A stretch of 64,000 bases of DNA from Candidatus Wildermuthbacteria bacterium (GTDB lineage: Bacteria > Patescibacteriota > Minisyncoccia > Minisyncoccales > UBA10102). The translations under genes were made by a program, and so were the position numbers. This document shows, one piece after another, positions 1 through 64,000 of this stretch (the first letter of the stretch is position 1; each line of letters begins with the position of its first letter). Under the pieces are notes generated by a model. That model did no database searches. It was given only the letters and a program-made list of their open reading frames with translations, and was not told the origin of the DNA. The stretch lies in assembly GCA_016186115.1 (NCBI GenBank), contig JACPMK010000003.1, positions 26,470-90,469 on the forward strand, given 5' to 3'.

Positions 1-849
1 CTTTCGCCATTGGAAGGCGCGGAAACGCCAGAACAAGTAAACACGATTACCAGAGTTGCCAATACGCTCGCCGGCATTAAGGATGATGCGGCACGAAGGG
101 AAGTAAAAACGATTATTGATAAGGTTCGGGATCTTGACTCCAAGCGCAACATTGCAGAGGTTCTAGGAAAAGATCCTGATTTGCGATCTGCATTTCAAAG
201 CATCAAGGAAGAACGCGATCAAATTGAAGTAGCAAGAGCGCTGGCCGGAATCAGGGGCGTTGACGAAAACGATACCAAAGCAACCCGCAAAGAAATCGCA
301 GGCATTTTGGCCAATCGCCCCGCGTTGAGCAATGTTGCCAATGTTCTTGCCTCGTTCAAGGGCGCCGAACGAACAACGGCAGCCAATACTTTAGCTACCG
401 TTCTAAATCCTCCGGCTCGAGAGCAGGTCGGAGAGCTACTTAGGAAAAATTCTCAATTCCTTGAACCGACTCTGCGGCTTTCGCAACTTGCTGCACAGCA
501 GTATGAGATACGCTTTAAGCAAAGCAACGTTGAAAAGATGCGATCGGGTATACGATCTACACAAAATGCTGGAGGAAAAATATCTGCTGCGCGAGAAGCA
601 CAATTCAAGGAAGAAGAGCGAAAGTTGGCTGAGATGGAAAAGGCGACCGCAGCGCTAGCCCAAGAGCTGGATAAATACAAGAGGGATCTCCATCAGGTTC
701 CTGATACAACCCCGCAATCTCAAGAAGCCCGACGCGTAAGAGTGGCCCAGTGGGAGACGCTTGAACGTCTTATGAAAAGCCAGAAAACAGAAGCTCCTGG
801 AGCCGGCAAGCGACAGAAAAAACAACGAAGACAAGTAGGACAACCATAG
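1..849 (+). CDS. C-terminal part of a larger ORF (5' partial, open to the window edge); alpha-helical repeat / coiled-coil protein of unknown function
   Basis: The frame of track ORF 10..849 has no stop back to nt 1. It has repeated VAxxLAG-type helices and a K/E/Q-rich tail. No family recognised. Looks G+C-richer than the backbone. Confidence 0.5.
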   Translation, partial: LSPLEGAETPEQVNTITRVANTLAGIKDDAARREVKTIIDKVRDLDSKRNIAEVLGKDPDLRSAFQSIKEERDQIEVARALAGIRGVDENDTKATRKEIAGILANRPALSNVANVLASFKGAERTTAANTLATVLNPPAREQVGELLRKNSQFLEPTLRLSQLAAQQYEIRFKQSNVEKMRSGIRSTQNAGGKISAAREAQFKEEERKLAEMEKATAALAQELDKYKRDLHQVPDTTPQSQEARRVRVAQWETLERLMKSQKTEAPGAGKRQKKQRRQVGQP

Positions 850-880
850 AATATTGAATATCAAAAGTACCTATCCAATT

Positions 881-938
881 GAAAACAAAACGGGGCGAGA
901 CGGATTGAGCAATCTTGCTCTTTCCATCTCGCCCCTAA
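881..938 (-). terminator. Intrinsic terminator hairpin between convergent genes
   Basis: Outer stem GGGGCGAGACGGA (892-904) / TCCATCTCGCCCC (923-935) has one mismatch that is G-U on the minus strand. Inner stem is GAGCAA/TTGCTC. On the minus strand it is followed by GTTTTGTTTTC. Confidence 0.6.
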
Positions 939-951
939 GGAGCGGCAGTGA

Positions 952-1800
952 CTAGGTTCTGGCTTGTGCTCCACCAGGTGGCGTAGGGGGGGCACCAGTC
1001 GTGGTGCCGCCGCCATTGCCACCATTCCCTGTCGCAGCCTTACCGCCTGCGGCTTCATAGCCGCGGTGGTAAAGCCACCGATCTCCCTTTTGTGCGAGGC
1101 CGGAAAGGTCCTTTTCTGCGCCGGCTAGGGCATCGCGGAGCCCCCTCTGATAGGGAGCACTCCGCTTTTGCTCCTCGGTCATTTCCTCTTCGGTCAGCGG
1201 CCGCCGTGCCTCTTTCTTGCGCGGCAGCTGACCTCCCCAAGGAGTCGATGGACGAACCTCCTCGACCGCACCCCCTCCGTAGAACTGCTGCCGTAGTCCT
1301 CGGGCCTGAACCCGCAGGTCTCGCAGCTCTGCCTCTTCTCGTAACCCATCGATCTCGTCCTGCAGCAAGAATGTTTCCTGCTGACGCTCCAAGGATCTCC
1401 TCCGCAGTTCCTCCCCTCGCTCAGCAACCCGCCACAATCTTTCTGTCCTTATTAGTTGTACAGCAACATCTGTAGGCGAGGAGGGTTGCACTGGGCCAGC
1501 GGGAGCTGCCGTCGGCTGCTGTGGAGGAGTTGTTGGAACAGGACCTCCGCCTTGCGGCTGAGGAGTCGGTTGAGGCGGCTGCTTTGCAACGACAGCAATA
1601 GAATCGGCAGCATGTTTTGCTGCCTCCTCGATCCGCCTTGTCGCGTCGTCAGTCGCCTGATTGATCTCATCGATCGGCGACCGATCGCGATCATGCTCCA
1701 TAATCCTCATAACGACGAAATACACGACCGGCGCCGCCACGACCACCACCGCGACGGCAACCAAAAAACCCAAGAAAGCGTTCGCCAATAGAAGTTCCAT
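952..1800 (-). CDS. Membrane-anchored Pro/Gly/Arg-rich coiled-coil protein, function unknown
   Basis: Track ORF 952..1845. The internal ATG at 1800 is preceded by a GGGAGGAG SD. It has the TM helix LLLANAFLGFLVAVAVVVVAAPVVYFVV, a PQ-rich linker, an R/E coiled coil and a G-rich tail. Confidence 0.55.
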   Translation of the reverse strand: MELLLANAFLGFLVAVAVVVVAAPVVYFVVMRIMEHDRDRSPIDEINQATDDATRRIEEAAKHAADSIAVVAKQPPQPTPQPQGGGPVPTTPPQQPTAAPAGPVQPSSPTDVAVQLIRTERLWRVAERGEELRRRSLERQQETFLLQDEIDGLREEAELRDLRVQARGLRQQFYGGGAVEEVRPSTPWGGQLPRKKEARRPLTEEEMTEEQKRSAPYQRGLRDALAGAEKDLSGLAQKGDRWLYHRGYEAAGGKAATGNGGNGGGTTTGAPPTPPGGAQART

Positions 1801-1889
1801 GTCTCTCCTCCCTCGCCTGCGTCTTTTTTCAGACAGAACAGGCATTCTAAACTGCCACTATTATATATCATAACTATAAAAATGTCAAG

Positions 1890-2357
1890 ATGATTATGAC
1901 GAAACAATATACTCAAGATGAACTATGGAAATTATTTGATACGCTTCCTGAAGAGCTTAAGCAGGCGGTTTTTTCACCTGAAAATGCAGATCATATCTTT
2001 AATATCTGCGACCGCTATAATATAGAGCAGATGCCAAAGATTGCCTACTACGCAGGGCTCGTGCTGATGGGCATTATCCCTGCCGCTGATTTTGAGAGTA
2101 TATTAAAGAAAGAAATTGGTCTTGAAGAAGAGAAGGCGCAAACAGTTGCAAGAGAAGTTAATCGGTTTATTTTTTACCCCGCCAAGCCAGCGATCGAACA
2201 ATTGCAAAAAACCGCGGAAGCCAGCGCCAAACAAACAAAGCAAGGGACGATTTCTGCCGCACCGAGCCAACCGATTGCCAAAGAGAAAACAACGCAGGAA
2301 GAAGATATCGCGCAGAAGCCGAAAGCTCCCGATTCATACCGTGAACCCTTAGAATAG
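1890..2357 (+). CDS. Hypothetical protein, first gene of the T4SS-like cluster
   Basis: Track ORF, 11-nt gap to the next gene. No family recognised. Confidence 0.45.
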   Translation: MIMTKQYTQDELWKLFDTLPEELKQAVFSPENADHIFNICDRYNIEQMPKIAYYAGLVLMGIIPAADFESILKKEIGLEEEKAQTVAREVNRFIFYPAKPAIEQLQKTAEASAKQTKQGTISAAPSQPIAKEKTTQEEDIAQKPKAPDSYREPLE

Positions 2358-2368
2358 TATTTGGTATT

Positions 2369-2791
2369 ATGGAGTTTCAGGTGCCACAATTCATTGAACG
2401 GGAAACAAAAATTGTAGGACCGCTCACCTTCAAACAATTCGGATTTATTGGGGGAGCTGGCGCTGTTATTTTCATTCTGTATTTTTTTGTAAAAATACCG
2501 CTCCTTTTTATTCCTCTTGCTCTTGCGGTTGCCGGGATCGGGCTTACGCTGGCATTCGTAAAGATCGGGGCAAAAACATTTCCTGAATTTCTCTTAAGCA
2601 TGCTACAATTTACCGCAGGCCCCAAAACATATATCTGGAGAAAGGGGCAGCTGGCGCAGAGCCAGCAGCAAAAGCAGCAAGCAAAGATTATCCCGCCCAA
2701 AAAAGATGAGGCGCCGGAAAAACCAAAATTCAATCTTACTACCAAAAGCAAGCTTCAAGACCTCTCCACCAAAGTAACGACGCAGGAATAA
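2369..2791 (+). CDS. PrgI / VirB3-like T4SS membrane protein
   Basis: N-terminal FIERETKIVGPLTFKQF motif followed by two TM helices, as in PrgI-family proteins. Located two genes upstream of a VirB4-like ATPase. Confidence 0.6.
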   Translation: MEFQVPQFIERETKIVGPLTFKQFGFIGGAGAVIFILYFFVKIPLLFIPLALAVAGIGLTLAFVKIGAKTFPEFLLSMLQFTAGPKTYIWRKGQLAQSQQQKQQAKIIPPKKDEAPEKPKFNLTTKSKLQDLSTKVTTQE

Positions 2792-2793
2792 AC

Positions 2794-3441
2794 ATGGCAC
2801 AGGCAACAACCCAACAATTTTTGCCAATTGAAGAAATACGCCAAGGAATTTTGGTGCTCAAAGACCGGGGAGTGCGCGCGGTTCTCTTGGTATCCTCTCA
2901 AAACTTTGCTCTCAAATCAGGGGAAGAACAAGAGGCAATTATGTATCAGTTTCAGAATTTTTTGAATTCGCTTGATTTTTCTCTGCAGATTATTGTCCAG
3001 TCAAGAAGGGTAAATATTACGGGGTACCTGGACTATCTCAAAACCCTCGAGGAACAGCAAAAAAATGAGCTGTTGCAAAAGCAAACCGCAGATTACCGCG
3101 CATTCATTCATCAGTTAATTGGCGGGGGGTCGATTATGGCAAAAAACTTTTTCGTGGTGGTGCCTTTTACGCTTTTGGAAACTATTGCCTTGCCCCAAGA
3201 AAAAAAATCGCTTTTCCAGAAAACAAAAATGTTCGGCAGATTGTCAGAAGAAGAATTTGAACGCTTGAGATCACAGCTCTGGCAACGACTCGAATATGTT
3301 GCCATGGGCCTCAAAAGAGCAGGGCTTAACGCTGTGCCGTTGAATACCGAGGAATTAATTGAGGTGTTGTGGAGCTGGCATCATCCCAAAGAAGCAGAGG
3401 TCGGATACTACCCCGAAATTCCGCCCGAACTACTGACATAA
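2794..3441 (+). CDS. Hypothetical protein within the T4SS-like cluster
   Basis: Track ORF with a 2-nt gap to the PrgI-like gene and a 13-nt gap to the VirB4-like gene. No recognisable motif. Confidence 0.5.
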   Translation: MAQATTQQFLPIEEIRQGILVLKDRGVRAVLLVSSQNFALKSGEEQEAIMYQFQNFLNSLDFSLQIIVQSRRVNITGYLDYLKTLEEQQKNELLQKQTADYRAFIHQLIGGGSIMAKNFFVVVPFTLLETIALPQEKKSLFQKTKMFGRLSEEEFERLRSQLWQRLEYVAMGLKRAGLNAVPLNTEELIEVLWSWHHPKEAEVGYYPEIPPELLT

Positions 3442-3454
3442 TCCGAATCTACGA

Positions 3455-5233
3455 ATGAAATTACCCTTTCTAAAATCGAAACAGCCGGAACGAATTTTTG
3501 AGAGCGAACAAATTACGGTTCAAGATATTATCGCTCCCTCATCCATACGCGTGGATTCGGAATACCTTGAAATAAGCGGACGGCTCGCCAAATCGTTCTT
3601 TGTATTTTCTTACCCGCGGTATCTAAGCTCGGTGTGGCTTTCTTCTGCGATTAACCTCGACACGCCCATGGATATTTCGCTTTTCATTCATCCCGTTGAC
3701 ACCGGCAATATCTTGCGCCAACTTCGAAGACGCATCACCGAAGTGCAGGCAGAAATTATGGAGCGGGAAGACAAGGGTCTTATCCGCGACCCAGAACTCG
3801 AAATCGCGTTCCAGGATCTGGAGCAATTGCGCGACCAGCTGCAGACCGCGCAGGAACGAATGTTCCGATTGGGCATTTATCTTTCTGTCTACGGAGAGCG
3901 CTTTGAAGAATTGCGCGAAATTGAAACAACGCTGCGCTCCATTTTTGAATCCAAACTCATTTACATTAAGCCCGCAACCTATCAGCAAAAAGAAGGGTTT
4001 GCTTCTTGTTTGCCCTATGGCAAAGATATTCTTCAGGTGCACACCTCGCTCAACACATCGCCCCTTTCCTCGGCCTTCCCCTTCATTTCCTTTGACCTTA
4101 GCTCAAATCAAGGCATTCTCTATGGCGTCAATCTCCACAATAATTCCCTCATTCTCTTTGACCGATTTTCTCTGCCCAATGCCAATGAAGTAGTGTTTGC
4201 ATTCTCTGGCGCTGGGAAAAGCTACTATGCAAAACTCGAAATTATTCGTTCCTTAATGACCGGGACCGAAGTTATCGTACTAGACCCGGAAAACGAGTAC
4301 AAAACTCTGGCCGATGGGGTTGGAGGAAGTTTCTTTGATATTTCTTTGGGATCTGAAAACCATATCAACCCTTTTGATTTGGCCCAGCCAAGGGAAGACG
4401 AAAATGCCGCCGATGTATTGCGAAGCAATATTATCAACCTGGTGGGTTTGATGCGCATTATGCTTGGCGGCCTTACCCCCGAAGAAGACGCAATTATGGA
4501 CAGGGCAATTACCGAAACCTATGCCGCAAGAGATATCACCCCGAAATCGGATCCTGCAACTTGGGCCGAGAAAATTCCTCTCATGCAAGATCTCGAATTG
4601 GTGCTGCAAACCATGGAGCGTGCCGAATCGTTGCTGGAGCGTCTCCGCAAATTTACCACGGGCACCTACTCCAATTTTTTCAACCAGCCAACGAACATTT
4701 CACTCAACAACAATCTTTTGGTATTTGGCATCCGCGACATGGAGGAGGGGCTGCGACCCATGGCAATGTACATTATCATGAGATATATCTGGAATAAAAT
4801 TCGCTCGGAGTTAAAAAAGCGCATCCTTGTGGTTGACGAGGCGTGGTGGATTATGCAGACCGAAGACGGGGCTTCATTTCTCTACGGGGTCGCGAAGCGC
4901 GCAAGAAAATATTGGCTCGGCATCACCACCATCACGCAAGACGTTGGCGATTTTATGAAATCAGAATATGGAAAACCTATCATTACCAACTCTTCCATTC
5001 AGCTTCTTATGAAGCAATCCCCCGCAACCATTGAACTGGTGAAAAAATCATTCAACCTTACCGAACAAGAAAAAGAAATGCTTTTGTCGACAGAAACAGG
5101 GGAGGGAATTTTCTTTGCCGGGCAAAAACATGTGGCCGTCAAAGTGGTCGCATCTCCTCTCGAGCATCGCATTATTACCACCAATCCCGAAGAAATTGTC
5201 GAAATGAAACAATCAGATAAGGAAAACTCCTAA
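3455..5233 (+). CDS. virB4: VirB4/TrbE-type type IV secretion ATPase
   Basis: Walker A FSGAGKSYYAK, Walker B ILVVDEAWW, a TTITQD motif. Size and layout match VirB4-family ATPases. Confidence 0.8.
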   Translation: MKLPFLKSKQPERIFESEQITVQDIIAPSSIRVDSEYLEISGRLAKSFFVFSYPRYLSSVWLSSAINLDTPMDISLFIHPVDTGNILRQLRRRITEVQAEIMEREDKGLIRDPELEIAFQDLEQLRDQLQTAQERMFRLGIYLSVYGERFEELREIETTLRSIFESKLIYIKPATYQQKEGFASCLPYGKDILQVHTSLNTSPLSSAFPFISFDLSSNQGILYGVNLHNNSLILFDRFSLPNANEVVFAFSGAGKSYYAKLEIIRSLMTGTEVIVLDPENEYKTLADGVGGSFFDISLGSENHINPFDLAQPREDENAADVLRSNIINLVGLMRIMLGGLTPEEDAIMDRAITETYAARDITPKSDPATWAEKIPLMQDLELVLQTMERAESLLERLRKFTTGTYSNFFNQPTNISLNNNLLVFGIRDMEEGLRPMAMYIIMRYIWNKIRSELKKRILVVDEAWWIMQTEDGASFLYGVAKRARKYWLGITTITQDVGDFMKSEYGKPIITNSSIQLLMKQSPATIELVKKSFNLTEQEKEMLLSTETGEGIFFAGQKHVAVKVVASPLEHRIITTNPEEIVEMKQSDKENS

Positions 5234-5237
5234 CGGC

Positions 5238-5678
5238 ATGGCGGAAGACGAACTTACGATTGAGAATCCCAATATGTCTCAACAAAAAACAGAAGGGGGC
5301 CAAGAGAAAGCCCGAGTGTCTCCCTTTGAGGTGGATTTTCTTTTGGTGTTTCTATTTGCGACCATTGTAGATGTAGTCGATATTATACTTGAAATTCTTT
5401 CTTTTCTTATCGTGCCGAAGCTCTTTGGAATTTTCCTTGATGCGGTTACTTTTGTCGGAATCACGTACTGGGTCTATCAAAAGACGAACAGGATTGAGAC
5501 GGCAAAAGAACGGGGTTTTCGAGGGTTATCCCCGCAAACAAAACGGCGATATCAGCGAAAAGCGCTTACAAAAGCGTTACGAAAGGTCGGGCTAACCTGC
5601 GCGGGAGAACTTATCCCATTTGTAGGACTAGTGCCCTTCTGGACCCTGCGCGTGCTTTCGACATTACGAGAAAAATGA
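5238..5678 (+). CDS. Small integral membrane protein (T4SS-like cluster)
   Basis: Track ORF with about three hydrophobic helices and a basic loop. No family recognised. Confidence 0.5.
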   Translation: MAEDELTIENPNMSQQKTEGGQEKARVSPFEVDFLLVFLFATIVDVVDIILEILSFLIVPKLFGIFLDAVTFVGITYWVYQKTNRIETAKERGFRGLSPQTKRRYQRKALTKALRKVGLTCAGELIPFVGLVPFWTLRVLSTLREK

Positions 5679-5691
5679 TACACTAAAAAAG

Positions 5692-6705
5692 ATGAGTATG
5701 AAGAAATTCTCCCTTCTCTTTTTTGCCCTTGGTTTATTTTTGCCCCTCACGAGCACAGCGTCTTTAAAACTTAATCTCTCTTATCCAAAATTTGGCGGAA
5801 TAGATCTTGAGAATAATCCGGGCCTGCAAGGCATTGTCTTGTGGATATACATTTTTATGATCGGCATTGCGGGGCTGGCCGCATTTCTTATGATTGTGTG
5901 GGGCGGAATTCAGTGGCTTTCTTCAGCGGGAAACCCGGCGCAAATTGGCGACGCAAAGGATAAAATTCAAAAGGCGCTGCTCGGTCTTTTATTAATTCTT
6001 TCCTCTGTGCTTATCTTAAACCTCATCAACCCCGAGCTAACCAATCTCCAAAGCCCATGGCTCCCCGCCCCCAAGCCGGTAGCATCCCAAGCACAAAATA
6101 ATGCTGCCCCCTTACCCGACATCCTCTTTAGAGTTGGCAGCGCTCAAAACGCTAGCGTCAAGCCGGGGGAGGATGTTACGTTGATTTGGGTCTCGAGTTA
6201 CTCTTCTTGCTCTGGCGAGAGCGACCCTCCCTTGTCGGAATGGCAAGGACCCGTTTCGCTCCCAAGTGGATCGAAGTTACTCACCATGACCGAAGAAGGA
6301 TTTTACAGGCTTATTCTTACCTGTTTTAAGGTTGGCTCGCCAATAATAGAGGAGATGGTTACCATTCGAGTTTCTTCTGCGCCTCCTCTACCTCCTGTTA
6401 ATCCTGCCGTTGAATTTCGTGCGTATAACCCAGCGACTGGAAACCCATACGCAAGCCCTATCGATGGAAAGGATGTTGTCAAAGATACAAATGGCTTTAT
6501 CAAATTTGCTTGGAGCTCTACGGGCGCGCATGAATGCGACGGAGAAAAAGAATTCTTCCTTGTGAATGGCCCGCCTATGGGAGAAAAATTAGTTGATATA
6601 TCTTCTCTTGCTTGGGGAGACCATCGCTATCGCATCCGTTGTACAAATAGAGATACTGGTGAAACAGTGCGCTCCGATGACATCATCGTTGAAATTTCGA
6701 AATAA
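5692..6705 (+). CDS. TrbC/VirB2-like T4SS pilin domain protein with a C-terminal repeat extension
   Basis: Signal-like start, then a hydrophobic hairpin with the GGIQWLSSAGNPAQIGDAKDKIQKALLGL motif typical of T4SS pilins. The C-terminal half has two Cys-containing modules (WVSSYSSCSGESD / AWSSTGAHECDGEKE). Confidence 0.55.
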   Translation: MSMKKFSLLFFALGLFLPLTSTASLKLNLSYPKFGGIDLENNPGLQGIVLWIYIFMIGIAGLAAFLMIVWGGIQWLSSAGNPAQIGDAKDKIQKALLGLLLILSSVLILNLINPELTNLQSPWLPAPKPVASQAQNNAAPLPDILFRVGSAQNASVKPGEDVTLIWVSSYSSCSGESDPPLSEWQGPVSLPSGSKLLTMTEEGFYRLILTCFKVGSPIIEEMVTIRVSSAPPLPPVNPAVEFRAYNPATGNPYASPIDGKDVVKDTNGFIKFAWSSTGAHECDGEKEFFLVNGPPMGEKLVDISSLAWGDHRYRIRCTNRDTGETVRSDDIIVEISK

Positions 6706-6710
6706 AAATG

Positions 6711-7178
6711 CTAGATACCGCTTCCCTTTGGCTTGATCACAATGCGGCGGTTGGGCTCTTCGCCCACGCTCTCTGAAGTGATGTCGGTGCGGTTGCTAAG
6801 TTCGGTGTGAATAATTCTGCGGTCAGCAGCAGACATGGGCGGAAGCTCTCTCTCGTATTTTAAGAGCGCAACTTCGTCTGCGGTGGTGCGCGCCAATTCC
6901 CGTAAATACAGTTCTTTATTTTTCCGATATTCATTGATATCGATTGCGATCCGGATATTTTCTCCGGTCTGCTTTTTTATTATCAACCGCAGAATATATT
7001 GAATATCGAGCAGCACCTTGCCCTGCTCTCCAATAAAAAGGTTGGGGTCTTCTGCCTTTATTTCTATTAGACAAACTCCTTCTTCGGGAGAGCTAACTTT
7101 TATTTGCCCTTCGAGCCCGAGTTTTTCAAAAAGCTCTTTTGCAATTCGCTCAATTGTCTGAAAAATATCATCGGTCAT
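6711..7178 (-). CDS. jag: Jag/SpoIIIJ-associated RNA-binding protein (KH + R3H)
   Basis: KH-like FIGEQGKVLLDIQYIL and R3H ADRRIIHTELS motifs. The ATG at 7178 overlaps the yidC stop as ATGA. The longer track start at 7232 was rejected. Confidence 0.8.
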   Translation of the reverse strand: MTDDIFQTIERIAKELFEKLGLEGQIKVSSPEEGVCLIEIKAEDPNLFIGEQGKVLLDIQYILRLIIKKQTGENIRIAIDINEYRKNKELYLRELARTTADEVALLKYERELPPMSAADRRIIHTELSNRTDITSESVGEEPNRRIVIKPKGSGI

Positions 7179-7912
7179 ACTTTTTTCGGTGTTTTGTGCT
7201 GCTGGTTTCTTGTGATAAACCAATACTGCCAAATGGAAAATGCGCTACTCACAGCCCAATAAAGAGAGATAACCGCGGGAAGGCGCGCTCCGATAAGCAC
7301 GATAACAACCGGGAAAACAAAAAGTGTTTGCGTCCGGAGCATAGAGGCAAAATCCGTTGCGCCCTTCTTTTTTGAATCGTCCTTTTTGGCTGGCATGGTC
7401 TGCTTTGCCTGAAAAAACTGAAGTATGCCTGCTGCGACAGCAAAAAATAAAGATTTCTGGGCCAGATCCATAAACCCCAAAAAGGAGGTATTGATGATGC
7501 CGGGCGTTGGCACGAAGGAGTATAAAAAAACAAGCTGTTCCGGGCCGAATCCTTTCCAGAAAAGTTGGTACAGGGCAATTAAAATAGGGAACTGGATAAG
7601 AAGGGGGAGTAAAGGGGAAAAGGGGTTAATCTTTTCTTTTCGATAAAACTCGAAAACAGCTTTTGCCTGCTGTTCTTTGTTGTCTTTGAATTTTTCCTGA
7701 ATTTCCTTAATCCTCGGCTGGAGCTCGGCAAACTTTTTCTGTGCGATCGCCGCTTTTGCGCTTAGCGGATACAAAACCAAACGCAGAAGTATGGTGAGAG
7801 CAATAACGGCCACCCCAAAATCCCTTCCGGGGAGATATTCGTAAAGCAAGATGAGAGCGTTGAGGAATGGCTGATACAAAAGGGTTCGAAAAAGTTCAAC
7901 AAAAAAATCCAT
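7175..7912 (-). CDS. yidC: Membrane protein insertase YidC
   Basis: YidC/Oxa1 core TM pattern in the conserved rnpA-yidC-jag order. Confidence 0.9.
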   Translation of the reverse strand: MDFFVELFRTLLYQPFLNALILLYEYLPGRDFGVAVIALTILLRLVLYPLSAKAAIAQKKFAELQPRIKEIQEKFKDNKEQQAKAVFEFYRKEKINPFSPLLPLLIQFPILIALYQLFWKGFGPEQLVFLYSFVPTPGIINTSFLGFMDLAQKSLFFAVAAGILQFFQAKQTMPAKKDDSKKKGATDFASMLRTQTLFVFPVVIVLIGARLPAVISLYWAVSSAFSIWQYWFITRNQQHKTPKKV

Positions 7913-7930
7913 AAGTTATTTCTTGATGCT

Positions 7931-8278
7931 CTATCTTCCCCTCAAAAGAAGATTCTGACGCATGAGCTTCAAAAGCCGTTCTTCTACCTGAACTTGCGTG
8001 AAGCTACGAAAATCGGGCGAAACAATCAAGACGATATCGAAACCATTGCGTATGAAGCCCAGATTTTTGCGCACAGCTTCGCGAATCAAGCGACGGAACC
8101 GATTACGCTTAGTTGCCTGCTTTGATACCTTTTTGCTCACCATAATGCCAAATCTCGAAACGTCCAGCCCATTTTCCCTTGCCCGTATTGTAAGGCCATT
8201 GGCTCGAGATACTCTGCTCTTCTGAAATACGAAGTCGAAATCTCTTTTTCGTCGAAGCCGAAAAGCGGGGGGAAGCAT
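7931..8278 (-). CDS. rnpA: Ribonuclease P protein component
   Basis: Basic 115-aa protein with LRRKRDFDFVF and KKVSKQATKRNRFRRLIRE motifs. Lies downstream of rpmH. Confidence 0.85.
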   Translation of the reverse strand: MLPPAFRLRRKRDFDFVFQKSRVSRANGLTIRARENGLDVSRFGIMVSKKVSKQATKRNRFRRLIREAVRKNLGFIRNGFDIVLIVSPDFRSFTQVQVEERLLKLMRQNLLLRGR

Positions 8279-8289
8279 GTGTCGCTTTT

Positions 8290-8424
8290 TTATACGGCTA
8301 ATCTTGCACGCTGTTTTCTGCGTCTGCGCTGGAGCACCCTTCTGCCCTGTTTGGTTTTGCTCCGCCTTAAAAAACCATGCGCACGACTTCTCTTCCTTCT
8401 CTTGGGTTTATAAGTAAAACTCAT
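8290..8424 (-). CDS. rpmH: 50S ribosomal protein L34 (not in the ORF track, 44 aa)
   Basis: Hand translation of the minus strand gives [44 protein letters not shown]. This is classic L34 sequence in the classic position upstream of rnpA. Confidence 0.9.
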
Positions 8425-8580
8425 ACAATGTCAGTATACTCTCCAAATTGCGCCCGGTCAACTAAGTATTCACAACTTCTTCCCATATTTTCCACAGACA
8501 GAGCGATTCTCTTCTTTATTTGGCTCTTCAGCTTGGCATGCTATAATATCTCATTGCTTCAAATAAGCCGGTAGATTTTT
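8425..8580. promoter_or_regulatory. rpmH-dnaA intergenic region: DnaA-box-like sites and dnaA promoter (candidate oriC part)
   Basis: TTTTCCACA at 8488-8496 (1 mismatch to TTATCCACA), GTATTCACA at 8466-8474, and an extended -10 TGCTATAAT at 8539-8547. Confidence 0.5.
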
Positions 8581-9939
8581 ATGACAAAAGAAGAACTTTG
8601 GCAGGCGACTCTTGCCCGCATCCAGTTCCAGGTTTCTCCTGCAAATTTTGCAACGTGGCTCCAAAATACCTATATCCTTTCAAAAAAAGATGGGCAATTA
8701 CTTGTTTCTGTCCCTAACAATTTTTCAAAAGAGTGGCTCGAAAATAAATACAATAAAGCCATTTTCAAAACCCTTCGAGAGCTGGACCCGGAAATCAGAC
8801 AAGTAGCGTACACCGTTGAAAAGATTCTCGCAAAGCAAAAAGAGCCAGAAAAAAATTCTTCGGGCGCTTGCGGCGCCGAAGCGCAGCTTGAATTTGCAGA
8901 GTTCAAAATCAATAAATCCACCAATCTTAATCCTCGGTACGCTTTCGATAACTTCATCGTCGGCCCATTCAATGAGCTTGCGCATGCGGCTTCTTTGGCA
9001 ATCGCAAAAAATCCCGGCTCCGTGTATAATCCTCTTTTTGTTTATGGAGGGGTGGGGCTAGGGAAAACCCATCTTCTCCAAGCGGTTGGGAACGAAGTTA
9101 CCAAAGAGGCGCCGGAGAAAAAAGTTCGCTATGTTTCTTCGGAACGATTCACTTCTGGAGTTGTTGCCGCAATTCGCAACCGGACGGTCGACGCCTTTCG
9201 CGTTGCCTACCGAGATATCGACGTACTGATTATCGACGATGTGCAGTTCCTCGCGGGAAAAGACAAAACCCAAGAAGAGCTTTTCCATACTTTCAATACT
9301 CTGTACGAACGAAGCAAGCAAGTTATCTTTTCTTCGGATCGTCCACCCAAATCTATTCCCGCACTAGAGGAACGCCTTCGCTCGCGTTTCGAAGGAGGCA
9401 TGATCGCAGATATCAGCATGCCCGATTATGAAACGCGTGTCGCGATCCTAAAAGCAAAGATGCAGGAAAGAAGTTTCGTACTCGAGGAGCAGATTTGCGA
9501 ATACCTCGCTTCCCACATCCAAAGGAATATCAGAGAGCTTGAGGGGGCGCTCAACCGGCTTCATGCTCATTTCCGACTCGTTAATAAAATGCCCTCCATC
9601 GCCGAAGCGCGCTCTTTGCTAAAAAGCGTCATCCAGAGTCCAAATAAATCGGTGAACTATAAAAAAATTATTGAAACGGTTGCCGAGTTTTACGACCTTA
9701 AAGAAAGGGAGATTCTCGCCGCTTCAAGAAAAAAAGAAGTGGTAAGGCCGCGCCAAATCGCCATGTACCTTCTCCGGGAAGAACTCAAAAGCTCCTTTCC
9801 TTTTATTGGAGAGAGATTCGGTGGCAAAGACCATACAACCGCAATCTATGCCTGTGAAAAAATTGGAAAAGAGATCCAGGAATCCGAAGCTCTTTTTGAT
9901 GAAATCAACTTGATACGCCAGAGAATTTACAGTGCATAA
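8581..9939 (+). CDS. dnaA: Chromosomal replication initiator DnaA
   Basis: AAA+ Walker [11 protein letters not shown], Walker B LIIDDVQF, and a C-terminal DNA-binding helix region (HTTAIYA). Confidence 0.95.
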
Positions 9940-10093
9940 CTCGACGCGAGTAAAAAAGATAAAGATGTCCGAATAAAATTCTATTTTTTTCCACAGAGCT
10001 CTCCACAACATATTCAAGCTCAACCACGAGTAACCTTCCTAAAAAACGAGGAGACAATAACAATAAACACTCTTTTATAAACTTATTACTACA
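9940..10093. promoter_or_regulatory. dnaA-dnaN intergenic region with DnaA-box-like sites and A+T-rich stretches (candidate oriC part)
   Basis: TTTTCCACA at 9987-9995, CTCTCCACA at 9999-10007, flanked by AAAAAAGATAAAG and AATAAAATTCTATTTTTTT. Confidence 0.5.
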
Positions 10094-11212
10094 ATGAAAG
10101 TAAGTGTACGAAAAGAAAATTTAAAAGAAGGATTGTTTGTTGTGGAACGAGCGATCTCAAAATCGCTAACCCTGCCAATTTTGGGGAACGTCTTGCTGTT
10201 TGTAGAAAAAAATTTCCTTGAATTGGCGGCCACCGATCTCGAAATAGGGGTGCGGTACCGCATTCTTGCGAAGACCGATGAAGAAGGGCAGGTGGTCGCG
10301 CCCGCAAAGGCGCTTTCTCAATTTGTCGCGCTTCTCCCCGCGGCATCGGTTGCGCTTGATGCCAACGAAAAAAGCATGGAAGTTTCCTCTGGCGAGTACG
10401 CCACCAAAATCAAAGTCCTGTCTCCAGACGAGTTTCCTCTTATACCCCTACCGAAAGACGAAAAATACATCGAACTAGAGGCAAAAACATTTTGCCTTGG
10501 GGTTAACCAGGTGGTTGGGATGGCCGGGACGAGTCAGAGCAGGCCGGAAATCTCTGGAGTGTTTTTTTCTTTTGGAGAAAACCAGGTTCGGATTGCGGCA
10601 ACCGACAGCTTTCGGCTTGGAGAGAAGGTCCTTCGCTTGGAAGCGCCACAAGAAGAACGAAGTTTTATTCTGCCCCAACGAGCAGCCCGGGAACTGGTCT
10701 CGATATTTGGCGAAAGGGAGGGGCAGATAAAAACCTACTTTTCCCCAACGCAAGTAATTTTTGATTATATTGCAAACGATCCTTCCCAATCTCGCATCCA
10801 GCTTGTTTCCCGGCTTATCGAAGGAGAGTACCCTCGTTATCGGGATATTGTTCCCTCTCGATACAAAACCAGGGCAGTTGTTGATAAAAATGAGTTCATC
10901 AACCGCATAAAAATTGCGGGTATTTTTTCTGGCAAAACCAGCGAAGTTCGACTCGAGTTCCAGCCCGAAAAAAAAGGAATTGCCATTTTTTCCCAAAATA
11001 CCGACATAGGAGAACAGCATTCTTTTCTTTCGGCAGAGGTTACGGGAGAGCCAATGGAGGCCGCTTTTAATTGGAAATTTCTTTTGGAGGGGGCGCTGGG
11101 AGTGGAGGCAAATTCTTTGGAGATGGCAATGAGCGCGGAAGATGGTCCGGCAGCGTTTCTCCCCCCAGCAGAGGAAGGGTATATGTATATCATTATGCCC
11201 ATCCGAATGTAG
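10094..11212 (+). CDS. dnaN: DNA polymerase III beta sliding clamp
   Basis: 372-aa three-domain clamp pattern (ATDSFRL, LIEGEYPRY motifs), directly after dnaA. Confidence 0.95.
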   Translation: MKVSVRKENLKEGLFVVERAISKSLTLPILGNVLLFVEKNFLELAATDLEIGVRYRILAKTDEEGQVVAPAKALSQFVALLPAASVALDANEKSMEVSSGEYATKIKVLSPDEFPLIPLPKDEKYIELEAKTFCLGVNQVVGMAGTSQSRPEISGVFFSFGENQVRIAATDSFRLGEKVLRLEAPQEERSFILPQRAARELVSIFGEREGQIKTYFSPTQVIFDYIANDPSQSRIQLVSRLIEGEYPRYRDIVPSRYKTRAVVDKNEFINRIKIAGIFSGKTSEVRLEFQPEKKGIAIFSQNTDIGEQHSFLSAEVTGEPMEAAFNWKFLLEGALGVEANSLEMAMSAEDGPAAFLPPAEEGYMYIIMPIRM

Positions 11213-11227
11213 CGTACCTTACTTCTT

Positions 11228-13141
11228 CTACTGGGCGGGAGAGGAAAGATAGGGAAGCGCATTCCTCATAAAATAGTTCCAGATTGGAGCAGCAAGCTCA
11301 ACGCCGGGCCCACGTTCCATGTAATCATTGTTGTTGTTTCCAACCCATGCTCCGGCAACAATTTTATCGGTATAGCCAATAGCCCAAGCATCTTTATAGT
11401 CCTGCGTAGTTCCTGTTTTTGCCGCAACGCGATACCCTTCAATATAAAGCGGAGAGCGGGCTCCGAAGATGGGGGCCCGTGCGTCGTTATCAGAAAGAAT
11501 GTCAGTAATGAGTCGGGCTACATCAGGAGAGAGAACTGTCGCGGGGATTTTTTTGTTTTCTTCAATGGTATCTCCTTCAGAATCCTTGATGCGGATAATG
11601 GAAACAGGCGGCACCCTTCTCCCTTCGGTGGCAAAGACGCCGTAGGCCGAGGTTATATCTAGTAGCCGAACCTCTCCTCCTCCCAAAACCAAAGCGGGGC
11701 CGTAAAAAGAGAGATCGCGATTCAACGTGGTAACCCCCATTTTTTTTGCGGTCTCGATGCTTTCTTGGATGCCTGCGTACTCCAGCAGGGTTTTTACCGC
11801 GGGGATGTTCAATGATTGAGCGAGGGCAACGCGGATGGTTACGGGGCCACGGAATTTCCCGTCGTAGTTTTGGGGAATGTATTCTTTCCCGCCCCATACT
11901 CCAAAGTTCGTGAGCTCATCTATAATAATGGTTTGATCGTTTGCCGCCCCTCTTTCAAATGCAGTTGCGTATACAAAGGGCTTGAACGCGGAACCCGGTT
12001 GGCGTCCGGGGTACGCGTTCACAATATTAACCTTGGGGTCAAAAAGACAATTTTTGCCCGGGACGCATCCTTTTGGATAAGAATCTCCGTCCCAGCTTTT
12101 AGATCCTACCATAGCGAGAATTTCTCCTGTTTGGGGGGTGATTGCAACCAGCGCCGCATTATGCGCATTGTATGCCTTATTGCGCTCGACATAAGTCTGG
12201 ACCGCCGTTTCCGCGGCTTTTTGTAGATTCCAATCCAAGCTCGTATACACATTAAGCCCGTTTGTCCGGACAAAATCCTCTCCGTATCGGTCGAATAGCT
12301 GGTCGAGAATATACATGATAAAGTGAGGGGCTTTAATGCTCTCGGAGGGTTCCTGCGAGAGGAATTGTATCTCTGCTTTTTTCGCGTCTTCGGCCTCGTT
12401 GGTAGCGATGTATTCTTCCTGTGCCATGCGGTCTAGCACGTAATTTTTTCTTGCCAGCAATTTATCTTTCCGGTCGCCATATGGAGAATAATAAGAAGGT
12501 GCTTGGATCAGCGCAGCAAGGGTTGCGGATTCTGCAAGCGTAAGTTCGCCCGGCTTTTTACGAAAATAGAGTTGCGAGGCCGCACCCACGCCATAGGTGT
12601 TTGCGCCCAAGGGTACTTGATTGAGATAAAATCCCAAAATTTCATCCTTGGAATAGCGGCGCTCCAATTCAAGGGTGATAACAACTTCTTTGATTTTTCG
12701 TTCGAATGTTTTTTCTCTGGTGAGAAATGAGGTGCGCACTAACTGTTGAGTAATAGTTGAGCCGCCTTGAGCAGGACCACGCAGCCGGATATTTGCAAGA
12801 GCTGCTCTGGCAATGCTTGTGGGGTCAATGCCGAAATGATGGTAGAATCTCCTGTCTTCAGTTGCGATTACTGCCTGCTGAAGATATTTTGGAGTTTCCG
12901 AAAGCAGGACAGGATCGCGCTTTTCTTTTTCGTAAATTTCGTAGAGAAGCACTTTGCCGGTTCTGTCGTAAATTTTTGTGGGCTGGGAGAACGATGCTTC
13001 GGTGAATCGTTCGGGTCGCGGGAGGTCTTTTGTGTAATAAAAAAACAAGCCCATAATCACTGCAATCCCGAGCACCATAACCGCAAAGAAGGCCCCGATG
13101 CCCCACACAATGCCGCGCATGAGTGTTTTATGAGTTCGCAT
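11228..13141 (-). CDS. Class A penicillin-binding protein (transglycosylase/transpeptidase, PBP1A family)
   Basis: N-terminal TM; GT51 motifs EDRRFYHHFGID and GGSTITQQL; transpeptidase motifs SAFKPF and KTGTT. Confidence 0.9.
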   Translation of the reverse strand: MRTHKTLMRGIVWGIGAFFAVMVLGIAVIMGLFFYYTKDLPRPERFTEASFSQPTKIYDRTGKVLLYEIYEKEKRDPVLLSETPKYLQQAVIATEDRRFYHHFGIDPTSIARAALANIRLRGPAQGGSTITQQLVRTSFLTREKTFERKIKEVVITLELERRYSKDEILGFYLNQVPLGANTYGVGAASQLYFRKKPGELTLAESATLAALIQAPSYYSPYGDRKDKLLARKNYVLDRMAQEEYIATNEAEDAKKAEIQFLSQEPSESIKAPHFIMYILDQLFDRYGEDFVRTNGLNVYTSLDWNLQKAAETAVQTYVERNKAYNAHNAALVAITPQTGEILAMVGSKSWDGDSYPKGCVPGKNCLFDPKVNIVNAYPGRQPGSAFKPFVYATAFERGAANDQTIIIDELTNFGVWGGKEYIPQNYDGKFRGPVTIRVALAQSLNIPAVKTLLEYAGIQESIETAKKMGVTTLNRDLSFYGPALVLGGGEVRLLDITSAYGVFATEGRRVPPVSIIRIKDSEGDTIEENKKIPATVLSPDVARLITDILSDNDARAPIFGARSPLYIEGYRVAAKTGTTQDYKDAWAIGYTDKIVAGAWVGNNNNDYMERGPGVELAAPIWNYFMRNALPYLSSPAQ

Positions 13142-13244
13142 GATGTTCCTTCTACATGGCTCAAATTATCATCTTTTCTCTTCATGCGCAACCAGAGGCG
13201 TTTGAGATTGCGACGCAATTCAGCTAGAATAAAGAAAAGTATTT

Positions 13245-14429
13245 ATGCCCAAGAGAGATATCGCCTCCATTCTCACCCGACGGGTAGAAACCATTCTGCC
13301 TACAAGAGAAGGCCTTGAACAGTTGATGCGGCAACGCAAAATCAAGGTCTATCTTGGAGTTGATCCCACCAGTCCCAATTTGCATTTGGGCCATGCAGTA
13401 CTTTTCCATAAACTCCGAGAATTTCAAGAACTCGGACACAAAATAATTCTTTTGTTCGGCACATTCACCGCTCGCATTGGCGACCCTTCCGGACGGGAGA
13501 ATGCGCGGGAACAGCTTACACCCCAGCAGGTCAGGCAAAACATGATTGCTTACAAAAAGCAGGCGGCAAAGATTTTGGATGTTTCGAAAACAATAATCAA
13601 ATATAATGATACCTGGCTTAAGCGCCTTACATTTGAGGACGTACTTAAAATAGCATCCCAGTTTACGAGTAGTCAGCTTTTGGAACGGGACATGTTTCAG
13701 CAGCGTTTCAAAGAAGGAAAAGAGGTCTGGATGCATGAGCTTTTGTATCCCTTAATGCAGGGGTATGATTCCGTGGCATTGGACGTGGATTTGGAAATTG
13801 GAGCAATCGACCAAACGTTTAATATGCTGGTTGGCAGAAAACTAGAGAAGATATATCGCAATAAAGAAAAATTTGTTTTAACGACCCCTTTGCTTCTTGG
13901 CTTGGACGGCAGAAAAATGAGCAAAACATACGGGAACGCCGTTCATTTGCTCGATGGTCCAGATGAAATGTACGGGAAATTAATGAGCCTGAAAGACGAA
14001 TTGGTCTTGCATTATTTTGAACTTTGTACGGATGTGCCAGAAGAGGAGATTCGCACGATAGCAAAAGCTCTTCAGGAGCGGAGCATCTCGCCGCGCGATC
14101 TCAAGGCGCGTTTAGCCCGGGAAATTGTTACTTTCTATCACGGGGTAAAGAATGCGCAAAAAGCAGAGCAAGAATTTATCAGAGTGTTTCGGGAAAAGCA
14201 GATGCCCTCACGGATTCAGGAGGTACACATTGAGAAATTCCAGCTCGCCCTTCTCGATCTTCTCGTCGAGACGCAACTTGTTCCGAGCCGTTCTGAAGCA
14301 AGAAGAGTCATTACCCAAGGGGGCGTAAAAATTGATGGGAAAATGCAAAAAGAAGCCGATCGCATTGTCTCTCTCCAAAAAGGAATGGTGGTGCAGGTGG
14401 GGAAGAGGAATTTTGTGCGCCTAGCTTAG
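13245..14429 (+). CDS. tyrS: Tyrosyl-tRNA synthetase
   Basis: HLGH (HIGH-type) and KMSKT motifs, with a C-terminal S4-like domain (SRSEARRVITQGGVKIDG). Confidence 0.95.
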   Translation: MPKRDIASILTRRVETILPTREGLEQLMRQRKIKVYLGVDPTSPNLHLGHAVLFHKLREFQELGHKIILLFGTFTARIGDPSGRENAREQLTPQQVRQNMIAYKKQAAKILDVSKTIIKYNDTWLKRLTFEDVLKIASQFTSSQLLERDMFQQRFKEGKEVWMHELLYPLMQGYDSVALDVDLEIGAIDQTFNMLVGRKLEKIYRNKEKFVLTTPLLLGLDGRKMSKTYGNAVHLLDGPDEMYGKLMSLKDELVLHYFELCTDVPEEEIRTIAKALQERSISPRDLKARLAREIVTFYHGVKNAQKAEQEFIRVFREKQMPSRIQEVHIEKFQLALLDLLVETQLVPSRSEARRVITQGGVKIDGKMQKEADRIVSLQKGMVVQVGKRNFVRLA

Positions 14430-14930
14430 GGGGATATTCTTTTGGAGAAGCAGGGAGCAGCTTAGCGCAATACCAAGAGCGTCAGCCGCATCGTCGGGCT
14501 TTGGGATTTCCGGGAGCCGGAGCAACTCCTTGAGCATCCATTGGACTTGGCGCTTTTCTGCTCTTCCATAGCCGGTAACGGCAAGCTTCATTTGGAGCGG
14601 AGTAAATTCATGTACGGGAATTTTGTTTTTGGCAATGAGGGCCAGAAGAACTCCTCTGGCCTCACTCACGCCGATTATGGTTTTTTGATTCTTGAAAAAA
14701 AAGAGACGTTCAATACCGATGGCGTCTGGTTTATATTTTTTTAATACTTTTGCAAAGGATTTTTCCAATAAGAGCAGGCGTTCTCCTGCATTTTTGTCGC
14801 GCGGAGTTTTCATTACCCCATATCCGACGCATTCAAAGCCAGCGTGAGGATTTTTTGCCGCTCCCGACTTGTTGCAAAGCACGCCATACCCACACGATTC
14901 TGTGCCAGGGTCGAGACCGAGAATCGTCAT
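14421..14930 (-). CDS. ruvC: Holliday junction resolvase RuvC
   Basis: N-terminal ILGLDPG motif and C-terminal DAADALGIAL motif. Confidence 0.9.
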   Translation of the reverse strand: MTILGLDPGTESCGYGVLCNKSGAAKNPHAGFECVGYGVMKTPRDKNAGERLLLLEKSFAKVLKKYKPDAIGIERLFFFKNQKTIIGVSEARGVLLALIAKNKIPVHEFTPLQMKLAVTGYGRAEKRQVQWMLKELLRLPEIPKPDDAADALGIALSCSLLLQKNIPLS

Positions 14931-14934
14931 GAGT

Positions 14935-15666
14935 TTATTTCAAGTTTGAATATATTTCTTGCACGTCCTCGCTTTCATCAAGAGCGTCAAATAATTCTTG
15001 GGCAATTTTCTTATTCTGTTCGTCAAGAGCGATGCGTTCCTTGGGAACCCAATCGAGCGTCGCATCTTCAATCGCGAACCTCCTTTCCTGCAATTTCTTT
15101 TTTGTTTCTTCGAGTTGCGTTGGGATGGTGTAGATATCAAGCATAGTATCCTCGTGCCAATACAAGTCCTGTGCGCCTGCTTCAATCGCGGCAAGCTCAA
15201 GCTCTTCTTTGGGCGCCGCAGGGCCCTCTTCGGGATTGGGGCTGATGATTATTACTCCTTTTTGTTCAAACATCCAGCGCACCGAACCGCCTTCCGCAAG
15301 TTTCCCCTGGTGCCTGGCGAGAATTTGTTTTACTTCTCCCAACATTCGGTTGCGATTATCAGTGATGCCCTTAATGAGCAATGCGGCTCCGCCTGGTCCG
15401 TATGCCTCAAGCAGCACTTCTTCAAGGCGTGCGCCCGTTTCTTCGCCGGTTCCTCTTTTGATCGCCCTCGTAATGTTTTCAGAGGGCATATTGATGTCCT
15501 TTGCTTTTTCAATAATCGCGCGCAACACAGTATTGATGGAGGGGTCTCCACCCTGTCTTGCGGCAATGGTGAGCTCGCGAGCAAACTTTGAAAACAGTTT
15601 GCTGCGCTTGGCATCAGCCAGCCCTTTTTTATGTTTTATGCCTGCCCAATGGCTGTGTCCCGACAT
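14935..15666 (-). CDS. yebC: YebC/PmpR family DNA-binding regulator
   Basis: MSGHSHWAGIKHKKG start and full-length YebC pattern. Confidence 0.9.
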   Translation of the reverse strand: MSGHSHWAGIKHKKGLADAKRSKLFSKFARELTIAARQGGDPSINTVLRAIIEKAKDINMPSENITRAIKRGTGEETGARLEEVLLEAYGPGGAALLIKGITDNRNRMLGEVKQILARHQGKLAEGGSVRWMFEQKGVIIISPNPEEGPAAPKEELELAAIEAGAQDLYWHEDTMLDIYTIPTQLEETKKKLQERRFAIEDATLDWVPKERIALDEQNKKIAQELFDALDESEDVQEIYSNLK

Positions 15667-15750
15667 GCTTTATAATTTTAGCAGGGGGACTCCAAGTTTT
15701 CAATCCCTTCTCTTTAAGCTCGAGTAAGCGATTTTTCTTTATACAAAATA

Positions 15751-16734
15751 CTACATGCCAAATACTTTTCGCGGCAATTTCAGGCGGAGGTGCTCATAGG
15801 CGAGCTTGGTGGCGATTCTGCCGCGCGGGGTACGGTCGATAAAACCGAGACGGAGAAGATAAGGTTCGTAGACGTCAAGAATTGCGTCCTGTTCTTCCGA
15901 GGTCGCGGCGGCCAACGCCTGAATCCCCACCGGTCCCCCTGAAAATTTAAGGATAATGGCTTCGAGAATTTTTCGATCGCCGGGCTCCAATCCATAGTCG
16001 TCAATCTCAAAAGAGCAAAGCGCGTGCTCCGTGGTCTCTGTGGTGATTCCATCTTTTCCTTCGGTGACTGCAAAATCGCGGACGCGTTTTAAGATGCGGT
16101 TGGCGATGCGCGGAGTATAGCGGGAGCGATCTGCAATCAGCGCGACGGCTTTTCTATCGATCGCAATTTTTAAGAGAACAGCCGATCGCTCGATAATCTG
16201 CGCGAGTTCTTCTTTTTCGTACATGGAGAATCGGAAAATTGCTCCAAACCTGTTGCGCAGAGGCATGGGGAGAAGGGCAATTTTAGTGGTGGCGCCAATG
16301 AGCGTGAAGCGTGGGAGCGGAATATCTACGGTTCTTGCAAGAAGCCCCTTGCCAAGGATGATATGGAGCACAAATTCTTCCATTGCCGAGTACAGCGCTT
16401 CCATTGCGGTTTTGCGCACTCGGTGGCATTCGTCAATAAAAAGAATATCGTTGTCTTGGAGATTGGTGAGGAGCGATGCGAGGTCTCCGCTTTTTTCAAG
16501 AGCTGGCCCAGAGCAGATTTTCATTTGAGCGTTCATTTCGCGAGCCACGATATGCGCGAGCGTAGTCTTCCCAAGGCCAGAATTGCCGTAAAAGAGGAGA
16601 TGCTCCAAGGTTTCGCCTCTTTTTTTTGCGGATTCAATAATAATGCGGAGATTATGCTTAATTTTTTCTTGCCCAATATATTCAGCCCATGTGAAAGGCC
16701 GCAGATTGGTATCAAATTCTCGTTCTTCAACCAT
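15751..16734 (-). CDS. ruvB: Holliday junction branch-migration helicase RuvB
   Basis: Walker A GNSGLGKTTLA, Walker B ILFIDECHR, and a RuvB C-terminal winged helix. ATG at 16734 preferred over the TTG at 16743. Confidence 0.95.
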   Translation of the reverse strand: MVEEREFDTNLRPFTWAEYIGQEKIKHNLRIIIESAKKRGETLEHLLFYGNSGLGKTTLAHIVAREMNAQMKICSGPALEKSGDLASLLTNLQDNDILFIDECHRVRKTAMEALYSAMEEFVLHIILGKGLLARTVDIPLPRFTLIGATTKIALLPMPLRNRFGAIFRFSMYEKEELAQIIERSAVLLKIAIDRKAVALIADRSRYTPRIANRILKRVRDFAVTEGKDGITTETTEHALCSFEIDDYGLEPGDRKILEAIILKFSGGPVGIQALAAATSEEQDAILDVYEPYLLRLGFIDRTPRGRIATKLAYEHLRLKLPRKVFGM

Positions 16735-16776
16735 CCTTGACAATAAATTTCTTATATAGTATAATACTTGTGTTCT

Positions 16777-16929
16777 ATAATCTCTTTAAAGAACTGGGGA
16801 CAGCAGGAATGTTTCTTAGTTGGATGATCTGGTCCGCCCATTTTTGGGCGGACGAGATCTCTCCTCGGAAAGATTCTAAACTTTGGTCCAGGTACTATAG
16901 TTTTGTCCCCAGCTCTTTAAAGAGATTAT
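16777..16929. repeat. 153-bp element bounded by 26-bp terminal inverted repeats with an internal strong hairpin (MITE-like or structured RNA)
   Basis: ATAATCTCTTTAAAGAACTGGGGACA (16777-16802) against TGTCCCCAGCTCTTTAAAGAGATTAT (16904-16929), 25/26 complementary. The internal hairpin GATCTGGTCCGCCCA-TTTT-TGGGCGGACGAGATC carries one internal C/G mismatch. The element fills the pilB-ruvB gap. Confidence 0.55.
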
Positions 16930-16932
16930 TTG

Positions 16933-18219
16933 TTATTCGGGCGCCTCACGCTCAACCTCCTCCATGGTTGTAATACCCTCGAGCACTTTCATGATGCCGT
17001 TTTGGCGCATGGGTATCATGCCATGCCGAACCGTAAACCTCTGAATTTCTCCGATGGAGGGAGAACCCGCAAGAAAGGGTTCCATTTTTTCATCGATACG
17101 GAATGCTTCGAAAATACCAATTCGACCTCGGTATCCTGTCCCATTGCATTGTTCGCACCCCTTCGCTTGGGGGATACTCCATTGAGAAGAAATCTTTGGT
17201 CGTATATTTGGATTCAACTTTTTGAGCGCATCCTCAATCTGTTTGCGGGTTGCTTGGTCGGGGCTTATGAGCATTTTGCATTGTTGGCAAACCCTTCGTA
17301 CTAAGCGTTGGGCAATTGCCATGGTAAGCGCAGGAGCAATGAGAGATGGTTGTGCGCCCAAACTTAGGAGTCGCGGGATGGTTCCGGCAGCATTGTTGGT
17401 GTGAAGCGTGGTAAAGACAAGGTGGCCGGTGAGAGCTGCTTGCAGAGCAATTTCTGCGGTTTGGTTATCCCGCACCTCGCCCACAAAAATAATATCCGGA
17501 TCTTGCCGCACAATTGCCTGAAGGCCATTGGCAAAATCATATCCCTTCGCTGGGTTTACTTGAGTTTGCGAAATAGCGTTCAGATGATATTCGATAGGGT
17601 CTTCAATCGTAATAATTTTTAATTCCGGCTTTTGAAGCGCTTTAAGAAAGGCATACAGCGTTGTTGTTTTGCCGCAGCCCGTGGGGCCCGTGACAACGAT
17701 CATCCCGTTGGGCTTCCCTATTTCACTTTTGAACATTTGGAGGAGATCTTTTCTTAACCCGAGATTTTCGAGATCAACAAGATGAGCTGGGTTTAAAATT
17801 CGTATGACAATTGCCTCTCCGTATTCTGCGGGCAATGCAGAGACACGCGCTTCGATTGCATGTTCTTTGTCAAGCGCAAAAGAAAACCTGCCATCTTGAG
17901 GGCGATCGGTTACATTGAGCTTGATTCCATGGGAAAGGAGTTTGATGCGCGAAAGAACTTCTTGATAGAGCGCAGGCGGAATGGTTCCGGCGTCGTGGAG
18001 CATGCCGTCGATGCGAAGACGAATTTTTGTCACCTCATTTTCTGGCTCCATATGGAGATCAGAGACATCGAGAATAACCGCAGTAGCAAGGAGAAAGTCC
18101 ACGAGTTCGGATATCGTCTTTGATTGGGCAAGGGAAAGATATTGTTGAAATTCGGAGAGATTACGAACGCGTTCCTTCGCCTCGTTTTGAATGGAGGGCG
18201 AGAGAGCAATTTCATTCAT
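16933..18219 (-). CDS. pilB: GspE/PilB-type secretion / type IV pilus assembly ATPase
   Basis: Walker A GPTGCGKTTT, Asp box, Walker B IIFVGEVRD, His box LVFTTLHT, C-terminal CxxC...CxxC. The ATG at 18219 overlaps the upstream stop as ATGA. Confidence 0.85.
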   Translation of the reverse strand: MNEIALSPSIQNEAKERVRNLSEFQQYLSLAQSKTISELVDFLLATAVILDVSDLHMEPENEVTKIRLRIDGMLHDAGTIPPALYQEVLSRIKLLSHGIKLNVTDRPQDGRFSFALDKEHAIEARVSALPAEYGEAIVIRILNPAHLVDLENLGLRKDLLQMFKSEIGKPNGMIVVTGPTGCGKTTTLYAFLKALQKPELKIITIEDPIEYHLNAISQTQVNPAKGYDFANGLQAIVRQDPDIIFVGEVRDNQTAEIALQAALTGHLVFTTLHTNNAAGTIPRLLSLGAQPSLIAPALTMAIAQRLVRRVCQQCKMLISPDQATRKQIEDALKKLNPNIRPKISSQWSIPQAKGCEQCNGTGYRGRIGIFEAFRIDEKMEPFLAGSPSIGEIQRFTVRHGMIPMRQNGIMKVLEGITTMEEVEREAPE

Positions 18220-19055
18220 AAAGAAGAAAGAATTTGAATAAGATGGGTTTTGGCTTGGCCAAGATCTGATTGGGCGATGGGAAACAAGAGCCATTGTTCT
18301 TTTTGCTGCGCAGGAAAGGATTGGTTGATTTTTGCTCTGATTTCTGGCGAGGGAGACCAGAGCAATCCCCGATTTTTCTGTGGCTTCTCTTCGTATAGGA
18401 GAAGGTAAGAATAGTGAGAACCTATGCAGCGAATAAGGTATTGAATTGTAGCGGGCATTGTTTGAGGAGTTGTGTCTTGCGCCTCGAAATCCCCTCTGCT
18501 AAAGGTTCCGATATACAATGGTATGCCCGAGAGTTTTTCTGATTGCGCAAAGAGAGCCCCTGTGTATTCAAAAAGGCGTTTTTCTTGAGGTGAAAATCGC
18601 TGCAGCACCATCTCTTTTGCTTCAAGCGCATCCATGAGTACGGGGCCCGATTCCGACGATGTCGTTCCGTTGTCTCGCAGGGGGGAATGACCTACAATGA
18701 GAGTGAGATCGGAAGAGAAAATGGGCACGAGATGAACATTCTTTTCATCGAGTACCCCGTCGGAAAGCGAGAAATACAGCTTGAGATCTTTCTGATCCTT
18801 TTCATAGCGTACTCTTGAAATTCGGGGGGCTATGTCTTTCACGATAAGAGCAAATGTTTTTTCTTCTTCTTCCCGAATAGCTTCTGCGGGGAAGAGCAAC
18901 GTATCACTTTTTGTTCCTTCGATGCGTACCTGTTTTCCAAGTTGCCGCAGGCCGCAAAAGAGAGTGCACGCAATCTGAAGATCTCGTGGCGAAGCACCGG
19001 GAGGAAGCGATAAGGAAATCGTGCGAGCGGAAGTAAGAATGACCTCTTTGTTCAT
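18216..19055 (-). CDS. Hypothetical protein
   Basis: Track ORF, translationally coupled to pilB. No confident family. Confidence 0.5.
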   Translation of the reverse strand: MNKEVILTSARTISLSLPPGASPRDLQIACTLFCGLRQLGKQVRIEGTKSDTLLFPAEAIREEEEKTFALIVKDIAPRISRVRYEKDQKDLKLYFSLSDGVLDEKNVHLVPIFSSDLTLIVGHSPLRDNGTTSSESGPVLMDALEAKEMVLQRFSPQEKRLFEYTGALFAQSEKLSGIPLYIGTFSRGDFEAQDTTPQTMPATIQYLIRCIGSHYSYLLLYEEKPQKNRGLLWSPSPEIRAKINQSFPAQQKEQWLLFPIAQSDLGQAKTHLIQILSSL

Positions 19056-19554
19056 AGGAGAACATTTCCATAAAAAAGATTACTTCACCTTAACGCAAAG
19101 CCCTACGGAAGTCAATTTTATTTCCAATTCCCATACTTCAACGCAGAAAATGGGCGAGAACATTGCCCGCTTTTTGCTGCCATGTATTGGAAGAAGGAAA
19201 AGAGCAGTGGTCGTTGGATTGATCGGAGAACTTGGAAGCGGGAAAACAACGTTTGCGCAGGGATTTGCTAAGGGATTGGGAGTGAAAGAAAAGATATTGA
19301 GCCCCACGTTTCTTATTATGAGGAGTTATCAGCTTGCCGGTGAGCCAGTGCAGAGTTTCTATCATGTGGATGGGTATCGTCTTTCAAATCAAAAAGAATT
19401 GCTTTTGTTGGGGTGGAAAAAAATTACCGCTCTTCCATCGGCTTGTATTCTGGTGGAGTGGGCAGACAAGGTAAAGAGGGTTTTGCCAAGGGACACTATC
19501 TGGATTTCTTTCCGGGCGCTTGACAAAACAACAAGGAATATTAGCATTTCATGA
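19039..19554 (+). CDS. tsaE: tRNA t6A37 biosynthesis ATPase TsaE
   Basis: P-loop GELGSGKTTFAQG, SPTF motif, HVDGYRL. Start uncertain (ATG 19039 or TTG 19048). Confidence 0.8.
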   Translation: MTSLFIGEHFHKKDYFTLTQSPTEVNFISNSHTSTQKMGENIARFLLPCIGRRKRAVVVGLIGELGSGKTTFAQGFAKGLGVKEKILSPTFLIMRSYQLAGEPVQSFYHVDGYRLSNQKELLLLGWKKITALPSACILVEWADKVKRVLPRDTIWISFRALDKTTRNISIS

Positions 19555-21776
19555 AAAACGTTTTACTTATTATCGATTCAAATTCCTTAATTCATCGGGC
19601 ATATCACGCGCTCCCTCCGCTTTCGACTCAAAAGGGAGAACTTATTAATGCTGTCTACGGATTTTTGCAGATTTTTCTTCGATTGCTCAAAGAATTTCAT
19701 CCCCAATCAATTGCAGCCACGTTCGATCTCGATGGCCCGACTATTCGTTACCAAAAATTCCAAGCATACAAAGCAACGCGCCATAAAGCGCCCGATGAAT
19801 TGTATCGTCAAATCCCATATGTGCGCGACGTACTAAAGGTATTGCAAATCCCAATCTATGAAAAGCAAGGATTTGAGGCGGATGATGCGATTGGAACCAT
19901 CGTGCGGCAGGCAACCGAACAGTATCCTTCTCTTGAAATTATTATTGCGAGCGGCGATTTAGATACGCTGCAGCTCGTGAGCGATCGGGTGAGGGTATAC
20001 ACTTTGCGCAAAGGCATGGGGGATACTGTTTTGTACGACAAAGAAGGAGTTGCGAAACGATTTGGCGGGCTTAGCCCCTCCCAACTCCCTGATTACAAAG
20101 GACTATGCGGAGATGCTTCTGATAATATTCCGGGAGTCAATGGCATAGGGGAGAAAACAGCGATTCAGCTTTTGCAACGGTTCGGTTCCATTGAAGAATT
20201 GTACGCCTCCTTGGAGCGTGAAGACGAAAAAGCGCAAGCGATTTCTCCGGGCATTCGTACAAAGCTCTTGAAGGGAAGGGAGCAGGGATTATTTAGCAAG
20301 GAACTTGGAACGATCGAGAAAGCGGTTCCTATCTCTTTCGTGCTTCAGCAATTTTCTTTTGAGAATCTCTTCAAGCCCCAAGTTGCGCAAATGTTTCGTG
20401 AGCTTGAATTCCAGAAGCTTTTCCAGAGAATTCAGGAATTGAAAGAAGAGAAACGCGATGCACGGCAAAAAGAAACGTATGCCTCGCTCTATGAAGCCGA
20501 GGAGCAAATCTCTCAGATGTATCGCGAAGGCATTCTTTCTTCTCGTACGTTTTGTCTGGAGAAAAAACTTTTGCCGGTTCTGAAAGGGGCAGAGGAAATA
20601 GGAATGAAGATTGATGTTCCGTATTTTCAGCGGCTATCCAGCGAGGCGGCAAAAGAAATTGAAGAATTCCAGAAAACAATTTATCAAATCGCAGGCAAGG
20701 AATTTAACATGAATTCGCCACAGCAGCTTTCGAAAGTTTTATTTGAAGATTTGCAGCTTTCTCCTAAGGGGCTACGAAAGACCCCCGGAAGGGTTATTTC
20801 TACTGCCGCTCCCGAATTGGAAAAATTAAGACACGTTCACCCCATTATTGAGCGGCTGTTGGAATATCGGGAATTGCAAAAAATATTTACCACCTATATC
20901 AAAACCCTACCTTTGCTCGCAGACAGCAATTCAAGAGTTCATACCCATTTCCATCAGTTAGGCACTGCCACGGGCCGTATTTCTTCTTCGGAGCCCAATC
21001 TCCAGAATATCCCTATTCAGGGCGTGTGGGGCACGAAAATCCGCAAAGGATTTATTGCAGAACAGGGGTGGAAATTTGTTTCGTTTGATTACTCCCAGAT
21101 GGAGCTGCGTCTTGTAGCTCATATTTCCAAAGATCAGAACATGCAGGAGATTTTTGCCCAAGGAGCAGATATCCATCGTACCACGGCAGCGGAAGTGTTC
21201 GGTATTCCTCTTGAGCAGGTCACCAATGAAATGCGCTACAAGGCCAAGGCGTTGAACTTCGGCGTACTTTATGGCATGGGCGCGAATGGATTTGCCAGAG
21301 CAGCAGGAATTTCGCTAGAGGAGGCAGAAGAATTTATTGAAAATTATTTTTTGCAATTTCCCGGTATCAGAGAATATGTGGAGCATACCAAAGAATTTGC
21401 AAGAACGCATGGCTACGTGGAGACCCTGTGGGGAAGGAAGCGTTTTCTCCCCGATATTAACTCTCGCGTACCCCACTTGCGTTTTGCCGCAGAGCGCATG
21501 GCAATTAATCACCCCATTCAGGGGACTGCAGCCGATGTCATGAAAGAGGCAATGGCGCGCGCGTGGGAAAGCATATGCGGTTCTCAAGCCGGTTCGTGTC
21601 GTATGTTGCTTCAGATCCACGATGAATTGCTGTTCGAGCTCAAGGATGATATAATAACCCAAATTACTCCCGATATTCGGCGCATCATGGAGCGTGTTGA
21701 AACTTTTGCTGTCCCTCTACTTGTAGAAATGAAAATAGGAATTAATTGGGGCGAGATGCAAAAGTACCTTTCATGA
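19551..21776 (+). CDS. polA: DNA polymerase I (5' nuclease + polymerase domains, no 3'-5' exonuclease domain)
   Basis: 5'-nuclease motifs (FEADDAIGT, GDASDNIPGV) and polymerase motifs A (DYSQMELRL), B (RYKAKALNFGVLYG) and C (QIHDEL). Only about 45 aa lie between the nuclease and polymerase domains. Confidence 0.9.
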   Translation: MKNVLLIIDSNSLIHRAYHALPPLSTQKGELINAVYGFLQIFLRLLKEFHPQSIAATFDLDGPTIRYQKFQAYKATRHKAPDELYRQIPYVRDVLKVLQIPIYEKQGFEADDAIGTIVRQATEQYPSLEIIIASGDLDTLQLVSDRVRVYTLRKGMGDTVLYDKEGVAKRFGGLSPSQLPDYKGLCGDASDNIPGVNGIGEKTAIQLLQRFGSIEELYASLEREDEKAQAISPGIRTKLLKGREQGLFSKELGTIEKAVPISFVLQQFSFENLFKPQVAQMFRELEFQKLFQRIQELKEEKRDARQKETYASLYEAEEQISQMYREGILSSRTFCLEKKLLPVLKGAEEIGMKIDVPYFQRLSSEAAKEIEEFQKTIYQIAGKEFNMNSPQQLSKVLFEDLQLSPKGLRKTPGRVISTAAPELEKLRHVHPIIERLLEYRELQKIFTTYIKTLPLLADSNSRVHTHFHQLGTATGRISSSEPNLQNIPIQGVWGTKIRKGFIAEQGWKFVSFDYSQMELRLVAHISKDQNMQEIFAQGADIHRTTAAEVFGIPLEQVTNEMRYKAKALNFGVLYGMGANGFARAAGISLEEAEEFIENYFLQFPGIREYVEHTKEFARTHGYVETLWGRKRFLPDINSRVPHLRFAAERMAINHPIQGTAADVMKEAMARAWESICGSQAGSCRMLLQIHDELLFELKDDIITQITPDIRRIMERVETFAVPLLVEMKIGINWGEMQKYLS

Positions 21777-22363
21777 GGATTTCTCTTTTTTCTCTTCTTA
21801 GCATCATCGTCATTGTGACAATCAGCATCAACGCTTTTTTTCTTGCGTTTATTCCCGAGCATTACTCCATTTTTTTTGCGACCCTGCTTATTTTTTTTAA
21901 TATGAGCGCCGGGGCTTTGGTTGGATTTCTCTTGCAGCGTGGAATTTTTACCCCCTTAAAACGTATTCAGAAAAGTTTGGATGAGATCAAAAAAGATAAT
22001 TTCGATCTTCAGATGCCTGCGCCCTTTGCGCAAGAGCTGCGCGATTTTGTGGGATCAATTCAGGTACTGCTTCAAAAAATACAGCAGAGTAAAAAGGAGA
22101 CAGAAGAAGCCCGTGCGGTGCTTGAGATTCGGGTAGGGGCAAGAACAAGAGAGCTTCGGGAGCTGGCCGATTCTCTGGAAGGAAAAATACAGGAACGCAC
22201 GAAAGAGCTTCAGGGGCGCGTAAAGGAATTGGAACGATTCCAAAAACTTGTCGTGGGAAGAGAGCTTTGGATGAGAGATCTTAAGAGGAGGAACCGCGAA
22301 TTGCAGGCACGATTACGCAAGGAAACAGAGGAAAAATTTGAAGAAGCAAAGGTCGGCAGTTGA
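21773..22363 (+). CDS. Two-TM HAMP/coiled-coil protein
   Basis: The ATG at 21773 overlaps the polA stop (ATGA). Two TM helices, a HAMP-like segment, then a long R/E/K coiled coil. Confidence 0.6.
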   Translation: MRISLFSLLSIIVIVTISINAFFLAFIPEHYSIFFATLLIFFNMSAGALVGFLLQRGIFTPLKRIQKSLDEIKKDNFDLQMPAPFAQELRDFVGSIQVLLQKIQQSKKETEEARAVLEIRVGARTRELRELADSLEGKIQERTKELQGRVKELERFQKLVVGRELWMRDLKRRNRELQARLRKETEEKFEEAKVGS

Positions 22364-22387
22364 TTAACTTTTCCATCGTATTTCTTT

Positions 22388-22801
22388 ATGGAATTTACCC
22401 TTGATATTGCAAAAAAAATCGCAGAAGCATGCGAGAAAAAAGCTCGTCAAATGGGCATCCCCATGGTAGTCGCGATAGTTGATGCCGGAGGAAATGCGGT
22501 ATTGGTAGAGCGCATGGACGGAGCAATGCTTGCGGGCGTTCAGATCGCGCAGGATAAAGCGTATACTGCTGCTGCCACAGGATTCGATACTCATCAGATC
22601 GCGCAAATTTCCCAGCCCGGGCAGATTGCATATGGGCTTGCAAATACGGACAGAGGAAGGATCGTTATTTTTGGAGGAGGCATCGTCTTAAAGCAGGGCC
22701 AAAAAACAGTAGGTGGAGTTGGAGCAAGTGGAGGACTCGCGAATCAGGATCAAGAAGTTGCACAAGCCGGAGCGGATGCATTTGCCAAGTCAGAAAAATA
22801 A
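22388..22801 (+). CDS. GlcG/HbpS-like (DUF336) heme-binding protein
   Basis: 137 aa. Motifs VAIVDAGGN, IAQDKAYTAAA, GGGI and GVGASGG are typical of the family. Confidence 0.75.
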   Translation: MEFTLDIAKKIAEACEKKARQMGIPMVVAIVDAGGNAVLVERMDGAMLAGVQIAQDKAYTAAATGFDTHQIAQISQPGQIAYGLANTDRGRIVIFGGGIVLKQGQKTVGGVGASGGLANQDQEVAQAGADAFAKSEK

Positions 22802-22866
22802 TTTCCCCGTTTCGCAAGAGTAGTTATCTGTTTGGTTGTGCGCTTGCTTAACCATTCTTTTTTGCC

Positions 22867-25086
22867 ATGCCAGTAGCCAAGAAGTCAAAATCAGTATTGG
22901 CGGCGCTTGAACGCATCGCGTTTCATCTCCGTTTTCGGGGCAAGCTTGAGGACCTTCTGAATGATCTCACGCCATTTATTGGCGAGGCCTTTGGTGCGAA
23001 ATCAGTTGCAATATGGTTAGCTTCTGAAGATGGGAAATATCTTCGCATAGCAAGCTATTTTAATCTCACGCCCCAATTCGTTCAATTTTTTGCACAGCCC
23101 GAGCATTGGCCAAGACCCGGTCAGGGAGTCGTGGGGCGTTCTTTTGGAGAGAGGCGCATGTATGTAAAGCACGATCTTTTGAATCGCCCGGAAGTTCCAG
23201 AGACATGGAAAAACCTTCTTCGGAAGAAATATATCGAAGCGACGACATTGGTTTCCCATCCTCTTTTTGTGCAGAAAGACAAGCCCGTGGGGATCGTGAA
23301 CCTCTATTTTGCAGAAAAGAAAACATTTACTTCTCAGGAGCGCACTACTCTTAGTATTATTGCTTATCAATTGGGGGTCAGCATTGAAGGGCAGTCAATG
23401 TACAGTTCTTTGAGAGAAAATAGGGATGAATTGGTGCATGAGCGCGACCAGCTAGCCCATCTTCATCAGGCAGTGCAATCATTGAGGATCAGTGTTGAGA
23501 AGAATCTTTCTGAAATTCTCGATGAGCTGTCTGCCACCCTTGGGAAAGCGGTAGGGGCATCAGGGACTGCTATCTGGAAGGTAGCAGAGAAGGATCCCGA
23601 TTCCTTCCATATTTTTATGGCAAGCGGGATGAGCAAGGTATACGTTGATTACTTTAAGGGTCATCCCGTTCAGATATCATCTTTGGGCAGGTCCTCCCCG
23701 GTTGTTTTGGCGGCGCTAACTAAAAAGCCCGCTTTTGTTAATAATTTTTGGGATCCTGAAACAATAAAAAGATTCCCGCAAGGAATTCTCGATGCCATTA
23801 GCAAAGAACGCATTGCAACGGTCGCCTCCTTTCCTTTGTTTGATAAGGACGAGCTGTTCGGAGTTTTAAATTTTTATTTCGCAAAGGTTCATACGTATTC
23901 GCCAACTGAACGCTATATCCTGCAGGTAGCAGCAAATACCGTATCGATTGCAATCGAGAACACTGAATATCGCGAAGAACTTCAAGGAACTCAAAAGGCA
24001 TTGCTTAATATCCTTGAAGACGTTGATGAGTCAAGACAACGAGCCGAAGAAGAGCGTAATAAGACCCAGCTGATTATTGCCCATTTTGCCGATGGGCTTA
24101 TGGTTTTCAACGAACAAGGGCAGGTGGAGTTAGTCAATCCGCGGGCAGAGCAAATGCTGCGGCTTTCCAAGGAGCGCTTACTCCATAAGTCAACGGAGGA
24201 GTTGCGATCATTTCCTCAACTGAATTCCCTGCTTGCACTCCTCAAGGAGAAACCAGAAAGCGGATATCGCAAGGAATTCGAACTCTGGAAAAATACTTTT
24301 ATCGAGGTAAGCATTATTCTTCTCAAAGAGCGTGGGGGTGGCGAGGGAACGCTTCTCGTGGTGCACGATATTACCAGAGAGAAACAGATCGAGCGCTTAA
24401 AAACAGAATTTGTTTCTCTTGCTGCCCATCAGTTGCGTACTCCTCTTTCTGCAATCAAATGGACGTTGCGGATGCTTCTTGACGGAGATTTGGGGTCGCT
24501 CAACCCGGAACAGCGGGAGTTTATGGATAAAACCTATCAATCGAATGAACGCATGATCGCCCTGATTAATGATCTGCTCGACGTTACTCGCATTGAGGAG
24601 GGTCGGTATCTATATGCTCCCGGGCTGGCATCGATTGAGAAAGTGATTGAATCTGTGCTAGAATTATACAAAGAAGAGGCAAGGCGAAGAAATGTGGAAC
24701 TTGTCTTCCAGCGTCCCAAAGAGCAACTTCCTCAAGCGCTCGTTGATACGGGGAAAATCCAGTTAGCCATCGACAACCTTATTGACAATGCGCTACGTTA
24801 CAGCAGTGCTCAAGGCAAGGTGGTGGTGTCGATCGCGCAAGTCGGAGAAGAAATCAGGGTCAGTATTCAGGATGCCGGAGTGGGAATCCCGGGAGAAGAG
24901 CAAAAACGCGTATTTCAAAAATTTTTCAGAGCAAGCAACGCCCGAACCATCGATACAGAGGGGTCAGGGCTTGGGCTGTACCTCGTAAAGAATATCATCG
25001 AAGCCCACAAGGGGAGGGTGGAGTTTGCCTCCGAAGAGGGGAAGGGCACCACATTTTTCTTGACTATTCCCTTGGCAAAATCATGA
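22867..25086 (+). CDS. Sensor histidine kinase with two GAF-like domains and a PAS-like domain
   Basis: H-box FVSLAAHQLRTPL, N-box DNLIDNALRY, G-boxes DAGVGI and GSGLGLY. The N-terminal half has two GAF-like repeats. Confidence 0.9.
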   Translation: MPVAKKSKSVLAALERIAFHLRFRGKLEDLLNDLTPFIGEAFGAKSVAIWLASEDGKYLRIASYFNLTPQFVQFFAQPEHWPRPGQGVVGRSFGERRMYVKHDLLNRPEVPETWKNLLRKKYIEATTLVSHPLFVQKDKPVGIVNLYFAEKKTFTSQERTTLSIIAYQLGVSIEGQSMYSSLRENRDELVHERDQLAHLHQAVQSLRISVEKNLSEILDELSATLGKAVGASGTAIWKVAEKDPDSFHIFMASGMSKVYVDYFKGHPVQISSLGRSSPVVLAALTKKPAFVNNFWDPETIKRFPQGILDAISKERIATVASFPLFDKDELFGVLNFYFAKVHTYSPTERYILQVAANTVSIAIENTEYREELQGTQKALLNILEDVDESRQRAEEERNKTQLIIAHFADGLMVFNEQGQVELVNPRAEQMLRLSKERLLHKSTEELRSFPQLNSLLALLKEKPESGYRKEFELWKNTFIEVSIILLKERGGGEGTLLVVHDITREKQIERLKTEFVSLAAHQLRTPLSAIKWTLRMLLDGDLGSLNPEQREFMDKTYQSNERMIALINDLLDVTRIEEGRYLYAPGLASIEKVIESVLELYKEEARRRNVELVFQRPKEQLPQALVDTGKIQLAIDNLIDNALRYSSAQGKVVVSIAQVGEEIRVSIQDAGVGIPGEEQKRVFQKFFRASNARTIDTEGSGLGLYLVKNIIEAHKGRVEFASEEGKGTTFFLTIPLAKS

Positions 25087-25126
25087 GGCCCTTTGCCTAA
25101 CGCAAGCTATACAGTACAATAGAAGT

Positions 25127-25504
25127 ATGGATGCAAAAAAAATTTTACTTATTGAAGACGAGGAACTTCTTGCGGGAGTTTTGCAAAGGAAACTCCAGGA
25201 GAGCGGCTATGTGGTTACTGTTGCGCAGGATGGAGAAATTGGAATCGAAAAGGTAAGAAAAGAAAAACCCGATCTCATTCTGCTTGACATGCTGTTGCCC
25301 AAAAAAGATGGGATGGAAGTTCTTGAGGATATTCGTGGCGATGCTGAACTTTCTTATATTCCTGTCATTATTATTTCAAATTCAGGTCAGCCAGTGGAAA
25401 TCGAACGAGCCAAAGAATTGGGCGTTCAGGATTGGCTCGTGAAAACAGATTTTGATCCAAAAGAGGTCGTAGAAAAAGTAAATCGTTATCTTTTTTCCCA
25501 GTAA
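25127..25504 (+). CDS. Single-domain response regulator (receiver only)
   Basis: CheY-like DDE...D(LILLD)...S...K pattern, 125 aa. Confidence 0.9.
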   Translation: MDAKKILLIEDEELLAGVLQRKLQESGYVVTVAQDGEIGIEKVRKEKPDLILLDMLLPKKDGMEVLEDIRGDAELSYIPVIIISNSGQPVEIERAKELGVQDWLVKTDFDPKEVVEKVNRYLFSQ

Positions 25505-25508
25505 TGCT

Positions 25509-25889
25509 ATGGCAAGTATTTTGGTTGTAGAGGATGATAAGTTTTTGCGAGAACTCATCGTACAGAAACTTCTTAAAGAAGGATACGAGGTTTCTGAAGC
25601 GGTTGATGGCGAGGCAGGCGTAAAAAAGGTAAAAGAAGAGAACCCCAATTTAGTTCTTTTGGATTTGATTCTGCCGGGTATCGATGGCTTTGAAGTTTTG
25701 CGGCAGGTAAAAAGCGATGTCTCGACCGCAAAGACCCCGGTCATTATTCTTTCTAATTTGGGGCAGCAGGAAGATGTGGAAAAGGGAATAAAGCTTGGGG
25801 CAGTGGATTATCTTATCAAGGCGCACTTTACGCCCGGAGAGATCATTGAAAAAATCCGAACGATTATTGAAAACGCAGCAGCAAAATAG
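25509..25889 (+). CDS. Single-domain response regulator (receiver only)
   Basis: CheY-like pattern (VLLDLILPG, DYLIKAHFTP), 126 aa. Confidence 0.9.
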   Translation: MASILVVEDDKFLRELIVQKLLKEGYEVSEAVDGEAGVKKVKEENPNLVLLDLILPGIDGFEVLRQVKSDVSTAKTPVIILSNLGQQEDVEKGIKLGAVDYLIKAHFTPGEIIEKIRTIIENAAAK

Positions 25890-25926
25890 AGATACCTCCT
25901 CTTTCTTATTTGATTTTTGATTATTG

Positions 25927-25957
25927 CCGACTTCTTTTGCTCAAGTCGGATTTTTTT
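25927..25957 (+). terminator. Rho-independent terminator after the two-component genes
   Basis: CCGACTT-(9 nt)-AAGTCGG followed by A + T7. Confidence 0.7.
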
Positions 25958-25967
25958 ACCAATTTTT

Positions 25968-26927
25968 ATGATTATTCTTATTGCGGGTCCCGATACCTAT
26001 CGTTCGCGGCAGAAAATAAGGGCAATTATCAAGCGCTATCATCAGCTCTATCCGAGCGGATTTTATATGCACCAGTGGAATGGCCCGGAGATTGATGGTG
26101 AGGAGTTAAGGCGAGAACTTTTTACCCCCTCAATGTTTCAAGAAAAAAAGCTCTTTCTTTTTTTCAATTGCTTTGCGAGTCCTGTTCTCCAGGAATTCGT
26201 TATGAATTTGAAAGAAGATATGCTGAAGGGGAAAGGGATTGTTCTTATTTTTTTTGACGAGAATGCTCCCGTCTCCGCCCCCTTTCGTAAATTTCTTGAG
26301 CGACTTGCTGCGTTCGCTCAAGAATTTCCTTTTCTGAAAGGTGCCCAGCTGAATCAATGGATTAGAAAACGATTTCAAGCATATGGTATTGCCGGGATTT
26401 CTGCTTCTCTTATCGCGCAGCTTCAACAAGAAATTGGAGGAGATCTCTGGCGCATGGAACAGGAGATTCGCAAGCTCGCAGCATTTCTTCGGGCCCCTCG
26501 TCAAAAGGAAAGCAATTCTGATCTTAAGCTCCTATTGCCTTTCTCGATAGAGACAGATGCATTTCGCATCATTGATTGCATTGTGAAAAGCAAGAGTAAA
26601 GAAGGTCTGGCATTGCTGCGGGCGTATGAAGCGCAGGGCGTCTCCCCCTTTCCTCTTTTTTCTCTCCTTGGTTCTCAAATACGAAAAATGCTTGAGATAA
26701 AAGAAATGCAGCAGAATAAAAAACCATACGAAGAAATTCAAAAGAAAATGGCGCTCCACCCCTACGCCTTCAAAACCCTGTATGGGATGGCGCAGAATAT
26801 AGAATTTGGCAAAATAAAAGATCTTTATAAGAAGATCTTTGCGATAGACACCAACGTAAAGACAGGAACTCGAGAGCTTGAAGAATCTCTTGAGCTACTT
26901 GCTGTTGGTTTTGAGAGAATTAAATAG
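25968..26927 (+). CDS. holA: DNA polymerase III delta subunit
   Basis: The ATG at 25968 lies after the terminator. Size and N-terminal ILIAGPDTY pattern fit HolA. The longer track start at 25917 was rejected. Confidence 0.7.
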   Translation: MIILIAGPDTYRSRQKIRAIIKRYHQLYPSGFYMHQWNGPEIDGEELRRELFTPSMFQEKKLFLFFNCFASPVLQEFVMNLKEDMLKGKGIVLIFFDENAPVSAPFRKFLERLAAFAQEFPFLKGAQLNQWIRKRFQAYGIAGISASLIAQLQQEIGGDLWRMEQEIRKLAAFLRAPRQKESNSDLKLLLPFSIETDAFRIIDCIVKSKSKEGLALLRAYEAQGVSPFPLFSLLGSQIRKMLEIKEMQQNKKPYEEIQKKMALHPYAFKTLYGMAQNIEFGKIKDLYKKIFAIDTNVKTGTRELEESLELLAVGFERIK

Positions 26928-27170
26928 CCGGGTGAGACGCGATTTTTTTCTCGCAGCGGTATTTTTTTCTATAACTCTTCGTTTCGCGGCTTTATCGAGG
27001 ACTTGATAAAGCCGGGGAAGAAATTGCTTCGCCTCCTCGATATTTTTTTGGCCCGCAAGTTCTCTCATCTTTTTTACCGCTGTTCTAATCTCTTGCCTCG
27101 CCCCCCGATTTTTGAGCATTCTTCGTTTGCTTTGGCGAAGTGCTTTTTTTGCTGATTTTGTAATTGGCAT
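26895..27170 (-). CDS. rpsT: 30S ribosomal protein S20
   Basis: MPITKSAKKALRQSKRRMLKNR... is classic S20. Confidence 0.9.
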   Translation of the reverse strand: MPITKSAKKALRQSKRRMLKNRGARQEIRTAVKKMRELAGQKNIEEAKQFLPRLYQVLDKAAKRRVIEKNTAARKKSRLTRLFNSLKTNSK

Positions 27171-27233
27171 ACGCAACTATCCTATCACTGCCCCTCTCTT
27201 TTTGCAAGAGCCACGTCATACGTGGCAAGAGCA

Positions 27234-29180
27234 TCACTTCTTTTGAAGTGTCTTAATCAAATCGCGAATTTGGGCAGCACGCTCAAAGTCGAGATTATCT
27301 GCGGCATCCTTCATTTCTCTTCCGAGAATTGCAGTGTCTTTGATAAGCGCGAGCTCTGCTTCGACTGCCTCGTGTTTTTGGTCCGCAGCAAACTCCCATT
27401 TCCGAATTTCTTTGATAATTGGTTGTGGAGTAATGCCATGCGCTTGATTGTATGTTTCCTGAATTTTTCTTCTTCGGGAAACCTCGTTCATTGCTGCTTT
27501 CATGGAGCCGGTAATTTTATCGGCAAAAAGAATAACCCTACCTTCGGGATGGCGCGCAGCTCGCCCCATGGTTTGAATGAGGGTGGTATCGTTGCGCAAG
27601 AATCCTTCTTTATCTGCATCGAGAATTGCCACGAGCGCCACTTCGGGGATATCGAGTCCCTCCCGAAGAAGATTAATGCCTACAATCACGTCGAAATCGC
27701 CCCTTCGAAATTGTTCAAGAATGGCAGGGCGTTCCAGCGTTTTTACCTCTGAATGGAGCCAGCGGGTTCGTATCCCATGGTCTTCAAAATAGAGAGCCAC
27801 TTCTTCGGCAAGGCGTTTTGTAAGGGTGATTACGAGGGCGCGCTGCTGCTTTGCCTGAAGCTTCTTGAGTTCTGTAATGAGATTCTGAATCTGATTTTTG
27901 GTTGGTTTTATTGCAATTGCTGGTTCCAAAAGTCCGGTCGGCCGTATGAGTTGCTCGACAATATGTTCTCTTCCTGCTTGATTTTCTTCCCATTCTCCCG
28001 GAGTCGCAGAAACATACATGAGTTGCGATGCTTTTGCAAGGAATTCCTTAAAAGCAAGGGGCCTGTTGTCAATTGCAGAAGGCAATCGGAATCCATGTTC
28101 AATAAGGGTTTGTTTGCGTATTCGATCTTGCACAGACATGGCCCGCAATTGGGGAATGGTGAGATGGCTCTCATCGATGCATACCAGAAAATCATCAGGA
28201 AAATAGTCAAGCAGCGTGAAGGGGGCAGAGCCGGGGGCCCGAAATTCCATGTGTCGCGAATAATTTTCAATTCCATGGCAATAGCCGGATTCCTCAATCA
28301 TTTCGAGATCGTAATTGGTGCGTTGTTCCAAACGCTGGGCTTCAAGTAATTTTCCTTGGGCTTTTAATTTCTGTAGCTGATCAGCAAGTTCCAGCCGGAT
28401 ATTCTGCAACGCAATTTTGAGTTTTGCTTGCGGCGTCAGCCAAAACTTTGCAGGGTACAATTTATACGTACCCTCAAGGGGCTCGTACGTTGGATGGAGG
28501 GCATTCTCTGTAATGGAAATTTGTTCGATGATGTCACCGGTGAATTCAACCCTTACAATTTCTTTTCCCGTGATAAGAAATAGTTCAACAGTGTTTCCTC
28601 GCACGCGGAATGTGCCGGGCTTAAAATCCGTGTCATTTCTTGTATACTGGAGCGTGGTAATGTGCGCAAGAAGTTCTCTTCTTCTTATTTCTTGCCCCGG
28701 CCGGATTTCCAAGGCAATTTTTTGATATTCTTCGGGCGAGCCAATGTTATAAATGCATGAAACCGAAGCAACAACAATCACGTCATTGCGCGAGAGCACA
28801 TCCTGCACTGCTTCGTGGCGAAGGCGGTCGATCGTTTCATTGATTTGCGCGTCCTTTTCAATATAGGTATCGGTTTGGGGGATATAGGCCTCGGGCTGAT
28901 AGTAGTCGTAGTAAGAAACAAAATAATGTACGCCGTTTTTTGGGAAAAATTCTTTGAATTCCTGATAGAGTTGAGCCGCCAATGTTTTGTTGGGAGAAAT
29001 GACCAGCACGGGTTTTTGAACCTTGGAAACAACATTGGACATGGTAAAGGTTTTGCCGCTTCCGGTCACGCCCAAAAGCACTTGTTGGGGAGTCCCAGCT
29101 CGGATATTTTTTACCAACTGTTCAATCGCCTTCGGCTGATCTCCAGTTGGTTTGAATTTTGATACGAGTTCGAATTCCAT
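27234..29180 (-). CDS. uvrB: Excinuclease ABC subunit B
   Basis: Starts MEFELVSKFKPTGDQPKAIEQL, with GVTGSGKT and DESH motifs and a C-terminal UVR domain. The 141-codon N-terminal extension in the track was rejected. Confidence 0.95.
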   Translation of the reverse strand: MEFELVSKFKPTGDQPKAIEQLVKNIRAGTPQQVLLGVTGSGKTFTMSNVVSKVQKPVLVISPNKTLAAQLYQEFKEFFPKNGVHYFVSYYDYYQPEAYIPQTDTYIEKDAQINETIDRLRHEAVQDVLSRNDVIVVASVSCIYNIGSPEEYQKIALEIRPGQEIRRRELLAHITTLQYTRNDTDFKPGTFRVRGNTVELFLITGKEIVRVEFTGDIIEQISITENALHPTYEPLEGTYKLYPAKFWLTPQAKLKIALQNIRLELADQLQKLKAQGKLLEAQRLEQRTNYDLEMIEESGYCHGIENYSRHMEFRAPGSAPFTLLDYFPDDFLVCIDESHLTIPQLRAMSVQDRIRKQTLIEHGFRLPSAIDNRPLAFKEFLAKASQLMYVSATPGEWEENQAGREHIVEQLIRPTGLLEPAIAIKPTKNQIQNLITELKKLQAKQQRALVITLTKRLAEEVALYFEDHGIRTRWLHSEVKTLERPAILEQFRRGDFDVIVGINLLREGLDIPEVALVAILDADKEGFLRNDTTLIQTMGRAARHPEGRVILFADKITGSMKAAMNEVSRRRKIQETYNQAHGITPQPIIKEIRKWEFAADQKHEAVEAELALIKDTAILGREMKDAADNLDFERAAQIRDLIKTLQKK

Positions 29181-29195
29181 GTATAGTGGAGTAAC

Positions 29196-29762
29196 ATGCT
29201 TTCTTATCTCAAGGGCAAAGTGCTGCATAAAGGAGCCGGTTTTCTTATTCTCAATGTCAACAACGTTGGCTATAAGATTTTTGCTACAAAGAATATACAA
29301 GAACGAGCAAAAGAAGGAGAAGAATGCGAGGTATTTTGTTTCTTCCACCTTCGCGAGGACGCTGCTGAACTTTATGGCTTGCCGAGCATTGAAGCCCTCC
29401 AGCTGTTTGAGGCCTTGAACGATATTCAGGGCATTGGCCCCAGGGCCGCACTTGCCCTCTCTTCTCTTGGTAGCATAGAGGAACTGAAAAAAGCAATCGA
29501 AACAGGAAATCAAAAATTTTTCGAGGGAGTAAGGGGCATCGGGACAAAAAAACTTCAGAAGATCATGCTGGAACTTACGGGCAAGATAGAGAATATCGCG
29601 CAAAAGCGATCAATGGGCAAAAAAGACGAGGCAGTTGAGGCATTAGTAACGCTCGGATTTTCCCGTGCAGACGCAGCAGATGCGTTGTCGCAAATCTCGA
29701 CCGACATCCTCGACACCGGCCAGCGCGTAAAAGAAGCGCTGAAGTTTTTGGGGAGGGCTTGA
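29196..29762 (+). CDS. ruvA: Holliday junction DNA helicase RuvA
   Basis: MLSYLKGKV...VGYKIF OB fold, HhH motifs (GIGPRAAL, GIGTKKLQKI), C-terminal domain III. Confidence 0.9.
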   Translation: MLSYLKGKVLHKGAGFLILNVNNVGYKIFATKNIQERAKEGEECEVFCFFHLREDAAELYGLPSIEALQLFEALNDIQGIGPRAALALSSLGSIEELKKAIETGNQKFFEGVRGIGTKKLQKIMLELTGKIENIAQKRSMGKKDEAVEALVTLGFSRADAADALSQISTDILDTGQRVKEALKFLGRA

Positions 29763-29838
29763 CGCGCTTTTATGTTTGGGCGTAAATAAAAGTAAGGTCT
29801 TGAGGTGTGTAGCAAAGCCGAGAAAAGGGAGGCGTGCT

Positions 29839-30102
29839 ATGACAACCGATCGCACCGAAAGATTGGAGCAGGAGGAGGTGGAGGGGACAAGGAAAAAGTA
29901 TGCGGCAACAAAAGCAGTAGTTCGGGAATTTGCAATACGAGTTATCCTCAAGGGAGAGGAGCTTTCGAAAGAGGAAAAACAAATGAATCGGAATGCACTA
30001 CAGTACCTCTTTTCCGACCAAACGCGCGAACTTGCGCACGGGTTAACAAAAGCAGAGATCGTGCTCGATGTTTTTAGAGGATTCTTTGCTCGGAAGACTT
30101 AG
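29839..30102 (+). CDS. Small orphan protein (87 aa), SD-led
   Basis: ATG at 29839 lies 6 nt after AAGGGAGG (29825-32). Followed by a long terminator hairpin. No family recognised. Confidence 0.5.
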   Translation: MTTDRTERLEQEEVEGTRKKYAATKAVVREFAIRVILKGEELSKEEKQMNRNALQYLFSDQTRELAHGLTKAEIVLDVFRGFFARKT

Positions 30103-30126
30103 AAAGGAGAATGAGTGATGTTCTTT

Positions 30127-30190
30127 AAGGACGTTGTTTGCTTATGCCAATAGAAGGGGCATAGGCAAGCAACGTCCTTTGTTGTTGTGA
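30127..30190 (+). terminator. Long hairpin / probable terminator
   Basis: 22-bp stem AAGGACGTTGTTTGCTTATGCC / GGCATAGGCAAGCAACGTCCTT. Its two non-Watson-Crick positions are G-U only on the plus-strand RNA. Followed by TGTTGTTGT. Confidence 0.55.
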
Positions 30191-30216
30191 GTATAAAATT
30201 TCCTATGGTACACTGA

Positions 30217-31533
30217 ATGCGTGATATGAAAAGAATTTTAAAGAAGATCTTTCCTCCATTTATTTTGAGTTGGTACCATTTTGTATTGGCCTTTGTCGCG
30301 GCGGCGTGGTATCGGTTTCCCTCGAGAGATTTAACGGTGATTGGAGTTACGGGAACGAATGGGAAATCAACCACAGTCGATATGATCTCCCGAATTTTCG
30401 CAGAAGCAGGCATTGCGACTGCTTCTCTCTCTTCGATACGATTCCAAATCAACGAAAAGGAATGGCGCAATACGCTCAAGATGACAATGCCCGGCCCGTT
30501 TTTTGCGCAGAGATTTCTTCGCAAGGCAGTGAATGCCGGCTGCACGCATGCGGTGACGGAGGTAACTTCAGAAGGGATTCTTCAGTATCGCCACCGCTTT
30601 ATCAAATTTCATACGGCTGTGTTCACAAATTTGTCGCCCGAGCATATCGAACGGCATGGATCTTTCGAACATTATCGCCAAGCAAAAGGGGGACTATTTC
30701 AAGCCGCACAACAAGTGCATATTACGAATGGTGATGATAAAAATTCTGAATATTTTCTTCAATTTGCAGCCAGAGAAAAGTGGATATATGGTCTGAAAAA
30801 TTCGAAATCCGAAATTCGAAATCCGAAACAAATACCAAATACTAAATACCAAATATTAAATATTGAGAACATTCAAATAGAGCGAAACGGAGTAGAGTTT
30901 TTTGTAAAGGGTACTGAATTTCATCTCAAGCTCCTTGGGGAGTTTAACGCATATAACGCTTTGGCTGCAATTTGCGTTGGGCTTTCTCAAAATATTCCCT
31001 TAGAGACATGCAAAAACGCGCTCGAAAACATTGAAAAAGTGCCGGGCCGTATGGAACTGATTATCCAGAAGCCCTTTTGGGTATTTGTTGACTATGCTTT
31101 TACGCCCAATGCCCTAGAAAAAGTGTATCGGACCCTCAAAGAGTTGCAGCATATACCAAATACTAAATTGGTTTGCGTGCTCGGGGCTGCAGGCGGAGGG
31201 CGGGATAAATGGAAGCGGCCGGTATTGGGAAGGATTGCGGCATCGTATTGCGATAAAATTATTGTGACCAATGAAGATCCGTACGACGAAAATCCCACGG
31301 AAATCATTGAACAGGTGGCAGAAGGCGCCGGGGAAGAAGCAGAAAAAATCTTAGACCGCAGAGAAGCAATTGGAAAAGCATTGCACTTGGCGGGCTCGGG
31401 AGACGTCGTCGTGATAACGGGGAAGGGCAGCGAGGATTCTATTGATGTGGCCGGTGGCAAAAAAATTCCTTGGGATGATCGGGAAGTTGTTAGGGAGGAA
31501 TTTAGAAAAATCCATTCTCAAGAGACCGTATAG
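30217..31533 (+). CDS. Mur ligase family protein (MurE-like UDP-MurNAc-tripeptide synthetase) with N-terminal TM segment
   Basis: GVTGTNGKSTT P-loop, central and C-terminal Mur ligase motifs (GAAGGGRDKWKRP), hydrophobic N-terminus. Confidence 0.8.
   Translation: MRDMKRILKKIFPPFILSWYHFVLAFVAAAWYRFPSRDLTVIGVTGTNGKSTTVDMISRIFAEAGIATASLSSIRFQINEKEWRNTLKMTMPGPFFAQRFLRKAVNAGCTHAVTEVTSEGILQYRHRFIKFHTAVFTNLSPEHIERHGSFEHYRQAKGGLFQAAQQVHITNGDDKNSEYFLQFAAREKWIYGLKNSKSEIRNPKQIPNTKYQILNIENIQIERNGVEFFVKGTEFHLKLLGEFNAYNALAAICVGLSQNIPLETCKNALENIEKVPGRMELIIQKPFWVFVDYAFTPNALEKVYRTLKELQHIPNTKLVCVLGAAGGGRDKWKRPVLGRIAASYCDKIIVTNEDPYDENPTEIIEQVAEGAGEEAEKILDRREAIGKALHLAGSGDVVVITGKGSEDSIDVAGGKKIPWDDREVVREEFRKIHSQETV
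30798..30867 (+). repeat. Heptanucleotide-periodic tract (about 10 units) inside the MurE-like gene, in frame
   Basis: AAATTCG AAATCCG AAATTCG AAATCCG AAACAAA TACCAAA TACTAAA TACCAAA TATTAAA TATTGAG. Translated as NSKSEIRNPKQIPNTKYQILNIE. Confidence 0.85.
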
Positions 31534-31602
31534 ACGGAACAAGATTTTTGTGCTACCTTGAGTGATTGCGTGCTATGAGGACGCTTTCTATTTTATACAA
31601 GC

Positions 31603-31821
31603 ATGACAGGAAAGAATTTGCCCAAAAGCATACGGAAGTTTATTCGTCAAGAAAAAGCCAGAATTCGAAGGCAGATTTTTGATCCCAAAGAACAAGCCAA
31701 AGCAATCGAAGAGCTTTACCAGCGCATATATAATCAATACGGAAAATCAACAGTAAAGCAATCCAAAGAGATTCCCAATAAACCTAGGCTTGCCTTGAGC
31801 GAAGTTGAAGAGTCCCCATAG
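31603..31821 (+). CDS. Small basic protein (72 aa), uncertain
   Basis: Track ORF rich in K/R/Q. Its last 10 nt overlap the tRNA-Arg 5' end. No SD. Confidence 0.35.
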   Translation: MTGKNLPKSIRKFIRQEKARIRRQIFDPKEQAKAIEELYQRIYNQYGKSTVKQSKEIPNKPRLALSEVEESP

Positions 31822-31884
31822 TTTAACGGATAAAGCGTTGGCCTCCGAAGCCAAAGATTGGAGGTCCGATTCCTCCTGGGGACA
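31812..31884 (+). tRNA. tRNA-Arg (anticodon CCG)
   Basis: Hand-folded cloverleaf: acceptor GTCCCCA/TGGGGAC, D arm GTTT-AACGGATA-AAGC, anticodon arm TTGGC-CTCCGAA-GCCAA, T arm GGAGG-TCCGATT-CCTCC, discriminator A. 73 nt, no encoded CCA. Confidence 0.9.
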
Positions 31885-32053
31885 CGATTTGGAAGTGGAT
31901 AGCTCAAGTATTGACGAGATGACTGGAATCTGCAAAGATGTACTCTAATTCTTCCAGCACCTTGGCACATATCTTTTGAGCGCCTTTTTGTTCAGGAGAT
32001 TGTGTTCGTGGCTAAAAGGGCGCTCAAAACAGCAGCGGGAGAAAGGGAGCAAG

Positions 32054-32251
32054 ATGGACGCAAACGCAGATATAAATTATCCGATGATGGTATGCTGTAC
32101 ATGTGGCCATCGGGAATCTTCGCGGTTTCTTACTGGGACAAAGTGCCGCGTAGATGGAGGGGCAATGGCTGAAGAAAAACCGGGGCCGGTTATCATTCCC
32201 GCAAGGATCCGTCAAGCGGACGCGGTCCGGCAGTTAGCTAAGGCAGTGTAA
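32054..32251 (+). CDS. Small Cys-rich orphan protein (65 aa)
   Basis: ATG at 32054 after GGGAGAAAGGGAG. Contains VCCTCGH...TKCRVDGG. Followed by two hairpins including a terminator. Confidence 0.4.
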   Translation: MDANADINYPMMVCCTCGHRESSRFLTGTKCRVDGGAMAEEKPGPVIIPARIRQADAVRQLAKAV

Positions 32252-32337
32252 TTTCAATATTTAAGAAGGGAACCTCGGGATGAGATGAAGAGCGCCGCTC
32301 TTCCCGAGGTTTCCTCAGGGTAGCATTCAACATTGTG

Positions 32338-32369
32338 GCAGGAGCATAAAAACTCCTGCTTTTTCTTTT
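32338..32369 (+). terminator. Rho-independent terminator
   Basis: GCAGGAG-CATAAAAA-CTCCTGC followed by TTTTTCTTTT. Preceded by a 13-bp hairpin at 32268-32314. Confidence 0.75.
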
Positions 32370-32443
32370 CGCGAAAGAACGAATTGCATGATATACTGAA
32401 CATAAGCTTAAAGGTCGCACCTATTACATTTTTTATAAGAATC

Positions 32444-32752
32444 ATGCAGAAAAAACGTGTTTTAAAAAAGAAGATCGCAAAGAAACCCGTTGTAAAGAAA
32501 GTAAAAGAGCAGCCCATTGGCAAGGTGGCGCATTACTATGACAAGATCGGAGTAATCGCGCTGAAGCTTACAAATCCTGTGGCAGTGGGCAATACAATTA
32601 GGATTGAGGGAGGAGAAAAATCATTCACGCAAAAGATCGCATCCATGCAGATCGATCATGAGAAAATCAAAAAAGCGAAAAAAGGAGATGAGGTCGGGAT
32701 CAAGATTACTCAAAAGGCAAGAGAAGGGTATCGCGTGTTTCGACAAAAATGA
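32444..32752 (+). CDS. Small beta-barrel protein resembling translation-factor domain II (EF-Tu_D2-like)
   Basis: K-rich N-terminus, then IGKVAHYYDKIGVIALKL...VGNTIRIEGG...QKIASMQIDHEKIKKAKKGDEVGIK, recalled as a translation elongation factor-like family. ATG at 32444. Confidence 0.5.
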   Translation: MQKKRVLKKKIAKKPVVKKVKEQPIGKVAHYYDKIGVIALKLTNPVAVGNTIRIEGGEKSFTQKIASMQIDHEKIKKAKKGDEVGIKITQKAREGYRVFRQK

Positions 32753-33882
32753 ATAGTTTTATTTTGGCTTTGTCAACGCTCGTTGGGGCGATTGTGGGAG
32801 CGGGGATTTTTGGCATTCCCTATGCTATCGCAAAAAGCGGGGTTGTGCCGGGAATTTTTTACCTCGGTGTCCTTGCGGGGGCAGTGCTTATCCTCCACTT
32901 GCTTTTTGGAGAAGTATGCCTGCGCACCAAAGAAAAATACCGGCTTATTGGCTACGCAAGAAGATATCTTGGGAAATGGGGTGAGGCGGCAATGATTTTT
33001 GCGACTTTCGTTGGAACAGTCGGCACCCTGCTTGCCTACATTATTATTGGAGGGGACTTTCTCAAAATTGTTCTTTCTCCTCTTCTTTCTCTTTCTCCCA
33101 TTGCGGCAACCTTTCTTTTTTGGCTTGTCCTTTCCTTATTTGTTTTTCAGGGCATTCGTTTTATTGCAAAAACCGAATTTCTCATGAATATCGCGCTTTT
33201 TATCGTGATCGCGCTCGTATTTCTTTTTGCTATCCCCCATATTCGAATCGAAAACTTTTCTCTTGTGCATGGCGATTCTCTGTTTTTGCCCTACGGGATT
33301 ATCCTTTTTGCTTTGATAGGGTGGTCTGCGATCCCCGAAATTGCAGAACTTTTTAAAAAAGACGACGAGAAGAAAAAACTTCGCAATGTTCTTCGATTTG
33401 CATCTCTTATCACCTTTGCGCTCTATGCTCTTTTTGTGTTTTTCGTGATCGGAGTATCTGGAGCCAACACCTCGCCCGATGCTCTTGGCGGTCTCGTCCC
33501 TTTTCTGGGAGAAAATATCGTGATTATTGGAGCGATCATTGGATTGTTTATTATTGCTGACTCCTACATCATTTTCGGCGATTATCTCAAAAATTCACTG
33601 TACTATGATTACAAGATACCCCTGTTTTTTTCTGCTGCGATAACAATATCTCTCCCGCTTGCGCTTTTTATGCTGGGATTGCGCCAATTCTCTGAAGTGG
33701 TGGCAGTTGTTGGTTCATTTATAGGAGCCGTTGAGGGAGTAACGATTCTCTTGCTTTTTCAGAAGGCCAGGCACCACGGCGACCGCGAGCCCGAATACAT
33801 CGTCTCCATCCCACGAATTTTCCTCATTTTTCTTGGATTGATTCTTATCTCCGGCGCTCTCCTCGGATTTGTTTTCCCGTGA
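32749..33882 (+). CDS. Amino acid permease-like polytopic membrane protein
   Basis: About 11 TM helices. The N-terminal GAIVGAGIFGIPYAIAKSG motif resembles aromatic/amino-acid transporter families. Confidence 0.65.
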   Translation: MNSFILALSTLVGAIVGAGIFGIPYAIAKSGVVPGIFYLGVLAGAVLILHLLFGEVCLRTKEKYRLIGYARRYLGKWGEAAMIFATFVGTVGTLLAYIIIGGDFLKIVLSPLLSLSPIAATFLFWLVLSLFVFQGIRFIAKTEFLMNIALFIVIALVFLFAIPHIRIENFSLVHGDSLFLPYGIILFALIGWSAIPEIAELFKKDDEKKKLRNVLRFASLITFALYALFVFFVIGVSGANTSPDALGGLVPFLGENIVIIGAIIGLFIIADSYIIFGDYLKNSLYYDYKIPLFFSAAITISLPLALFMLGLRQFSEVVAVVGSFIGAVEGVTILLLFQKARHHGDREPEYIVSIPRIFLIFLGLILISGALLGFVFP

Positions 33883-33907
33883 TAGAATGAGGTGTGCGAG
33901 AAAAAAT

Positions 33908-34672
33908 ATGACAATCGATCTCTTCACCCAAAAGTGTGGGTACGAAATTAATGGAATGTGGATGCCGCGTGTTACTGCGATCACATCGATTATTCCCAAA
34001 CCCAATCTTGAAAGATTTCTCAATTCCTATGCGAATCCATTTGCTGCGCAGCGTGCGCTTGAACAATCTGCGGATTGGGGCAATCTTGTGCATGGGGCGG
34101 TAGAAGGCCTGTTGGTCGAAAAGCCCTTCGTTATTGATGCGCGCATTTCCCCTTCCGTCGACGCATTTCGACAGTGGCTCAAAGACAACTCCATGCGGCT
34201 TGTCAATAAAGCCCAGTCAATTGAAAGAAGGGTATTTGATATGGAAAATTGCTATGCGGGGACGATTGATGTGGTGGCAAAATTGGGTGGAAAGATAGGG
34301 GTGCTCGATATCAAAACAGGCAGCGGCATATGGAGAGAACATGCGTTGCAGACAGCAGCATACCTAAATGCCTACAATAAAAATGCGCCAAAGACACAAA
34401 AAGGAACCACGCGCTGGATTCTTCGGATCGATCAATACGAAGAATGTATGGGATGTTTTGCGAAAAGACGTCTCAAAGAAGGAGCGCCAAGGGTGCGCGG
34501 GGGAAATCGATTTTGCAACCATCAGTGGGGTGTAGCCAAGGCAGAGATCGAATTTAAAGAACTCCCTGATTTTCGGGAAGATATTGAGGCCTTTCTTGCC
34601 GCCAAAGAATTGTGGGAATGGCATCATCGTGATGCCTTAAAGCAGATCGGGAATTATCCCAAAAAGAAATAA
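33908..34672 (+). CDS. PD-(D/E)XK nuclease superfamily protein (RecB/Cas4-like fold) with Cys cluster
   Basis: GTIDVVAKL...GVLDIKTG...QTAAY motif set; CMGCFAKRR...FCNHQW cysteines. Start uncertain (33869 TTG, 33887 or 33908 ATG). Confidence 0.6.
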   Translation: MTIDLFTQKCGYEINGMWMPRVTAITSIIPKPNLERFLNSYANPFAAQRALEQSADWGNLVHGAVEGLLVEKPFVIDARISPSVDAFRQWLKDNSMRLVNKAQSIERRVFDMENCYAGTIDVVAKLGGKIGVLDIKTGSGIWREHALQTAAYLNAYNKNAPKTQKGTTRWILRIDQYEECMGCFAKRRLKEGAPRVRGGNRFCNHQWGVAKAEIEFKELPDFREDIEAFLAAKELWEWHHRDALKQIGNYPKKK

Positions 34673-34678
34673 GATGTT

Positions 34679-35926
34679 ATGAAACTTATTGGCGATTTCC
34701 ATATTCATTCCAGATTTTCAAGAGCAACCTCCAAAGAGTTAACCGTGGAAAATCTGGATCACTGGGCTTCTCTGAAGGGGATTACTATTATGGGAACGGG
34801 TGATTTTACTCACCCGTTATGGTTTCAGGAATTAAAAGAAAAACTCGAGCCCGCAGAAGCAGGATTGTATAAATTGAAAGGTGAGAAAAGTAGCGTACGC
34901 TTTCTTCTCACCAGCGAAATCAGCTGTATTTATTCAAAAAAGAGTGCGGTGCGTAGAATTCATCTGATTCTTTTTTCCCCTTCTTTTGAAGCAGTCGAGA
35001 AAATCAACACCCAGCTTGGTTGGATAGGGAATTTGAAAGCAGATGGTCGGCCAATTCTCGGTATTGACGCAAAAGAAGTGGTGAAAATTGCGCTGGATGC
35101 CTCGCCTGATTGCATGGTTATTCCTGCGCATGCGTGGACACCGTGGTTTTCTGTGTTCGGGTCAAAATCGGGCTTTAATTCGCTGGAGGAATGTTTTGAT
35201 GAGTACACAAAATATATTTATGCCATAGAAACAGGGTTATCTTCGGATCCCGCAATGAACTGGCGGCTTTCTGCTTTGGATGGCATTACCCTTATGAGCA
35301 ATTCTGATAGCCACAGTTTGGAAAAAATCGGGAGAGAGGCAAATGTATTCGATATCGAGTTGAGTTATTCTGCGCTCAAAGAAGTAATCCAAACAAAAAA
35401 CGCAAAAAAGTTTTTGTACACAGTAGAATTTTTCCCCGAAGAAGGAAAATATCATTATGACGGGCACCGTCTTTGCAATGTAAGCATGCATCCTGCGGAG
35501 GCAAAAAAGCAGAATAATCGCTGCCCCAAATGCGGCAGACCCCTTACCATTGGAGTGCTTCATCGCGTGGAAGAGCTGGCTGATCGGCCAGAGGGAACTG
35601 TTCCTGCCGGAGCAATTCCTTTTAAAAGCATGGTCCCTTTGCAAGAGATTATTGCTGATGTCCTTGGCGTGAGCGTTGGTACCAAGCAGGGGAAGCTAGA
35701 ATACGATAAATTAATCAAAGAGTTTGGCAGCGAATTTGCTGTGCTTCTTGATACGGATCAGTCAACCCTTCGCAATGTAACCTCGCCCGAAATTACCGAA
35801 GGCATTATCAGGGTGCGCGATGGGAAAATAAAAATTGACCCCGGATTTGATGGGGAATATGGCAAGATAGAAATTTTTGGCAAGAGCGAGTCGAAACAGT
35901 TTACAAGTCAGCACACTTTGTTTTAG
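34679..35926 (+). CDS. Endonuclease Q-like PHP-fold nuclease
   Basis: DFHIHSRFSRATS, GTGDFTHP, GRP, PAHAWTPW, SNSDSHS, GREANVF, GKYHYDGH, CPKCG zinc finger and C-terminal FDGEYGKIEIF, colinear with my recollection of archaeal EndoQ. Confidence 0.7.
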   Translation: MKLIGDFHIHSRFSRATSKELTVENLDHWASLKGITIMGTGDFTHPLWFQELKEKLEPAEAGLYKLKGEKSSVRFLLTSEISCIYSKKSAVRRIHLILFSPSFEAVEKINTQLGWIGNLKADGRPILGIDAKEVVKIALDASPDCMVIPAHAWTPWFSVFGSKSGFNSLEECFDEYTKYIYAIETGLSSDPAMNWRLSALDGITLMSNSDSHSLEKIGREANVFDIELSYSALKEVIQTKNAKKFLYTVEFFPEEGKYHYDGHRLCNVSMHPAEAKKQNNRCPKCGRPLTIGVLHRVEELADRPEGTVPAGAIPFKSMVPLQEIIADVLGVSVGTKQGKLEYDKLIKEFGSEFAVLLDTDQSTLRNVTSPEITEGIIRVRDGKIKIDPGFDGEYGKIEIFGKSESKQFTSQHTLF

Positions 35927-35940
35927 AATATATCCTTACT

Positions 35941-36810
35941 ATGGATATCCCTAAAAATCTTCTGGACTTTCAGCCAATTCAAGCATTTGTGAAGGGTATT
36001 GGCAAAGACGTGGAGAATTACTTTGGAAAAGATGATGGAGCTATCATCTATCTTCAGCCAGACGGCATTTGGTATGCGGAAGGATTGTATCAATGGTTGA
36101 GACAGCGTAAGCAGAATCTTGTCATTGCTACCATGGAAGATGACGGCGCTGGCTTAGAGGAAGATAAGGTGAAGGGGAGAAAAGTTCTTGTGGTGGACAA
36201 CGACGTGGTTACCGGCAAGGCGTACAAAAGGGCCATGGAAGCCTTGCGGGTGCGCAAGCGACGCCTGAATATAAGAGATATAAAATTCGCTACTTTCTTT
36301 GATCGGATCGGTGTGGCCGATTTCTTTGTTGAAAAATATTCGGCGGAAGCGATCTGGCATTTTGATGAATTTGATGCGGTGGACCTGAAAATTATTAAAC
36401 AGCTGGCGCAGGATGGGAAAAAACCGCTCGCAGAGATTGGGAAAGCAGTTGGCTTGAGCGCGGTTTCGGTGAAAAATCGTATCGACAAGCTTGTGGCATC
36501 CAAGACCCTTGAAATCAGGGGTATGCTGCGCATCGATCAGTTTTTTGTCATTGCCGGGCATATCTTTATTGAAGCCGACGGAGCAACAATTTCTAAACTT
36601 CTTGAGCAATTCGAACATATGCAAGAAGTGCTCCATGTTGCGAGAACCATCGGGAAGTGGAATTTACTTGTGTGCGTTCTTGGGCACAACGTGGAGAGCA
36701 TCGAACAATTTATTAATAGTACCATTCATACTCATGCAGGAGTGAAGCGCCTCGAGGTGTATCTTGGGGAACTTCCTGCCAAACCAAAGCTACTTCTCCC
36801 GCAAGCGTAG
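35941..36810 (+). CDS. Fusion protein: phosphoribosyltransferase-like domain + Lrp/AsnC-type HTH and RAM domain
   Basis: N-terminal KVLVVDNDVVTGKAY (PRPP-loop-like). C-terminal DLKIIKQLAQDGKKPLAEIGKAVGLSAVSVKNRIDKL HTH, followed by an about 80-aa ACT/RAM-like module. Confidence 0.65.
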   Translation: MDIPKNLLDFQPIQAFVKGIGKDVENYFGKDDGAIIYLQPDGIWYAEGLYQWLRQRKQNLVIATMEDDGAGLEEDKVKGRKVLVVDNDVVTGKAYKRAMEALRVRKRRLNIRDIKFATFFDRIGVADFFVEKYSAEAIWHFDEFDAVDLKIIKQLAQDGKKPLAEIGKAVGLSAVSVKNRIDKLVASKTLEIRGMLRIDQFFVIAGHIFIEADGATISKLLEQFEHMQEVLHVARTIGKWNLLVCVLGHNVESIEQFINSTIHTHAGVKRLEVYLGELPAKPKLLLPQA

Positions 36811-36869
36811 ACGTCCTTTTGTTCTTGTTGAGGTTGCAGGTTGTTTTGTCTGTGGTAGAATACATCTCA

Positions 36870-37976
36870 ATGCTCTCTAAAAGGAGAGCTAAAGAGGAGG
36901 AGGGAAAGGTGGTAACAGCTCGAACTGCAGTGAAAGTTGAAGAGGAAAGAACGGCGGCGGCATTGCATGAGCTCGTGGAGGAATTCTTCCGTACAGGCCG
37001 CTTGGTGGTTTTGGAGGCGTACGAGAGAGGATTGGGACGGCAGACACTTAGCGAGGTTCTCCATCGAAAGCGGGCGGAGGATGTGAAGATAGAGGCTGAT
37101 GACATAGGGGATGGCCTTTGGAAAGCGTTGCTAAGTGGGAGCAAGGAGGATCTCCAAGTATTACGCAAAATGCTTGCGATCTTTGGGAGCGTCTCTCTTG
37201 TATCAGCCGTAGAACGTTCCATCGGGAAAGCCCAAGAGCTGAAGAGAAGGCATCCGATCCTCGGCAAAATAAGGGTTCACTCCGAACATGGGGAGTACGG
37301 GAGCAGTGACCCACTGATCATTTGCTACATCGATCCCTTAGATGGGAGCGATGAATTTCGAAATAGGATCTCGGGGTGCTGGTACATTGCTGTGAGCTTT
37401 TTCAGTAAGGCCTTAAAACCTATTGCAGCAGCAATGCTCGATATTGGGCTTGGCGAGATGTTCTTTGTGCCCTCTCCTAGGGGAGATGGGAAGGTGCACG
37501 TTAAGTTCTTTGACTCCGGCAGAGAACGTTTTGAGAGCCCGATCTCGGCAAAAGTGCTCCCCAAAAAGGGCACAATCCTTGTATACATGGGTCGAGAAAA
37601 TTATCTCCGGTCATTCCTTGAGGTGGCATCCTTCGTTCACGATGAAGCGTACGAAGGACTCACTCTGCATGGAAAGGGCGGATCATTCATCTATGCATGG
37701 CTTGCAGCTGGCAGGGGCCTGGCTTACATCATGGCGAATGAGCCAGTGAACGAGATCCTCCCCGGGATAGGATTTGCAAAGCTCATGGGCTGCCCCGTGT
37801 GGGTTGTGTGGAAAGATGGCAGAAGGGAGCAATTCGATATTGAAAGACACGGCAAATTAGCTCGCGTTGACTATCTGGTAGTTGCTTGCAACGAGCGGTT
37901 TGGAGAGAATCTTCTTCCAAAGCTCAAGCTGCCGCAGCCAGGGTGGCTGTTGGAGCGAGAATTAGTTATGGTGTGA
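36870..37976 (+). CDS. Divergent inositol monophosphatase / FBPase-fold family protein
   Basis: YIDPLDGSDEF (DPxDGT-like) and GKGGSFIYAWLAAGRG motifs. Looks G+C-richer than its neighbours. Start uncertain. Confidence 0.55.
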   Translation: MLSKRRAKEEEGKVVTARTAVKVEEERTAAALHELVEEFFRTGRLVVLEAYERGLGRQTLSEVLHRKRAEDVKIEADDIGDGLWKALLSGSKEDLQVLRKMLAIFGSVSLVSAVERSIGKAQELKRRHPILGKIRVHSEHGEYGSSDPLIICYIDPLDGSDEFRNRISGCWYIAVSFFSKALKPIAAAMLDIGLGEMFFVPSPRGDGKVHVKFFDSGRERFESPISAKVLPKKGTILVYMGRENYLRSFLEVASFVHDEAYEGLTLHGKGGSFIYAWLAAGRGLAYIMANEPVNEILPGIGFAKLMGCPVWVVWKDGRREQFDIERHGKLARVDYLVVACNERFGENLLPKLKLPQPGWLLERELVMV

Positions 37977-37991
37977 CCATAACTATCAATC

Positions 37992-38040
37992 AAAGGGGCC
38001 TCTGGAGGTTTTCCCCAGAGGCCCCTTTTACTTTCTTTTT
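37992..38040 (+). terminator. Strong rho-independent terminator
   Basis: 14-bp perfect stem AAAGGGGCCTCTGG / CCAGAGGCCCCTTT followed by TACTTTCTTTTT. Confidence 0.85.
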
Positions 38041-38049
38041 GGAAACCCC

Positions 38050-38077
38050 TTGACAAATATTTTGCAATTCATACAAT
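38050..38077 (+). promoter_or_regulatory. Sigma70-type promoter of the greA leader
   Basis: TTGACA (38050-55), 16-nt spacer, TACAAT (38072-77). Confidence 0.6.
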
Positions 38078-38083
38078 GATATA

Positions 38084-38330
38084 TGATGTGGATTCGCCGT
38101 TAGGAAAATTAGGGCATTCACGGAGTGTTTGTTAGGATTTTGAAGCAGGTCAACATCATGGTACAACATTTGCAGCAAAATTGTTTTCGACAGTTCTCTC
38201 TCAAAAAGCTCAATAACCAGAAAGCCATTATTGAGATTTCGATTATTGCGCACAGCCGGATTTGTTGACAATACATATCATTAGTACTGCATCGTCAATA
38301 AATCTGGCTCTCGCAAGCCAGATTTTTTTC
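38084..38330 (+). promoter_or_regulatory. About 245-nt greA leader: candidate leader-peptide attenuator (Ile-rich micro-ORF 38158..38268, antiterminator/terminator alternative)
   Basis: Micro-ORF MVQHLQQNCFRQFSLKKLNNQKAIIEISIIAHSRIC. A 16-bp helix 38254-69 / 38294-309 competes with terminator AATCTGGCT-CTCGCA-AGCCAGATT + T7 (38301-38330). No room for a promoter before greA. Confidence 0.5.
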
Positions 38331-38352
38331 TTCAATAATATTCTCACTACGT

Positions 38353-38838
38353 ATGACAACTCAAACAACAACTCAACCCCCAAAATTTTATCTCACCAAA
38401 GAAGGACTCAAAAAAGTCCAAAAAGAATACGACAAGCTCCTTGAATTCCGCTCGCTGAAAATGAAGGGCGAAGTGCCCAGTATTTTGCATTCCGAAGATG
38501 TAAATCCTGATTACCTTACATTCCAAGAAGATATGAACTTGCTCGAATCCCGCATCGCCGAGTGCGAAAATATTCTCAAAAATGTTGAGTTGATTCAAAC
38601 TCCGAAAGAAGAAAAAAATATGGTCTGGTTAGGAGCAACAGTTACTCTTGAGGAAGTTCCAGACGGAACAATTAATGAGTACACTCTTCTGGGAACTCTT
38701 GAGGCGAATCCCGCAGAGGGTAAAATTTCTTCGGAATCCCCTGTGGGGCGGTCTCTTCTTGGGAAAAGAATAGGAGAAGAGGTGGTGATCAGTTCTCCTA
38801 TCCGAGTTGTCTACAAAGTTAAGAAAATTATTTATTAG
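38353..38838 (+). CDS. greA: Transcription elongation factor GreA
   Basis: N-terminal coiled coil (LTKEGLKKVQKEYDKL) and C-terminal FKBP-like domain (ISSESPVGRSLLGKRIGEEV). Confidence 0.85.
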   Translation: MTTQTTTQPPKFYLTKEGLKKVQKEYDKLLEFRSLKMKGEVPSILHSEDVNPDYLTFQEDMNLLESRIAECENILKNVELIQTPKEEKNMVWLGATVTLEEVPDGTINEYTLLGTLEANPAEGKISSESPVGRSLLGKRIGEEVVISSPIRVVYKVKKIIY

Positions 38839-38912
38839 ATTCATTTTAGCTTTTTTGGAGAATTATTATTCGTTGCGATAAGAACTAGATCGCAGGCGGT
38901 CTAGTTTTATTT

Positions 38913-40253
38913 ATGCTGTTTCGTGCATCTGTTATGCAACAACTTCTCAAATTTTTTTTGGAAGCGTCTCTATTAAAAACCACCCAAAGGACCGGGTGGG
39001 TTTGGAGAGGAATTTCGAATCCAGAAACCGTCGCAGAACATTCCTTTCGGTTAGCTTTTTTTGCATGGGTTTTAGGGAGGAAGGCCAACTTAAATACGAA
39101 TCGCTTGATTAAACTGGCACTCTTGCATGATATTTGTGAAGTGTATGCCGGTGACTTAACGCCCCATTATGGCACAGCCCGCTACAAAGAAATTATACGA
39201 TCAAAAGAGAAGAGGGGGGCCCTGCTGAAGCGCTGGATTCGCCTTCCGCGGAAGGAAAAAATAAAAGCCGCACGGCTCCGATTTCTTGCAGAGAAGCACG
39301 CTCTATTGCAAATCTTAAGGTTCTTGCCCCGAGAAAAACGTCAGGAGCTGCTCTCTTTGTGGATTGATTTTGAGAAGGGCAGAACAGCCGAAGGCAGATT
39401 TGTAAAACAACTCGATAAGATAGAGGTTCTTTTACAAGCCATTGAATACTTTGGAGTTGGGCAAAACACTTTTGTAACTGCATGGTGGGAGGAAGCAGAA
39501 GAACTGGTAGAGCACCCCGCTCTTCGGAGTTTTTTGAAGGCGCTTGAACAAAAACTTTACTACAAAGAAAAAACAGAGATGGATCCCCTCATTGACTTTT
39601 TGATGCAGATAGGAAAGTTGAAGAGAGCGCCATTGTATATATGGGTACTACGAAAAGTGAAGAATCCCGACTCAGTAGCAAATCACATATTTATGCTTGC
39701 GTTGATGGTCTGGCTGCTTTCTAGGGAAGAGAAACGTGTGTTTGATGCTGGAAGAGTCATAAAGATTGCTCTCTGTTCTGGCCTCTACGCAATACATCAG
39801 CCAGTCGTTACAAGCAGTTATGCCAAGGCTTTAGTGGGCGTAAAAACAGAAAAAGCAAGAGAAGAATTGTTAAAGAAATGGATTCGATATTCTGTAGAAG
39901 AAAAAAAAGCAATCGCAAGAGAACGCTATTCCCAAGAACGGCTAGCCGTTCAGAGGCTCGTTTCTTCATTAGGTGAAGATCTTCAAAAAGAGATTATTGG
40001 GTCATGGAGCGAATATCGAGATAGCCAGACCTCCGAAGCTCGCTTTGCCAATCAAGTATACGTTCTTGAACTTTTAACCCGAGCTCTTCAATATTGGACG
40101 AAAGATAAAGATTTTCCTATCAAGGCGTGGTGGGAATGGGCATTTGAAAGATCGGATACGCAGCAGAATTTACAATTCATGGCAGCATTAAAAAAGAAAT
40201 TTTACGTCTCGTCTCGCGTAGCTCGTAACAAAAAGGAAAGAGGGACTAGATAA
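38913..40253 (+). CDS. Tandem HD-domain protein (YfbR-like 5'-nucleotidase fold x2, second copy degenerate)
   Basis: First half has RTGW...VAEHSFR...LLHDICEVYAGD. The second half keeps VANH, but HD is replaced by SG (ALCSGLYA). Confidence 0.7.
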   Translation: MLFRASVMQQLLKFFLEASLLKTTQRTGWVWRGISNPETVAEHSFRLAFFAWVLGRKANLNTNRLIKLALLHDICEVYAGDLTPHYGTARYKEIIRSKEKRGALLKRWIRLPRKEKIKAARLRFLAEKHALLQILRFLPREKRQELLSLWIDFEKGRTAEGRFVKQLDKIEVLLQAIEYFGVGQNTFVTAWWEEAEELVEHPALRSFLKALEQKLYYKEKTEMDPLIDFLMQIGKLKRAPLYIWVLRKVKNPDSVANHIFMLALMVWLLSREEKRVFDAGRVIKIALCSGLYAIHQPVVTSSYAKALVGVKTEKAREELLKKWIRYSVEEKKAIARERYSQERLAVQRLVSSLGEDLQKEIIGSWSEYRDSQTSEARFANQVYVLELLTRALQYWTKDKDFPIKAWWEWAFERSDTQQNLQFMAALKKKFYVSSRVARNKKERGTR

Positions 40254-40273
40254 TCTTTATAGCTAGTCCCTCT

Positions 40274-40870
40274 TTACTCCTGCTCTTCTTTCCACCAGAT
40301 AAGTTCTTCTGGATTCTGCAAGAGTACTGCCCAGAGTGCTTTTGCGCTTTGCGTAACGATACGGAGCTCTATCTCCTTAATGAACTCGGCGGTATCGTAC
40401 CCTTCTTTTCTGTAGAATAGTGCTTGAATGCCCTGCTCAATAATCATGGCATCATGGACCACTTTCGACTCTATGGTTGTGTTCTCATGATATTCTTTGA
40501 GCAGCTCTTCGAGGAGGTTCTTGGCAGAAGAGGGGAGGCCTGCTCTTTGTTTTTCTTCTGCCGCTTGGTCGATTTCTATCTTTTTAACCCCTAGATTTTC
40601 CAGAAGTCGCGCGAGTGGCCGAGCGATGTCTCCCGTTCTGGATTCTCCAATATCGTGGAGAGTTGCCATTGTGCAACACCGGAAGGGGTTCGCGTTCTCT
40701 TCCTCAGCTAGTAAAACCGCAATGATCGCAGTAACGAAGGTATGGTCCGCAACGGATTCAACCTTCGAAGGGGAAACTCCAACGCGGAACCAACCGGTCC
40801 GAGGGAGTACCTTTAGGGTGAACGCTTCTATAATAAACCTTGCTATTCCTCTTAATTCTTCTGTTTCCAT
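40274..40870 (-). CDS. HD-domain phosphohydrolase (YfbR-like)
   Basis: PRTGW...VADHTF...TLHDIGESRTGD motif set. Confidence 0.75.
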   Translation of the reverse strand: METEELRGIARFIIEAFTLKVLPRTGWFRVGVSPSKVESVADHTFVTAIIAVLLAEEENANPFRCCTMATLHDIGESRTGDIARPLARLLENLGVKKIEIDQAAEEKQRAGLPSSAKNLLEELLKEYHENTTIESKVVHDAMIIEQGIQALFYRKEGYDTAEFIKEIELRIVTQSAKALWAVLLQNPEELIWWKEEQE

Positions 40871-40983
40871 CTTGTCCTCCCATGCCCTATATTTTGTGGG
40901 TGCGTGCTATATTGATAACATAAGCATTATCTTAAAGCAAATATTCCGACTCGCAATTGGCGATCTCGTTTTGTTAGCTTATA

Positions 40984-41988
40984 ATGAGAAGAATGAAAAA
41001 GATTGGTTTTTTTGTTTTGTTTTTTGCTGGCGGGGTTGCGCTGTTTTGGTGGACCATTGATCACATTGGATGGCAGGAAATTTTTCAGGCAGCCCAGAAT
41101 TTTTCATTTGTTCAGGCCGTCGTCATTCTTCTGCTTACTCTTGCAATGGTAATAGTTGGGATTTGGCGCTGGAGAATGATTCTTGGATATACGGGGTACT
41201 CCCTTCCTCTGCGTAAGCTTAGTGGGCTTTTCCTCGGGGGCTTTGGCATCACCTATTTCGTTCCCATGGTAATTCTGGGAGGGGAATTATTTCGCGCCTA
41301 TGCCTTAAAAGAACAACATCAAATTCCTTTCCAGAAGGGTTTGGCTTCGGTAAGCATCGAACGAATTTTAGAGATTACAACAAATTTTTTCTTTGGTATC
41401 ATTGGGCTTCTTGTTTTGGCTTTTCAGACCGAGACCATTCCTCCCAAAGGGGTCTTGGCCCTCATGGCGGTCGCATTGATTTTTGGCATTGTTATTCTTT
41501 TTTTCTATTTCCAAAGTTTCCGCAGAGAAAGTATTCTTCATATTTTTTTTCGGAAACGAGATTCTGATCTGGATGGTTTGGAGCAAGATGTACTCGGATT
41601 TTTTTATTGGAAAAACCGCTGGCTAAGAATTGGATTTGCGCTTTCTCTGTTGAGAAGCGGAATTGCTTTTGCAAGAACAATAGTTCTGATATTTTTTCTT
41701 ACCAATACGATAGAGCTTCTCCCTGCGCTTTCTATTCTTGGGTTTTACTATATCGCTTTGCTCCTGCCTATTTCTGCGTTGCTCGGTTCCCATGACGCAC
41801 TGCAGGCCTTCGCCTTTCAGGCATTCGGGCTTCAGCCCTCTGGGGGTGCTGCATTCGCGTTGATTATCCGCGGAGTCGAATTTCTGGTCGCTATTGTGGG
41901 GTTAATTATTGTGAGCGTAACGGGGACAAGATTATTTATTCGTCGGACCCTGGGAAGGGTTGAAGGAATTGTTCGTCATTTACCCTAG
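40984..41988 (+). CDS. Flippase-like / lysylphosphatidylglycerol-synthase TM-region family membrane protein
   Basis: About 8 TM helices. The N-terminal pattern (FFVLFFAGGVALFWWTIDHIGWQEI) is typical of the UPF0104/LPG_synthase_TM family. Confidence 0.65.
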   Translation: MRRMKKIGFFVLFFAGGVALFWWTIDHIGWQEIFQAAQNFSFVQAVVILLLTLAMVIVGIWRWRMILGYTGYSLPLRKLSGLFLGGFGITYFVPMVILGGELFRAYALKEQHQIPFQKGLASVSIERILEITTNFFFGIIGLLVLAFQTETIPPKGVLALMAVALIFGIVILFFYFQSFRRESILHIFFRKRDSDLDGLEQDVLGFFYWKNRWLRIGFALSLLRSGIAFARTIVLIFFLTNTIELLPALSILGFYYIALLLPISALLGSHDALQAFAFQAFGLQPSGGAAFALIIRGVEFLVAIVGLIIVSVTGTRLFIRRTLGRVEGIVRHLP

Positions 41989-41991
41989 AAT

Positions 41992-43737
41992 ATGCAAAAT
42001 CAAAAACTCGCCTCTATTCTCGCAACAATCTCTGCGTATCTGGCAATGGATGATGTTCCATTCAAGCCCCAAGCATATGAGCAGGCCGCAACTGCAGTGC
42101 AGGCGCTTTCAGAAGACGTGGAGGATATCTACAGAAAAGAGGGCTTGAAGGGCCTTGAACGGATTCCCGGCGTAGGAAAAAGTATTGCAGAGAAAATTGA
42201 AGAATATATAAAGACCGGTAGGATGCAATATTATGAAGAGTATCGCAAAAAAATCCCGGTGGATGTGGAAGAACTCATGGCAATTGAGGGAATAGGGCCA
42301 AAGACCGTGAAGACGCTGTACCAGCATTTAAAGATCAAAAATCTTGGGGATTTGGAACGGGCAGCAAAAGCAGGAAAAATCCGAAAGCTTCCTCATTTTG
42401 GTGAGAAAACTGAAAAGAATATTTTGCAAGGGATCGAATTCGTCAAAAACTCCAGCGGTAGAAAATTAATAGGATATATTTATCCTTATGTGGAAGAGAT
42501 TGTCGCGCTTTTAAAAAATTCCGGCCTTGTGGAGGAGGTAATTGCCGCAGGATCTTTTCGCCGCATGAAAGAAACCGTGGGAGATGTTGATATTTTGGTT
42601 ACAACCGGGCGCGATAACGAAAAAGAGATTGTGGAATATTTTCTTTCCCATGTCCCCTATGTAAAAATTTGGGGAAGGGGCTCGACCAAAGTTTCTATAC
42701 GCACCACGCAGGACTTTGATATAGACATACGCATTCTCCCCCAGAAGGCTTATGGGGCCGCTCTCCAATATTTTACTGGTTCAAAAGAGCATAATGTGAA
42801 AGTAAGAACGTATGCGTTGCAAAAGGGATTGAAGGTAAGCGAGTACGGGGTATTCCGGGGGAGAAAGCTTGTTGCGGGCAAGACCGAAGAAGAAGTATAC
42901 AAAGCCCTTGGATTGCCGTATATTGAGCCCGAATTACGCGAAGATCAGGGAGAATTTGAAGCAGCCCTCCGACTGGAACCCCCAAAGGTTATCCCATACA
43001 ATGCTCTGCGAGGAGATCTTCAGGTGCAAACAAATTGGACCGATGGCGCCCATTCTATCGAACAGATGGCAGAGGCAGCAACGAAACAGGGCTTGGAGTA
43101 TATCGCAATTACTGATCATACCAAGGATCTTGCCATGACCGGCGGCTGCGACGAAAAAAAGCTTTTGCGGCAGATGACAGAGATCGATGCAATAAATGTA
43201 AAATTAAAAATTAAAAATTTAACATTCAGAATTTTAAAGGGGGCGGAGGTGAATATAAGAAGAGATGGTACGCTTGATATTGCAGATGAGGTGTTGGCTA
43301 AACTTGATGTGGTAGGGGCTTCGGTGCATTCGTTGTTTAAAATGAATAAAAAAGACATGACCGAAAGGATTATCCGGGCCATGCGCAATCCTCATGTTGA
43401 TATTTTATTCCATCCCACCGGACGGATTATTCAAAAGCGTGATCCTTACGAATTAGATATGGACGAGATTATCAGGGTTGCAAAAGAGACGGGGACGATT
43501 CTGGAAGTAAATGCATATCCCGAACGTCTTGACCTTAAAGATACTGATGTTCGAAAGGCAGTGAATGCAGGGGTAAAGCTTGTGATTGACTCTGATGCCC
43601 ACCATGCCGATCATTTTCGATTTCTGCGCTTTGGGATTGCGCAGGCAAGGAGGGGCTGGGCAGAAGCAAAAGATGTAGTCAATACCCTTCCCTTAAAGCA
43701 GTTTCTTGTTTCATTAAAAGATCGAAAAAAGATCTGA
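41992..43737 (+). CDS. polX: Family X DNA polymerase with C-terminal PHP domain (PolX)
   Basis: HhH motifs (GVGKSIAEKI, GIGPKTVK), catalytic GSFRRMKETVGDVDILV, PHP motifs (ITDHT, HPTGR, DSDAHH). Confidence 0.9.
   Translation: MQNQKLASILATISAYLAMDDVPFKPQAYEQAATAVQALSEDVEDIYRKEGLKGLERIPGVGKSIAEKIEEYIKTGRMQYYEEYRKKIPVDVEELMAIEGIGPKTVKTLYQHLKIKNLGDLERAAKAGKIRKLPHFGEKTEKNILQGIEFVKNSSGRKLIGYIYPYVEEIVALLKNSGLVEEVIAAGSFRRMKETVGDVDILVTTGRDNEKEIVEYFLSHVPYVKIWGRGSTKVSIRTTQDFDIDIRILPQKAYGAALQYFTGSKEHNVKVRTYALQKGLKVSEYGVFRGRKLVAGKTEEEVYKALGLPYIEPELREDQGEFEAALRLEPPKVIPYNALRGDLQVQTNWTDGAHSIEQMAEAATKQGLEYIAITDHTKDLAMTGGCDEKKLLRQMTEIDAINVKLKIKNLTFRILKGAEVNIRRDGTLDIADEVLAKLDVVGASVHSLFKMNKKDMTERIIRAMRNPHVDILFHPTGRIIQKRDPYELDMDEIIRVAKETGTILEVNAYPERLDLKDTDVRKAVNAGVKLVIDSDAHHADHFRFLRFGIAQARRGWAEAKDVVNTLPLKQFLVSLKDRKKI
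43201..43235 (+). repeat. Heptanucleotide-periodic tract inside polX
   Basis: AAATTAA AAATTAA AAATTTA ACATTCA GAATTTT, translated KLKIKNLTFRIL. Confidence 0.6.
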
Positions 43738-43740
43738 AGT

Positions 43741-44178
43741 ATGAAATACGAACGATCTGCAGGCGCAATTGTATTCCGAATGGTACGAGGTAAGCCATCG
43801 TATCTTTTGCTTCATTACCCTTCTTCGGCAAGAACAGAGCGTGATTACTGGGATTTTCCAAAGGGCCACATAGAAAAACAGGAGGAAGATCAGGCGGCGG
43901 CGAAAAGAGAAATTACAGAGGAGACAGGCCTTGTTGATATCCAATTCCTTGAGGGGTTTGTCGAGACCATTCATTACTTTTTCTTTTTGCAGGGCCGGCG
44001 AATCTCCAAAACCGTTATTTTTTTTCTTGCAGAAACGAAAAAAAAGAAGGTTTGCATTTCTCCCGAGCACGTCGGTTTTCAATGGCTGCCGTTTCAAGGG
44101 GCATTGTCTCTTCTCAAATACAAAAACGCCAAGCATCTCCTTCTTAAGGCAAACGAATTTCTCGAACAGAATGCCTAG
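43741..44178 (+). CDS. NUDIX hydrolase
   Basis: Nudix box GHIEKQEEDQAAAKREITEETGL. Confidence 0.85.
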   Translation: MKYERSAGAIVFRMVRGKPSYLLLHYPSSARTERDYWDFPKGHIEKQEEDQAAAKREITEETGLVDIQFLEGFVETIHYFFFLQGRRISKTVIFFLAETKKKKVCISPEHVGFQWLPFQGALSLLKYKNAKHLLLKANEFLEQNA

Positions 44179-44522
44179 CGTTTTACTGTTTCGATGATTT
44201 TTTGGAATATTTTGGGCTCTTGTTGAGCGAGTTGCGCCAAGATTTTTCGGTCAAGTCCGATATTGCGTTTTTTAAGCGAAGAGATCAGTTTGCTAAATGA
44301 AATTCCTGCTTCTCTTGCTGCTGCATTGATTTGGACCTGCCAAAGCTGGCGAAAGCTTCTTTTCTTTGCTTTTCGGTCCCGAAAAGAATGTTGCCATGCA
44401 TGAATAAGGGCTTCTTTTGCCAGGCGATATTTTGATTTTCTTCCCCAGCGGAATCCTTTCGTGTCGGAAAGAAGATGCTTGCGACGCTTGTGCGCCATTG
44501 TTCCGCGTTTAACCCGGGCCAT
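44175..44522 (-). CDS. rplT: 50S ribosomal protein L20
   Basis: MARVKRGTMAHKRRKHLL... is classic L20. Confidence 0.95.
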   Translation of the reverse strand: MARVKRGTMAHKRRKHLLSDTKGFRWGRKSKYRLAKEALIHAWQHSFRDRKAKKRSFRQLWQVQINAAAREAGISFSKLISSLKKRNIGLDRKILAQLAQQEPKIFQKIIETVKR

Positions 44523-44525
44523 AGA

Positions 44526-44741
44526 TTATGAGCTTATTGCTTTTTTAATTTGTTGAATCTCTGAAGAAGACAAAGCGATCCATTTGCGTAGATTTCTTCG
44601 TGCTTTGCCTGATTTCTTTGCTAAAAAGTGATCTTGTCCTGTGGGTCTTCGGAGTATTTTTCCTGATCGTGTAAATCGAAAACGCTTCAAAATCGCCTTC
44701 CGTGTTTTTGCTTTTATTTTTTTGGTTCCTTTTTTTGCCAT
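44526..44741 (-). CDS. rpmI: 50S ribosomal protein L35
   Basis: KTRKAILKRFRFTRSGKILRR pattern, in infC-rpmI-rplT order. Confidence 0.9.
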   Translation of the reverse strand: MAKKGTKKIKAKTRKAILKRFRFTRSGKILRRPTGQDHFLAKKSGKARRNLRKWIALSSSEIQQIKKAISS

Positions 44742-44742
44742 A

Positions 44743-45261
44743 TCATCCTTTCAAAATAATCATTGCTAATCCACGCGGTTCCTTTTTGAGTTCATGCTCT
44801 ATCTTTATTGGCGTAACGCCCCTGACCATTTCAATAAGCTTGTCGAATTTTTCCCGTGCCACATTTTGGAGCGCATTCTCTCTTCCGCGGAGCCGGAGGG
44901 CAATGCGCACTCTGTTTCCTTCTAGCAGGAATTTTGCCGCCTGTCGAGCCCGTATCTCGAGATCATGGGTAGAGATATTGAAGGTGAGACGAATTTCTTT
45001 GAGTCCGCCTCCTCCTCCGCGCTTGTGCATTTCCCTGTCTTTTTTCTCTTTCTGATACAGATATTTTCCTAGCTCCCCGATTTTGCAAACAGGGGGTTCC
45101 ACGTGTTCGGTTACCTGAATCAAATCCAAGTCACGCTCTATTGCCATTTGAAGCGCATGCTGAATCGGCACAATCCCCACTTGTTTTCCGGTCTCATCGA
45201 TGAGCCGCACTTCTTTTGCCCGTATGAAATTATTGACTAAAACTCGTTTTTGCAAATTAAT
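44743..45261 (-). CDS. infC: Translation initiation factor IF-3, probably with a non-ATG start
   Basis: IRAKEVRLIDETGKQVGIV onward is IF3. The track start at 45363 runs through the tmRNA. The first in-frame candidates after the tmRNA 3' end are ATT (45261) and TTG (45255). Confidence 0.8.
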   Translation of the reverse strand: MNLQKRVLVNNFIRAKEVRLIDETGKQVGIVPIQHALQMAIERDLDLIQVTEHVEPPVCKIGELGKYLYQKEKKDREMHKRGGGGGLKEIRLTFNISTHDLEIRARQAAKFLLEGNRVRIALRLRGRENALQNVAREKFDKLIEMVRGVTPIKIEHELKKEPRGLAMIILKG

Positions 45262-45265
45262 AAAG

Positions 45266-45614
45266 TGGAGGTGGCGGGTACCGACCCCGCGTCTGGACAG
45301 GTCAAGGAATACAATCTTCAGGCATAGTCCGGTTGAGGTTGAGAAAGGGTTAAAACCGGACAAAATCCCTTTCCCTTAAGATCGAAAGGTTCAATAGTTC
45401 TCCTGATCTTAAAGAGAGCTATCTATCTCGATGGTTGGCACCTATTCCGTATACCGAGAATCAGCGGATAGGCGGCCTAAGCATTTTATGCGTAGGCAAG
45501 TGCCCTTTGAGGGGCAAATGGATTGGCAGTTGTTACTGCTCCAAGTTTTGAAGAGTTCTTGGAACTCTGTCTGCAGCATTCCTGTTGCTGTCCATCGAAA
45601 CCCTGTTCACCCCC
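45266..45614 (-). ncRNA. ssrA: tmRNA (SsrA), 349 nt
   Basis: 5' end is GGGGGTGAACAGGGTTTCGATGG and 3' end is GACGCGGGGTCGGTACCCGCCACCTCCA. Acceptor GGGGGUG/CACCUCC has the G3-U pair. Tag ORF (45527..45486) encodes ANPFAPQRALAYA plus stop. Adjacent to smpB. Confidence 0.85.
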
Positions 45615-45620
45615 TTATAC

Positions 45621-46067
45621 TTATGATGCTCTTAACGCTCGTTTCATTTCGCGCTCCGCTTCTCTGCGTCGGATGGTCTCGCGCTTATCATACTGTTTTT
45701 TGCCTTTTGCAAGAGCAAACTCAATCTTAATTTGAGCGTTTTTATTATACAATCGAAGCGACACCAAAGTCAATCCTCTCTCTTTTGCCTTGCCCATGAG
45801 ATAGCTTAGTTCTTTTTTGTGCAAGAGCAGCTTGCGGGAGCGTTGCGGATCATAGCTTGAAAGGGCATTTCTCGGCTGATAGGGGGGAATAGTCACGCCA
45901 ACAAGGAAAAGTTCATTTCCTCGGGGAACGATGTAGGATCCGGCCAACTGTGCCCGTCCTAATTTGATTGATTTTACCTCTTGTCCATTCAATACAATAC
46001 CCGCCTCGAACTTCTCGAGGATTTCATAATTAAAATACGCTTTTCGATTTTCTGCAAAATCTGTCAT
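45621..46067 (-). CDS. smpB: SsrA-binding protein SmpB
   Basis: NRKAYFNYEILEKFEAGIVL...KSIK...LLLHKKE is classic SmpB. Confidence 0.95.
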   Translation of the reverse strand: MTDFAENRKAYFNYEILEKFEAGIVLNGQEVKSIKLGRAQLAGSYIVPRGNELFLVGVTIPPYQPRNALSSYDPQRSRKLLLHKKELSYLMGKAKERGLTLVSLRLYNKNAQIKIEFALAKGKKQYDKRETIRRREAEREMKRALRAS

Positions 46068-46109
46068 TGCTTACATTCTAAAAGAAAATACGCTAAACTG
46101 AAATAGATT

Positions 46110-47861
46110 ATGGTCCGAGTGGAAATTGAGAGATTAATCAAACAAGCACTTGAAGGCCTTCAAAAAGCGCACCAATTGGAGAATTTTGAGCTGGGCGAAA
46201 TTCCCTTGGAGCATCCGCAAAATCCAGAGCATGGGGATTATGCCACGAGCGTGGCCTTTGCATTGGCAAAGCAACTTGGCAAAAATCCAAGCGAAGCAGC
46301 TGAATTAATTGCTTCGCGTTTCACGCCTCGTGCTTCAGAAATTCTGGACGAGGTCAAGGCAGTTGGCGGCTTCGTGAATTTTTCCATCTCCAAAAAGTAT
46401 CTTTTCCAAGAGCTTAACGCCGTGATCCAGCAAAAAGAACAGTATGGAAAGATCGATTCGCTGAAGGGGAAAAAAATCATGGTGGAGTATGCTCATCCTA
46501 ATACTCATAAAGAAATGCATATTGGGCATATGCGCACTTTAATTACGGGTGAGGCCTTGGCCCGTATTCTTGGTTTGTGCGGGGCAAAGGTTTTCCGGGC
46601 AAATTATCAGGGAGACATCGGGCCGCATGTTGCCAAAGCAATTTGGGGTACGCAAAAGATTCTCAAAGAGCGCAACCTTACATGGGCAAAGGCAGAGAAA
46701 TTGAGTTTGAGCGATAGGGCGCATTTGCTTGGCGAGGGATACGTGAAGGGTAACAGGGAATACGAGGCAAATAAAGAAGAAATTGACGAACTCAATGCAA
46801 AGCTTTATCGGCGAGATACGAAAATAATGTCGATCTATCGGCAGACGCGCGAATGGAGCTTGGATTATTTTTCTGCAATCTATAAACAATTTGGCACGAA
46901 GTTCGACAAGCTCTATTTTGAGAGCCAAGTTGCAAGTATCGGGAAAAATATTGTTCTCAAAAATATCGGGAGAGTATTTGAAAAAAGCGAAGGCGCATTT
47001 ATTTTTGACGGCGAAAAATATGGCCTTCATAAGCGCGTGTTCATTACGCAAGACGGAAATCCTACGTACGAAGGAAAAGAAATGGGATTGGCTTTTGTGC
47101 AGCACAAAGACTTTCCTTTTGATCTCAATGTGCATGTGGTGGCGAACGAACAGACGGGATATTTCAAAGTGGTAATGAAGGCCCTCGAACTAATAGACAA
47201 GAAATTCGCAGGAAAGGAATATCACTTGCCCATGGGAATGGTGCAATTGGTCGGTCTTAAAATGTCTTCCCGTACAGGCGTTGTGATTACGGTGGATGGG
47301 TTGCTCGTCCAAGTACAAGATGCGTTGCAAAAATTGATTACGAATAGGAAGCTTTCTCAAAAAGAAAAAAAACGGATTGCAGAAATAGGAGCGATGGCTG
47401 CCGTAAAGTATTCGATACTCAAAACAGATACAAAATCCAATGTAGTATTCGATATGAAAAAATCTGTGAGTTTGGATGGGGACTCTGGCCCGTATCTTCT
47501 TTATACGTATGCGAGGTGTAGAAGTATATTAAGAAAAGCACGAAATTCGAAATTCGAAATTCGAAATAAATCCCAAATTTTAAATTCAAAATTCTCAAAA
47601 GAAGAACTCGATGTTTTGCGAACGATTTATAAATTTCCCGAAGTGGTCAGAGAGGCGGCAGAGAAATTTTCACCAAGCATTATTTGCAGCTATATTTTTG
47701 ATGTGGCGCAAAAATACAATCTTTTTTACCATACGTCCCCCGTGTTGCAGGCAGAGACAAAAGAGCAAAAAGCATTTCGTCTTCTGCTCACCGGAGCAGT
47801 TGCCCAATTGATCAAAAATAGTTTATCCCTCTTGGGCATCCAAACTCTGGAGCGAATGTAA
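46110..47861 (+). CDS. argS: Arginyl-tRNA synthetase
   Basis: HPNTHKEMHIGH (HIGH), MSSRTG (KMSK-type), and a C-terminal DALR anticodon-binding domain ending in M. Confidence 0.95.
   Translation: MVRVEIERLIKQALEGLQKAHQLENFELGEIPLEHPQNPEHGDYATSVAFALAKQLGKNPSEAAELIASRFTPRASEILDEVKAVGGFVNFSISKKYLFQELNAVIQQKEQYGKIDSLKGKKIMVEYAHPNTHKEMHIGHMRTLITGEALARILGLCGAKVFRANYQGDIGPHVAKAIWGTQKILKERNLTWAKAEKLSLSDRAHLLGEGYVKGNREYEANKEEIDELNAKLYRRDTKIMSIYRQTREWSLDYFSAIYKQFGTKFDKLYFESQVASIGKNIVLKNIGRVFEKSEGAFIFDGEKYGLHKRVFITQDGNPTYEGKEMGLAFVQHKDFPFDLNVHVVANEQTGYFKVVMKALELIDKKFAGKEYHLPMGMVQLVGLKMSSRTGVVITVDGLLVQVQDALQKLITNRKLSQKEKKRIAEIGAMAAVKYSILKTDTKSNVVFDMKKSVSLDGDSGPYLLYTYARCRSILRKARNSKFEIRNKSQILNSKFSKEELDVLRTIYKFPEVVREAAEKFSPSIICSYIFDVAQKYNLFYHTSPVLQAETKEQKAFRLLLTGAVAQLIKNSLSLLGIQTLERM
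47543..47598 (+). repeat. Heptanucleotide-periodic tract (about 8 units) inside argS, in frame
   Basis: AAATTCG x3, then AAATAAA TCCCAAA TTTTAAA TTCAAAA TTCTCAA. Translated NSKFEIRNKSQILNSKFSK in a variable linker of ArgRS. Confidence 0.85.
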
Positions 47862-47942
47862 AAAGCGTTTCTCTGAATTTCGATAGTATCGAACACTGAA
47901 AAGAACTTGGAAAGAATCAAGAATGAAAACCAAGAATGAAAA

Positions 47943-48401
47943 ATGAAAATAAAAAGTACATCAATATTATGCGATAGGATAAAATTGATGTACAACGCTT
48001 TTTATCGGTTGCGCAAAGAGGGCTGCATTTATATCGAACGGCGCAACAATCAAATTTTTATTTCTCTCACCGAAAAAGGAAGAAGGAAAGCCGGACGGTT
48101 TTAGATTGATAGCTTGAAAATTAAAAAGCCAAAGCAATGGGATAGAAAATGGCGCTTGATTATGTTTGATATTGCACAGCTCCATCTTTTCAAGAGAAAC
48201 GCGCTCCGAGGAATTCTAAAACGACTGCAATTTTATCAACTTCAGAAAAGTATTTGGATTCATCCTTTTGATTGCCAGGATGAGTTCGATCTTCTGAAGG
48301 ATTTTTTCGGTTTGACCGTTAGGGAGATGAGATTTGTGGTTGCCAATGATATTGGGGACGATCAATCTTTGCGTACAATGTTTAAGTTGCAAACTGTTTG
48401 A
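47943..48401 (+). pseudogene. PaaX-like small regulator (wHTH + PaaX_C/Cas2-like fold) interrupted by an in-frame TAG
   Basis: ATG at 47943 or 47988 gives ...MYNAFYRLRKEGCIYIERRNNQIFISLTEKGRRKAGRF, then TAG (48102-04), then IDSLKIKKPKQWDRKWRLIMFDIAQ... in the same frame. The track only calls 48114..48401. Confidence 0.5.
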
Positions 48402-48433
48402 AAAGTCGGCTCAAAAATGTTAAATTGAGTGGC

Positions 48434-51400
48434 ATGGAAGTTAATTTTCCGAAGCTGGAGGAAAGAATATTAAAGCATTGGAAGGCGATTAGGGCATTTG
48501 AAAAATCGGTACAAATGCGAAGGGGATCGCCTCGTTTTGTTTTTTACGAAGGTCCTCCCACAGCCAATGGCGCCCCGGGCATCCATCACGTGCTTTCCCG
48601 TGCCTTTAAAGATATTATTCTGCGCTACAAAACCATGGCTGGATTTTACGTTGAGCGAAAAGCTGGCTGGGATACGCATGGTCTCCCCGTGGAATTGCAA
48701 ATTGAAAAAAAACTTGGATTGAAGTCAAAAAAGGATATCGAGAAATACGGCATCGCGAAATTCAATGCAGAGTGCAAAAAATCTGTCTGGGAATACAAGA
48801 AAGAATGGGAAAGTTTAACAGAGCGCATCGGATTTTGGCTCGACATGGAGCATCCCTACATCACTTATGAAACTCCATATATCGAAACTCTGTGGTCAAT
48901 TATTAAACAGTACTGGCAAAAGGGATTGCTCTATAAAGATTACAAGGTTGTGCCTTATTGTCCGCGCTGCGGCACTTCGCTTTCTTCTCATGAGCTAGCC
49001 CAAGGGTATAAAACCGTAAAAGAACCCTCGGTATATGTAAAATTCAAAATTCGAGCGGAAGATTTTCTTAAACTACCGACTACTAACCATAAACTACAAA
49101 CTGTTTATCTTTTGGCGTGGACTACAACTCCATGGACCCTGCCTTCGAATGTGGCATTGGCCGTCCATCCGGATATCTCTTATGTGGTTGCCAAACTCAA
49201 TAATGAGCATTACATCGTTGCACAAGAACGGGCAAAGCATGTGCTCGGCGAGACCTATGAAATTGCAGAAACGCTAAGGGGGAGCGATTTGGTGGGGGTT
49301 TCTTATGTCCCCCTATATCAATTTGAGCAGAGTGAAAAAGGGAAAAAAGTGTGGGAAGTAGTTCCTGCGGATTTTGTATCAACCAAAGAAGGCACCGGCA
49401 TCGTGCATACCGCAGTGGCCTATGGAGTTGATGATTTTGAGCTGGGCAAAAAACAGAATCTTGCAATGTTTCATTTCGTAACAGAAGAAGGAAAATTTCA
49501 TGACAAGGTAAAACCATTTGCCGGACTTTTTGTAAAAGATGCCGATCCCTTGATTATGGAAGATTTGAAAAAGCGCAGTACTCTTTTCAAAGAAGAGCTC
49601 TATGAGCATGAGTATCCTTTTTGCTGGAGATGCGACACGCCCCTGTTGTATTACGCGAAAGAGAGTTGGTTTTTGAATATGCAAAGGGTAAAAGATCAGT
49701 TGCTGGCGAACAATGAAAAAATTCATTGGATTCCTGCGTATATTAAGGAAGGGAGATTTGGCGAATGGCTTAAAGAGGTACGCGACTGGGCGTTTTCGAG
49801 AGAAAGATATTGGGGTACGCCCTTGCCTATCTGGCAATGCAAAGGATGCGTCCATCAAGAAACAATCGGCTCTCTCGATGATTTGAGGAAACAAAAATTC
49901 TCAACAAATACCTATTATATATTGCGTCATGGTGACTCCGAACGCCAGAAAACAAACGTCATGTCTTCTTGGCCAGAGAAAAAGCCATTACCCCTTACCT
50001 CAAGAGGAGTACGTGAAATTCAGGCGAGAGCAAAACAATTAAAAAAGAAAAAAATTGATTTCATTTTTTCTTCAGATATACTTCGAACGCAGCAAACCGC
50101 AGAAATCATAGGCAAAGAATTGGGCATTGCGCCAATTTTTGATAAGCGTTTGCGAGAGTGGGATATGGGCATATTGAATGGCAAGCATATCAAAGAATAC
50201 GGAAAAATGTTCGGCAGAAAAGGCGAGACCGCTTTGGAGCATTACCTGCGTAGATTTGAGGAGCCCGTACCAAAAGGAGAAAGCTGGAAAGATGTGCAGA
50301 AGCGATTGTATGGTTTGCTGCAAGAGCTTGAGAAAAAGTATGACGGGAAAACAGTTCTTGTTATCGGCCACGAGTTGCCGCTTACGCTTTTGGAGGGTCT
50401 TGCGAAGGGATTGTCGAGAGAAGAAGTTATCAAATTCCGGGAGAAAAAAGCATTGCATACCGCAGAATTGCGCAAGTTGTCAGTAACCCTGCTTCCTTAT
50501 AACGATGATATGGAAGTGGATCTTCATCGCCCCCACATCGATGCCGTTACTTTTTTTTGTTCTCAATGCGGCAAGCAAATGGAACGAGTAAAAGATGTGG
50601 TGGATGTATGGTTTGATTCTGGGGCAATGCCCTTTGCGCAAAATCCGAAATTCGAAATCCGAAATCCGAAATTAGCGCCTCCGGCGCTGTATCCGGCGGA
50701 TTATATTGTGGAGGGAATTGATCAAACACGGGGATGGTTTTATACCTTGCTTGCAATCGCCACGTTATTGGGTTTTGGCACGCCTTTTCGAAACGCAATT
50801 TCCTTGGGTCATATTCTGGATGAAAAGGGGGAAAAGATGTCCAAGACCAAAGGCAACGTGGTAAGCCCTTGGGATATGATTTCAAAGTATGGAGCAGATG
50901 CAGTGCGATGGTATTTCTATACCATGAATCATCCCGGAGACCCAAAATTATTTTCTGAAAGGGATATTCAGCAGACGCTTCGAAAATTCCTTTTTACGCT
51001 TTGGAATTCTTTTGTTTTTTATCAAATGTATAAACCTTCTTCCAATGCGAAGATTCCTGTCAAAATTCAAACCAGCCATATTCTTGATCGCTGGATTCTT
51101 TCGCGACTGCAATTGCTTATTGAGGAGATGACGAAACGCATCGATTCCTATGACGTCACAGGGGCGGCAAGAGCGCTGGAAGGTTTTGCGATCGATGATT
51201 TTTCACTTTGGTATATCCGAAGATCGCGTGTAAGATTTCAGAATCCAAGTTCTCCAAGAGAAAAACAAGAGGCGCTTACAACATTGCAGTATACTCTGGC
51301 GGAAGTAGCGAAGCTGGCAGCTCCTTTCGTGCCCATGATTAGCGAACATATCTATCAGGAACTTCAGCAGAAACGCAGCTCTTCTATGCAAAGTGTTCAC

Positions 51401-51949
51401 TGGAAAGATTGGCCGAAGTCCCAGCGGCAGTTTCGTAATCTGCCCCTTGAAGAAGAAATGAACAAGGCGCGAGAGGTCGTTGCCAAGGCGCTTGCCGAAC
51501 GCGCAAAAGCAGGGATCAAGGTGCGCCAGCCCCTCGCTTTGCTGAAAATCCGAAATCCGAAATCCGAAGTTCCAAACGAATTACTCAACGTAATTAAGGA
51601 TGAGGTGAATGTGAAAGAAGTTGTGTTTGATAAAAATCTCAAGGCAGAGGTTGAGTTGGATACGCGCCTCACTCCAGCGCTGAAAGAAGAAGGGATGCTG
51701 CGGGATATTCTGCGTTCCATACAGGATATGCGAAAAACAGCGGGGTACAAGCCACGGCATTCCATTGTGCTTAGTTTTGCCGGAGATGTTTTTCTTGGGC
51801 AGCTCTTGTTAAAGAACAGGATGGTGTTGAAGCGGGGCGTGGGAATAAAAAAGTTTATCCAGGGAGAAAAACCAAAGCATGTATTTGATATCGAACGCGA
51901 ATTTGAAATGGAAGGCAAGAGAATTTGGCTCGGCATAAAAAAAGCATAG
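48434..51949 (+). CDS. ileS: Isoleucyl-tRNA synthetase (type 2-like) with an inserted histidine-phosphatase domain
   Basis: PPTANGAPGIHHV (HIGH region), GWDTHGLP, WTTTPWTLPSN, CP1 editing region, KMSKTKGN, DQTRGWFY. ATG at 48434 (MEVNFPKLEE). Confidence 0.95.
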   Translation: MEVNFPKLEERILKHWKAIRAFEKSVQMRRGSPRFVFYEGPPTANGAPGIHHVLSRAFKDIILRYKTMAGFYVERKAGWDTHGLPVELQIEKKLGLKSKKDIEKYGIAKFNAECKKSVWEYKKEWESLTERIGFWLDMEHPYITYETPYIETLWSIIKQYWQKGLLYKDYKVVPYCPRCGTSLSSHELAQGYKTVKEPSVYVKFKIRAEDFLKLPTTNHKLQTVYLLAWTTTPWTLPSNVALAVHPDISYVVAKLNNEHYIVAQERAKHVLGETYEIAETLRGSDLVGVSYVPLYQFEQSEKGKKVWEVVPADFVSTKEGTGIVHTAVAYGVDDFELGKKQNLAMFHFVTEEGKFHDKVKPFAGLFVKDADPLIMEDLKKRSTLFKEELYEHEYPFCWRCDTPLLYYAKESWFLNMQRVKDQLLANNEKIHWIPAYIKEGRFGEWLKEVRDWAFSRERYWGTPLPIWQCKGCVHQETIGSLDDLRKQKFSTNTYYILRHGDSERQKTNVMSSWPEKKPLPLTSRGVREIQARAKQLKKKKIDFIFSSDILRTQQTAEIIGKELGIAPIFDKRLREWDMGILNGKHIKEYGKMFGRKGETALEHYLRRFEEPVPKGESWKDVQKRLYGLLQELEKKYDGKTVLVIGHELPLTLLEGLAKGLSREEVIKFREKKALHTAELRKLSVTLLPYNDDMEVDLHRPHIDAVTFFCSQCGKQMERVKDVVDVWFDSGAMPFAQNPKFEIRNPKLAPPALYPADYIVEGIDQTRGWFYTLLAIATLLGFGTPFRNAISLGHILDEKGEKMSKTKGNVVSPWDMISKYGADAVRWYFYTMNHPGDPKLFSERDIQQTLRKFLFTLWNSFVFYQMYKPSSNAKIPVKIQTSHILDRWILSRLQLLIEEMTKRIDSYDVTGAARALEGFAIDDFSLWYIRRSRVRFQNPSSPREKQEALTTLQYTLAEVAKLAAPFVPMISEHIYQELQQKRSSSMQSVHWKDWPKSQRQFRNLPLEEEMNKAREVVAKALAERAKAGIKVRQPLALLKIRNPKSEVPNELLNVIKDEVNVKEVVFDKNLKAEVELDTRLTPALKEEGMLRDILRSIQDMRKTAGYKPRHSIVLSFAGDVFLGQLLLKNRMVLKRGVGIKKFIQGEKPKHVFDIEREFEMEGKRIWLGIKKA
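49069..49103 (+). repeat. Heptanucleotide-periodic tract in ileS (TAAACTA type)
   Basis: TAAACTA CCGACTA CTAACCA TAAACTA CAAACTG, translated LKLPTTNHKLQT just before WTTTPWTLP. Shares the 14-mer ATAAACTACAAACT with 61785-61798. Confidence 0.75.
49900..50510 (+). other. Histidine phosphatase (phosphoglycerate-mutase-like, branch 1) domain embedded in IleRS
   Basis: YYILRHGDSERQ (RHG motif), SSDILRTQQTAEII, DKRLREWDMGILNG, PKGESWKDVQKRL, VLVIGHELPL. Inserted between ...ETIGSLDDLRKQKF and DLHRPHID.... Confidence 0.8.
50641..50675 (+). repeat. Heptanucleotide tandem repeat in ileS (AAATYCG x5)
   Basis: AAATCCG AAATTCG AAATCCG AAATCCG AAATTAG, translated NPKFEIRNPKLA. Confidence 0.85.
51546..51573 (+). 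repeat. Heptanucleotide tandem repeat in ileS (AAATCCG x3 + 1 degenerate)
   Basis: AAATCCG AAATCCG AAATCCG AAGTTCC, translated KIRNPKSEVP. Confidence 0.85.
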
Positions 51950-51951
51950 CC

Positions 51952-52719
51952 ATGGGATTTTCTCATTATCGAACCCAAGCAGTTGTTCTGGCGAGTCAGG
52001 ATCGGGGAGAGGCGGATCGGATATTCCATTTGTATACCAAGGACTTTGGAAAATTGAGAGCGTGGGCGATTTCGGAGCGAAAAATAACTTCCAAGCTCCG
52101 GGGGGGATTGGAGCCGTGGGGTCATTCTGAAGTCGAATTCATCGAGGGAAGAAACAGAAAAATTATTGTGGATACTGCTTCCCTTCATCGCTATCAAGCA
52201 ATACGGAACAATATAGAGAAAATACGATGCGCAGGGAGAGTTGTTTCTGCGCTTGACTCTCTTTGCAAAGAAGAAATTCCAGAGCAGCATATTTGGTTTT
52301 TCCTCTTGCATGTTTTGCAAATATTAGATACAGAAGAAAGAGAACAATGGGATTTTGAGCTGGTGTATTTTTATTTTCTCTGGAATATTTTTTCCTTGCT
52401 TGGGTACCAGCCCTTTCTGGAGGCGTGCAAAAATTGCAAGAGGGCTGTCGATCTTGAGAAGACGTATTTTTTCTTTTCGGAAGGCGGGATTCTGTGCCGG
52501 GATTGCACAAAGAAGAAGAATATTGCGCGAGCGCTTTCGCAAAAAATTGCCATTGAGCTTTCCCCCTTTCTCTTGCAAACAATGCGAGCGCTGACGAACC
52601 AAAAGATGGGCGAGAACAATTTGAATGCAATTTCCATGGCCTCGCAGGAGCGTTCTTTGTTAGAAGAATTATCTTCGCGCTACACTGCTCAATTGAGTGT
52701 CTATTCCTATGAATCCTAA
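51952..52719 (+). CDS. recO: DNA repair protein RecO
   Basis: N-terminal OB fold (AVVLASQDRGEADRIFHLYTKDFGKL) and a zinc-finger CKNC...CRDC. The ATG at 51952 lies just after the ileS stop. Confidence 0.85.
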   Translation: MGFSHYRTQAVVLASQDRGEADRIFHLYTKDFGKLRAWAISERKITSKLRGGLEPWGHSEVEFIEGRNRKIIVDTASLHRYQAIRNNIEKIRCAGRVVSALDSLCKEEIPEQHIWFFLLHVLQILDTEEREQWDFELVYFYFLWNIFSLLGYQPFLEACKNCKRAVDLEKTYFFFSEGGILCRDCTKKKNIARALSQKIAIELSPFLLQTMRALTNQKMGENNLNAISMASQERSLLEELSSRYTAQLSVYSYES

Positions 52720-54370
52720 GAAAGCAATTTTTATCCTTTTTATTCTTTTGGTTGCAGGAGGAGCTGCGGGGTTTTGGCTATGGCAGAAAAATACTTATTC
52801 CAAGGAGGCCTTAAAATTGGAAATCCTTGCTCCCAAAGAAGTTGAGGTTGGGGAAGAGCTAACGTATGTGGTGAAATATAAAAATAATGGAGATGTACGG
52901 TTGGAACATTCAAAACTTATCTTTGAGTATCCCGATGGGGCAATTCCTTCTGATGGCGGAGAGCAAAGAATTACTCAAGACCTTGAGGATATCTATCCCG
53001 GGCAGGAAGAGACCCGCAGGTTTTCGGCCCGTCTCTTTGGAAAAGAAGGCGATGTGAAACAAGCGCGGGCACAATTGACGTGGCAACCCAAGAATTTGAA
53101 TGCAGTGTATCGTTCCGAAACCGAAGCCAGCACCATGATTTCTTCTGTCCCATTGAGTTTTGAACTCGATCTTCCTTCCAAGGCAGAGAACGGCCAGAAA
53201 ATTGATTTTAGTTTGAACTATTTCTCCCAGGCCTCTTATCCCTTTTCCGACTTGCGCATTGGTATGGAATTCCCCGAAGGATTTGAGATGGTAAGCGCAA
53301 ATCCGGCCCCTATCGGCAATCGCGAGTGGCAGGTGGGTGTGCTCAATAAAGCAGCAGGAGGGAGAATACGGGTGCAGGGCATTATGCGCGGAGAATTGGA
53401 TCAAACAAAATTATTTCGGGCTACGATTGGCATCTGGAAAGACGGAGAATTCACGCTCCTCAAGGAAGTTGTCCGGGGTCTTGCCATTACCAAACCCGGG
53501 CTTCTCATTACGCAGACCATTAACGGTTCTCCGGCATACGTTGCGGCTTCCGGAGACGTACTTCATTACGAGATTTCTTTTCGTAATGTGAGCGAGAGAA
53601 ACTTGGAAAATCTTTTCCTGATTGTCAATCTCGATGGGGCTCCGCTTGATTTGGCATCGATCAAGCTCAATGCGGGAAAGTTCCAGCAGGGAGACAACTC
53701 TTTAACTTGGGGGTCGAAAGATATTCCAGCATTGCGTTTCCTTGGGCAAGGAGAAGAGGGGAAGGCAGAGTTTTGGGTGAATGTGAAGGATGAGTGGGAT
53801 GTGGTGAGCCAGCAAGACAAAAATTTTACAATTCAAGACAGGGTGTTGCTCTCCGATGCCAAAGAAGAATTTAGCACCAAGGTGAAGGCGAAACTTACAG
53901 TGGAGCAGAATGGATATTTTGAAAACGAGGCCTTTCCAAACAGCGGACCCCTGCCTCCCCAAGTTGGCAGGGCAACGAGCTACACTATTATTTGGAAAGC
54001 GCAAAATCTTTACAATGATGTTACAAATGCAAAAGTGCGGGCAGTTCTTCCTCAAGGCGTAGAACTTACCGGAGATGTTTTGCCAAGCGATGCTTCTTTG
54101 ACCTTTGATTCTCAATCAAGAGAAATTGTTTGGGATCTGAAGGATCTTGCCGCGGGAACGGGCAAATTCACTGCAGCTCCTTCGGTTGCATTTCAGGTGC
54201 GATTGATTCCTAATGATTCGCAGCGCGGCGCTGTCGCTCCTCTCATTGGTGAGGCGCGTATTACCGGCGAAGATGCCTTTGCTGGGATTACCCTGCAGCA
54301 TTCTGATCCTTCTATTGATACCTCACTTCCTGATGATCAAGCCAACTCCAAAGGTGGCATAGTCCAATAG
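52709..54370 (+). CDS. N-terminally anchored surface protein with repeated beta-sandwich (DUF11/CARDB-like) modules
   Basis: TM helix AIFILFILLVAGGAAGFWLW, then repeated modules such as GEELTYVVKYKNNGDV and GDVLHYEISFRNVSE. GTG at 52697 is an alternative start. Confidence 0.5.
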   Translation: MNPKKAIFILFILLVAGGAAGFWLWQKNTYSKEALKLEILAPKEVEVGEELTYVVKYKNNGDVRLEHSKLIFEYPDGAIPSDGGEQRITQDLEDIYPGQEETRRFSARLFGKEGDVKQARAQLTWQPKNLNAVYRSETEASTMISSVPLSFELDLPSKAENGQKIDFSLNYFSQASYPFSDLRIGMEFPEGFEMVSANPAPIGNREWQVGVLNKAAGGRIRVQGIMRGELDQTKLFRATIGIWKDGEFTLLKEVVRGLAITKPGLLITQTINGSPAYVAASGDVLHYEISFRNVSERNLENLFLIVNLDGAPLDLASIKLNAGKFQQGDNSLTWGSKDIPALRFLGQGEEGKAEFWVNVKDEWDVVSQQDKNFTIQDRVLLSDAKEEFSTKVKAKLTVEQNGYFENEAFPNSGPLPPQVGRATSYTIIWKAQNLYNDVTNAKVRAVLPQGVELTGDVLPSDASLTFDSQSREIVWDLKDLAAGTGKFTAAPSVAFQVRLIPNDSQRGAVAPLIGEARITGEDAFAGITLQHSDPSIDTSLPDDQANSKGGIVQ

Positions 54371-54436
54371 AGGAATAAACGCGGGGCGCAGCAAGTCCCA
54401 CTTTTATTTTTGGGAAAATCCAGTAGAATAGAGCCA

Positions 54437-55801
54437 ATGGAAGATCTGATGCAAAAAATTACAAACTTGGCAAAGCGCCGCGGATTCATTTTCCCCTCGT
54501 CGGAAATTTACGGAGGAGTGGAGGCATTATGGGATTACGGGCCTCTCGGCAGCATTTTGAAAAATAATCTCAAGCGTGCGTGGATCAAGCGCTTTATTCA
54601 GCAGAGAGACGATGTTGCGCTTATTGATGCCGCAATTTTAATGCATCCTCAAGTATGGAAGGCATCGGGGCATGTCGAACATTTTACCGATCCTTTGATC
54701 GAATGCAAAACCTGCCACAGCAGATTTCGCGCAGATCACATGATCGATGGCCGTTTTGTCGGGCAGGGCGAAGCCAAAGAGCCCAATCAATGTCCCACAT
54801 GCGGCGACAAGGACTTTACTCCGGCAAGACAATTCAATCTAATGTTTAAGACCTTTTTGGGGCCGGTTGAAAATGAAACCAATGTCACATACTTGCGGCC
54901 AGAAACCGCGCAGGCAATGTTCACCAACTTCCAGTTGGTGCAGGAATCGCAGCGTTTGCAGGTTCCATTTGGTATTGCTCAAGTAGGAAGATCTTTCCGT
55001 AATGAAATCACAACCGGCAATTTTATTTTCCGTTCCCGTGAGTTCGAAATTGCAGAAATCGAATATTTTGTTCAGCCGTGGCAAGATGATGCGGTATTTG
55101 AAACATGGCTCAACGAATGGAAACAATTCTGTGTGGCAGCGGGTTTATCCGAGAAAAATCTCCGCCTCTTCGAGCATCCCAAAGGAAGTTTGGCGCATTA
55201 TTCAAAACGAACTGTCGATATAGAGTATCGTTTTCCCTTTGGATGGGGCGAGATTGCGGGTGTGGCAAATCGTACTGATTTTGATTTGAAGCAACACGCG
55301 GAAGCGTCAGGCAAAAAGCTCGATATACTAGACGAGAAAACAGGAAAGAAATATATTCCCTTTGTGATCGAGCCGACTCTCGGCATTGACCGGTTGCTCT
55401 TGGCGATTTTTTGCGAAGCATACGAAGAGGTTGGAGGCGGACGCACCACAACCACAAAAGCAGCAAAAGAAAAAGAAATAGTGTTGCATCTTCCGCCCCT
55501 CCTTGCGCCTGTTCAGGTTGCGGTATTGCCGCTCGTCCGCAACAAGCAAGAGCTGACCGTACGAGCGCGCGAGGTTTTCAAACTCCTCAAGCAGCATTTT
55601 ATGTGCCAATACGACGAAACCGGATCCATTGGCAGACGCTACCGGAGACAAGATGAAATCGGCACGCCCTTTTGCGTAACGGTTGATTTCGAGAGCGTGC
55701 AAAAAAATGACGTGACGTTGCGGGACCGCGATACCATGAAGCAAGACCGCGTTTCCCTGCTCGACCTTGTATCAGCAATAAAAGAACGAATCCATGTTTA
55801 G
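54437..55801 (+). CDS. glyQS: Glycyl-tRNA synthetase (class II, dimeric GlyQS type)
   Basis: RRGFIFPSSEIYGG, FRNEITTGNFIFRSREF (motif 2), GIDRLLLAI (motif 3), C-terminal anticodon-binding domain. Confidence 0.95.
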   Translation: MEDLMQKITNLAKRRGFIFPSSEIYGGVEALWDYGPLGSILKNNLKRAWIKRFIQQRDDVALIDAAILMHPQVWKASGHVEHFTDPLIECKTCHSRFRADHMIDGRFVGQGEAKEPNQCPTCGDKDFTPARQFNLMFKTFLGPVENETNVTYLRPETAQAMFTNFQLVQESQRLQVPFGIAQVGRSFRNEITTGNFIFRSREFEIAEIEYFVQPWQDDAVFETWLNEWKQFCVAAGLSEKNLRLFEHPKGSLAHYSKRTVDIEYRFPFGWGEIAGVANRTDFDLKQHAEASGKKLDILDEKTGKKYIPFVIEPTLGIDRLLLAIFCEAYEEVGGGRTTTTKAAKEKEIVLHLPPLLAPVQVAVLPLVRNKQELTVRAREVFKLLKQHFMCQYDETGSIGRRYRRQDEIGTPFCVTVDFESVQKNDVTLRDRDTMKQDRVSLLDLVSAIKERIHV

Positions 55802-57059
55802 AAAAATTATTCTTCCTAACGGTCTGCGCTTAATTACCGTTCCCCAGAAAGAGACAAAGGCGGTCACTCTTTTGATTTTGGTTGGAACAGGATCAAAATA
55901 TGAGACCAAAGATATTATGGGCATCTCCCATTTCCTTGAGCACATGTTTTTTAAGGGCACCAAAAAACGCCCTACGCCCATCAAGGTAACAGAGGTGATT
56001 GATCGGGTTGGGGGCATATGTAACGCCTTTACCAGTCAGGATTACACCGGATATTGGGCAAAGGTGGATGCTTCGCATTTTGATTTGGCGTTGGATTGGG
56101 TTTCTGATATTTTTCTGAATTCTTTGCTTTCTCCAAAAGAAATCGAGAAAGAGAAAGGAGTAGTTATTGAAGAGATTAATATGTATCGCGATACTCCGAT
56201 GAGGCATATCGAAGAGATGTGGCCAGCTCTTTTGTATGGGGATCAGCCGGCCGGCTGGGATATTGCAGGGACAAAGGAAAGCGTGCATTCGTTAACAAGA
56301 GCAGATTTTCTTGGCTATATGCAGAGACAGTATGTTGTTTCTAATACCATTGTATGTGTCGCAGGGAATATTGACGGAGATAAGGTGGCGCGAAAGGTGG
56401 AGCAGTCATTCCGCGGTATTTCCGATTCTCCATTTCAAAAAAGATCGAAAGTCGTGGAACATCAAACAGCTCCGGCTGTTGCGCTTGAGTTTCGAAAAAC
56501 CGATCAAACTCACATTGCGATTGGTTCTCGCGCATGGAATCTTTTCCATCCCCAGCGCTTTACCCAGGAAGTATTGGCAAATATTTTAGGAGGGATGATG
56601 AGTTCCCGGCTTTTTGTTGAGGTGCGCGAAAAACTAGGGCTTGCCTATCGTATCTCTACTCAAAGTGAAACAAATCCTGATACCGGCTGGGTTGTCACGA
56701 TAGCTGGCCTCAAAAATGAATTTGTAGAAAAGGCAATCAAGGTTATTCTTAAGGAGTACAAGCGCATTGCCGAGGTAAAAGTAGGGCCTCGCGAATTGAA
56801 CAAGGCAAAGGATCATTTAATAGGAGAAATGACCCTGCGCTTGGAATCGTCCGACGAAAAGGCCTCGTTTTACGGCTTTCAAGAAATTCTTGAGAAGCGC
56901 ATCTTAACCCCGGAAAAGGTCTATGCTAAGATAAAAGAAGTAACGGCAGAGGATGTTTCTCTTCTTGCAAAAGAAATTTTCCGTCCCGAGCGTCTTAATT
57001 TAGCAGTGCTGGGTCCTTTCCAAGAGAAAACGCGTTTTGAACAATTACTATCTCTATGA
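55794..57059 (+). CDS. M16 family (pitrilysin/insulinase-like) zinc peptidase
   Basis: HFLEHMFFKGT (HxxEH) motif and two-domain length. Confidence 0.85.
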   Translation: MFRKIILPNGLRLITVPQKETKAVTLLILVGTGSKYETKDIMGISHFLEHMFFKGTKKRPTPIKVTEVIDRVGGICNAFTSQDYTGYWAKVDASHFDLALDWVSDIFLNSLLSPKEIEKEKGVVIEEINMYRDTPMRHIEEMWPALLYGDQPAGWDIAGTKESVHSLTRADFLGYMQRQYVVSNTIVCVAGNIDGDKVARKVEQSFRGISDSPFQKRSKVVEHQTAPAVALEFRKTDQTHIAIGSRAWNLFHPQRFTQEVLANILGGMMSSRLFVEVREKLGLAYRISTQSETNPDTGWVVTIAGLKNEFVEKAIKVILKEYKRIAEVKVGPRELNKAKDHLIGEMTLRLESSDEKASFYGFQEILEKRILTPEKVYAKIKEVTAEDVSLLAKEIFRPERLNLAVLGPFQEKTRFEQLLSL

Positions 57060-58117
57060 ACGAACAACGGGTGCTCGACATTTCATGGGGCACTATCGTC
57101 AAGCTTTCCATTGCGGCCCTTATTATTTATGTGGTGTTTTTGATCCGGGATCTTTTAATATGGATTCTCTTCGGTATTATTATCTCCATTATTTTTGATC
57201 CTGCCCTTGATTTTCTAAAAAAACGAAGAGTGCCCCGTACATTTGCTGCGGTCGGGCTTTATTTGATTGTATTCGGGCTTATCGCATTTGCTATTTATGC
57301 CACTGCCCCATTATTTATCGGGGAGGTGCAGCGTTTTTCTCAATTTTTGCCGCGTTATCTGGAAAATCTGCTGCCTGCGCTGGAAGATTTGGGGATAGCT
57401 GCTTTTTCTGATCTCGACGCACTCGTAAGCGCTCTTACAGAAAATGTACAGGAAAATTCGGCAAATATCTTGAGAGCCCTTGGCGCAATATTCGGAGGTA
57501 TTTTTTCTACTATTTTTGTTATCAGCATTGCCCTGTTTCTTTCTATCGAGGAAAAGGCAATGGAGCGCATGCTGCTTTTGCTTTTCCCCAAGAGATACGA
57601 AATATTTGTTCTTGATGTGTGGAGGCGTTCGCAAAGAAAGGTAGCAGGATGGTTTTTCTCTCGCGTATTAAGCTCCATTTTCGTTGGGGCTGCAACCTAT
57701 GCTGCTCTTGCTCTCTTTGACGTGCGTTATCCTCTTATTTTGAGTTTGATCTCCGGATTTTTGAATTTCATTCCTATTATTGGGCCTTTTATTGCAGGGT
57801 TTATCGTTGTGATTGTTGTGGCGTTTGATCCCGTAACCTTTGCTACGGGCGGGATTAACCTTTTGCGAGTAGTTTTTGTGGTCTTGGCCATGATTTTGAT
57901 TCAGCAGATTGAGAGTTACATTTTAACGCCACTTTTAACAAAGCGATTCATCGGTATGTCTCCGGTGCTGGTGTTGGTTGCATTGGCTATCGGCGGAGAA
58001 TTATGGGGAATTATGGGAGCTATTTTGGCGATTCCTCTTTTTGGAATCGTCTTTGAATTCTTCCGCGACTTTTTGCAGCGGAGGCGGGAAGAAGAAACGG
58101 CTACCCCTCTTGTGTAA
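57056..58117 (+). CDS. AI-2E family transporter (PerM/UPF0118)
   Basis: About 8 TM helices with the characteristic C-terminal GxxGxxLAIPL region. Confidence 0.8.
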   Translation: MNEQRVLDISWGTIVKLSIAALIIYVVFLIRDLLIWILFGIIISIIFDPALDFLKKRRVPRTFAAVGLYLIVFGLIAFAIYATAPLFIGEVQRFSQFLPRYLENLLPALEDLGIAAFSDLDALVSALTENVQENSANILRALGAIFGGIFSTIFVISIALFLSIEEKAMERMLLLLFPKRYEIFVLDVWRRSQRKVAGWFFSRVLSSIFVGAATYAALALFDVRYPLILSLISGFLNFIPIIGPFIAGFIVVIVVAFDPVTFATGGINLLRVVFVVLAMILIQQIESYILTPLLTKRFIGMSPVLVLVALAIGGELWGIMGAILAIPLFGIVFEFFRDFLQRRREEETATPLV

Positions 58118-58788
58118 TGGGCACTCTTTTTATTGTCGCCACACCAATCGGCAATCTCGAAGATATTACTCATCGGGCGCTTCGCGTATTGCGCCAAGCA
58201 GATTTTATCTTATGCGAAGATACAAGGGTTACCAAGAAATTGCTCGATCATTACGGAATTGCAACTCCAACGTTGAGCTATCATCAACACAGCACTCCAG
58301 AGAAGATGAGCTATGTTTTTGGTCTTTTATCTACTGGAAAGAATATCGCATTGGTTTCTGATTCCGGAACTCCCGGAATTGCAGACCCCGGCAATGAACT
58401 CATCGAATTTTTGCTCCAGAAAAATCCCGGAATAAACATAGCTCCTATTCCTGGCCCTTCTGCGGTCGCCGCAATCGCAAGCATTTCTGGGTTTCCAACG
58501 AATTCCTTTTTATTCTTGGGATATCCGCCGAGTAAAAAAGGCAGAAAGAAATTTTTTGAGAAAGTTGCAGAGTCGCAATGCCCAGTGATTTTCTACGAGT
58601 CGCCCTACCGGATTATAAAAACTCTGCAGCAGTTGCAGGAGTTAAGCCCAGAGGTATATGCGGTAGTGGGCAGGGAACTTACCAAACAATTCGAAACAAT
58701 CTCCCGCGGCCCTATTGACCAAGTGCTCCAAATAATGCAGAAAGATAAGGTAAAAGGAGAATTTGTGGTAATTGTATACAACCAATGA
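58117..58788 (+). CDS. rsmI: 16S rRNA (cytidine1402-2'-O)-methyltransferase
   Basis: LFIVATPIGNLEDIT, CEDTR, DSGTPGIADPG, and a tetrapyrrole-methylase fold pattern. Confidence 0.9.
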   Translation: MGTLFIVATPIGNLEDITHRALRVLRQADFILCEDTRVTKKLLDHYGIATPTLSYHQHSTPEKMSYVFGLLSTGKNIALVSDSGTPGIADPGNELIEFLLQKNPGINIAPIPGPSAVAAIASISGFPTNSFLFLGYPPSKKGRKKFFEKVAESQCPVIFYESPYRIIKTLQQLQELSPEVYAVVGRELTKQFETISRGPIDQVLQIMQKDKVKGEFVVIVYNQ

Positions 58789-60278
58789 ACAAAAAATTCT
58801 ATATCACAACTGCAATTCCCTATGTGAATGCCCGCCCGCACATCGGGCATGCTTTGGAATTTATTCAGGCCGATGTCATTGCGCGCTACCATCGTCTGAA
58901 GGGTGAGGAGGTTTTGCTTTTGTCTGGAAGCGATGAGAATGCGCTTAAAAATGTTCAAGCCGCCCAGAGCGCCGGAGTCCCTGTGCAGCAATTTATTGAT
59001 GAAAACGCCGTGCTTTTTGTCGAGTTGGCCAATGCGCTTGGCGTGCAATTCGACGTATTTCAAAAGGGAAGCAGCAAAGAACACCATCTCTCCAGTCAGA
59101 AACTGTGGCAACTTTGCGCCGAAAATGGGGATATCTACAAAAAATCCTACGAAGGTTTGTACTGCACGGGATGCGAAGCATTTTATACTCCAGATGAGCT
59201 TGATGCGAATCAGGAATGCCTTGAGCATCCCGGCCGAAAACTCGAGAGCGTCTCCGAAGAAAATTATTTTTTCAAACTTTCACGATATCAGGACAAAATC
59301 ATTAGTGTATTGGAAAGCGATGAATTGGAAATTGTTCCCGCGACCCGAAAAAATGAAATGCTCGCTTTTTTGAAACAGACACTGCAAGATATTAGCATTT
59401 CGCGCACCAATGAACGCGCCAAAAATTGGGGCGTGCCAGTTCCGGCCGATGATTCTCAAAGAATGTATGTTTGGTTCGATGCCCTCAATATGTATCAGTC
59501 GGGAGTTGGATTTGGATTAGATGAACAAAAGCATAACAAGTGGTGGCCGGCAGATATTCATGTGATTGGCAAGGGGATTATTCGTTTTCACGCGGTGTAC
59601 TGGCCGGCATTTCTTTTGTCGGCTGGGTTGCCTTTGCCCAAGAAAATCTTTGTTCATGGCTATATCACTTCAAGCGGACAAAAAATGTCAAAGACACTGG
59701 GAAATGTGGTTGATCCTTTTCCGCTTGTCGAAAAATATGGAAGTGGTGCAGTACGTTACTTTTTCTTGCGCGAAATTCCGCCGACAGAAGACGGCGATTT
59801 TTCCTATGAAAAATTCGAAGAGAGGTATAATTCTGACCTTGCGAGTGGTTTGGGAAATCTTGTCGCGAGAGTACTCGCGCTTGTAGGAAAAATAAATCCG
59901 AAATCCTTTGACAAGCTCAGAATCCCGAGCGAAGTCGAGGGACAAATTCAAAGTCCAAAACTGCGGGAAATTATAAATGCAGCGAGAGAAAAGGTGGATA
60001 CGGCGTTGGAAAAGTTTCAGTTTCAGGATGCGTTGATTGCCATTTGGGATGTGATTCATTTTTGCGACAGATATATTGAGGAGAAAAAACCGTGGTCTTT
60101 CGACTTCGCTCAAGATAAACCCGATCAAAAAGAAGTAATCGACGATTTATTGCTAGCAATTTTAGCAATCGGCACGCTTCTCAAGCCATTTCTCCCCGCG
60201 ACTTCAGAGAAAATAGCGAATCAATTGCAACATGGAAAAGGCGATCCTCTCTTCCCGCGTCTTGACAGAAATGTATGA
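58785..60278 (+). CDS. metG: Methionyl-tRNA synthetase (short form)
   Basis: PYVNARPHIGH (HIGH), KMSKTLGN, zinc knuckle CTGCEAF, C-terminal anticodon-binding helices. Confidence 0.95.
   Translation: MNKKFYITTAIPYVNARPHIGHALEFIQADVIARYHRLKGEEVLLLSGSDENALKNVQAAQSAGVPVQQFIDENAVLFVELANALGVQFDVFQKGSSKEHHLSSQKLWQLCAENGDIYKKSYEGLYCTGCEAFYTPDELDANQECLEHPGRKLESVSEENYFFKLSRYQDKIISVLESDELEIVPATRKNEMLAFLKQTLQDISISRTNERAKNWGVPVPADDSQRMYVWFDALNMYQSGVGFGLDEQKHNKWWPADIHVIGKGIIRFHAVYWPAFLLSAGLPLPKKIFVHGYITSSGQKMSKTLGNVVDPFPLVEKYGSGAVRYFFLREIPPTEDGDFSYEKFEERYNSDLASGLGNLVARVLALVGKINPKSFDKLRIPSEVEGQIQSPKLREIINAAREKVDTALEKFQFQDALIAIWDVIHFCDRYIEEKKPWSFDFAQDKPDQKEVIDDLLLAILAIGTLLKPFLPATSEKIANQLQHGKGDPLFPRLDRNV
59894..59941 (+). 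repeat. In-frame composite insertion in metG: two AAATCCN heptamers plus an imperfect palindrome
   Basis: AAATCCG AAATCCT, then CCTTTGAC (59905-12) / GTCGAGGG (59934-41) pairing with two G-U, and an inner GCTC/GAGC. Translated NPKSFDKLRIPSEVEG. Confidence 0.55.
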
Positions 60279-60289
60279 AAAAGTATACT
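60262..60289 (+). promoter_or_regulatory. Sigma70-type promoter overlapping the metG 3' end (cassette A)
   Basis: TTGACA (60262-67), 16-nt spacer, TATACT (60284-89). Confidence 0.6.
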
Positions 60290-60298
60290 ACACTAATC

Positions 60299-60379
60299 AT
60301 GAGCAGCCAGATCAGAAAAGGATTTTATTTCTTCTTTTTTACCAGCCCCGGCGAAGAGCGAGGTCGTTATTCTTGTTAA
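60299..60379 (+). CDS. Candidate near-leaderless leader peptide with a Phe/Tyr run (26 aa)
   Basis: MSSQIRKGFYFFFFTSPGEERGRYSC. The ATG is about 3-4 nt from the predicted TSS. The F/Y codons 60323-60340 are followed directly by ACCAGCCCC, which can pair with the terminator 3' arm. Confidence 0.35.
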   Translation: MSSQIRKGFYFFFFTSPGEERGRYSC

Positions 60380-60405
60380 TCGAAAACATCTAACCAAGAA
60401 ATCAC

Positions 60406-60441
60406 CCAGCCCTTCGTCAAACGAGGGGCTGGTTTTCTTTT
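60406..60441 (+). terminator. Rho-independent terminator / attenuator in the leader of the 117-aa ORF
   Basis: CCAGCCCTTCG-TCAAA-CGAGGGGCTGG (11 bp, one G-U) followed by TTTTCTTTT. Confidence 0.7.
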
Positions 60442-60542
60442 CGCCCTGCGGCGAAAAGACGATGTTTTCTGATGAGAGCTCCAACACATTCGGGTTTCTC
60501 ACCAGAGAAGATCTTAACTATCTCTGGTTAAGGAGGGAAACA

Positions 60543-60896
60543 ATGGCCGAACATCGTATGGGTATAATACAGGGTAGCACTGGAACGCTCAAAGAGGTTC
60601 TTGGAATGCTTGGGGTGTCGATAACAAAATTCGCATTCCAAGGGCATAATTCGTCGGACTCGTGTGGACAGCAAGGGGTGCATCCTCCTCACGTACTGGA
60701 GGAGTATAGACATTATTGCATTGGGAAAGCTGGCTGTGTGGGAGAGGATGTGCTTATCGTAATTGCCGAAGAACGGCAACTGTACCCAGCACGTGCAAAA
60801 GGGATTTACTTCCTCCTTCCAAGAAATGCATTCCCCTCTTTCCGGGATCCGCTTATGCAAGTTGGCGTAGGGCAAGGTCCTGGATATACCGGCTAA
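60543..60896 (+). CDS. Orphan protein, 117 aa, SD-led (P3)
   Basis: AAGGAGG (60530-36), 6-nt spacer, ATG at 60543. Cys/His-rich middle (SCGQQGVHPPH...YRHYCIGKAGCVGED). No family recognised. Confidence 0.55.
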   Translation: MAEHRMGIIQGSTGTLKEVLGMLGVSITKFAFQGHNSSDSCGQQGVHPPHVLEEYRHYCIGKAGCVGEDVLIVIAEERQLYPARAKGIYFLLPRNAFPSFRDPLMQVGVGQGPGYTG

Positions 60897-60917
60897 ATCT
60901 GGAAAGTACGGCCTATA

Positions 60918-60953
60918 GGGCGGAGCTTTACCGAGCTCCGCCCGTTTTCTTTT
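60918..60953 (+). terminator. Rho-independent terminator
   Basis: GGGCGGAGCT-TTACCG-AGCTCCGCCC (10 bp) followed by GTTTTCTTTT. Confidence 0.8.
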
Positions 60954-60998
60954 GACAAGCAGTTGACAACCCTGTTTTCAATTTGCTATGGTTATAAT
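60952..60998 (+). promoter_or_regulatory. Promoter of cassette B
   Basis: Consensus TATAAT at 60993-98. Two TTGACA copies (60952-57, 60963-68) are spaced too far away for a canonical -35, so the -35 is ambiguous. Confidence 0.45.
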
Positions 60999-61008
60999 AC
61001 TTGAGCTT

Positions 61009-61095
61009 ATGAAGAAAATCTCCCAAACAATGTTGCTTTTGTTGGTCTTGGTAACTAATCCTACTCGGTTGGGAGATTTTGATCGCAGAAGTTAA
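61009..61095 (+). CDS. Candidate near-leaderless leader peptide with a Leu/Val run (28 aa)
   Basis: MKKISQTMLLLLVLVTNPTRLGDFDRRS. The TTG CTT TTG TTG GTC TTG GTA codons are in phase. The ORF spans attenuator segments 1 and 2. Confidence 0.5.
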   Translation: MKKISQTMLLLLVLVTNPTRLGDFDRRS

Positions 61096-61121
61096 AAATA
61101 CAAAATTCCTTGCGACAACGT

Positions 61122-61153
61122 AACCTCCCAACCGCGGGAGGTTTCTTCTTTTG
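61122..61153 (+). terminator. Rho-independent terminator (segments 3:4 of the cassette B attenuator)
   Basis: AACCTCCC-AACCGC-GGGAGGTT followed by TCTTCTTTTGTCTT. Confidence 0.75.
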
Positions 61154-61327
61154 TCTTGAGGAGTAAGGAAAAGTTTATTCCTTATTCCCCAGGCCAGAAG
61201 AGTATGTCTGGTTTGGAGCAGCAAGTTCACCTACCATAAGCGTGAGCGTGCTGTAGGAAGATAATCCTGCGATCGGGTAACATCTGTGAGCAGGATAATC
61301 CTCTGAATTGCTAAGGAGGAGAACGAG

Positions 61328-61387
61328 GTGGTTGAGAAGACCCCCCACTTTCTTGGCTGCTTCGTTCTCTTCCCGCGCAATGTTTAG
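61328..61387 (+). CDS. Possible 19-aa micro-ORF, SD-led
   Basis: AAGGAGG (61313-19), 8-nt spacer, GTG at 61328. Encodes MVEKTPHFLGCFVLFPRNV. Confidence 0.25.
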   Translation: MVEKTPHFLGCFVLFPRNV

Positions 61388-61410
61388 CACATTGTATGAA
61401 GGAGGGTGAG

Positions 61411-61584
61411 ATGTACTTTGGTTCGCACATTTGCTGTCTGGATGCCTTTTTCATAGGGGAGGACGGCAGTGGGGCGGTGAAAAAACTTAAAGAGGCGCCA
61501 CCGCCGCCACCAGAAAACGAAAAGGAGAAACTTCTTCCTGCTGACGAAGACCTGCAAGGTCAGCAGGACGAGAAATCATCCTAG
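61411..61584 (+). CDS. Orphan protein, 57 aa, SD-led (P4)
   Basis: AAGGAGGG (61399-406), then ATG at 61411. Encodes MYFGSHICCLDAFFIGEDGSG...APPPPPENEKEK... with an acidic tail. Confidence 0.45.
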   Translation: MYFGSHICCLDAFFIGEDGSGAVKKLKEAPPPPPENEKEKLLPADEDLQGQQDEKSS

Positions 61585-61594
61585 CTCTCCCATG

Positions 61595-61647
61595 CGGCTC
61601 CTTTTGTTTGCGCATCAACGCGCAGCAGGAGGAGCCGTCCATTTTTT
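61595..61647 (+). terminator. Compound hairpin terminator
   Basis: CGGCTCCT (61595-602) / AGGAGCCG (61630-37) with inner TGCGC/GCGCA, followed by TCCATTTTTT. Confidence 0.6.
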
Positions 61648-61649
61648 AC

Positions 61650-61678
61650 TTGACATTATCCCTTGAGCTTACTAGTAT
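61650..61678 (+). promoter_or_regulatory. Sigma70-type promoter of cassette E
   Basis: TTGACA (61650-55), 17-nt spacer, TAGTAT (61673-78). Confidence 0.55.
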
Positions 61679-61695
61679 AAAATATACTCTTCAGC

Positions 61696-61788
61696 ATGGA
61701 CATTATTTTACAGATCAGACAAGCGATTATTGGCATTATTACCATTATTAGCCCCACCAAACGAGGGAGTTTCTTGCAGCAGCTATAA
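61696..61788 (+). CDS. Candidate leader peptide with an Ile run (30 aa)
   Basis: MDIILQIRQAIIGIITIISPTKRGSFLQQL. Four ATTATT pairs plus one ATC are all in frame with the ATG. Confidence 0.45.
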   Translation: MDIILQIRQAIIGIITIISPTKRGSFLQQL

Positions 61789-61813
61789 ACTACAAACTAC
61801 TAACTAAAATCTG
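61786..61813 (+). repeat. Heptanucleotide-periodic tract (TAAACTA type) between micro-ORF and terminator
   Basis: TAAACTA CAAACTA CTAACTA AAATCTG. Confidence 0.7.
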
Positions 61814-61814
61814 C

Positions 61815-61845
61815 ATCAGCTCCCTCGCGGGGGCTGATTTTTTTG
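61815..61845 (+). terminator. Rho-independent terminator (cassette E)
   Basis: ATCAGCTCCC-TCGC-GGGGGCTGAT (10 bp, one G-U); the run of seven T (61838-61844) begins at the last stem T. Confidence 0.8.
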
Positions 61846-61928
61846 AGCATAGTGCATGGGCTTGATTCTCCAATCTCATTCACTGCGCTCAATACCAGAG
61901 AGTGCAGTAATAGCACGAGGAGGGTGTA

Positions 61929-62111
61929 ATGAAAAGGGAAGAGAAGTCCGATATTATTGAAGAAATCGTGACGGTTCTCGCGGGAGGAGATTTTGCCGGA
62001 GGCGAGAAACAGCGCCGCAAAAATCGAAAAGATAAGCTGGAGAAGAAGAGGTGGGGGAAAGCTGCTGCTGACGCAGGAGCTCTGCCTGCCAAAGACAGTC
62101 TTGATTTGTAA
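61929..62111 (+). CDS. Orphan protein, 60 aa, SD-led (P5), highly charged
   Basis: GAGGAGGG (61916-23), then ATG at 61929. Encodes MKREEKSDIIEEIVTVLAGGDFAGGEKQRRKNRKDKLEKKRWGK.... Confidence 0.5.
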   Translation: MKREEKSDIIEEIVTVLAGGDFAGGEKQRRKNRKDKLEKKRWGKAAADAGALPAKDSLDL

Positions 62112-62136
62112 TTTATGTTTCTCTTCCTTAGGTTTC

Positions 62137-62177
62137 GGGGGCTCGCTGAATGGTTCGCGAAGTGAGCCCCCTTTTTT
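62137..62177 (+). terminator. Rho-independent terminator
   Basis: GGGGGCTCGC / GTGAGCCCCC (10 bp, one G-U), 15-nt loop, followed by TTTTTT. Confidence 0.8.
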
Positions 62178-62192
62178 GTGGAAATATTCCTC

Positions 62193-62221
62193 TTGACGAT
62201 ATTTTGCAAAGAGATTATTCT
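62193..62221 (+). promoter_or_regulatory. Sigma70-type promoter of cassette G
   Basis: TTGACG (62193-98), 17-nt spacer, TATTCT (62216-21). Confidence 0.5.
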
Positions 62222-62281
62222 AGGTATTGTTTTAAGAATCACTGCACCTTAAACAGAGCATTAGTTGAAGGGAGAAGGAGA

Positions 62282-62590
62282 ATGGCAAAGACAGCTGTCC
62301 TCCTTAGGAAGGGGGATTGGCAGAATGGCAGGACGGGAGATTACAGTAAAATCGTAGAGCTGTTGAAGATTCTTCACAGGGAGTTCAAGGTTCAGCGGCT
62401 CTTACTTGATCAGGAAGTTCTTGATGCGTTGCCTTCAAAACTTCGTGATGTTAAGCTTGTGTTTCTTGTTCCCTCCGGAGGCCAGAAGCCACAAACTCCG
62501 GAAGGGATCAAGATAACAATAGCTGAACTTCCAGAGAATTTCTCGAAGATGGAATTCATCGCAGCCGTCTTTCCCGATTTCCCACAATAG
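62282..62590 (+). CDS. Orphan protein, 102 aa, SD-led (P6)
   Basis: GGAGAAGGAG, then ATG at 62282. Encodes MAKTAVLLRKGDWQNGRTGDYSKIVELLKIL.... No family recognised. The longer track start at 62150 was rejected. Confidence 0.55.
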   Translation: MAKTAVLLRKGDWQNGRTGDYSKIVELLKILHREFKVQRLLLDQEVLDALPSKLRDVKLVFLVPSGGQKPQTPEGIKITIAELPENFSKMEFIAAVFPDFPQ

Positions 62591-62618
62591 CCCGTCCACT
62601 AGGCCGGGCTATTTTTTT
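62588..62618 (+). terminator. Rho-independent terminator
   Basis: TAGCCCGTCC-ACTA-GGCCGGGCTA (one mismatch) followed by T7. The stop codon lies in the stem. Confidence 0.75.
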
Positions 62619-62659
62619 GTCTTCTTTATTATTCTTGCTTTTTGAGTACAATAAAACAT

Positions 62660-63544
62660 ATGCCTTTTCTCATCGATACCCATGGACATGTTAATTTCAA
62701 TGCGTTTCGCAACGATGCGGACGATGTTCTTGGCCGCGCATTGAAAAATGATACGTGGGTGATCATGCCCGGCTCTCAATATTCCACATCGCAGCGGGCG
62801 GTTGAAATCGCAGAGCGTTTTAAAAATGGAGTTTTCGCCGCAGTCGGCATTCACCCCATCCATTTGGAGCATCGGGAAGTAGATGTGATGGAGGTACAGT
62901 CAGCGAAGGGAGAGAAAGAGAGCTGGATGACCTTTGAAACTAGAGCCGAAGAATTTGATCATGAGGCCTATAAAGATTTAGCAAAAAGCAAAAAAGTGGT
63001 GGCCATCGGCGAGGTTGGTCTTGACTATTATTACGAACCCAAAGGCAAGGCGAAAAGAGAGGAATTCCGGGCGCGACAAAAGGAAACTCTCGAGAAACAA
63101 ATTTCACTGGCCCTTGAATTGAATCTTCCCGTCATTTTGCATTGCCGCGCCGCCCATCCCGATCTTTTTAATCTACTCACTACCCGCTATCCACTGCCAA
63201 CCAGCGATTTTCGTGGCGTGCTGCATTGTTACACAGGAAATCTTGAGCAGGCGAAAAAATTTTTGGATCTGGGTTTATACTTCGGATTCAATGGTTTGAT
63301 TTTCAAAAAAGTTCCTGCGCTCCCTGATCCGCGCGAAATTATTTCTTTTCTTCCATTGGATCGCATTCTTCTCGAGACCGATTCGCCGTATTTGGTTCCA
63401 TCGCAGGCGGCTGTAGAACGAAATGAACCTTTGTTTGTAAAGTACGTTGCCCAGGAAATTTCCCGCATCAAAAATATCCCCCTTGAAAAGGTAGCAGAAA
63501 TTACCACCCAAAACGCCTTGACTCTTTTCCATTTATCTTTTTAG
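62660..63544 (+). CDS. tatD: TatD family metal-dependent hydrolase/DNase
   Basis: MPFLIDTHGHV start, GIHP, EVGLDYYY, HCR and ETDSPYL motifs. It has an unusually long insert between the GIHP and EVGLDYYY motifs. Confidence 0.9.
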   Translation: MPFLIDTHGHVNFNAFRNDADDVLGRALKNDTWVIMPGSQYSTSQRAVEIAERFKNGVFAAVGIHPIHLEHREVDVMEVQSAKGEKESWMTFETRAEEFDHEAYKDLAKSKKVVAIGEVGLDYYYEPKGKAKREEFRARQKETLEKQISLALELNLPVILHCRAAHPDLFNLLTTRYPLPTSDFRGVLHCYTGNLEQAKKFLDLGLYFGFNGLIFKKVPALPDPREIISFLPLDRILLETDSPYLVPSQAAVERNEPLFVKYVAQEISRIKNIPLEKVAEITTQNALTLFHLSF

Positions 63545-63550
63545 CCATCC

Positions 63551-63579
63551 TTGACAAAGAACTATGGAAATTTTAAGGT
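63551..63579 (+). promoter_or_regulatory. Possible promoter
   Basis: TTGACA (63551-56), 17-nt spacer, TAAGGT (weak -10). Confidence 0.4.
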
Positions 63580-63606
63580 GGAGCTAAGCTAGGAGGGAGG
63601 AAAACA

Positions 63607-63786
63607 ATGAGCACATCCGAGATAGGAAAGCATATCTGTAGAGAGTGGGCGGAGAGAATCCCAGGGGCTCCGGGTTTCTGTATCTGTCGGAAATGTGGGG
63701 GGCGGGTGTTGACAGAAGAACCAAATAGACCCCCCGAAGGTACAAACAGGAAAGGAACCACCGCACAATTTCTGGAGGTGGCGTAG
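63607..63786 (+). CDS. Small Cys-rich orphan protein (59 aa, below track threshold), SD-led (P7)
   Basis: AGGAGGGAGG, then ATG at 63607. Encodes MSTSEIGKHICREWAERIPGAPGFCICRKCGGRVLTEEPNRPPEGTNRKGTTAQFLEVA, a possible zinc ribbon. Confidence 0.45.
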   Translation: MSTSEIGKHICREWAERIPGAPGFCICRKCGGRVLTEEPNRPPEGTNRKGTTAQFLEVA

Positions 63787-63804
63787 TTGAAGACCCATAT
63801 TCGA

Positions 63805-63856
63805 GGGGGCGAGACAACGGAGAAGATTAATTCTTCTTTCTCTGTTTCGCCCCTAA
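63805..63856 (+). terminator. Long compound hairpin between convergent genes
   Basis: GGGGCGAGACA (63806-16) / TGTTTCGCCCC (63843-53) with one G-U, inner GAAGA-TTAAT-TCTTC, followed by TAATTTGTT. Confidence 0.55.
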
Positions 63857-63877
63857 TTTGTTCTCCGCCATGAGCGT

Positions 63878-64000
63878 TCAAAGGGAATAGTGGGTTGCGG
63901 ATTGTTTAATGAGGTTGTCTTTGAGGAGAGAGGCAATAACTTTAGAAGGTGCGAACGACGCGTTTTTCTTTTTGATTTCGTTTGCGAGAAACGTATAAAC
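63878..64000 (-). CDS. 3' end of an ORF entering from the right window edge (partial)
   Basis: Hand translation of the minus strand gives ...VYTFLANEIKKKNASFAPSKVIASLLKDNLIKQSATHYSL, with the stop (TGA) at 63880-63878. Function unknown. Confidence 0.3.
   Translation of the reverse strand, partial: VYTFLANEIKKKNASFAPSKVIASLLKDNLIKQSATHYSL

Follow-up and report, generated by a model that had tools for sequence, protein, structure and literature searches.

A histidine phosphatase domain nested in the CP3 zinc knuckle of a type-2 isoleucyl-tRNA synthetase: the fused state of a conserved two-gene module of Parcubacteria

Few enzymes have been studied as thoroughly as aminoacyl-tRNA synthetases, and domains added to them usually point to extra functions. 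We describe here an isoleucyl-tRNA synthetase (IleRS) of Candidatus Wildermuthbacteria whose CP3 zinc knuckle accommodates a histidine phosphatase domain (HP) between its two CxxC halves. Many lineages of Parcubacteria have this HP-in-IleRS architecture as a rule, and HP and IleRS form a conserved module of Parcubacteria that exists in a two-gene form as well as in the fused form seen here. HP is apparently a complete, catalytically competent phosphatase inside IleRS, and on balance we lean towards regarding the protein as two enzymes in one polypeptide, with HP as a working phosphomonoesterase coupled to the machinery of tRNA charging and maturation.

The gene lies in a 64-kb stretch of DNA (hereafter the window), where it is the single ileS and no other IleRS match was found. 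Its reading frame is open throughout, starting at a TTG (48398; 1183 aa) or an ATG (48434; 1171 aa) and ending at 51949, which agrees with the uninterrupted frame that a sequence-only reading of the window had reported from the ATG. The 1171-aa product is 100% identical to a deposited NCBI protein (P0001) from a 236-kb contig of a Candidatus Wildermuthbacteria MAG. The locus and the hallmarks of the synthetase are as follows:

46110..47861, + strand: argS (arginyl-tRNA synthetase), upstream member of the argS-[HP]-ileS-recO cluster (ORF list)
48114..48401, + strand: small ORF of 95 aa in the argS-ileS interval with a PaaX_M Cas2-like domain (Pfam PF20803, E 8e-16)
48434..51949, + strand: ileS, type-2 isoleucyl-tRNA synthetase of 1171 aa with nested HP (ORF list, TIGR00392)
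48578..48589, + strand: non-canonical class-I signature G49-I-H-H52, GXHH instead of HXGH (motif search)
49022..49633, + strand: CP1 editing domain, ca. aa 197-400 (motif search and structure matches)
50834..50848, + strand: KMSKT, the second class-I signature loop, of KMSKS type (motif search)
51925..52719, + strand: recO, downstream member of the cluster (ORF list)

The protein scores 886.9 bits against the NCBIfam ileS model TIGR00392 (cut-off 621.4) in two stretches that flank the insert, and the Pfam domain tRNA-synt_1 is likewise broken into two stretches. Its best PDB matches are Thermus thermophilus IleRS (1ILE) and Priestia megaterium IleRS2 (8C8U-8C9D), with E-values of 1e-258 to 1e-250 compared to 1e-106 for P. 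megaterium IleRS1, and Foldseek searches with the predicted structure also ranked IleRS2 first (TM 0.91 for 1ILE, 0.80 for 8C8V). With these enzymes, which represent the eukaryote-like, mupirocin-resistant type 2, it shares the full domain set and motifs, including the zinc-binding CP3 of Thermus IleRS. A DUF5915 domain lies at its C-terminus, in line with the type-2 organisation of this end. Both class-I signature loops are conserved, with G49 and H51 as well as K801, M802, S803, and K804 invariant among 69 homologs. The GXHH form places the enzyme with the G/AXHH subgroup of hyper-resistant IleRS2, in which this mupirocin hyper-resistance motif is a functional variant (PMC10485003). The CP1 editing motifs WTTTPWT (229), GTGIVH (320), and GVDD (331) are intact, and structures of isolated IleRS editing domains (1WK8, 1UE0) match aa 191-395. 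Scores against the models of the acquired mupirocin-resistance enzymes MupA/MupB, NF000257 and NF000258 (844 and 830 bits, cut-off 1900), and against the model of IleRS with a GNAT domain (NF040702; 346 bits, cut-off 1999) remain far below threshold, and Pfam detects no GNAT domain. As read from its sequence, the host is thus a complete type-2 IleRS that has the GXHH and KMSKT signatures, an intact editing site in CP1, and both zinc sites, along with its anticodon-binding and C-terminal domains.

What sets the window protein apart from 1ILE and P. megaterium IleRS2 is that its CP3 zinc-knuckle loop carries ca. 207 additional residues, a second and predicted catalytic domain:

49838..49849, + strand: first half of the CP3 zinc knuckle, C469-K-G-C472, directly before the insert (homolog alignment)
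49895..50515, + strand: extra segment compared with Thermus IleRS, aa 488-694 (interrupted alignment with 1ILE)
49916..50440, + strand: His_Phos_1 match, aa 495-669, the core of HP (Pfam PF00300)
49925..49933, + strand: R498-H499-G500, the RHG motif with the predicted nucleophilic histidine (direct sequence reading)
50084..50086, + strand: R551, second phosphate-binding arginine in an SSDILRT motif (homolog alignment)
50156..50158, + strand: E575 in an RLRE motif, likely general acid (homology to dPGM Glu89)
50369..50371, + strand: H646, second active-site histidine in a VIGHE motif (homolog alignment)
50558..50569, + strand: second half of the CP3 zinc knuckle, C709-S-Q-C712, shortly after the insert (homolog alignment)

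The alignment with 1ILE breaks at aa 487 of the query (479 of 1ILE) and resumes at aa 695 (488 of 1ILE), so that the insert stands in place of ca. 8 residues; the sequence-only reading had placed ca. 200 residues at about 49900-50510, close to the measured extent, and had expected them to replace a loop of ca. 15 aa. When aligned to insert-less IleRSs of two related loci (L001 and L004), the protein shows a gap exactly at this position. The inserted segment consists of an N-terminal linker, the entire phosphatase domain, and a conserved C-terminal linker (..LPYNDDME). All four knuckle cysteines (C469, C472, C709, C712) are invariant among 120 homologs, and the region of C709-S-Q-C712 aligns with the C-A-C of 1ILE, in keeping with the zinc motif of Thermus-type CP3. 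HP is not part of the catalytic body, where it had at first been placed, and belongs to CP3, a peripheral zinc-knuckle subdomain outside the catalytic core whose structure varies more than that of any other part of IleRS. The linker preceding it (CP2-3) lines the pocket for tRNA A76 and reveromycin.

An AlphaFold2 model of the full-length protein (pLDDT 87.5, pTM 0.80) has high local scores for HP (pLDDT 91-97) and both linkers (92-94). In this model, the first and last beta-strands of HP would enter and exit IleRS via two short, well-ordered linkers, which should leave the synthetase fold intact. The GC content of the insert (0.39-0.47) is the same as that of its flanks, and no meaningful repeats were found flanking the junctions. 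The heptamer tract that had been pointed out downstream of the insert is present as (AAATCCG)4.6 at 50641-50672. We do not count it as a component of the feature because this repeat is a separate element, present at four sites of the window, and at this one it encodes a disordered loop.

The identification of the insert as a branch-1 histidine phosphatase is robust at the levels of profile, fold, and catalytic core. PF00300 is detected with 116.7 bits in the whole protein (E 1.3e-33) and, in the very check that the sequence-only reading had recommended, with 121.5 bits in the insert alone (E 4.7e-35), far above the Pfam gathering score of 21.7. All motifs quoted at the outset are found (RHG at nt 49925-49933, SSDILRTQQTAEII, RLREWDMGILNG, PKGESW, and VLVIGHELPL), and the RHG histidine, the second arginine, the second histidine, and an acidic proton donor of branch 1 are all in place. 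We amend this list of active-site residues in one respect: the proton donor is likely E575 in the RLRE motif, beside the conserved GES glutamate E616. E575 matches Glu89 of cofactor-dependent phosphoglycerate mutases (dPGMs), which we take from the family literature to be their general acid.

R498, H499, R551, and H646 are invariant in 120 of 120 homologs, while the position of E575 is occupied by glutamate in 106 and by aspartate in 14 of them. We extended this comparison to 226 HP copies of all contexts (118 embedded, 84 free-standing, and 24 in tandem). H499 is kept in 223 of these, the three losses all falling among the embedded copies; R551 and H646 are each kept in 225, and E575 is E or D throughout. 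The full catalytic set is thus present in >98% of copies, including every copy of a tandem array, and free-standing copies are conserved as well as embedded ones. Conservation of the insert is on a par with that of other IleRS domains: its mean identity is 51%, that of CP1 57%, and that of the anticodon/C-terminal part 49%. Judged by this conservation, the catalytic residues are under selection, and HP would probably be an active enzyme.

A model of the domain alone (pLDDT 90.7, pTM 0.88) adopts the alpha/beta phosphoglycerate-mutase-like fold, and its Foldseek matches are phosphatases of ca. 200 aa (TM 0.74-0.79 for PspA, HFP, GpgP, and PhoE, i.e., 0.79 for PspA [4IJ5], 0.78 for PhoE [1H2E], and 0.74 for HFP [9MMH]). 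Profile searches against the PDB agree, with PhoE (1e-31), PspA (5e-29), and CobC (6e-25) all ranking above dPGMs. The nearest relatives of HP in sequence and fold are therefore small phosphatases and not true mutases. HP resembles PhoE/YhfR of Geobacillus stearothermophilus (1H2E, 1EBB) and the phosphoserine phosphatase PspA of Hydrogenobacter (4IJ5) in size (ca. 190-210 aa), fold, and the RHG...R...E...H set, and in the same respects the alpha-ribazole phosphatase CobC (6NRU, 6E4B), the riboflavin-pathway phosphatase HFP (9MMH), and GpgP (Rv2419c; 4PZ9). Sequence identity to these small branch-1 phosphatases is just 21-26% (profile E-values of 1e-31 to 1e-21), and unlike HP none of them sits inside an aminoacyl-tRNA synthetase or is linked to one in the genome. 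None of the NCBIfam equivalog cut-offs is reached by HP, e.g., neither that of the CobC model TIGR03162 (76.6 bits, cut-off 162.9) nor that of the PspA model NF045917 (67.7 bits, cut-off 350).

The genomic distribution of HP shows that its association with ileS extends well beyond the fused form. PF00300 is present in all 120 of the closest database homologs (54-63% identity, from many independent contigs and sources). A profile scan of species-representative genomes confirmed 380 relatives, and the best 80 of these 380 loci were kept; all except one are labelled as Patescibacteria or unclassified bacterium MAGs. HP is linked to ileS or the argS-ileS cluster in 80 of these 80 loci: it is nested at the identical CP3 site in 49 and encoded as a free-standing protein of ca. 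190 aa in 31, lying in the argS-ileS interval wherever both flanks are on the contig, and no locus among the 80 has both forms. This answers the survey of related IleRS architectures that had been suggested, and it reveals a context invisible to the sequence-only reading, i.e., that sister lineages carry the same HP as a separate gene adjoining ileS. Four loci (L001, L004, L005, and L006) have such free-standing relatives (40-51% identity) directly upstream of an insert-less ileS. The linkage spans IleRS lineages that are just 37-43% identical. In most related loci, argS homologs lie upstream of HP or ileS, and genes at the position matching recO carry RecO_N and RecO_C. The 95-aa ORF of the window fills the slot that the free-standing HP gene occupies in sister lineages. 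Judged by eye, its sequence resembles genes lying between HP and ileS in L052 and L053.

No simple N-terminal HP-IleRS fusion was seen in the kept loci, though the two genes often abut or overlap. Tandem arrays of two to four HP copies exist, as does a second HP insertion site within IleRS, and such extra copies are added inside IleRS and not elsewhere. We searched the interval between HP and ileS for a conserved partner or kinase and found none, the intervening genes being heterogeneous. Every bootstrap neighbour-joining tree requires at least five transitions between nested and free-standing HP, which does not support a single insertion event. Recombination of the syntenic locus could mimic repeated state changes; either way, CP3 nesting recurs or spreads.

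Proteins of this architecture are already deposited in NCBI, UniRef, and JGI, where automatic annotation gives them generic labels, e.g., "class I tRNA ligase family protein" and "isoleucine--tRNA ligase". The rarity implied by the sequence-only reading thus does not hold, since many Parcubacteria carry the architecture, though we found no published description of it in open-access papers and bioRxiv. The same reading had offered a common and already annotated architecture as grounds against its claim, and of these two the first applies, while the annotation consists of generic automatic names.

Rare other hosts of the HP subfamily are ArgRS (three clusters, one of them in two independent samples), TsaC (four clusters, neighbored by genes for CCA-adding enzyme, TGT, Q-salvage, and TruD), and a QueC-like protein, and we therefore reject a specificity of HP for IleRS alone. 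TsaC is a promiscuous fusion hub in these organisms, with MGMT, TruB, 2H/CPDase, NUDIX, GNAT, and MPG domains as other partners, so that economy of genes, and not a common chemistry, may account for fusions in such small genomes. In the C-terminal ArgRS fusion, HP presumably lies far from the ArgRS active site, given the general structure of ArgRS. Together with the free-standing forms, this argues that a precise geometry at the IleRS active site is not required.

In having an extra globular domain inserted or appended while the synthetase is preserved, the HP-bearing IleRS resembles IleRS-GNAT (NF040702) and the INS editing insertion of ProRS. The inserted domains known from aminoacyl-tRNA synthetases either are acetyltransferases or have aminoacyl-adenylate or aminoacyl-tRNA as their substrate, and to our knowledge no phosphatase has been reported among them. 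A small His_Phos_1 phosphatase joined to a nucleic-acid enzyme is also seen in mycobacterial RnhC/Rv2228c (RNase HI and a CobC-like acid phosphatase), whose model NF005567 matches the insert at 75 bits, below its cut-off of 326. Unlike the nesting of HP, that fusion is C-terminal, has another host enzyme, and occurs in another phylum. Its two domains are reported to show "functional disassociation" (PMC7466739).

In the reading that we favor, a phosphatase working alongside the synthetase, H499 would accept the phosphoryl group to form a phospho-enzyme intermediate, R498, R551, and H646 would hold this group, and E575 would protonate the leaving group. HP would thereby dephosphorylate a substrate that is of nucleotide type or linked to tRNA and that either supplies or inhibits the enzymes of charging and maturation. 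This substrate class and the functional coupling of HP to the synthetase are put forward tentatively.

It is also conceivable, if rather unlikely, that HP is a passenger housekeeping enzyme, i.e., an ordinary metabolic phosphatase without any mechanistic link to aminoacylation that resides in a constitutively expressed synthetase operon and was captured by a permissive IleRS surface loop in many lineages, with substrates such as phosphoserine, the riboflavin intermediate ARPP, or sugar/glycerate phosphates. Its nearest solved relatives (PspA, HFP 9MMH, GpgP Rv2419c, CobC, and PhoE) are indeed metabolic phosphatases with diverse substrates, 31 of the 80 kept loci encode HP on its own, CP3 is peripheral and variable, unrelated genes are often fused in these bacteria (TsaC-MGMT and others), and the inclusion of recO makes the operon functionally mixed. 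However, a mere passenger would hardly be expected at ileS/argS in all of the best 80 loci across IleRS lineages of 37-43% identity, and all other fusion partners found are tRNA-related enzymes that convert ATP to PPi. Furthermore, the trivial N-terminal fusion is not seen in the kept loci while CP3 nesting recurs or spreads, and additional HP copies are placed within IleRS only. Service of HP to central metabolism is unlikely.

A more specific role in tRNA metabolism, which we consider quite doubtful, would be healing of tRNA 3' ends: HP would free the terminal adenosine of a 2'/3'-phosphate or pyrophosphate, and the synthetase would then charge a tRNA that it otherwise rejects. HP would be tethered on CP3 beside the A76 pocket or supplied as a partner from the adjacent gene, and blocked ends might come from ribonuclease damage or from toxSAS-type toxins, which block aminoacylation via pyrophosphorylation of the CCA end. 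If true, this would be a hitherto unknown "substrate repair" role of aminoacyl-tRNA synthetases that is widespread in a major bacterial radiation.

Improbable in our view is a non-catalytic HP that senses a phosphorylated ligand and tunes IleRS, as could be imagined from its position adjoining the linker that lines the A76 pocket, the rigid linkers of the AlphaFold2 model, and the loss of H499 in three of 118 embedded copies. Pseudo-enzymes typically lose nucleophile and general acid residues, whereas the catalytic set including both is retained in >98% of the 226 copies, in all tandem copies, and to an equal degree in free-standing ones. We give slightly less credence still to HP being the glycolytic cofactor-dependent phosphoglycerate mutase of the organism fused to IleRS. 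The top NCBIfam match is the archaeal short dPGM model NF038349, but its 90.1 bits fall short of the cut-off of 225, as do the 41.3 bits against TIGR01258 (cut-off 81.7). Phosphatases also outrank dPGMs in profile and fold searches, and alignments to true dPGMs show an rmsd of ca. 8 Å and length mismatches. These sub-threshold scores and the closer small-phosphatase relatives make a true mutase unlikely.

IleRS, ArgRS, TsaC, and QueC-like enzymes all turn ATP into an AMP-linked intermediate and PPi, which could suggest a tethered pyrophosphatase that clears PPi from such hosts. This is highly improbable because four genomes (L048, L070, L074, and L085) have an ordinary family-I ppa gene, whose product shares 49-51% identity with E. 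coli Ppa, directly upstream of the HP-bearing ileS, and we know of no branch-1 histidine phosphatase acting as a pyrophosphatase. Finally, an assembly chimera, hidden frameshift, or mobile insertion such as an intein, for which only the prior suspicion towards any 200-aa insert in a MAG speaks, can be practically dismissed, since hundreds of independent contigs, obtained from different samples and with different assemblers, share the same junctions, the reading frame is open throughout, composition is uniform across insert and flanks, flanking repeats are missing, and Pfam finds neither Hint/splicing nor homing-endonuclease domains.

A second, apparently active catalytic center thus sits within an essential synthetase, and a large group of uncultivated bacteria maintains the phosphatase with the synthetase, whether as one fused protein or as neighboring genes. 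Many of these HP-bearing IleRS proteins are currently annotated merely as "class I tRNA ligase family protein". The CP3 zinc knuckle emerges as an IleRS site that tolerates a cargo of 200 to 800 residues, which may be useful in engineering. Very small genomes retain little without need, and the retention of HP with the synthetase in such genomes therefore poses a concrete question, i.e., which phosphorylated molecule matters for tRNA charging or maturation.

In the window, ileS runs without interruption through a segment of branch-1 histidine phosphatase (hereafter HP, for the nested domain and its free-standing relatives alike), and the 1171-aa frame from ATG 48434 described in the sequence-only reading is borne out:

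48398 (TTG) or 48434 (ATG) to 51949, + strand: ileS open reading frame, 1183 aa or 1171 aa, respectively
48578 to 48589: class-I HIGH signature in the swapped form GIHH, aa 49-52 of the IleRS

A database search matched the 1171-aa product at 100% identity to a deposited protein encoded on a Candidatus Wildermuthbacteria MAG contig of 236 kb, where it bears only the name 'class I tRNA ligase family protein'. Pfam recognizes His_Phos_1, Anticodon_1, DUF5915 and a class-I synthetase catalytic domain divided into two stretches, and the NCBIfam ileS equivalog scores 887 bits (cut-off 621); the proposed phosphatase domain inside an IleRS is confirmed. Motif searches located the GIHH signature, KMSKT at 801, the editing motifs WTTTPWT, GTGIVH and GVDD, and both zinc sites; the host IleRS is intact, and no other ileS lies within the 64-kb window. 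Since G49 and H51 are invariant across 69 homologs and the G/AXHH variant confers mupirocin hyper-resistance on type-2 IleRS (PMC10485003), the whole clade is predicted to be hyper-resistant. A class-I synthetase ORF of ~500 aa at 58749-60275, weakly matching the IleRS C-part (E 1e-13), is probably MetRS, which with argS and ileS gives at least three synthetase genes in 15 kb.

The alignment to Thermus thermophilus IleRS (1ILE) stops at residue 487 (1ILE 479) and restarts at 695 (1ILE 488), so that ~207 residues (nt 49895-50515) stand in place of ~8, and not of the roughly 15-aa Thermus loop given in the sequence-only reading. Within this insert, the profile search detects His_Phos_1 at aa 495-669 (E 1.3e-33), and every phosphatase motif quoted from the sequence was found again. 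GC content is unchanged across the insert, and no repeats flank it at the junctions. On either side lie CKGC (469-472) and CSQC (709-712), which together form a zinc knuckle; its four cysteines are all invariant in 120 homologs. In yeast IleRS, the CP2-3 linker 'ARDWNVSRNRYWG', with 'VRDWAFSRERYWG' as its counterpart here, lines the pocket for tRNA A76 and reveromycin, and CP3 comes next; CP3 topology varies among Candida, Thermus and Staphylococcus IleRS, with the zinc motif in the Thermus type only. Because of these flanks and the position and variable topology of CP3, the insertion site, indeed internal to the IleRS as first read, is not in the catalytic body or Rossmann core but in a peripheral, structurally plastic subdomain adjoining the pocket for the tRNA 3' end.

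R498, H499, R551 and H646 of the insert are invariant in 120 homologs, and E616, the 'GES' glutamate, is also conserved. Residue 575 ('RLRE'), which we take to be the probable general acid from homology to Glu89 of cofactor-dependent phosphoglycerate mutase (dPGM), is Glu in 106 of them and Asp in the other 14. More than 98% of 118 embedded, 84 free-standing and 24 tandem copies retain the catalytic set, H499 being lost in only 3 of the 118 embedded ones, and relative to the query the insert averages 51% identity, the editing domain 57% and the anticodon-binding and C-terminal part 49%. HP thus appears to be selected as an enzyme, and we infer with good support that it would be a catalytically active phosphomonoesterase working via a phospho-H499 intermediate.

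A full-length AlphaFold2 model (69 homologs; pLDDT 87.5, pTM 0.80) superposes its IleRS body on type-2 structures (TM 0.91 on 1ILE, 0.80 on P. megaterium IleRS2), and the insert is its best-predicted part (block means 91-97, both linkers 92-94). Modelled alone (pLDDT 90.7), HP finds as its top fold matches phosphatases of ~200 aa: PspA (4IJ5, TM 0.79), GpgP Rv2419c (TM up to 0.79), PhoE (1H2E, TM 0.78) and the riboflavin-pathway histidine-family phosphatase 9MMH (TM 0.74). Profile searches of the PDB likewise rank PhoE (1e-31), PspA (5e-29) and CobC (6e-25) above true mutases, and the window protein reaches none of the NCBIfam equivalog cut-offs for dPGM, CobC, PspA or GpmB. HP is a full member of the branch-1 superfamily, small-phosphatase-like and not assignable to any characterised enzyme.

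Tandem heptamer arrays, (CGAAATY / AAATCCG)n, are a separate matter. They are confined to the + strand (12 pattern matches vs 0.85 expected):

30798 to 30862, + strand: tandem heptamer array
47541 to 47593, + strand: array inside argS
50641 to 50672, + strand: array inside ileS, the tract already noticed downstream of the insert
51546 to 51568, + strand: array inside ileS

A run of three units (21 nt) is translated as peptides of the 'RNPKSEI' type (NPKFEIRNPKL, KIRNPKSEV, SKFEIRNKSQI). The tract at 50641 encodes aa 738-745, the one stretch where the pLDDT of the IleRS model drops below 50, and related peptides (PKSEIQNPK, KSDIRDQK) occupy this hypervariable loop in homologs; the tract has no connection with the phosphatase insert. 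In the close homolog P0002, a long low-complexity repeat, GQALRLGS x4, follows 'MPFAQ' in the loop aligned to aa 736-747, a loop that seems to accumulate repeat expansions in general.

Each of the 120 best relatives in the databases, drawn from NCBI, JGI, ENA and Logan assemblies (54-63% identity, 1120-1240 aa), carries PF00300; those with names are Wildermuth-, Yanofsky-, Nealson- and Pacebacteria and other Parcubacteria. When one genome per GTDB species was scanned for a peptide pattern taken from HP, at least 599 matches and 380 confirmed relatives emerged. The best 80 of these bear the labels of Patescibacteria groups or of unclassified bacterium MAGs, except for one 1.3-kb contig labelled Caldimicrobium, and include a complete 647-kb Nealsonbacteria chromosome. 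So many relatives rule out the chimeric assembly or hidden frameshift that had been considered, and the architecture, initially thought rare, is common and not unique. An exhaustive search with the insert alone against 1.84 billion representative proteins returned 11,881 matches; among the best 150 are 79 whole or fragmentary IleRS hosts, 65 free-standing proteins (~180-215 aa, 40-51% identity to the insert) and 6 others. Some IleRS gene calls are N-terminally shortened to recurrent lengths of ~750 aa (P0141, P0146, P0156, P0256), ~860 aa (P0161, P0167, P0236) and ~920-980 aa (P0154, P0164, P0177, P0188, P0202), starting at similar points, e.g., 228 aa in, inside the CP1 editing domain; contig ends, gene-calling artefacts, split genes or recoding could account for them.

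In two related loci (L001, L004), an HP gene lies 8-10 nt upstream of an ileS without insert, in the order argS-HP-ileS-(x)-recO that matches the synteny of the window, and on two short contigs (L005, L006) the ORF after HP opens with an IleRS N-terminus. Among the best 80 of the 380 loci, HP is nested in 49, where the match to the IleRS N-part stops 2-3 residues before HP and that to the C-part restarts 2-3 after it, and free-standing in 31; none has both forms. Of the free-standing genes, 17 abut or overlap ileS, 10 have one or two variable genes before it (gaps 597-1906 nt) and the other 4 lack an ileS downstream, mainly at contig ends; argS is directly upstream wherever the contig covers that flank. 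The insert-less IleRS beside free HP are 40-43% identical to that of the window and 37% to one another, and their CP3 loop is short precisely at the insert position. In a neighbour-joining tree of the IleRS body, one deep clade is all free-standing and the remainder mixed, with 5-8 state changes required in 60/60 bootstrap trees vs 15-25 for shuffled labels, and the HP tree interleaves both forms, a pattern that could reflect either repeated nesting and excision or recombinational exchange of whole syntenic loci. The easiest route to an HP-IleRS fusion is stop-codon loss between abutting genes; no simple N-terminal fusion was seen among the loci and proteins examined. The window arrangement is the fused form of a two-gene HP-ileS module. 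Between argS and ileS, its 95-aa ORF (48114-48401) carries a PaaX_M Cas2-like domain (E 8e-16) and by eye resembles the longer genes between free-standing HP and ileS in two loci (L052, L053). One clade (L048, L070, L074, L085, ~3040-3530) has a family-I inorganic pyrophosphatase gene in the slot held elsewhere by argS or HP.

HP is also multiplied (P0143, P0238/P0271/P0272, P0230, P0160, P0250, P0213, P0227, including free-standing double-domain proteins): CP3 holds two tandem copies in P0238 and P0230 and four in P0143, and P0160 and P0250 have a second copy past the KMSKS region, right before the anticodon-binding domain. Every copy in these proteins keeps the catalytic set. Locus L077 has two adjacent HP-bearing ileS genes (1449-4994 and 4998-8042), the second of a type (~1015-1030 aa; also P0205, P0273) without CP1 and with its two CP-core CxxC motifs just ~25 residues apart, which looks like an editing-less paralog retaining HP. 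Elsewhere, HP is fused to the ArgRS C-terminus (three clusters; smpB-argS::HP-recO on two independent 70-kb contigs with ileS elsewhere), to TsaC/Sua5 (four clusters, among genes for CCA-adding enzyme, TGT, queuosine salvage and TruD) and once to a QueC-like PP-loop protein near a preQ transporter gene and ThiF. All four hosts are tRNA-related and form an AMP-linked intermediate and PPi from ATP. In these Patescibacteria, TsaC/Sua5 (P0277-P0390) serves as a fusion hub, the majority of copies being joined to MGMT (PF01035) and others to TruB, 2H/cyclic-phosphodiesterase, NUDIX, GNAT, methylpurine glycosylase (MPG) or histidine phosphatase; with so many partners, fusion by itself is weak evidence for shared chemistry.

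Both parts are of known kinds, the IleRS being type-2 with the G/AXHH signature of a known subgroup and the phosphatase a small branch-1 member of its superfamily, and accessory domains in synthetases have precedent in an NCBIfam model for IleRS with a GNAT domain, which the window protein does not match. On the phosphatase side, the nearest analogue comes from mycobacteria: RnhC/Rv2228c combines an RNase HI with a CobC-like phosphatase, and its halves likewise lack an established functional link (PMC7466739). Open-access and bioRxiv full texts yielded no description of a phosphatase nested in an aminoacyl-tRNA synthetase or of a conserved HP-ileS/argS module, and neither appears in the two most relevant papers on IleRS evolution; public databases already contain the HP-bearing IleRS proteins, with domains matched automatically, and these are therefore not categorically new.

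As to function, the main rival, a passenger metabolic phosphatase captured in a permissive IleRS loop, is unlikely, though a real contender. Considerably less probable is that HP would remove a terminal 2'/3'-phosphate or pyrophosphate from tRNA: CP3 adjoins the A76 pocket, and such blocked ends are natural because toxSAS toxins pyrophosphorylate the CCA end and so block aminoacylation, but HP also exists free-standing and as a C-terminal fusion to ArgRS, so that no fixed geometry is required. An ordinary ppa gene (49-51% identity to an E. coli Ppa probe) directly upstream of HP-bearing ileS in four genomes makes a built-in pyrophosphatase unlikely, and a glycolytic mutase is unlikely from the profile and fold results. 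On a single polypeptide, the IleRS and the active site of the histidine phosphatase are both intact, and this arrangement is conserved, phosphatase and synthetase staying genomically together across a large radiation. The near-universal ileS/argS linkage, the identity of the other hosts, the recurrent nesting in CP3 and the extra copies inside IleRS lend moderate support, with chances about even, to a role of HP that would be tied to tRNA charging or maturation and not to central metabolism.

Follow-up and report, generated by a model that had tools for sequence, protein, structure and literature searches.

Short heptanucleotide arrays within the coding sequence of isoleucyl-tRNA synthetase and other conserved genes of Paceibacteria

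The isoleucyl-tRNA synthetase gene (ileS) of a Candidatus Wildermuthbacteria bacterium carries short tandem arrays of 7-nt units, which are probably slippage-type heptanucleotide microsatellites within coding DNA, with a history that we infer. Direct support was obtained for the 7-nt specificity of these arrays, their coding location, their recurrence at orthologous loops, their conservation at the DNA level, a step of +21 nt at one ileS site (site 2) and their location in loops. The DNA analysed is a stretch of 64,000 nt (contig JACPMK010000003.1, positions 26,470 to 90,469), called the window below. A first-pass annotation had described three heptamer tracts in ileS and, with an inserted phosphatase domain, had counted four lineage-specific insertions accumulated by this single gene. 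The tract peptides and adjoining conserved motifs that it gave were correct, but the tracts proved to belong to a pattern that spans the genome and the clade.

The ileS product is identical to MBI2644406.1 (Candidatus Wildermuthbacteria), matches PDB 1ILE with E = 3.6e-258, and contains the Pfam domains tRNA-synt_1, His_Phos_1, Anticodon_1 and DUF5915 (Table 1). Its AF2 model has an overall pLDDT of 87.8. The host of ileS is a groundwater CPR bacterium. Residues 487-695 of the query were unmatched in 1ILE, where the histidine-phosphatase domain is without a counterpart. Because this domain was found in 120 of the 120 best IleRS homologues, it is a clade-wide feature and not a genome-specific one, and it drops out of the list of lineage-specific insertions.

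Table 1. Features of the window considered in the analysis.
Feature	Position	Strand	Gene, product or peptide	Remarks
ileS	48434..51949	+	1171 aa; type-2 (T. thermophilus-like) isoleucyl-tRNA synthetase	with inserted His_Phos_1 domain
Histidine-phosphatase domain (PF00300)	49916..50440	+	aa 495-669	inserted in IleRS
AAATTCAAAATTCG, natural 7-nt proto-repeat	49040..49053	+	codons of conserved strand V-K-F-K-I-R	one-mismatch match
Tract 1, degenerate, AAACTAC-like, plausible relic	49069..49103	+	LKLPTTNHKLQT	loop preceding WTTTPW
Tract 2, AAATYCG x4.6	50641..50675	+	NPKFEIRNPKL(A)	TRF, lag-7 scan
GC-rich palindrome AGCGCC-TCC-GGCGCT	50674..50688	+	(L)APPAL	directly 3' of tract 2
Tract 3, AAATCCG x3.3 + AAGTTCC	51546..51573	+	KIRNPKSEVP	TRF, scan, alignment
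Compound array, AAATYCG x4.4 then AAATACY x4.7	30798..30864	+	Mur-ligase gene (KNSKSEIRNPKQIPNTKYQILNI)	
AAAATTA-type array	43194..43233	+	PolX/PHP gene (INVKLKIKNLTFRI)	
AAATTCG x3.9 then degenerate units	47536..47593	+	argS (KARNSKFEIRNKSQILNSKF)	
Two-unit AAATCCGAAATCCT	59894..59907	+	metG (INPKSF)	weak; possibly a proto-array
AAACTAC x3.4 array	61783..61806	+		tract 1's unit family; stretch without long ORFs

A window-wide scan returned six arrays against 0.03 in triplet shuffles, tracts 2 and 3 among them. These two have three or more tandem copies above chance, as heptanucleotide simple sequence repeats (SSRs) do, and tract 1 alone does not. TRF delimited tract 2 at 50641-50672 (period 7, 4.6 copies, 92% matches), with 24 of 28 lag-7 matches and the translation QNPKFEIRNPKLA. 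In alignments, tract 2 replaces the HYPFENKxLID segment. Where an array was present, site 2 had a median length of 44 aa, and otherwise 37 aa, a difference of 7 aa, that is 21 nt or three units. The window's own site 2 measures 37 aa despite tract 2, because the adjacent AHWPFAQ was lost (a loss of 7 aa), and the net gain over T. thermophilus IleRS is 2 aa. Judged from these alignments, tract 2 is an insertion in the historical sense only: relatives with the array have gained 7 aa, whereas the net length in the window is the family mode. The codons of tract 2, synonymous sites included, are the same in the window, L011, L009 and L003, whereas synonymous positions of its conserved flanks differ among the same four, which indicates a process at the DNA level, not at the peptide level. 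The differences that do occur within the site 2 array are C/T and G/A changes at unit positions and alter the amino acid. In the AF2 model, tract 2 forms coil (residues 736-754) with the lowest pLDDT of the protein, 62-68. The window has one 15-nt palindrome, which follows tract 2, and similar palindromes were found at this position in L081, L084 and L017.

Tract 3 was delimited by TRF at 51546-51568 (3.3 copies, 100% matches, translation KIRNPKSEVPN). It adds no length: the spacing from IKVRQPL to EVNVK is 34 aa in the window and 31-37 aa in nearly all of 81 orthologues, median site lengths with and without an array are both 33 aa, and comparison with PDB 8C8W gave no gap of note. Tract 3 is hence not an insertion but, on the alignment, appears to overwrite the ancestral L-K-I-K-N-x-K-L-K segment in place. 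In the model, it covers the end of a strand (1034-1039) and a turn, with pLDDT of 80-90.

Tract 1 alone is indistinguishable from chance. Its TRF score is 31 with 65% matches, its 17 of 28 lag-7 matches fall under the window-scan threshold, and a search for TAAACTA-N7-TAAACTA found no occurrence. That tract 1 is a decayed array is nevertheless plausible, because orthologues carry clear arrays at the same site, because AAATTCAAAATTCG stands 16 nt upstream, and because an AAACTAC array is present elsewhere in the window. The orthologue arrays in L040, L030, L049, L005 and L088 begin exactly in the V-K-F-K-I-R codons. The loop holding tract 1 is 36 aa long in the window and 22-52 aa over orthologues, and has 7 aa more than 1ILE and 12 aa more than 8C8W, which makes an insertion acceptable for tract 1 in this truly length-variable loop. 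The segment is not confined to the window, however, since L001 and L017 have it too; it is modelled as coil (residues 212-223, pLDDT 68). The count of four lineage-specific insertions is hence correct only in part.

The AAATYCG family extends beyond ileS to other genes of the window, namely those for the Mur ligase and ArgRS and, weakly, the one for MetRS. Matches to AAATYCGAAATYCG with at most one mismatch numbered 13 in the window against 0.5 expected, and all were on the + strand. For a clade-wide census, 132 non-redundant related Paceibacteria loci (2.19 Mb) were searched for arrays of at least three copies with at most one mismatch, with triplet shuffles as controls. Period-7 arrays numbered 140 against 0.7 expected, about 200 times chance, compared with 49 against 11.4 expected for period 6, four arrays for period 8 and one for period 9. 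No such array was found in 150 kb of E. coli K-12. Long ORFs held 123 of the 140 period-7 arrays (88%) at a coding fraction of 0.915, and the arrays are thus not depleted in genes of this clade. All were 21-38 nt long. The sense strand was 51% A, with A exceeding T in 111 arrays and falling below it in 10. At least 47 different units were present, and most arrays of one genome differed in unit; pairs of units within one mismatch made up 22% within genomes versus 13% between genomes (p ~0.02). GC-rich palindromes adjoined 11 of the 140 arrays against 4.4 expected (2.5 times chance).

Arrays with differing units recurred across species at IleRS sites 1-5, at the PolX site (L002 and L027; the PolX array of L018 lies elsewhere in the protein) and at the ArgRS site (L022/L089 and L055). 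In the alignment of 81 IleRS sequences, the array sites are variable loops, and the alignment and AF2 model place the ileS tracts in frame at surface positions of a conserved protein. At site 1, where lengths with and without an array differ by about 3.5 aa, units follow the codons of the species itself: AAG TTT CAA GTT gives AAGTTTC in L005 and L088. The strain pairs that we compared are relatives and not the window's own organism. L145 and L144 (99.6% identical) differ by one 7-nt unit in an intergenic array, which suggests slippage by single units at places where frame is of no consequence. In-gene arrays were identical in all strain pairs of at least 99.5% identity except for one in-frame cassette swap. 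L136 and L040, 99.6% identical, show 36 differences within 65 nt between identical flanks, with different units. Unrelated units or no array stand at orthologous sites of L013 versus L094 and of L147 versus L149, and the AAATCCG unit occurs at unrelated sites in the distant lineages L149, L136 and L099. In the argS array of L089 compared with L022, a palindrome substitutes exactly one unit, and 20 kb of L040 contain six CCTGCC..GGCAGG palindromes, of which three are inside heptamer arrays within genes.

How such arrays might arise and persist in genes can be outlined. Alternating Lys and hydrophobic residues, when encoded by A/T-rich codons, would give 7-nt proto-repeats unaided, as in K-F-K-I (AAA TTC AAA ATT), L-K-I-K-N (TTAAAAATTAAAAAT) and F-E-N (TTCGAAAAT), and a slippage-type replication or repair process favouring a 7-nt register would lengthen and homogenise them. 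Selection would discard arrays that shift the frame, make stop codons or disturb the fold, and the survivors would measure 21-38 nt, have an A-rich sense strand and be confined to few permissive loops, where they encode hydrophilic K/N/E/I/R/S/P peptides. This filter is proposed to cause the repeated use of the same IleRS, ArgRS and PolX sites in different species. Arrays may later decay by point mutation, as in tract 1, or pass between strains by short-patch recombination. Since 7 and 3 have no common factor, three units give 21 nt and 7 aa, and whichever frame is read, the cyclic peptide is the same; only three-unit changes keep the frame.

Several points count against slippage. A two-unit proto-repeat cannot slip three units in one step, growth by one unit would put an essential gene out of frame, and no intermediates were seen. 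The clean +7 aa step is found at site 2 only, compared with about 3.5 aa at site 1 and 0 at site 3, and L094 differs from L013 by +5 aa. The L136/L040 unit switch, with its sharp boundaries, goes beyond simple slippage, and AAATCCG at unrelated sites, the slightly raised within-genome unit sharing and the palindrome excess near arrays also tell against it. A bolder proposal, which we consider rather unlikely, is that in Paceibacteria (CPR) a distinct process, with a 7-nt register, writes short heptamer arrays over the permissive loops of essential proteins time and again. It could be a particular polymerase synthesising reiteratively at forks that have stalled or broken, or a micro-element with GC palindromes. 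Such a process would add three units per step or replace a segment at unchanged length, and would switch the unit between strains otherwise 99.6% identical. If true, it would be an undescribed source of strain-level surface diversity in housekeeping enzymes.

Another explanation would see the tracts as remnants of a small element, mobile or actively written: a heptamer array, alone or together with a GC-rich palindrome, that a trans-acting enzyme or templated repair inserts or copies in-frame at permissive loops, comparable to the Rickettsia palindromic elements within genes. AAATYCG at five to six window loci in a single orientation, the unit shared by distant genomes at different sites, the sharply bounded cassette swap between 99.6%-identical strains, the six L040 palindromes with three embedded in in-gene arrays, the palindrome in place of exactly one argS unit and the hairpin-array association (11/140 vs 4.4 expected) all speak for it. 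We regard both element and agent as unlikely, however, given at least 47 different units, mostly unlike arrays within one genome, units that follow local codons, 92% of arrays without a nearby hairpin, and the lack of terminal inverted repeats, target duplications and conserved flanks; moreover, the L147/L149 and L040/L136 differences lie amid short patches of clustered SNPs, like ordinary recombination mosaics. Rickettsia palindromic elements (RPEs) form a single palindromic family of 100-150 bp with dispersed copies, and Ogata et al. in 2000 reportedly presented them as selfish DNA inside protein-coding genes. Both cases show non-coding-type repeats tolerated in-frame at fold-compatible surface positions of conserved or essential genes in a reduced genome, but the present tracts are 21-38 nt tandem arrays of many units without a conserved element body, and few adjoin GC palindromes. 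A conserved dispersed element of RPE or MITE type does not agree with the many units, the absence of shared flanks and hairpins at only 11 of 140 arrays.

It is quite improbable that the arrays are retained as useful, either as basic flexible surface peptides, which in aminoacyl-tRNA synthetases might, for instance, add contacts with tRNA or a partner, or as DNA/RNA signals such as arrays read by heptad-binding proteins or translational pausing sites. The site 2 array is unchanged in length and sequence between species with IleRS proteins just ~60% identical, the sense strand is always A-rich with basic, hydrophilic peptides, the array-bearing genes of the window include three aminoacyl-tRNA synthetases, PolX and Mur ligase, and 7-nt repeats can be recognised by proteins (for CspB, see PMC4679880). 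Close relatives carry unrelated units or none (L013 vs L094, L147 vs L149), however; tolerated within-array changes alter the amino acid, tracts 1 and 2 lie in the least confident, unstructured model parts, stop-codon and hydrophobicity filters predict the A-richness anyway, and units that mostly differ among the arrays of one genome leave no common binding motif. A chance or compositional artefact of A/T-rich coding sequence, or assembly error, is very unlikely: although tract 1 alone lies within chance and Lys/Ile/Asn/Phe-rich peptides produce 7-nt near-periodicity, this account is refuted for tracts 2 and 3 by the triplet-keeping shuffles, which the clade-wide excess (140 vs 0.7) also surpasses, and by identical arrays in independent assemblies (L002/L123, L027/L121, L017/L082). 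Least credible, and near refuted, are contingency (phase-variation) repeats whose unit-number changes switch ileS on or off or give alternative products by frameshifting. Each unit gained or lost does shift the frame, and a related genome does show a one-unit polymorphism, but that change is intergenic, ileS is single and essential, its arrays are mid-gene and, bar the one in-frame swap, in-gene arrays are the same in pairs of at least 99.5% identity. No out-of-frame alleles were seen in the strain pairs, the ileS frame was intact through every array in ~155 orthologues, and an apparent break in L017 was an N-gap, not a frameshift.

The slippage-type reading is in keeping with bacterial heptanucleotide SSRs, which among long SSRs of bacteria are reportedly the class in greatest excess and have been attributed, as a proposal, to polymerase slippage over a contact of ~7 nt (Mrazek, Guo & Shah 2007; summarised in PMC4679880 and PMC4692102). 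Our tracts share with these the head-to-tail 7-nt units, few copies, many units and a predominance of period 7 over 6, 8 and 9. The described repeats are, however, mainly intergenic, and units that are not a multiple of three are reportedly under-represented in ORFs (PMC4679880, PMC4692102), whereas 88% of the arrays here are in genes, essential ones included, which is the main departure from the class; they also return at orthologous loops, with 38 nt as their maximum length. Cyanobacterial STRR, Beggiatoaceae TAACTGA (PMC4679880) and Xanthomonas/Nostoc GGGNATC repeats (PMC4692102) likewise are tandem heptamers at many loci per genome that vary in sequence and length between close relatives. 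Those systems have one or few dominant units per genome, intergenic and often near start or stop codons, and TAACTGA in forward orientation contains stop codons (PMC4679880), unlike the dozens of stop-free, A-rich units inside ORFs here; unit sharing of 22% vs 13% and 88% of arrays in ORFs set the clade apart from that type. As in Borg amino-acid tandem repeats, fast-evolving nucleotide repeats add disordered K/E/I-rich segments with the ORF unbroken, but all Borg in-ORF unit lengths are divisible by three (PMC9879509), whereas with a 7-nt unit every single-unit change breaks the frame, and the census counts (140 for period 7, 49 for period 6, one for period 9) do not fit the Borg type. Contingency loci of host-adapted pathogens also have a non-multiple-of-three SSR unit within coding sequence; here, by contrast, the genes are essential housekeeping ones, the arrays are short and mid-gene, and on/off alleles were not seen.

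Essential genes would be expected to lose repeats with a unit length not divisible by three, since the gain or loss of any one unit causes a frameshift. In this clade, such repeats are instead ~200-fold enriched, recurrent in aminoacyl-tRNA synthetase and PolX loops, and turn over between close strains. If slippage-type heptanucleotide microsatellites are the correct reading, biased mutation introduces low-complexity loops into the conserved proteins that streamlined genomes encode, which would explain part of the many odd insertions in CPR proteins and would offer a natural system for why bacterial slippage prefers 7 nt. It would also call for caution when CPR proteins are aligned, placed in phylogenies or annotated, because a peptide such as KSEIRNP that is shared by unrelated proteins would reflect convergence at the DNA level and not homology.

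The ileS reading frame of the window encodes a type-2 IleRS (match to PDB structure 1ILE, E = 3.6e-258); the same protein is MBI2644406.1 of a Candidatus Wildermuthbacteria MAG (236 kb contig), and the source organism belongs to Paceibacteria/Parcubacteria, within CPR. The first-pass annotation described three heptamer tracts in this gene; the peptides that it quoted were correct, and tracts 2 and 3 were recovered in a lag-7 scan of the window (6 arrays, compared with 0.03 in triplet shuffles). Tract 1, with 17/28 matches, was outside that set. On the Tandem Repeats Finder results and the scan, tracts 2 and 3 are solid, and tract 1 can at most be an array in decay. AAATYCGAAATYCG occurred 13 times in the window at no more than one mismatch, with 0.5 expected, on the + strand every time. 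Scanning the window for Rfam families and tRNAs gave no match overlapping the ileS tracts. Heptamer arrays are not peculiar to ileS, as the table indicates. The tmRNA, putative smpB and tRNA-Arg(CCG) of the window are ordinary features.

Coordinates of arrays, domains, palindromes and neighbouring features (window unless an L-numbered related locus is named)
Feature	Position	Strand	Remark
ileS	48434-51949	+	ORF, 1171 aa
Tract 1 array	49070-49102	+	Tandem Repeats Finder: period 7, 4.7 copies, 65% matches, score 31
Tract 2 array	50641-50672	+	Tandem Repeats Finder: period 7, 4.6 copies, 92% matches
Tract 3 array	51546-51568	+	Tandem Repeats Finder: period 7, 3.3 copies, 100% matches
His_Phos_1 (PF00300)	49916-50440 (aa 495-669)		Complete; inserted where the halves of the IleRS catalytic core meet
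Palindrome AGCGCC-TCC-GGCGCT			Directly after tract 2
AAATYCG-family array, Mur-ligase gene	30798-30864		KNSKSEIRNPKQIPNTKYQILNI
AAATYCG-family array, argS	47536-47593		KARNSKFEIRNKSQILNSKF
AAATYCG-family repeat, metG	59894-59907		Weak
AAAATTA-type array, PolX	43194-43233		
AAACTAC array	61783-61806		
Region of ~2.3 kb	60280-62640		No ORF >150 aa, no Rfam match at gathering score; holds the AAACTAC array and the hairpin below
Hairpin	60918-60943		10-bp stem
tmRNA	45263-45614	-	90.5 bits; adjoins the next entry
Putative smpB ORF	45621-46067	-	Sequence read by eye
tRNA-Arg(CCG)	31812-31885	+	3' of Mur-ligase gene
L040 palindromes	8835-8850, 10648-10668, 13025-13040, 16719-16738, 17905-17925, 19050-19070		
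L043 palindrome	7792-7812		
L017 (= L082) palindrome	~5400-5450		38 nt, perfect, CCTAGGCTCGGCCTAGGAGCTCCTAGGCCGAGCCTAGG; next to an assembly gap in ileS
L145 inverted arrays	8150-8272		Intergenic, ileS to next gene; AAAGNCA-type, then TCTTTCG-type
L001 repeat, IleRS site 2	~12215-12460		Perfect 21-nt (7-aa) tandem repeat, SGQALRL x3.5

Chance, one of the rival explanations, can be weighed against a census of related genomes. We collected 160 loci surrounding IleRS relatives in species-representative genomes and metagenomes, all of them Paceibacteria-type CPR and the best 63-67% identical; removal of near-duplicates left 132 sequences (2.19 Mb). With arrays defined by a minimum of 3 copies and no more than 1 mismatch, 140 of period 7 were observed, compared with 0.7 in triplet shuffles; the corresponding counts were 122 and 85 for period 5, 49 and 11.4 for period 6, 4 and 0 for period 8, and 1 and 0 for period 9. 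No period-7 array was present in 150 kb of E. coli K-12. The 140 arrays were 21-38 nt long and 51% A on the sense strand, and 123 lay in long ORFs, at a coding fraction of 0.915. A (KSEIRNP)x6 query against 5.8 billion proteins, which has little power for short arrays inside genes, returned only 21 short hypothetical ORFs, including some from Acidobacteriota. Matches P0006-P0013 of this search contain (NPKSEIR)n of 4-6 units from long AAATCCG arrays in short hypothetical ORFs of other metagenomes, an Acidobacteriota MAG among the sources. AAATCCG thus also occurs outside CPR bacteria, and the long arrays outside this clade are probably intergenic.

Aligned IleRS sequences show five places with recurrent arrays: following the strand SVYVKF (site 1, holding tract 1), in the interval from MPFAQ to FPADY (site 2, holding tract 2), following RQPLxxL (site 3, holding tract 3), following DWP and following ELYQ. 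The units vary by species (e.g., AAATCCG, AAAGTCA, AAAAATC, AAATCTC, AATTTCC, AAGTTTC, AAGATAC, AAAAATT, AAAAGTT and GAATTAC), and PolX and ArgRS sites likewise carry recurrent arrays with units that vary by species. The claim that ileS had accumulated four lineage-specific insertions, namely the three tracts and a phosphatase domain, held only in part. The site 1 loop is indeed hypervariable (22-52 aa), the 36 aa of the window being 7 more than in 1ILE and 12 more than in the IleRS structure 8C8W. Site 2, usually AQWHYPFENKKLIDxGxQFPADY in Paceibacteria, has a median of 44 aa in array-bearing orthologues versus 37 aa in the rest, a gap of exactly 7 aa (three units, or 21 nt), which hints that three units were gained at once; the relatives L009, L003, L002 and L017 of the window retain HWPF with an array added, and the window, having later dropped AHWPFAQ, again has 37 aa. 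At site 3, the median is 33 aa with or without an array, the window is within the family length, and the array overwrites the ancestral L-K-I-K-N-x-K-L-K in place, retaining K, I, N and K. The phosphatase domain has no counterpart in 1ILE; each of the 120 best homologues has it annotated, and 8000 proteins score E <= 1e-100, and hence it appears to be fixed in the IleRS of Paceibacteria-type CPR.

An AlphaFold2 model of IleRS (68 sequences; mean pLDDT 87.8, pTM 0.80) placed tract 1 in a coil (residues 212-223, pLDDT 68), tract 2 in a 19-residue coil (736-754) with the protein minimum of pLDDT 62-68, and tract 3 at the end of a strand (1034-1039) plus a turn (pLDDT 80-90); the remaining recurrent sites also match lower-confidence coil. 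At site 2, L001 carries a GC-rich repeat unrelated to the A-rich heptamers and L015 a different 30-aa insert; this loop is tolerant of several kinds of low-complexity DNA.

Functional selection, another rival, bears on why site 2 is conserved. The codons AAT CCG AAA TCC GAA ATC CGA AAT CCG AAA show no synonymous difference among the window, L011, L009 and L003, and synonymous positions vary in the conserved flanks of the array. Inside the array, the differences are C/T or G/A substitutions at unit positions, with amino acid changes S/F, P/S and R/Q. Since synonymous sites are fixed and amino-acid-changing unit variants are tolerated, peptide-level selection was rejected as the source of this conservation, and a DNA-level process is indicated. 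The same unit also stands at site 2 of L149, in another phase, although the IleRS identity there is only 46%. At site 1, arrays start within the conserved V-K-F-K-I codons and extend into the loop; those codons, GTA AAA TTC AAA ATT, already form a 7-nt proto-repeat, and the L-K-I-K-N codons are TTAAAAATTAAAAAT. The unit tracks local codons, as with AAG TTT CAA GTT and AAGTTTC in L005 and L088. A perfect AAAAATT array would inevitably carry an in-frame TAA, and the observed AAAAATT-type arrays are interrupted.

A small mobile or actively written element is a further rival. Unit pairs with at most 1 mismatch were more frequent within genomes (22%) than between genomes (13%; p ~0.02); most units differ even inside a genome, and a single genome-specific template unit, telomerase-like or retroelement-like, was accordingly rejected. 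GC-rich hairpins lay within 15 nt of 11 of the 140 arrays, versus 4.4 +/- 2.1 by chance; the argS array of L089 has a 16-nt palindrome in place of one unit's centre, and 20 kb of L040 contains six CCTGCC..GGCAGG palindromes, of which three lie in heptamer arrays within genes. The association of palindromes with arrays is real and limited to a minority of arrays, and a GC-hairpin composite element was rejected as a general explanation because it covers only 8% of them. The palindrome family itself, CCTGCC(TGCC/TCGCC)GGCAGGCAGG, is GC-rich and dispersed, with several copies in genes, where the palindrome encodes LPAGRQ or PRRQAG, and looks like a REP-like element living in coding DNA. Phase variation, the last rival, is to be set beside turnover between close strains. 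Exact-protein cluster look-up for the window IleRS gave the same MAG and one Logan copy starting at an upstream TTG, with no others, and among the genome and metagenome contigs scanned, nothing came closer than 63% aa identity. Among other loci, pairs at least 99.5% identical mostly had identical arrays. L145 and L144 (99.6%) are exactly one 7-nt unit apart in the TCTTTCG-type array between ileS and the next gene; the two inverted arrays there could pair as a long hairpin. At site 3, L136 and L040 (99.6%) carry different cassettes with sharp boundaries, AAATCCG x3.5 in one and GAATTAAG repeats flanking the palindrome CCTGCCGGCAGGCAGG in the other, with at least 150 nt identical on either side; their other differences, too, cluster in short patches. 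In L147 and L149 (97.6%), the units at sites 2 and 3 are not the same and lie in patches of 100-300 nt where divergence is raised, a pattern like that of recombination mosaics. L094 carries AAAACCC x4.5 where L013 (91.6% identical) has no array. A frameshift at an array was rejected for the split ileS of L017, which is an N-gap beside the long palindrome, at a variable loop corresponding to window aa ~868-882.

The best-supported reading is that the tracts are heptanucleotide microsatellites. A 7-nt preference in bacterial long SSRs was reported by Mrazek et al. 2007, as relayed in PMC4679880 and PMC4692102. Unlike that described class, the arrays here are in genes, including essential ones, and in recurrent orthologous loops; all in-ORF repeats of Borg elements (PMC9879509) have units divisible by three, in contrast to 7 nt here. 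Our literature search yielded no published account of heptamer arrays within coding DNA of CPR or Parcubacteria, only general SSR, STRR, TAACTGA, RPE and Borg reports. As heptanucleotide microsatellites, the arrays may be seeded by proto-repeats in A/T-rich Lys/hydrophobic codons, and a slippage-type process favouring the 7-nt register may lengthen and homogenise them. Growth to 4-5 units by single-unit steps would pass through a lethal intermediate. Selection would then act as a filter, leaving arrays that are in-frame, stop-free, hydrophilic and located in permissive loops.

Follow-up and report, generated by a model that had tools for sequence, protein, structure and literature searches.

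The closest described counterparts of the locus analysed here are the amino-acid attenuators of Proteobacteria, namely E. coli pheL (Rfam RF01859, Phe_leader) and the leu, ilvGMEDA/ilvBN, thr, his and trp leaders, in which a short open reading frame (ORF) carries tandem codons for the cognate amino acid and the position of the ribosome decides between mutually exclusive antiterminator and terminator structures. T-box riboswitches likewise sense amino acids or tRNA charging and permit read-through of a terminator ahead of aminoacyl-tRNA synthetase or amino-acid genes, but they do so by direct binding of uncharged tRNA and lack a leader peptide. Mycobacteria have been described as using leaderless short ORFs with polycysteine runs, a ‘ribulon’ of several independent units for one amino acid (Canestrari et al., bioRxiv 10.1101/834739). 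As outlined in that preprint, control is translational, with the stalled ribosome opening a structure that hides a downstream ribosome-binding site.

Here we analyse a 64,000-nt stretch (‘the window’) from Candidatus Wildermuthbacteria, a member of the CPR/Patescibacteria (GCA_016186115.1, contig JACPMK010000003.1). Its metG–tatD interval likely holds four transcription units, three of them Phe-, Leu(/Val)- and Ile-responsive ribosome-mediated attenuators gating species-specific proteins of 117, 57 and 60 aa. As in pheL/pheA, the Phe leader of relatives would control DAHP synthase or prephenate dehydratase (PDT). Unlike the proteobacterial leaders, those in the interval lack a Shine-Dalgarno (SD) sequence and have a short or absent 5′ UTR; their antiterminator strand lies inside the leader ORF, ~20-30 nt before the stop, and engages the two arms of the terminator; downstream of the terminator comes a conserved structured UTR; and the cargo consists of tiny orphan proteins instead of biosynthetic operons. 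The sequence family is not shared either: no Rfam leader model accepts these leaders, and the highest-scoring one, Phe_leader, hits the Leu unit at 25 bits, where its gathering score is 55. With the ribulon as outlined, the interval would share several independent units and leaderless sensory short ORFs with single-amino-acid codon runs, whereas its target would be an intrinsic terminator and its amino acids, phylum and cargo differ. The proposed mechanism is itself a known one; we found no report of it in this phylum, and the cargo is unusual.

Organization of the metG–tatD interval

A sequence-only reading of the same DNA had described about 2.3 kb between metG and tatD as an orphan-filled insert of seven independent transcription units. 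The distance measures 2,381 bp, and the elements listed in that reading are present (Table 1): four strong plus-strand sigma-70-like promoters in the promoter scan (at 60262, 60963, 61650 and 62193), seven to eight terminators (a tandem hairpin at 60436-59 adjoins the T1 hairpin at 60406-32), three micro-ORFs of 26, 28 and 30 aa, and four SD-led ORFs of 117, 57, 60 and 102 aa. The high signal density it noted is above chance, as the interval makes up 3.7% of the window yet contains 5 of its 13 plus-strand terminators under a strict hairpin rule and 3 of its 11 promoters matching at least 10/12 positions. As in that reading, neither an integrase or transposase nor meaningful flanking repeats were seen at the interval, and Rfam detected no T-box in the window. 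The impression of a G+C-richer segment was not borne out by G+C and codon statistics, with G+C at 0.459 in the interval against 0.455 in the window and codon usage that of the host; the interval is not compositionally foreign.

The count of seven units did not survive, there being only four promoters and, in all three cases, no promoter-like site in the promoter scan between the micro-ORF terminator and the following ORF. The RNA after each codon run is able to pair with the two arms of the terminator that follows, so that promoter, micro-ORF, terminator and ORF would form one unit; with micro-ORF and terminator serving as leader and attenuator of the next ORF, four units result, not seven.

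Table 1. Features of the metG–tatD interval (window coordinates)
Feature	Position	Strand	Details
metG	58785-60278		Pfam tRNA-synt_1g, 6.6e-98
Promoter P1	60262..60289	+	TTGACA-16-TATACT; 11/12 match
Phe leader ORF	60299..60379	+	MSSQIRKGFYFFFFTSPGEERGRYSC; ORF list; homologous to 11 other Phe leaders; Phe/Tyr codon run (FYFFFF) 60323-60340
Unit 1 antiterminator 5′ strand	60341..60356	+	ACCAGCCCCGGCGAAG; encodes T-S-P-G-E; folds; pairs both T1 arms
Attenuator terminator T1	60406..60442	+	12-bp stem plus TTTTCTTTTC; scan, folds; tandem hairpin 60436-60459
Conserved 5′-UTR element, Phe cassette	60470..60527	+	TGATGAGA, hairpin, TCTCACCAGAGAA, loop, TCTCTGG
ORF-117	60543..60896	+	Orphan payload of Phe attenuator; MBI2644414 ‘hypothetical’; SD AAGGAGGG at 60530-37
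Terminator T2	60918..60953	+	End of unit 1; hairpin 60918-43; scan
Promoter P2	60952..60998	+	Tandem TTGACA x2 (60952, 60963); -10 TATGGT or TATAAT; scan
Leu/Val leader ORF	61009..61095	+	MKKISQTMLLLLVLVTNPTRLGDFDRRS; codon run (LLLLVLV) 61033-61053
Unit 2 segment 1	61015-26	+	
Unit 2 segment 2	61066-80	+	Encodes R-L-G-D-F
Attenuator terminator T3	61122..61152	+	Hairpin 61122-43; left arm doubles as segment 2 partner
Unit 2 5′ UTR	61153..61410	+	Very highly structured; -115.3 kcal/mol, z = -8.2
ORF-57	61411..61584	+	Orphan payload of Leu attenuator; MBI2644415
Terminator T4	61596..61648	+	Long imperfect hairpin 61596-636; T-run 6 nt past stem; read from sequence
Promoter P3	61650..61688	+	TTGACA-17-TAGTAT; alternative -10 TATACT at 61683-88
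Ile leader ORF	61696..61788	+	MDIILQIRQAIIGIITIISPTKRGSFLQQL; Ile run (II-G-II-T-II) 61726-61749
Unit 3 antiterminator 5′ strand	61747-61771	+	Folds
Attenuator terminator T5	61815..61846	+	Hairpin 61815-38; scan, folds
Conserved UTR hairpin, unit 3	61845..61890	+	(T)TGAGC-A-TAG...CTG-C-GCTC(AA); z = -3.1
ORF-60	61929..62111	+	Orphan payload of Ile attenuator; MBI2644416
Terminator T6	62137..62178	+	Hairpin 62137-71; scan caught inner part only
Promoter P4	62193..62221	+	TTGACG-17-TATTCT; scan
ORF-102	62282..62590	+	Orphan, no attenuator; MBI2644417 (annotated start longer)
Terminator T7	62586..62620	+	Hairpin 62586-613
tatD	62660-63544		TatD_DNase, 2.9e-71

Probable attenuator architecture and predicted folding

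Units 1-3 appear to follow one layout: strong promoter, SD-less leader ORF, terminator, structured UTR, SD-led small ORF and terminator. The leader ORFs start 6-17 nt past the -10 box, the ATG lying 9 nt past it in the Phe leader and, depending on the -10 box used, 10 or 16 nt in the Leu/Val leader and 7 or 17 nt in the Ile leader. This promoter geometry suggests that they are leaderless or nearly so and, since they lack an SD, their translation would depend on such initiation. Because an upstream in-frame ATG (60275) overlaps the metG stop (60276-78, ATGA), the Phe leader could also be translated by coupling on a longer rsmI-metG transcript; P1 itself overlaps the 3′ end of metG, and unit 1 probably also terminates that transcript. 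Terminator T4 was missed by the automated scan and was called from the sequence by eye.

Folded at full length, each of the three leaders has as its minimum-energy structure an antiterminator in which both arms of the terminator take part, and as this is the ribosome-free fold, termination would require translation. When folding was restricted to the RNA that a ribosome would leave exposed, 0 of 9-11 terminator pairs formed with the A site at the first or third codon of the run, against 7-11 of 9-11 with the ribosome at the leader stop codon. Dinucleotide shuffles of the upstream segment rarely disrupted the terminator as the native segment does (0/500, 7/500 and 4/500 in units 1, 2 and 3). 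A plausible 1:2 ‘anti-antiterminator’ exists in units 1 and 2 only; in unit 2, complementarity extends over 12/12 positions for the 1:2 pairing and 12/13 for the 2:3 pairing (repeats I23 and I25). The predicted course of events resembles that at pheL, leuL and ilvL: when charged cognate tRNA is scarce, the ribosome would stall early in the codon run and free the downstream RNA, still within the leader ORF, to pair with both terminator arms, and RNA polymerase would read through into the small ORF. With good supply, the ribosome would reach the leader stop and occupy the inside of the antiterminator, so that the local terminator hairpin could form and transcription would end after ~145-160 nt.

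Structured RNA also follows the attenuators. In the Phe-cassette element, the 12-mer CTC[AG]CCAG[AG]GAA occurs 10 times in 2.2 Mb, nine of these directly after Phe leaders, and the element's helix P1 is 92% paired with two compensatory pairs. The plus-strand fold of the unit 2 UTR far exceeds that of the minus strand (-81.4 kcal/mol) and contains a 25-bp helix (61315-39/61349-73) with 8 G-U pairs; in this predicted fold the SD of ORF-57 (61401-07) pairs with an anti-SD (61298-304), which may add a ribulon-type SD-sequestering layer to unit 2. The unit 3 hairpin, whose inner stem shows covariation, recurs after attenuators in the loci L087, L179 and L202. Unit 4 has no attenuator: P4 is followed by ~55 nt of unstructured UTR (z = +1.6) without a leader ORF.

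Homologous cassettes in relatives

Among the CPR loci compared, metG and tatD are directly adjacent (gap of at most 150 bp) in 28 of 58, and against this generic adjacency the orphan-filled interval is unusual, as had been proposed. An empty-site comparison did not support an insert peculiar to this genome, since every Wildermuthbacteria-like relative fetched carries a similar array of 0.7-5.9 kb at this site with variable payloads. The Phe leader of the window is 73-81% identical in DNA to leaders in L001, L202, L089 and L130. The 12 Phe leaders of this ‘FFFF..TSP’ type, collected with the terminator sequence itself as search pattern, lie upstream of DAHP synthase (L001, 1.4e-73; L089, L130, L202), PDT (L084, L143, L166) or small ORFs. 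Leaders with a Leu run are located ahead of a LeuA_dimer domain that stands alone (L001, 2.3e-28; L179, 5.1e-20). In other parts of the CPR, a leader with a Met run lies upstream of a SAM-cleaving enzyme (SAM_HAT) and metG (L077), and NNNNWWTT(F/L)LW, a leader containing three Trp codons, upstream of a TrpB-like gene (L078).

Across the Phe homologues, the Phe codons switch between TTT and TTC with the residue kept. The antiterminator strand is invariant, with 96% of cells paired and one-sided changes that keep G-U pairing; the key helices of the family are likewise invariant and show no covariation. RNAalifold on the 12 leaders added a helix that joins the Phe codons to GCGAAGAG..GGAAG, corresponding to a 1:2 pairing. 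With pairing of at least 10 nt as threshold, a scan for leader/terminator/antiterminator candidates returned 16 in 80 CPR loci plus the window, versus 3 in reversed-sequence controls.

Putative payload proteins

The payload ORFs gave no match in Pfam, NCBIfam, PHROGs, PADLOC or the PDB, in agreement with the earlier statement that they belong to no recognisable family. Large protein searches returned only the query itself for ORF-117 and ORF-60 (5.8 billion proteins) and for ORF-102 (1.84 billion proteins); for ORF-57 the comparison covered four profile libraries together with the loci fetched here and gave no homologue. Structure prediction, suggested alongside homology searches, yielded single-sequence AlphaFold models of low confidence (pLDDT 40 and 52). 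Codon log-likelihoods per codon are 0.098, 0.112, 0.321 and 0.178, where windows of real genes score 0.22 +/- 0.08-0.11 and non-coding frames have their 95th percentile at ~0; for each ORF the top score comes from its own frame, while the five others score as non-coding. All four have a strong SD at a spacing of 5-7 nt. They look like native coding sequence and are presumably translated. In this genome the payloads have no known tie to Phe, Leu or Ile. Our best guess, drawn by analogy, is that they may be small starvation-induced regulators or binding proteins, because stand-alone LeuA-regulatory and Lrp/AsnC ligand-binding domains fill the same slots in relatives.

Alternative explanations

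That the interval is a horizontally acquired, foreign island of seven autonomous tiny units would fit its orphan ORFs, its very high promoter and terminator density and the frequent metG–tatD adjacency in the CPR, but all Wildermuthbacteria-like relatives have homologous regulatory cassettes at this locus, both composition and codon usage look native, mobility genes and flanking repeats are lacking, and four promoters do not make seven units; we regard this origin as extremely improbable. It is very unlikely, too, that the micro-ORFs are stand-alone genes unrelated to the next ORFs, whether they encode membrane peptides or peptides resembling type I toxins, or yield small RNAs of 145-160 nt. 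The peptides are indeed hydrophobic and 26-30 aa long, each micro-ORF has a strong promoter before it and a strong terminator behind it as in type I toxin genes, and terminated leader transcripts can serve as small RNAs in other bacteria. Yet the hydrophobic stretch is a single-amino-acid codon run whose amino acid fits the pathway gene that follows in relatives (Phe with DAHP synthase/PDT, Leu with LeuA_dimer, Met with SAM_HAT/metG, Trp with TrpB-like), and the conserved C-terminal halves (TSP.., RLGDF) coincide with the antiterminator strand. Moreover, the peptides have no NCBIfam match, and neither an antisense promoter or RNA partner nor an antitoxin-like partner was found at the interval.

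A decaying relic, in which the cassettes are left from lost biosynthetic operons and the ORFs are filler or young de novo genes inheriting an old SD and terminator, is less easily dismissed, although we still consider it unlikely. Real genes fill these slots in relatives while the window ORFs are without homologues, the AlphaFold confidence is low, ORF-57 and ORF-60 are low-complexity and charged, the codon score of ORF-117 reaches only the 5th percentile of real genes, and its UTR and SD are homologous to those before unrelated cargo in L179, L084 and L001. Functional attenuators with genuine small cargo are nevertheless favoured by the coding signal of all four ORFs in their own frames and by the strong, optimally spaced SD and separate terminator of each. 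With tblastn, none of the frames showed a trace of DAHP synthase, PDT, LeuA_dimer, peptidases or the relatives' small ORFs. Some small payloads are in fact conserved between relatives (104 aa in L088 and 106 aa in L089, 43% identity, 3e-24; 67 aa in both L179 and L202), and small proteins in these slots can therefore be real.

Architecture of the metG-tatD interval

The interval between metG and tatD (hereafter the island) stands out by its density of regulatory signals: it makes up 3.7% of the 64-kb window and holds 5 of the 13 plus-strand terminators called there with strict hairpin criteria. The sequence-only reading, which had pointed to a dense-signal island at this place, was essentially right, since terminator density is far above the window background. 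Its impression of a G+C-richer insert does not hold (0.459 in the island vs 0.455 in the window), and the seven independent transcription units that it had proposed reduce to four promoters, with no promoter-like site between the micro-ORF terminators and the next ORFs (60443-60542, 61153-61410 and 61847-61928 were searched). Units 1-3 each consist of a promoter, a leader ORF, a terminator (T1, T3 and T5, respectively), an untranslated region (UTR) and a Shine-Dalgarno (SD)-led payload ORF, and unit 4 of a promoter and ORF-102. The best genome matches are all Patescibacteria (candidate phyla radiation, CPR), and the closest relatives of MetG outside the source organism reach 76% identity at most.

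Features of the island and contents of the metG-tatD interval in related CPR loci (L numbers); PDT, prephenate dehydratase
Feature	Position	Strand	Description
Island	60278 (metG end); 62660 (tatD start, Pfam)	+	2,381 bp between the genes; all signals on the plus strand
Strong sigma-70-type promoters	60262, 60963, 61650, 62193	+	n = 4
Terminators		+	n = 7, plus one tandem hairpin
Micro-ORFs		+	n = 3; 26, 28 and 30 aa
Payload ORFs		+	117, 57, 60 and 102 aa; strong SD sequence on each; NCBI MBI2644414-17, 'hypothetical proteins' HYW95_02835-02850, Candidatus Wildermuthbacteria MAG
Unit 1 leader peptide	60323-40 (codon run)	+	MSSQIRKG + FYFFFF + TSPGEERGRYSC
Unit 2 leader peptide	61033-53 (codon run)	+	MKKISQTM + LLLLVLV + TNPTRLGDFDRRS
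Unit 3 leader peptide	61726-49 (II-G-II-T-II run)	+	MDIILQIRQA + IIGIITII + SPTKRGSFLQQL
Unit 2 1:2 pairing	61015-26 with 61069-80	+	12/12 complementary
Unit 2 2:3 pairing	61066-78 with 61122-34	+	12/13 complementary
Phe cassette UTR element	60470-60527	+	TGATGAGA, hairpin, TCTCACCAGAGAA, loop, TCTCTGG; conserved, 3' of the Phe attenuator
Unit 2 UTR	61153-61410	+	5' UTR of ORF-57
Unit 3 hairpin	61845-61890	+	Behind the attenuator
L002 interval			One Phe unit with a 131-aa ORF
L084 interval			Stand-alone Lrp/AsnC ligand-binding domain, 323-aa ORF, M28-like peptidase, PDT, 131-aa ORF
L087 interval			PDT-ACT and a Leu/Ile unit
L088 interval			M24 peptidase and nine small orphans behind Trp, Phe, Val/Leu and Ile leaders
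L089 interval			M20 peptidase, DAHP synthase, small ORFs
L090 interval			HAD hydrolase, PDT, DAHP synthase
L212 interval			M20 peptidase, small ORFs, LeuA_dimer

Probable leader peptides and predicted ribosome-dependent folding

Units 1-3 are probably leader-peptide transcription attenuators, a known kind of mechanism that follows the same logic as pheL, leuL and ilvL. In each, a short ORF near the transcript 5' end carries clustered codons for one amino acid (Phe in unit 1, Leu/Val in unit 2, Ile in unit 3), an intrinsic terminator lies between this leader and the regulated ORF with no intervening promoter, and an antiterminator excludes the terminator beyond chance expectation, as judged from folds, shuffles and 12 Phe homologues. 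Both terminator arms are complementary to the RNA directly 3' of the codon run in all three leaders, the minimum-energy fold of each full-length leader is the antiterminator, and both alternative pairings of unit 2 were recovered by an independent repeat finder. Moreover, a thermodynamic simulation with an assumed footprint and without kinetics, in which only ribosome-free RNA was folded, predicts a ribosome-dependent choice between antiterminator and terminator in all three units: with the A site at run codon 1 or 3, 0 of 9-11 terminator pairs form, compared with 7-11 of 9-11 once the ribosome has reached the stop codon of the leader. After dinucleotide shuffling of the upstream segment, the terminator was displaced in 0, 7 and 4 of 500 cases for units 1, 2 and 3. 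The regulated genes of the window are orphans rather than members of the sensed amino acid's metabolism, but relatives with homologous leaders do show cognate cargo, with DAHP synthase or PDT behind Phe leaders and LeuA_dimer behind Leu leaders.

Other identities for these elements fare poorly. At gathering thresholds, Rfam returns no leader family in the window; the best sub-threshold match, Phe_leader (RF01859; 25 bits vs a gathering score of 55, E = 0.45, 61017-61151), falls on the Leu unit and reflects common architecture only. A type I toxin-antitoxin arrangement finds no support, there being neither a minus-strand promoter/terminator pair opposite the micro-ORFs nor an NCBIfam match. For the CUGAUGAG...CCAGAGAA element, both a hammerhead ribozyme and a mimic of a tRNA anticodon stem were considered and discarded, as the helices do not fit and Rfam has no match there.

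The leader ORFs all lack an SD sequence, which is present on all cargo ORFs. Reading the sequence by eye, the -10 hexamer lies 8-9 nt upstream of the ATG in 8 of the 10 Phe leaders measured and 15 nt upstream in the other two (L001 and L202). In unit 1 of the window the spacing is 9 nt; units 2 and 3 each offer alternative -10 boxes, which give 10 or 16 nt and 7 or 17 nt, respectively. Because of these short distances and the missing SD, leader transcripts should start at the AUG or a few nucleotides from it, as far as promoter geometry indicates. Furthermore, the stop codon of metG overlaps (ATGA) an ATG at 60275 that is in frame with the unit 1 leader, so coupled translation is possible: this leader may also be translated on read-through transcripts from metG, and T1 might then additionally end the rsmI-metG operon in a Phe-dependent manner. 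The closest precedent found for leaderless leaders is that of mycobacterial leaderless polycysteine sORF attenuators, which act on translation and not on termination (10.1101/834739).

Phe leaders in relatives

The Phe leader recurs in related genomes, in several of them in front of cognate biosynthetic genes. For example, the Wildermuthbacteria locus L001 has, in order, metG, a promoter, the leader MNGASKYFFFTFTSPGEETGSCSC (73% DNA identity to window leader 1), a terminator and DAHP synthase (Pfam 1.4e-73). A metagenome pattern search with the Phe terminator, combined with targeted contig look-ups, yielded at least 12 such leaders; in the pattern scan, 8 of 120 stretches among the matches listed were Phe leaders and the others unrelated GC-rich hairpins. 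The consensus of 12 leaders reads ..SRNFFFFF.FTSPAKSLE.., and the codon runs are kept in the 11 homologues with TTT/TTC variation. Their cargo varies: DAHP synthase in L001, L089, L130 and L202, prephenate dehydratase in L084, L143 and L166, and small ORFs without known function in L179, L186, L200 and the window, while the L162 contig stops before readable cargo.

Across these 12 leaders, the antiterminator strand ACCAGCCC.GCGAAG is invariant and its flanks diverge. Antiterminator pairing is preserved in 96% of cells, with one-sided changes leading to G-U pairs. A further helix, a 1:2 element, is predicted by RNAalifold, in which the Phe codons pair with the purine-rich GCGAAGAG..GGAAG. Neither the antiterminator nor the 1:2 helix covaries among the 12 leaders, partly because the terminator itself was the search pattern; we take the retained pairing as a sign of conservation and not as proof.

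The interval in other genomes

The sequence-only reading had treated the island as an insert to be checked against empty sites, and the comparison upholds this in part: the metG-tatD gap is 150 bp or less in 28 of the 58 CPR loci holding both genes, but all Wildermuthbacteria-like relatives have an interval of 0.7-5.9 kb made up of units like those of the window. Since all these relatives carry such units at this place, comparison of the loci shows the island to be a cargo-variable regulatory array typical of the lineage, not a recent foreign insertion. In addition to enzymes, the slots hold stand-alone Lrp/AsnC ligand-binding domains (L084 9563-9778 and L186 697-972; 6.4e-05 and 3.4e-09) and, behind Leu-run leaders, stand-alone LeuA_dimer domains (L001 9559-9888, 2.3e-28; L179 reverse strand 4917-5303, 5.1e-20), the L001 domain being the LeuA allosteric domain encoded in the second unit of that locus. 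On the reverse strand of L179, a tRNA-like 3' end (GGTTCAAATCCGG...CACCA) lies within the island at ~5330-5415, flanked by the LeuA_dimer unit and the leader that follows it. Elsewhere in the window, at 48398-51949, a class I aminoacyl-tRNA synthetase (IleRS-like, 1183 aa) has a His_Phos_1 domain inserted at residues 507-681, and L084 has the same histidine-phosphatase insertion in its IleRS-like synthetase.

A second leader design encodes ..RLGDF.. and has the terminator AACCTCCCA.CC..GGGAGGTT. Depending on the unit, its codon run is Leu, Val/Leu or Phe (unit 2 of the window, L087, L088, L089 and L002), and regulatory codons have therefore been exchanged on a common scaffold.

UTR elements behind the probable attenuators

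Each attenuator of the window is followed by a structured UTR. The 2.2 Mb of CPR DNA that were fetched contain 10 copies of the 12-mer of the Phe element, 9 of which stand directly behind Phe leaders of the 'TSP' design irrespective of cargo, and the motif with CTCACCAGAGAA is found in the window and in eight loci (L001, L084, L089, L130, L166, L179, L186 and L200). The outer helix of this element shows 92% pairing and two compensatory changes, a result equalled by only 14 of 500 shuffles. The unit 3 hairpin, whose inner stem covaries, also stands behind the attenuators of L087, L179 and L202. The unit 2 UTR folds at -115.3 kcal/mol (shuffles -75.8 +/- 4.8, z = -8.2) and its opposite strand at only -81.4 kcal/mol, a strong strand asymmetry; the fold contains a 25-bp helix with 8 G-U pairs and pairs the ORF-57 SD with an anti-SD ~100 nt upstream. 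It has no match in Rfam and no homologue among the fetched loci. The predicted structure hints at a second control layer, either translational or at the level of processing.

Payload ORFs

All four payload ORFs look coding. Their codon log-likelihoods per codon are 0.098, 0.112, 0.321 and 0.178 for ORF-117, ORF-57, ORF-60 and ORF-102 (real-gene windows average 0.22, and the 95th percentile of non-coding frames is ~0), and the codon statistics called for by the sequence-only reading came out coding-like for the annotated frame and non-coding for the five other frames in every case. Downstream of tatD, a further small ORF was seen at 63551-63860, where a weak promoter-like site and a strong SD precede a Cys-rich 59-aa ORF (63607-63786) and then a hairpin; its codon score of -0.108 is non-coding-like, and it is present in Logan gene calls, with no NCBI accession listed in the protein collection searched.

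The earlier view that these ORFs belong to no recognised family was borne out in the Pfam, NCBIfam, PHROGs and PADLOC profile libraries, none of which matches any of them. ORF-117 and ORF-60 found only themselves among 5.8 billion proteins, as did ORF-102 among 1.84 billion representatives (exhaustive HMMER); ORF-57 has no match in the profile libraries or fetched loci, and at 90% identity it clusters only with start-site variants of the source organism. A PDB sequence search gave no significant match for ORF-117 or ORF-102. Structure prediction, also proposed beforehand, was carried out for these two as single-sequence AlphaFold2 runs, whose models (pLDDT 40 and 52, respectively) were too poor to justify a fold search.

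When all cargo proteins of relatives' islands were compared with the window island by tblastn, only the leader cassette and the metG end matched, and no likeness was found between the four payload ORFs and small proteins in relatives' slots. Comparisons of ORF-117 with the 131-aa ORF of L002 and with the N-terminal extension of the L001 DAHP synthase showed no similarity. Nor are ORF-57 and ORF-60 detected by a profile of a 60-72 aa helical family that occupies homologous slots in L179, L202, L087 and L089, for which reason we do not claim a by-eye 'KKL..PP.K' resemblance. Members of this helical family behind Leu-type leaders were themselves missed by gene callers (L089 14881-15177, where an opposite-strand ORF is called, and L087 10811-10993, where nothing is).

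Three other assemblies of the source organism (L081-L083) are identical across the whole island. The window cargo might be a decayed relic or consist of de novo ORFs, a live alternative that the poor single-sequence models would suit but that we consider improbable. Slot proteins are kept between relatives in several cases (L088 104 aa vs L089 106 aa, 43% identity; L179 vs L202, 67 aa; and, by inspection only, L179 96 aa vs L200 82 aa), which shows that genuine small proteins can occupy slots of this kind. The guess easiest to defend is that the payload proteins are starvation-induced regulators or ligand binders, given that stand-alone LeuA and Lrp/AsnC ligand-binding domains fill equivalent slots in relatives.

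Significance of the cassettes

A full-text literature search found no paper on ribosome-mediated attenuation in CPR, for which the island offers concrete, testable evidence, in a form that is modular and probably leaderless. What is unusual here is the phylum, the probably leaderless leaders and the modular cassettes with conserved UTR elements; most unusual of all is the wiring of three putative amino-acid sensors to tiny species-specific proteins and not to biosynthetic genes. The leaders would act as built-in labels that name the amino-acid shortage to which each small orphan gene is predicted to respond, a rare kind of functional information on orphan genes of uncultivated bacteria. Because one cassette fronts varied cargo across genomes (DAHP synthase, prephenate dehydratase, stand-alone amino-acid-binding domains, peptidases and orphans), the locus is also a natural experiment in cassette reuse and in small-gene birth and turnover. 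Annotators should enter the three micro-ORFs as leader peptides and the terminators behind them as attenuators, rather than as genes or operon ends, and group the four 'hypothetical proteins' of the table to match.

As a whole, the Wildermuthbacteria-like metG-tatD interval might be a dedicated 'starvation console', a reading we put forward tentatively and with more doubt than belief. On this view, leaderless attenuator cassettes for Phe, Leu/Val, Ile and Trp, interchangeable and each accompanied by a conserved UTR element of its own, would form an array and serve as expression slots with rapidly turning-over cargo. In this genome, species-specific small proteins, possibly of recent origin, would have taken the place of all biosynthetic cargo, each being induced when one particular amino acid runs short. 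CPR bacteria are generally described as dependent on others for amino acids, and the small proteins, if this reading is true, are candidate signalling or host-exploitation factors.

Leader candidates beyond the island

A crude scan of 80 CPR loci and the window returned 16 candidates whose antiterminator pairing spans 10 nt or more, vs 3 in reversed-sequence controls. In other CPR lineages, putatively leaderless leaders with terminator and antiterminator hairpins are found upstream of metG, in L077 (70-190; Met run, MMNQKVIMMMQMRSV) and L004 (7400-7510; Met-rich, MTITISMMMAMTAD). In L077, the first regulated gene encodes a SAM-cleaving SAM hydroxide adenosyltransferase (Pfam 7.6e-37), an enzyme that liberates methionine from SAM, and metG comes next. 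Additionally, L078 has a leader with three Trp codons (MKIINNNNWWTTFLW) and a terminator at 8251-8345, directly upstream of a TrpB-like PLP enzyme (399 aa; PALP 2.5e-37), and a near-identical leader, also with a terminator, occurs in the Roizmanbacteria MAG L080 (13294-13389), for which the ORF listing shows none downstream, the consensus common to both being MKI(I/K)NNNNWWTT(F/L)LW.

In the window itself, the region 38050-38330 upstream of greA (38353-38838; Pfam 6.3e-20) has a promoter (TTGACA-16-TACAAT) followed by an Ile-rich short ORF at 38158-38268 (..KAIIEISIIAHSRIC), and the segment 38256-75 is complementary to the left arm of a terminator at 38300-25. This region may contain an additional attenuator or else a leader of greA comparable to GraL of E. 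coli.
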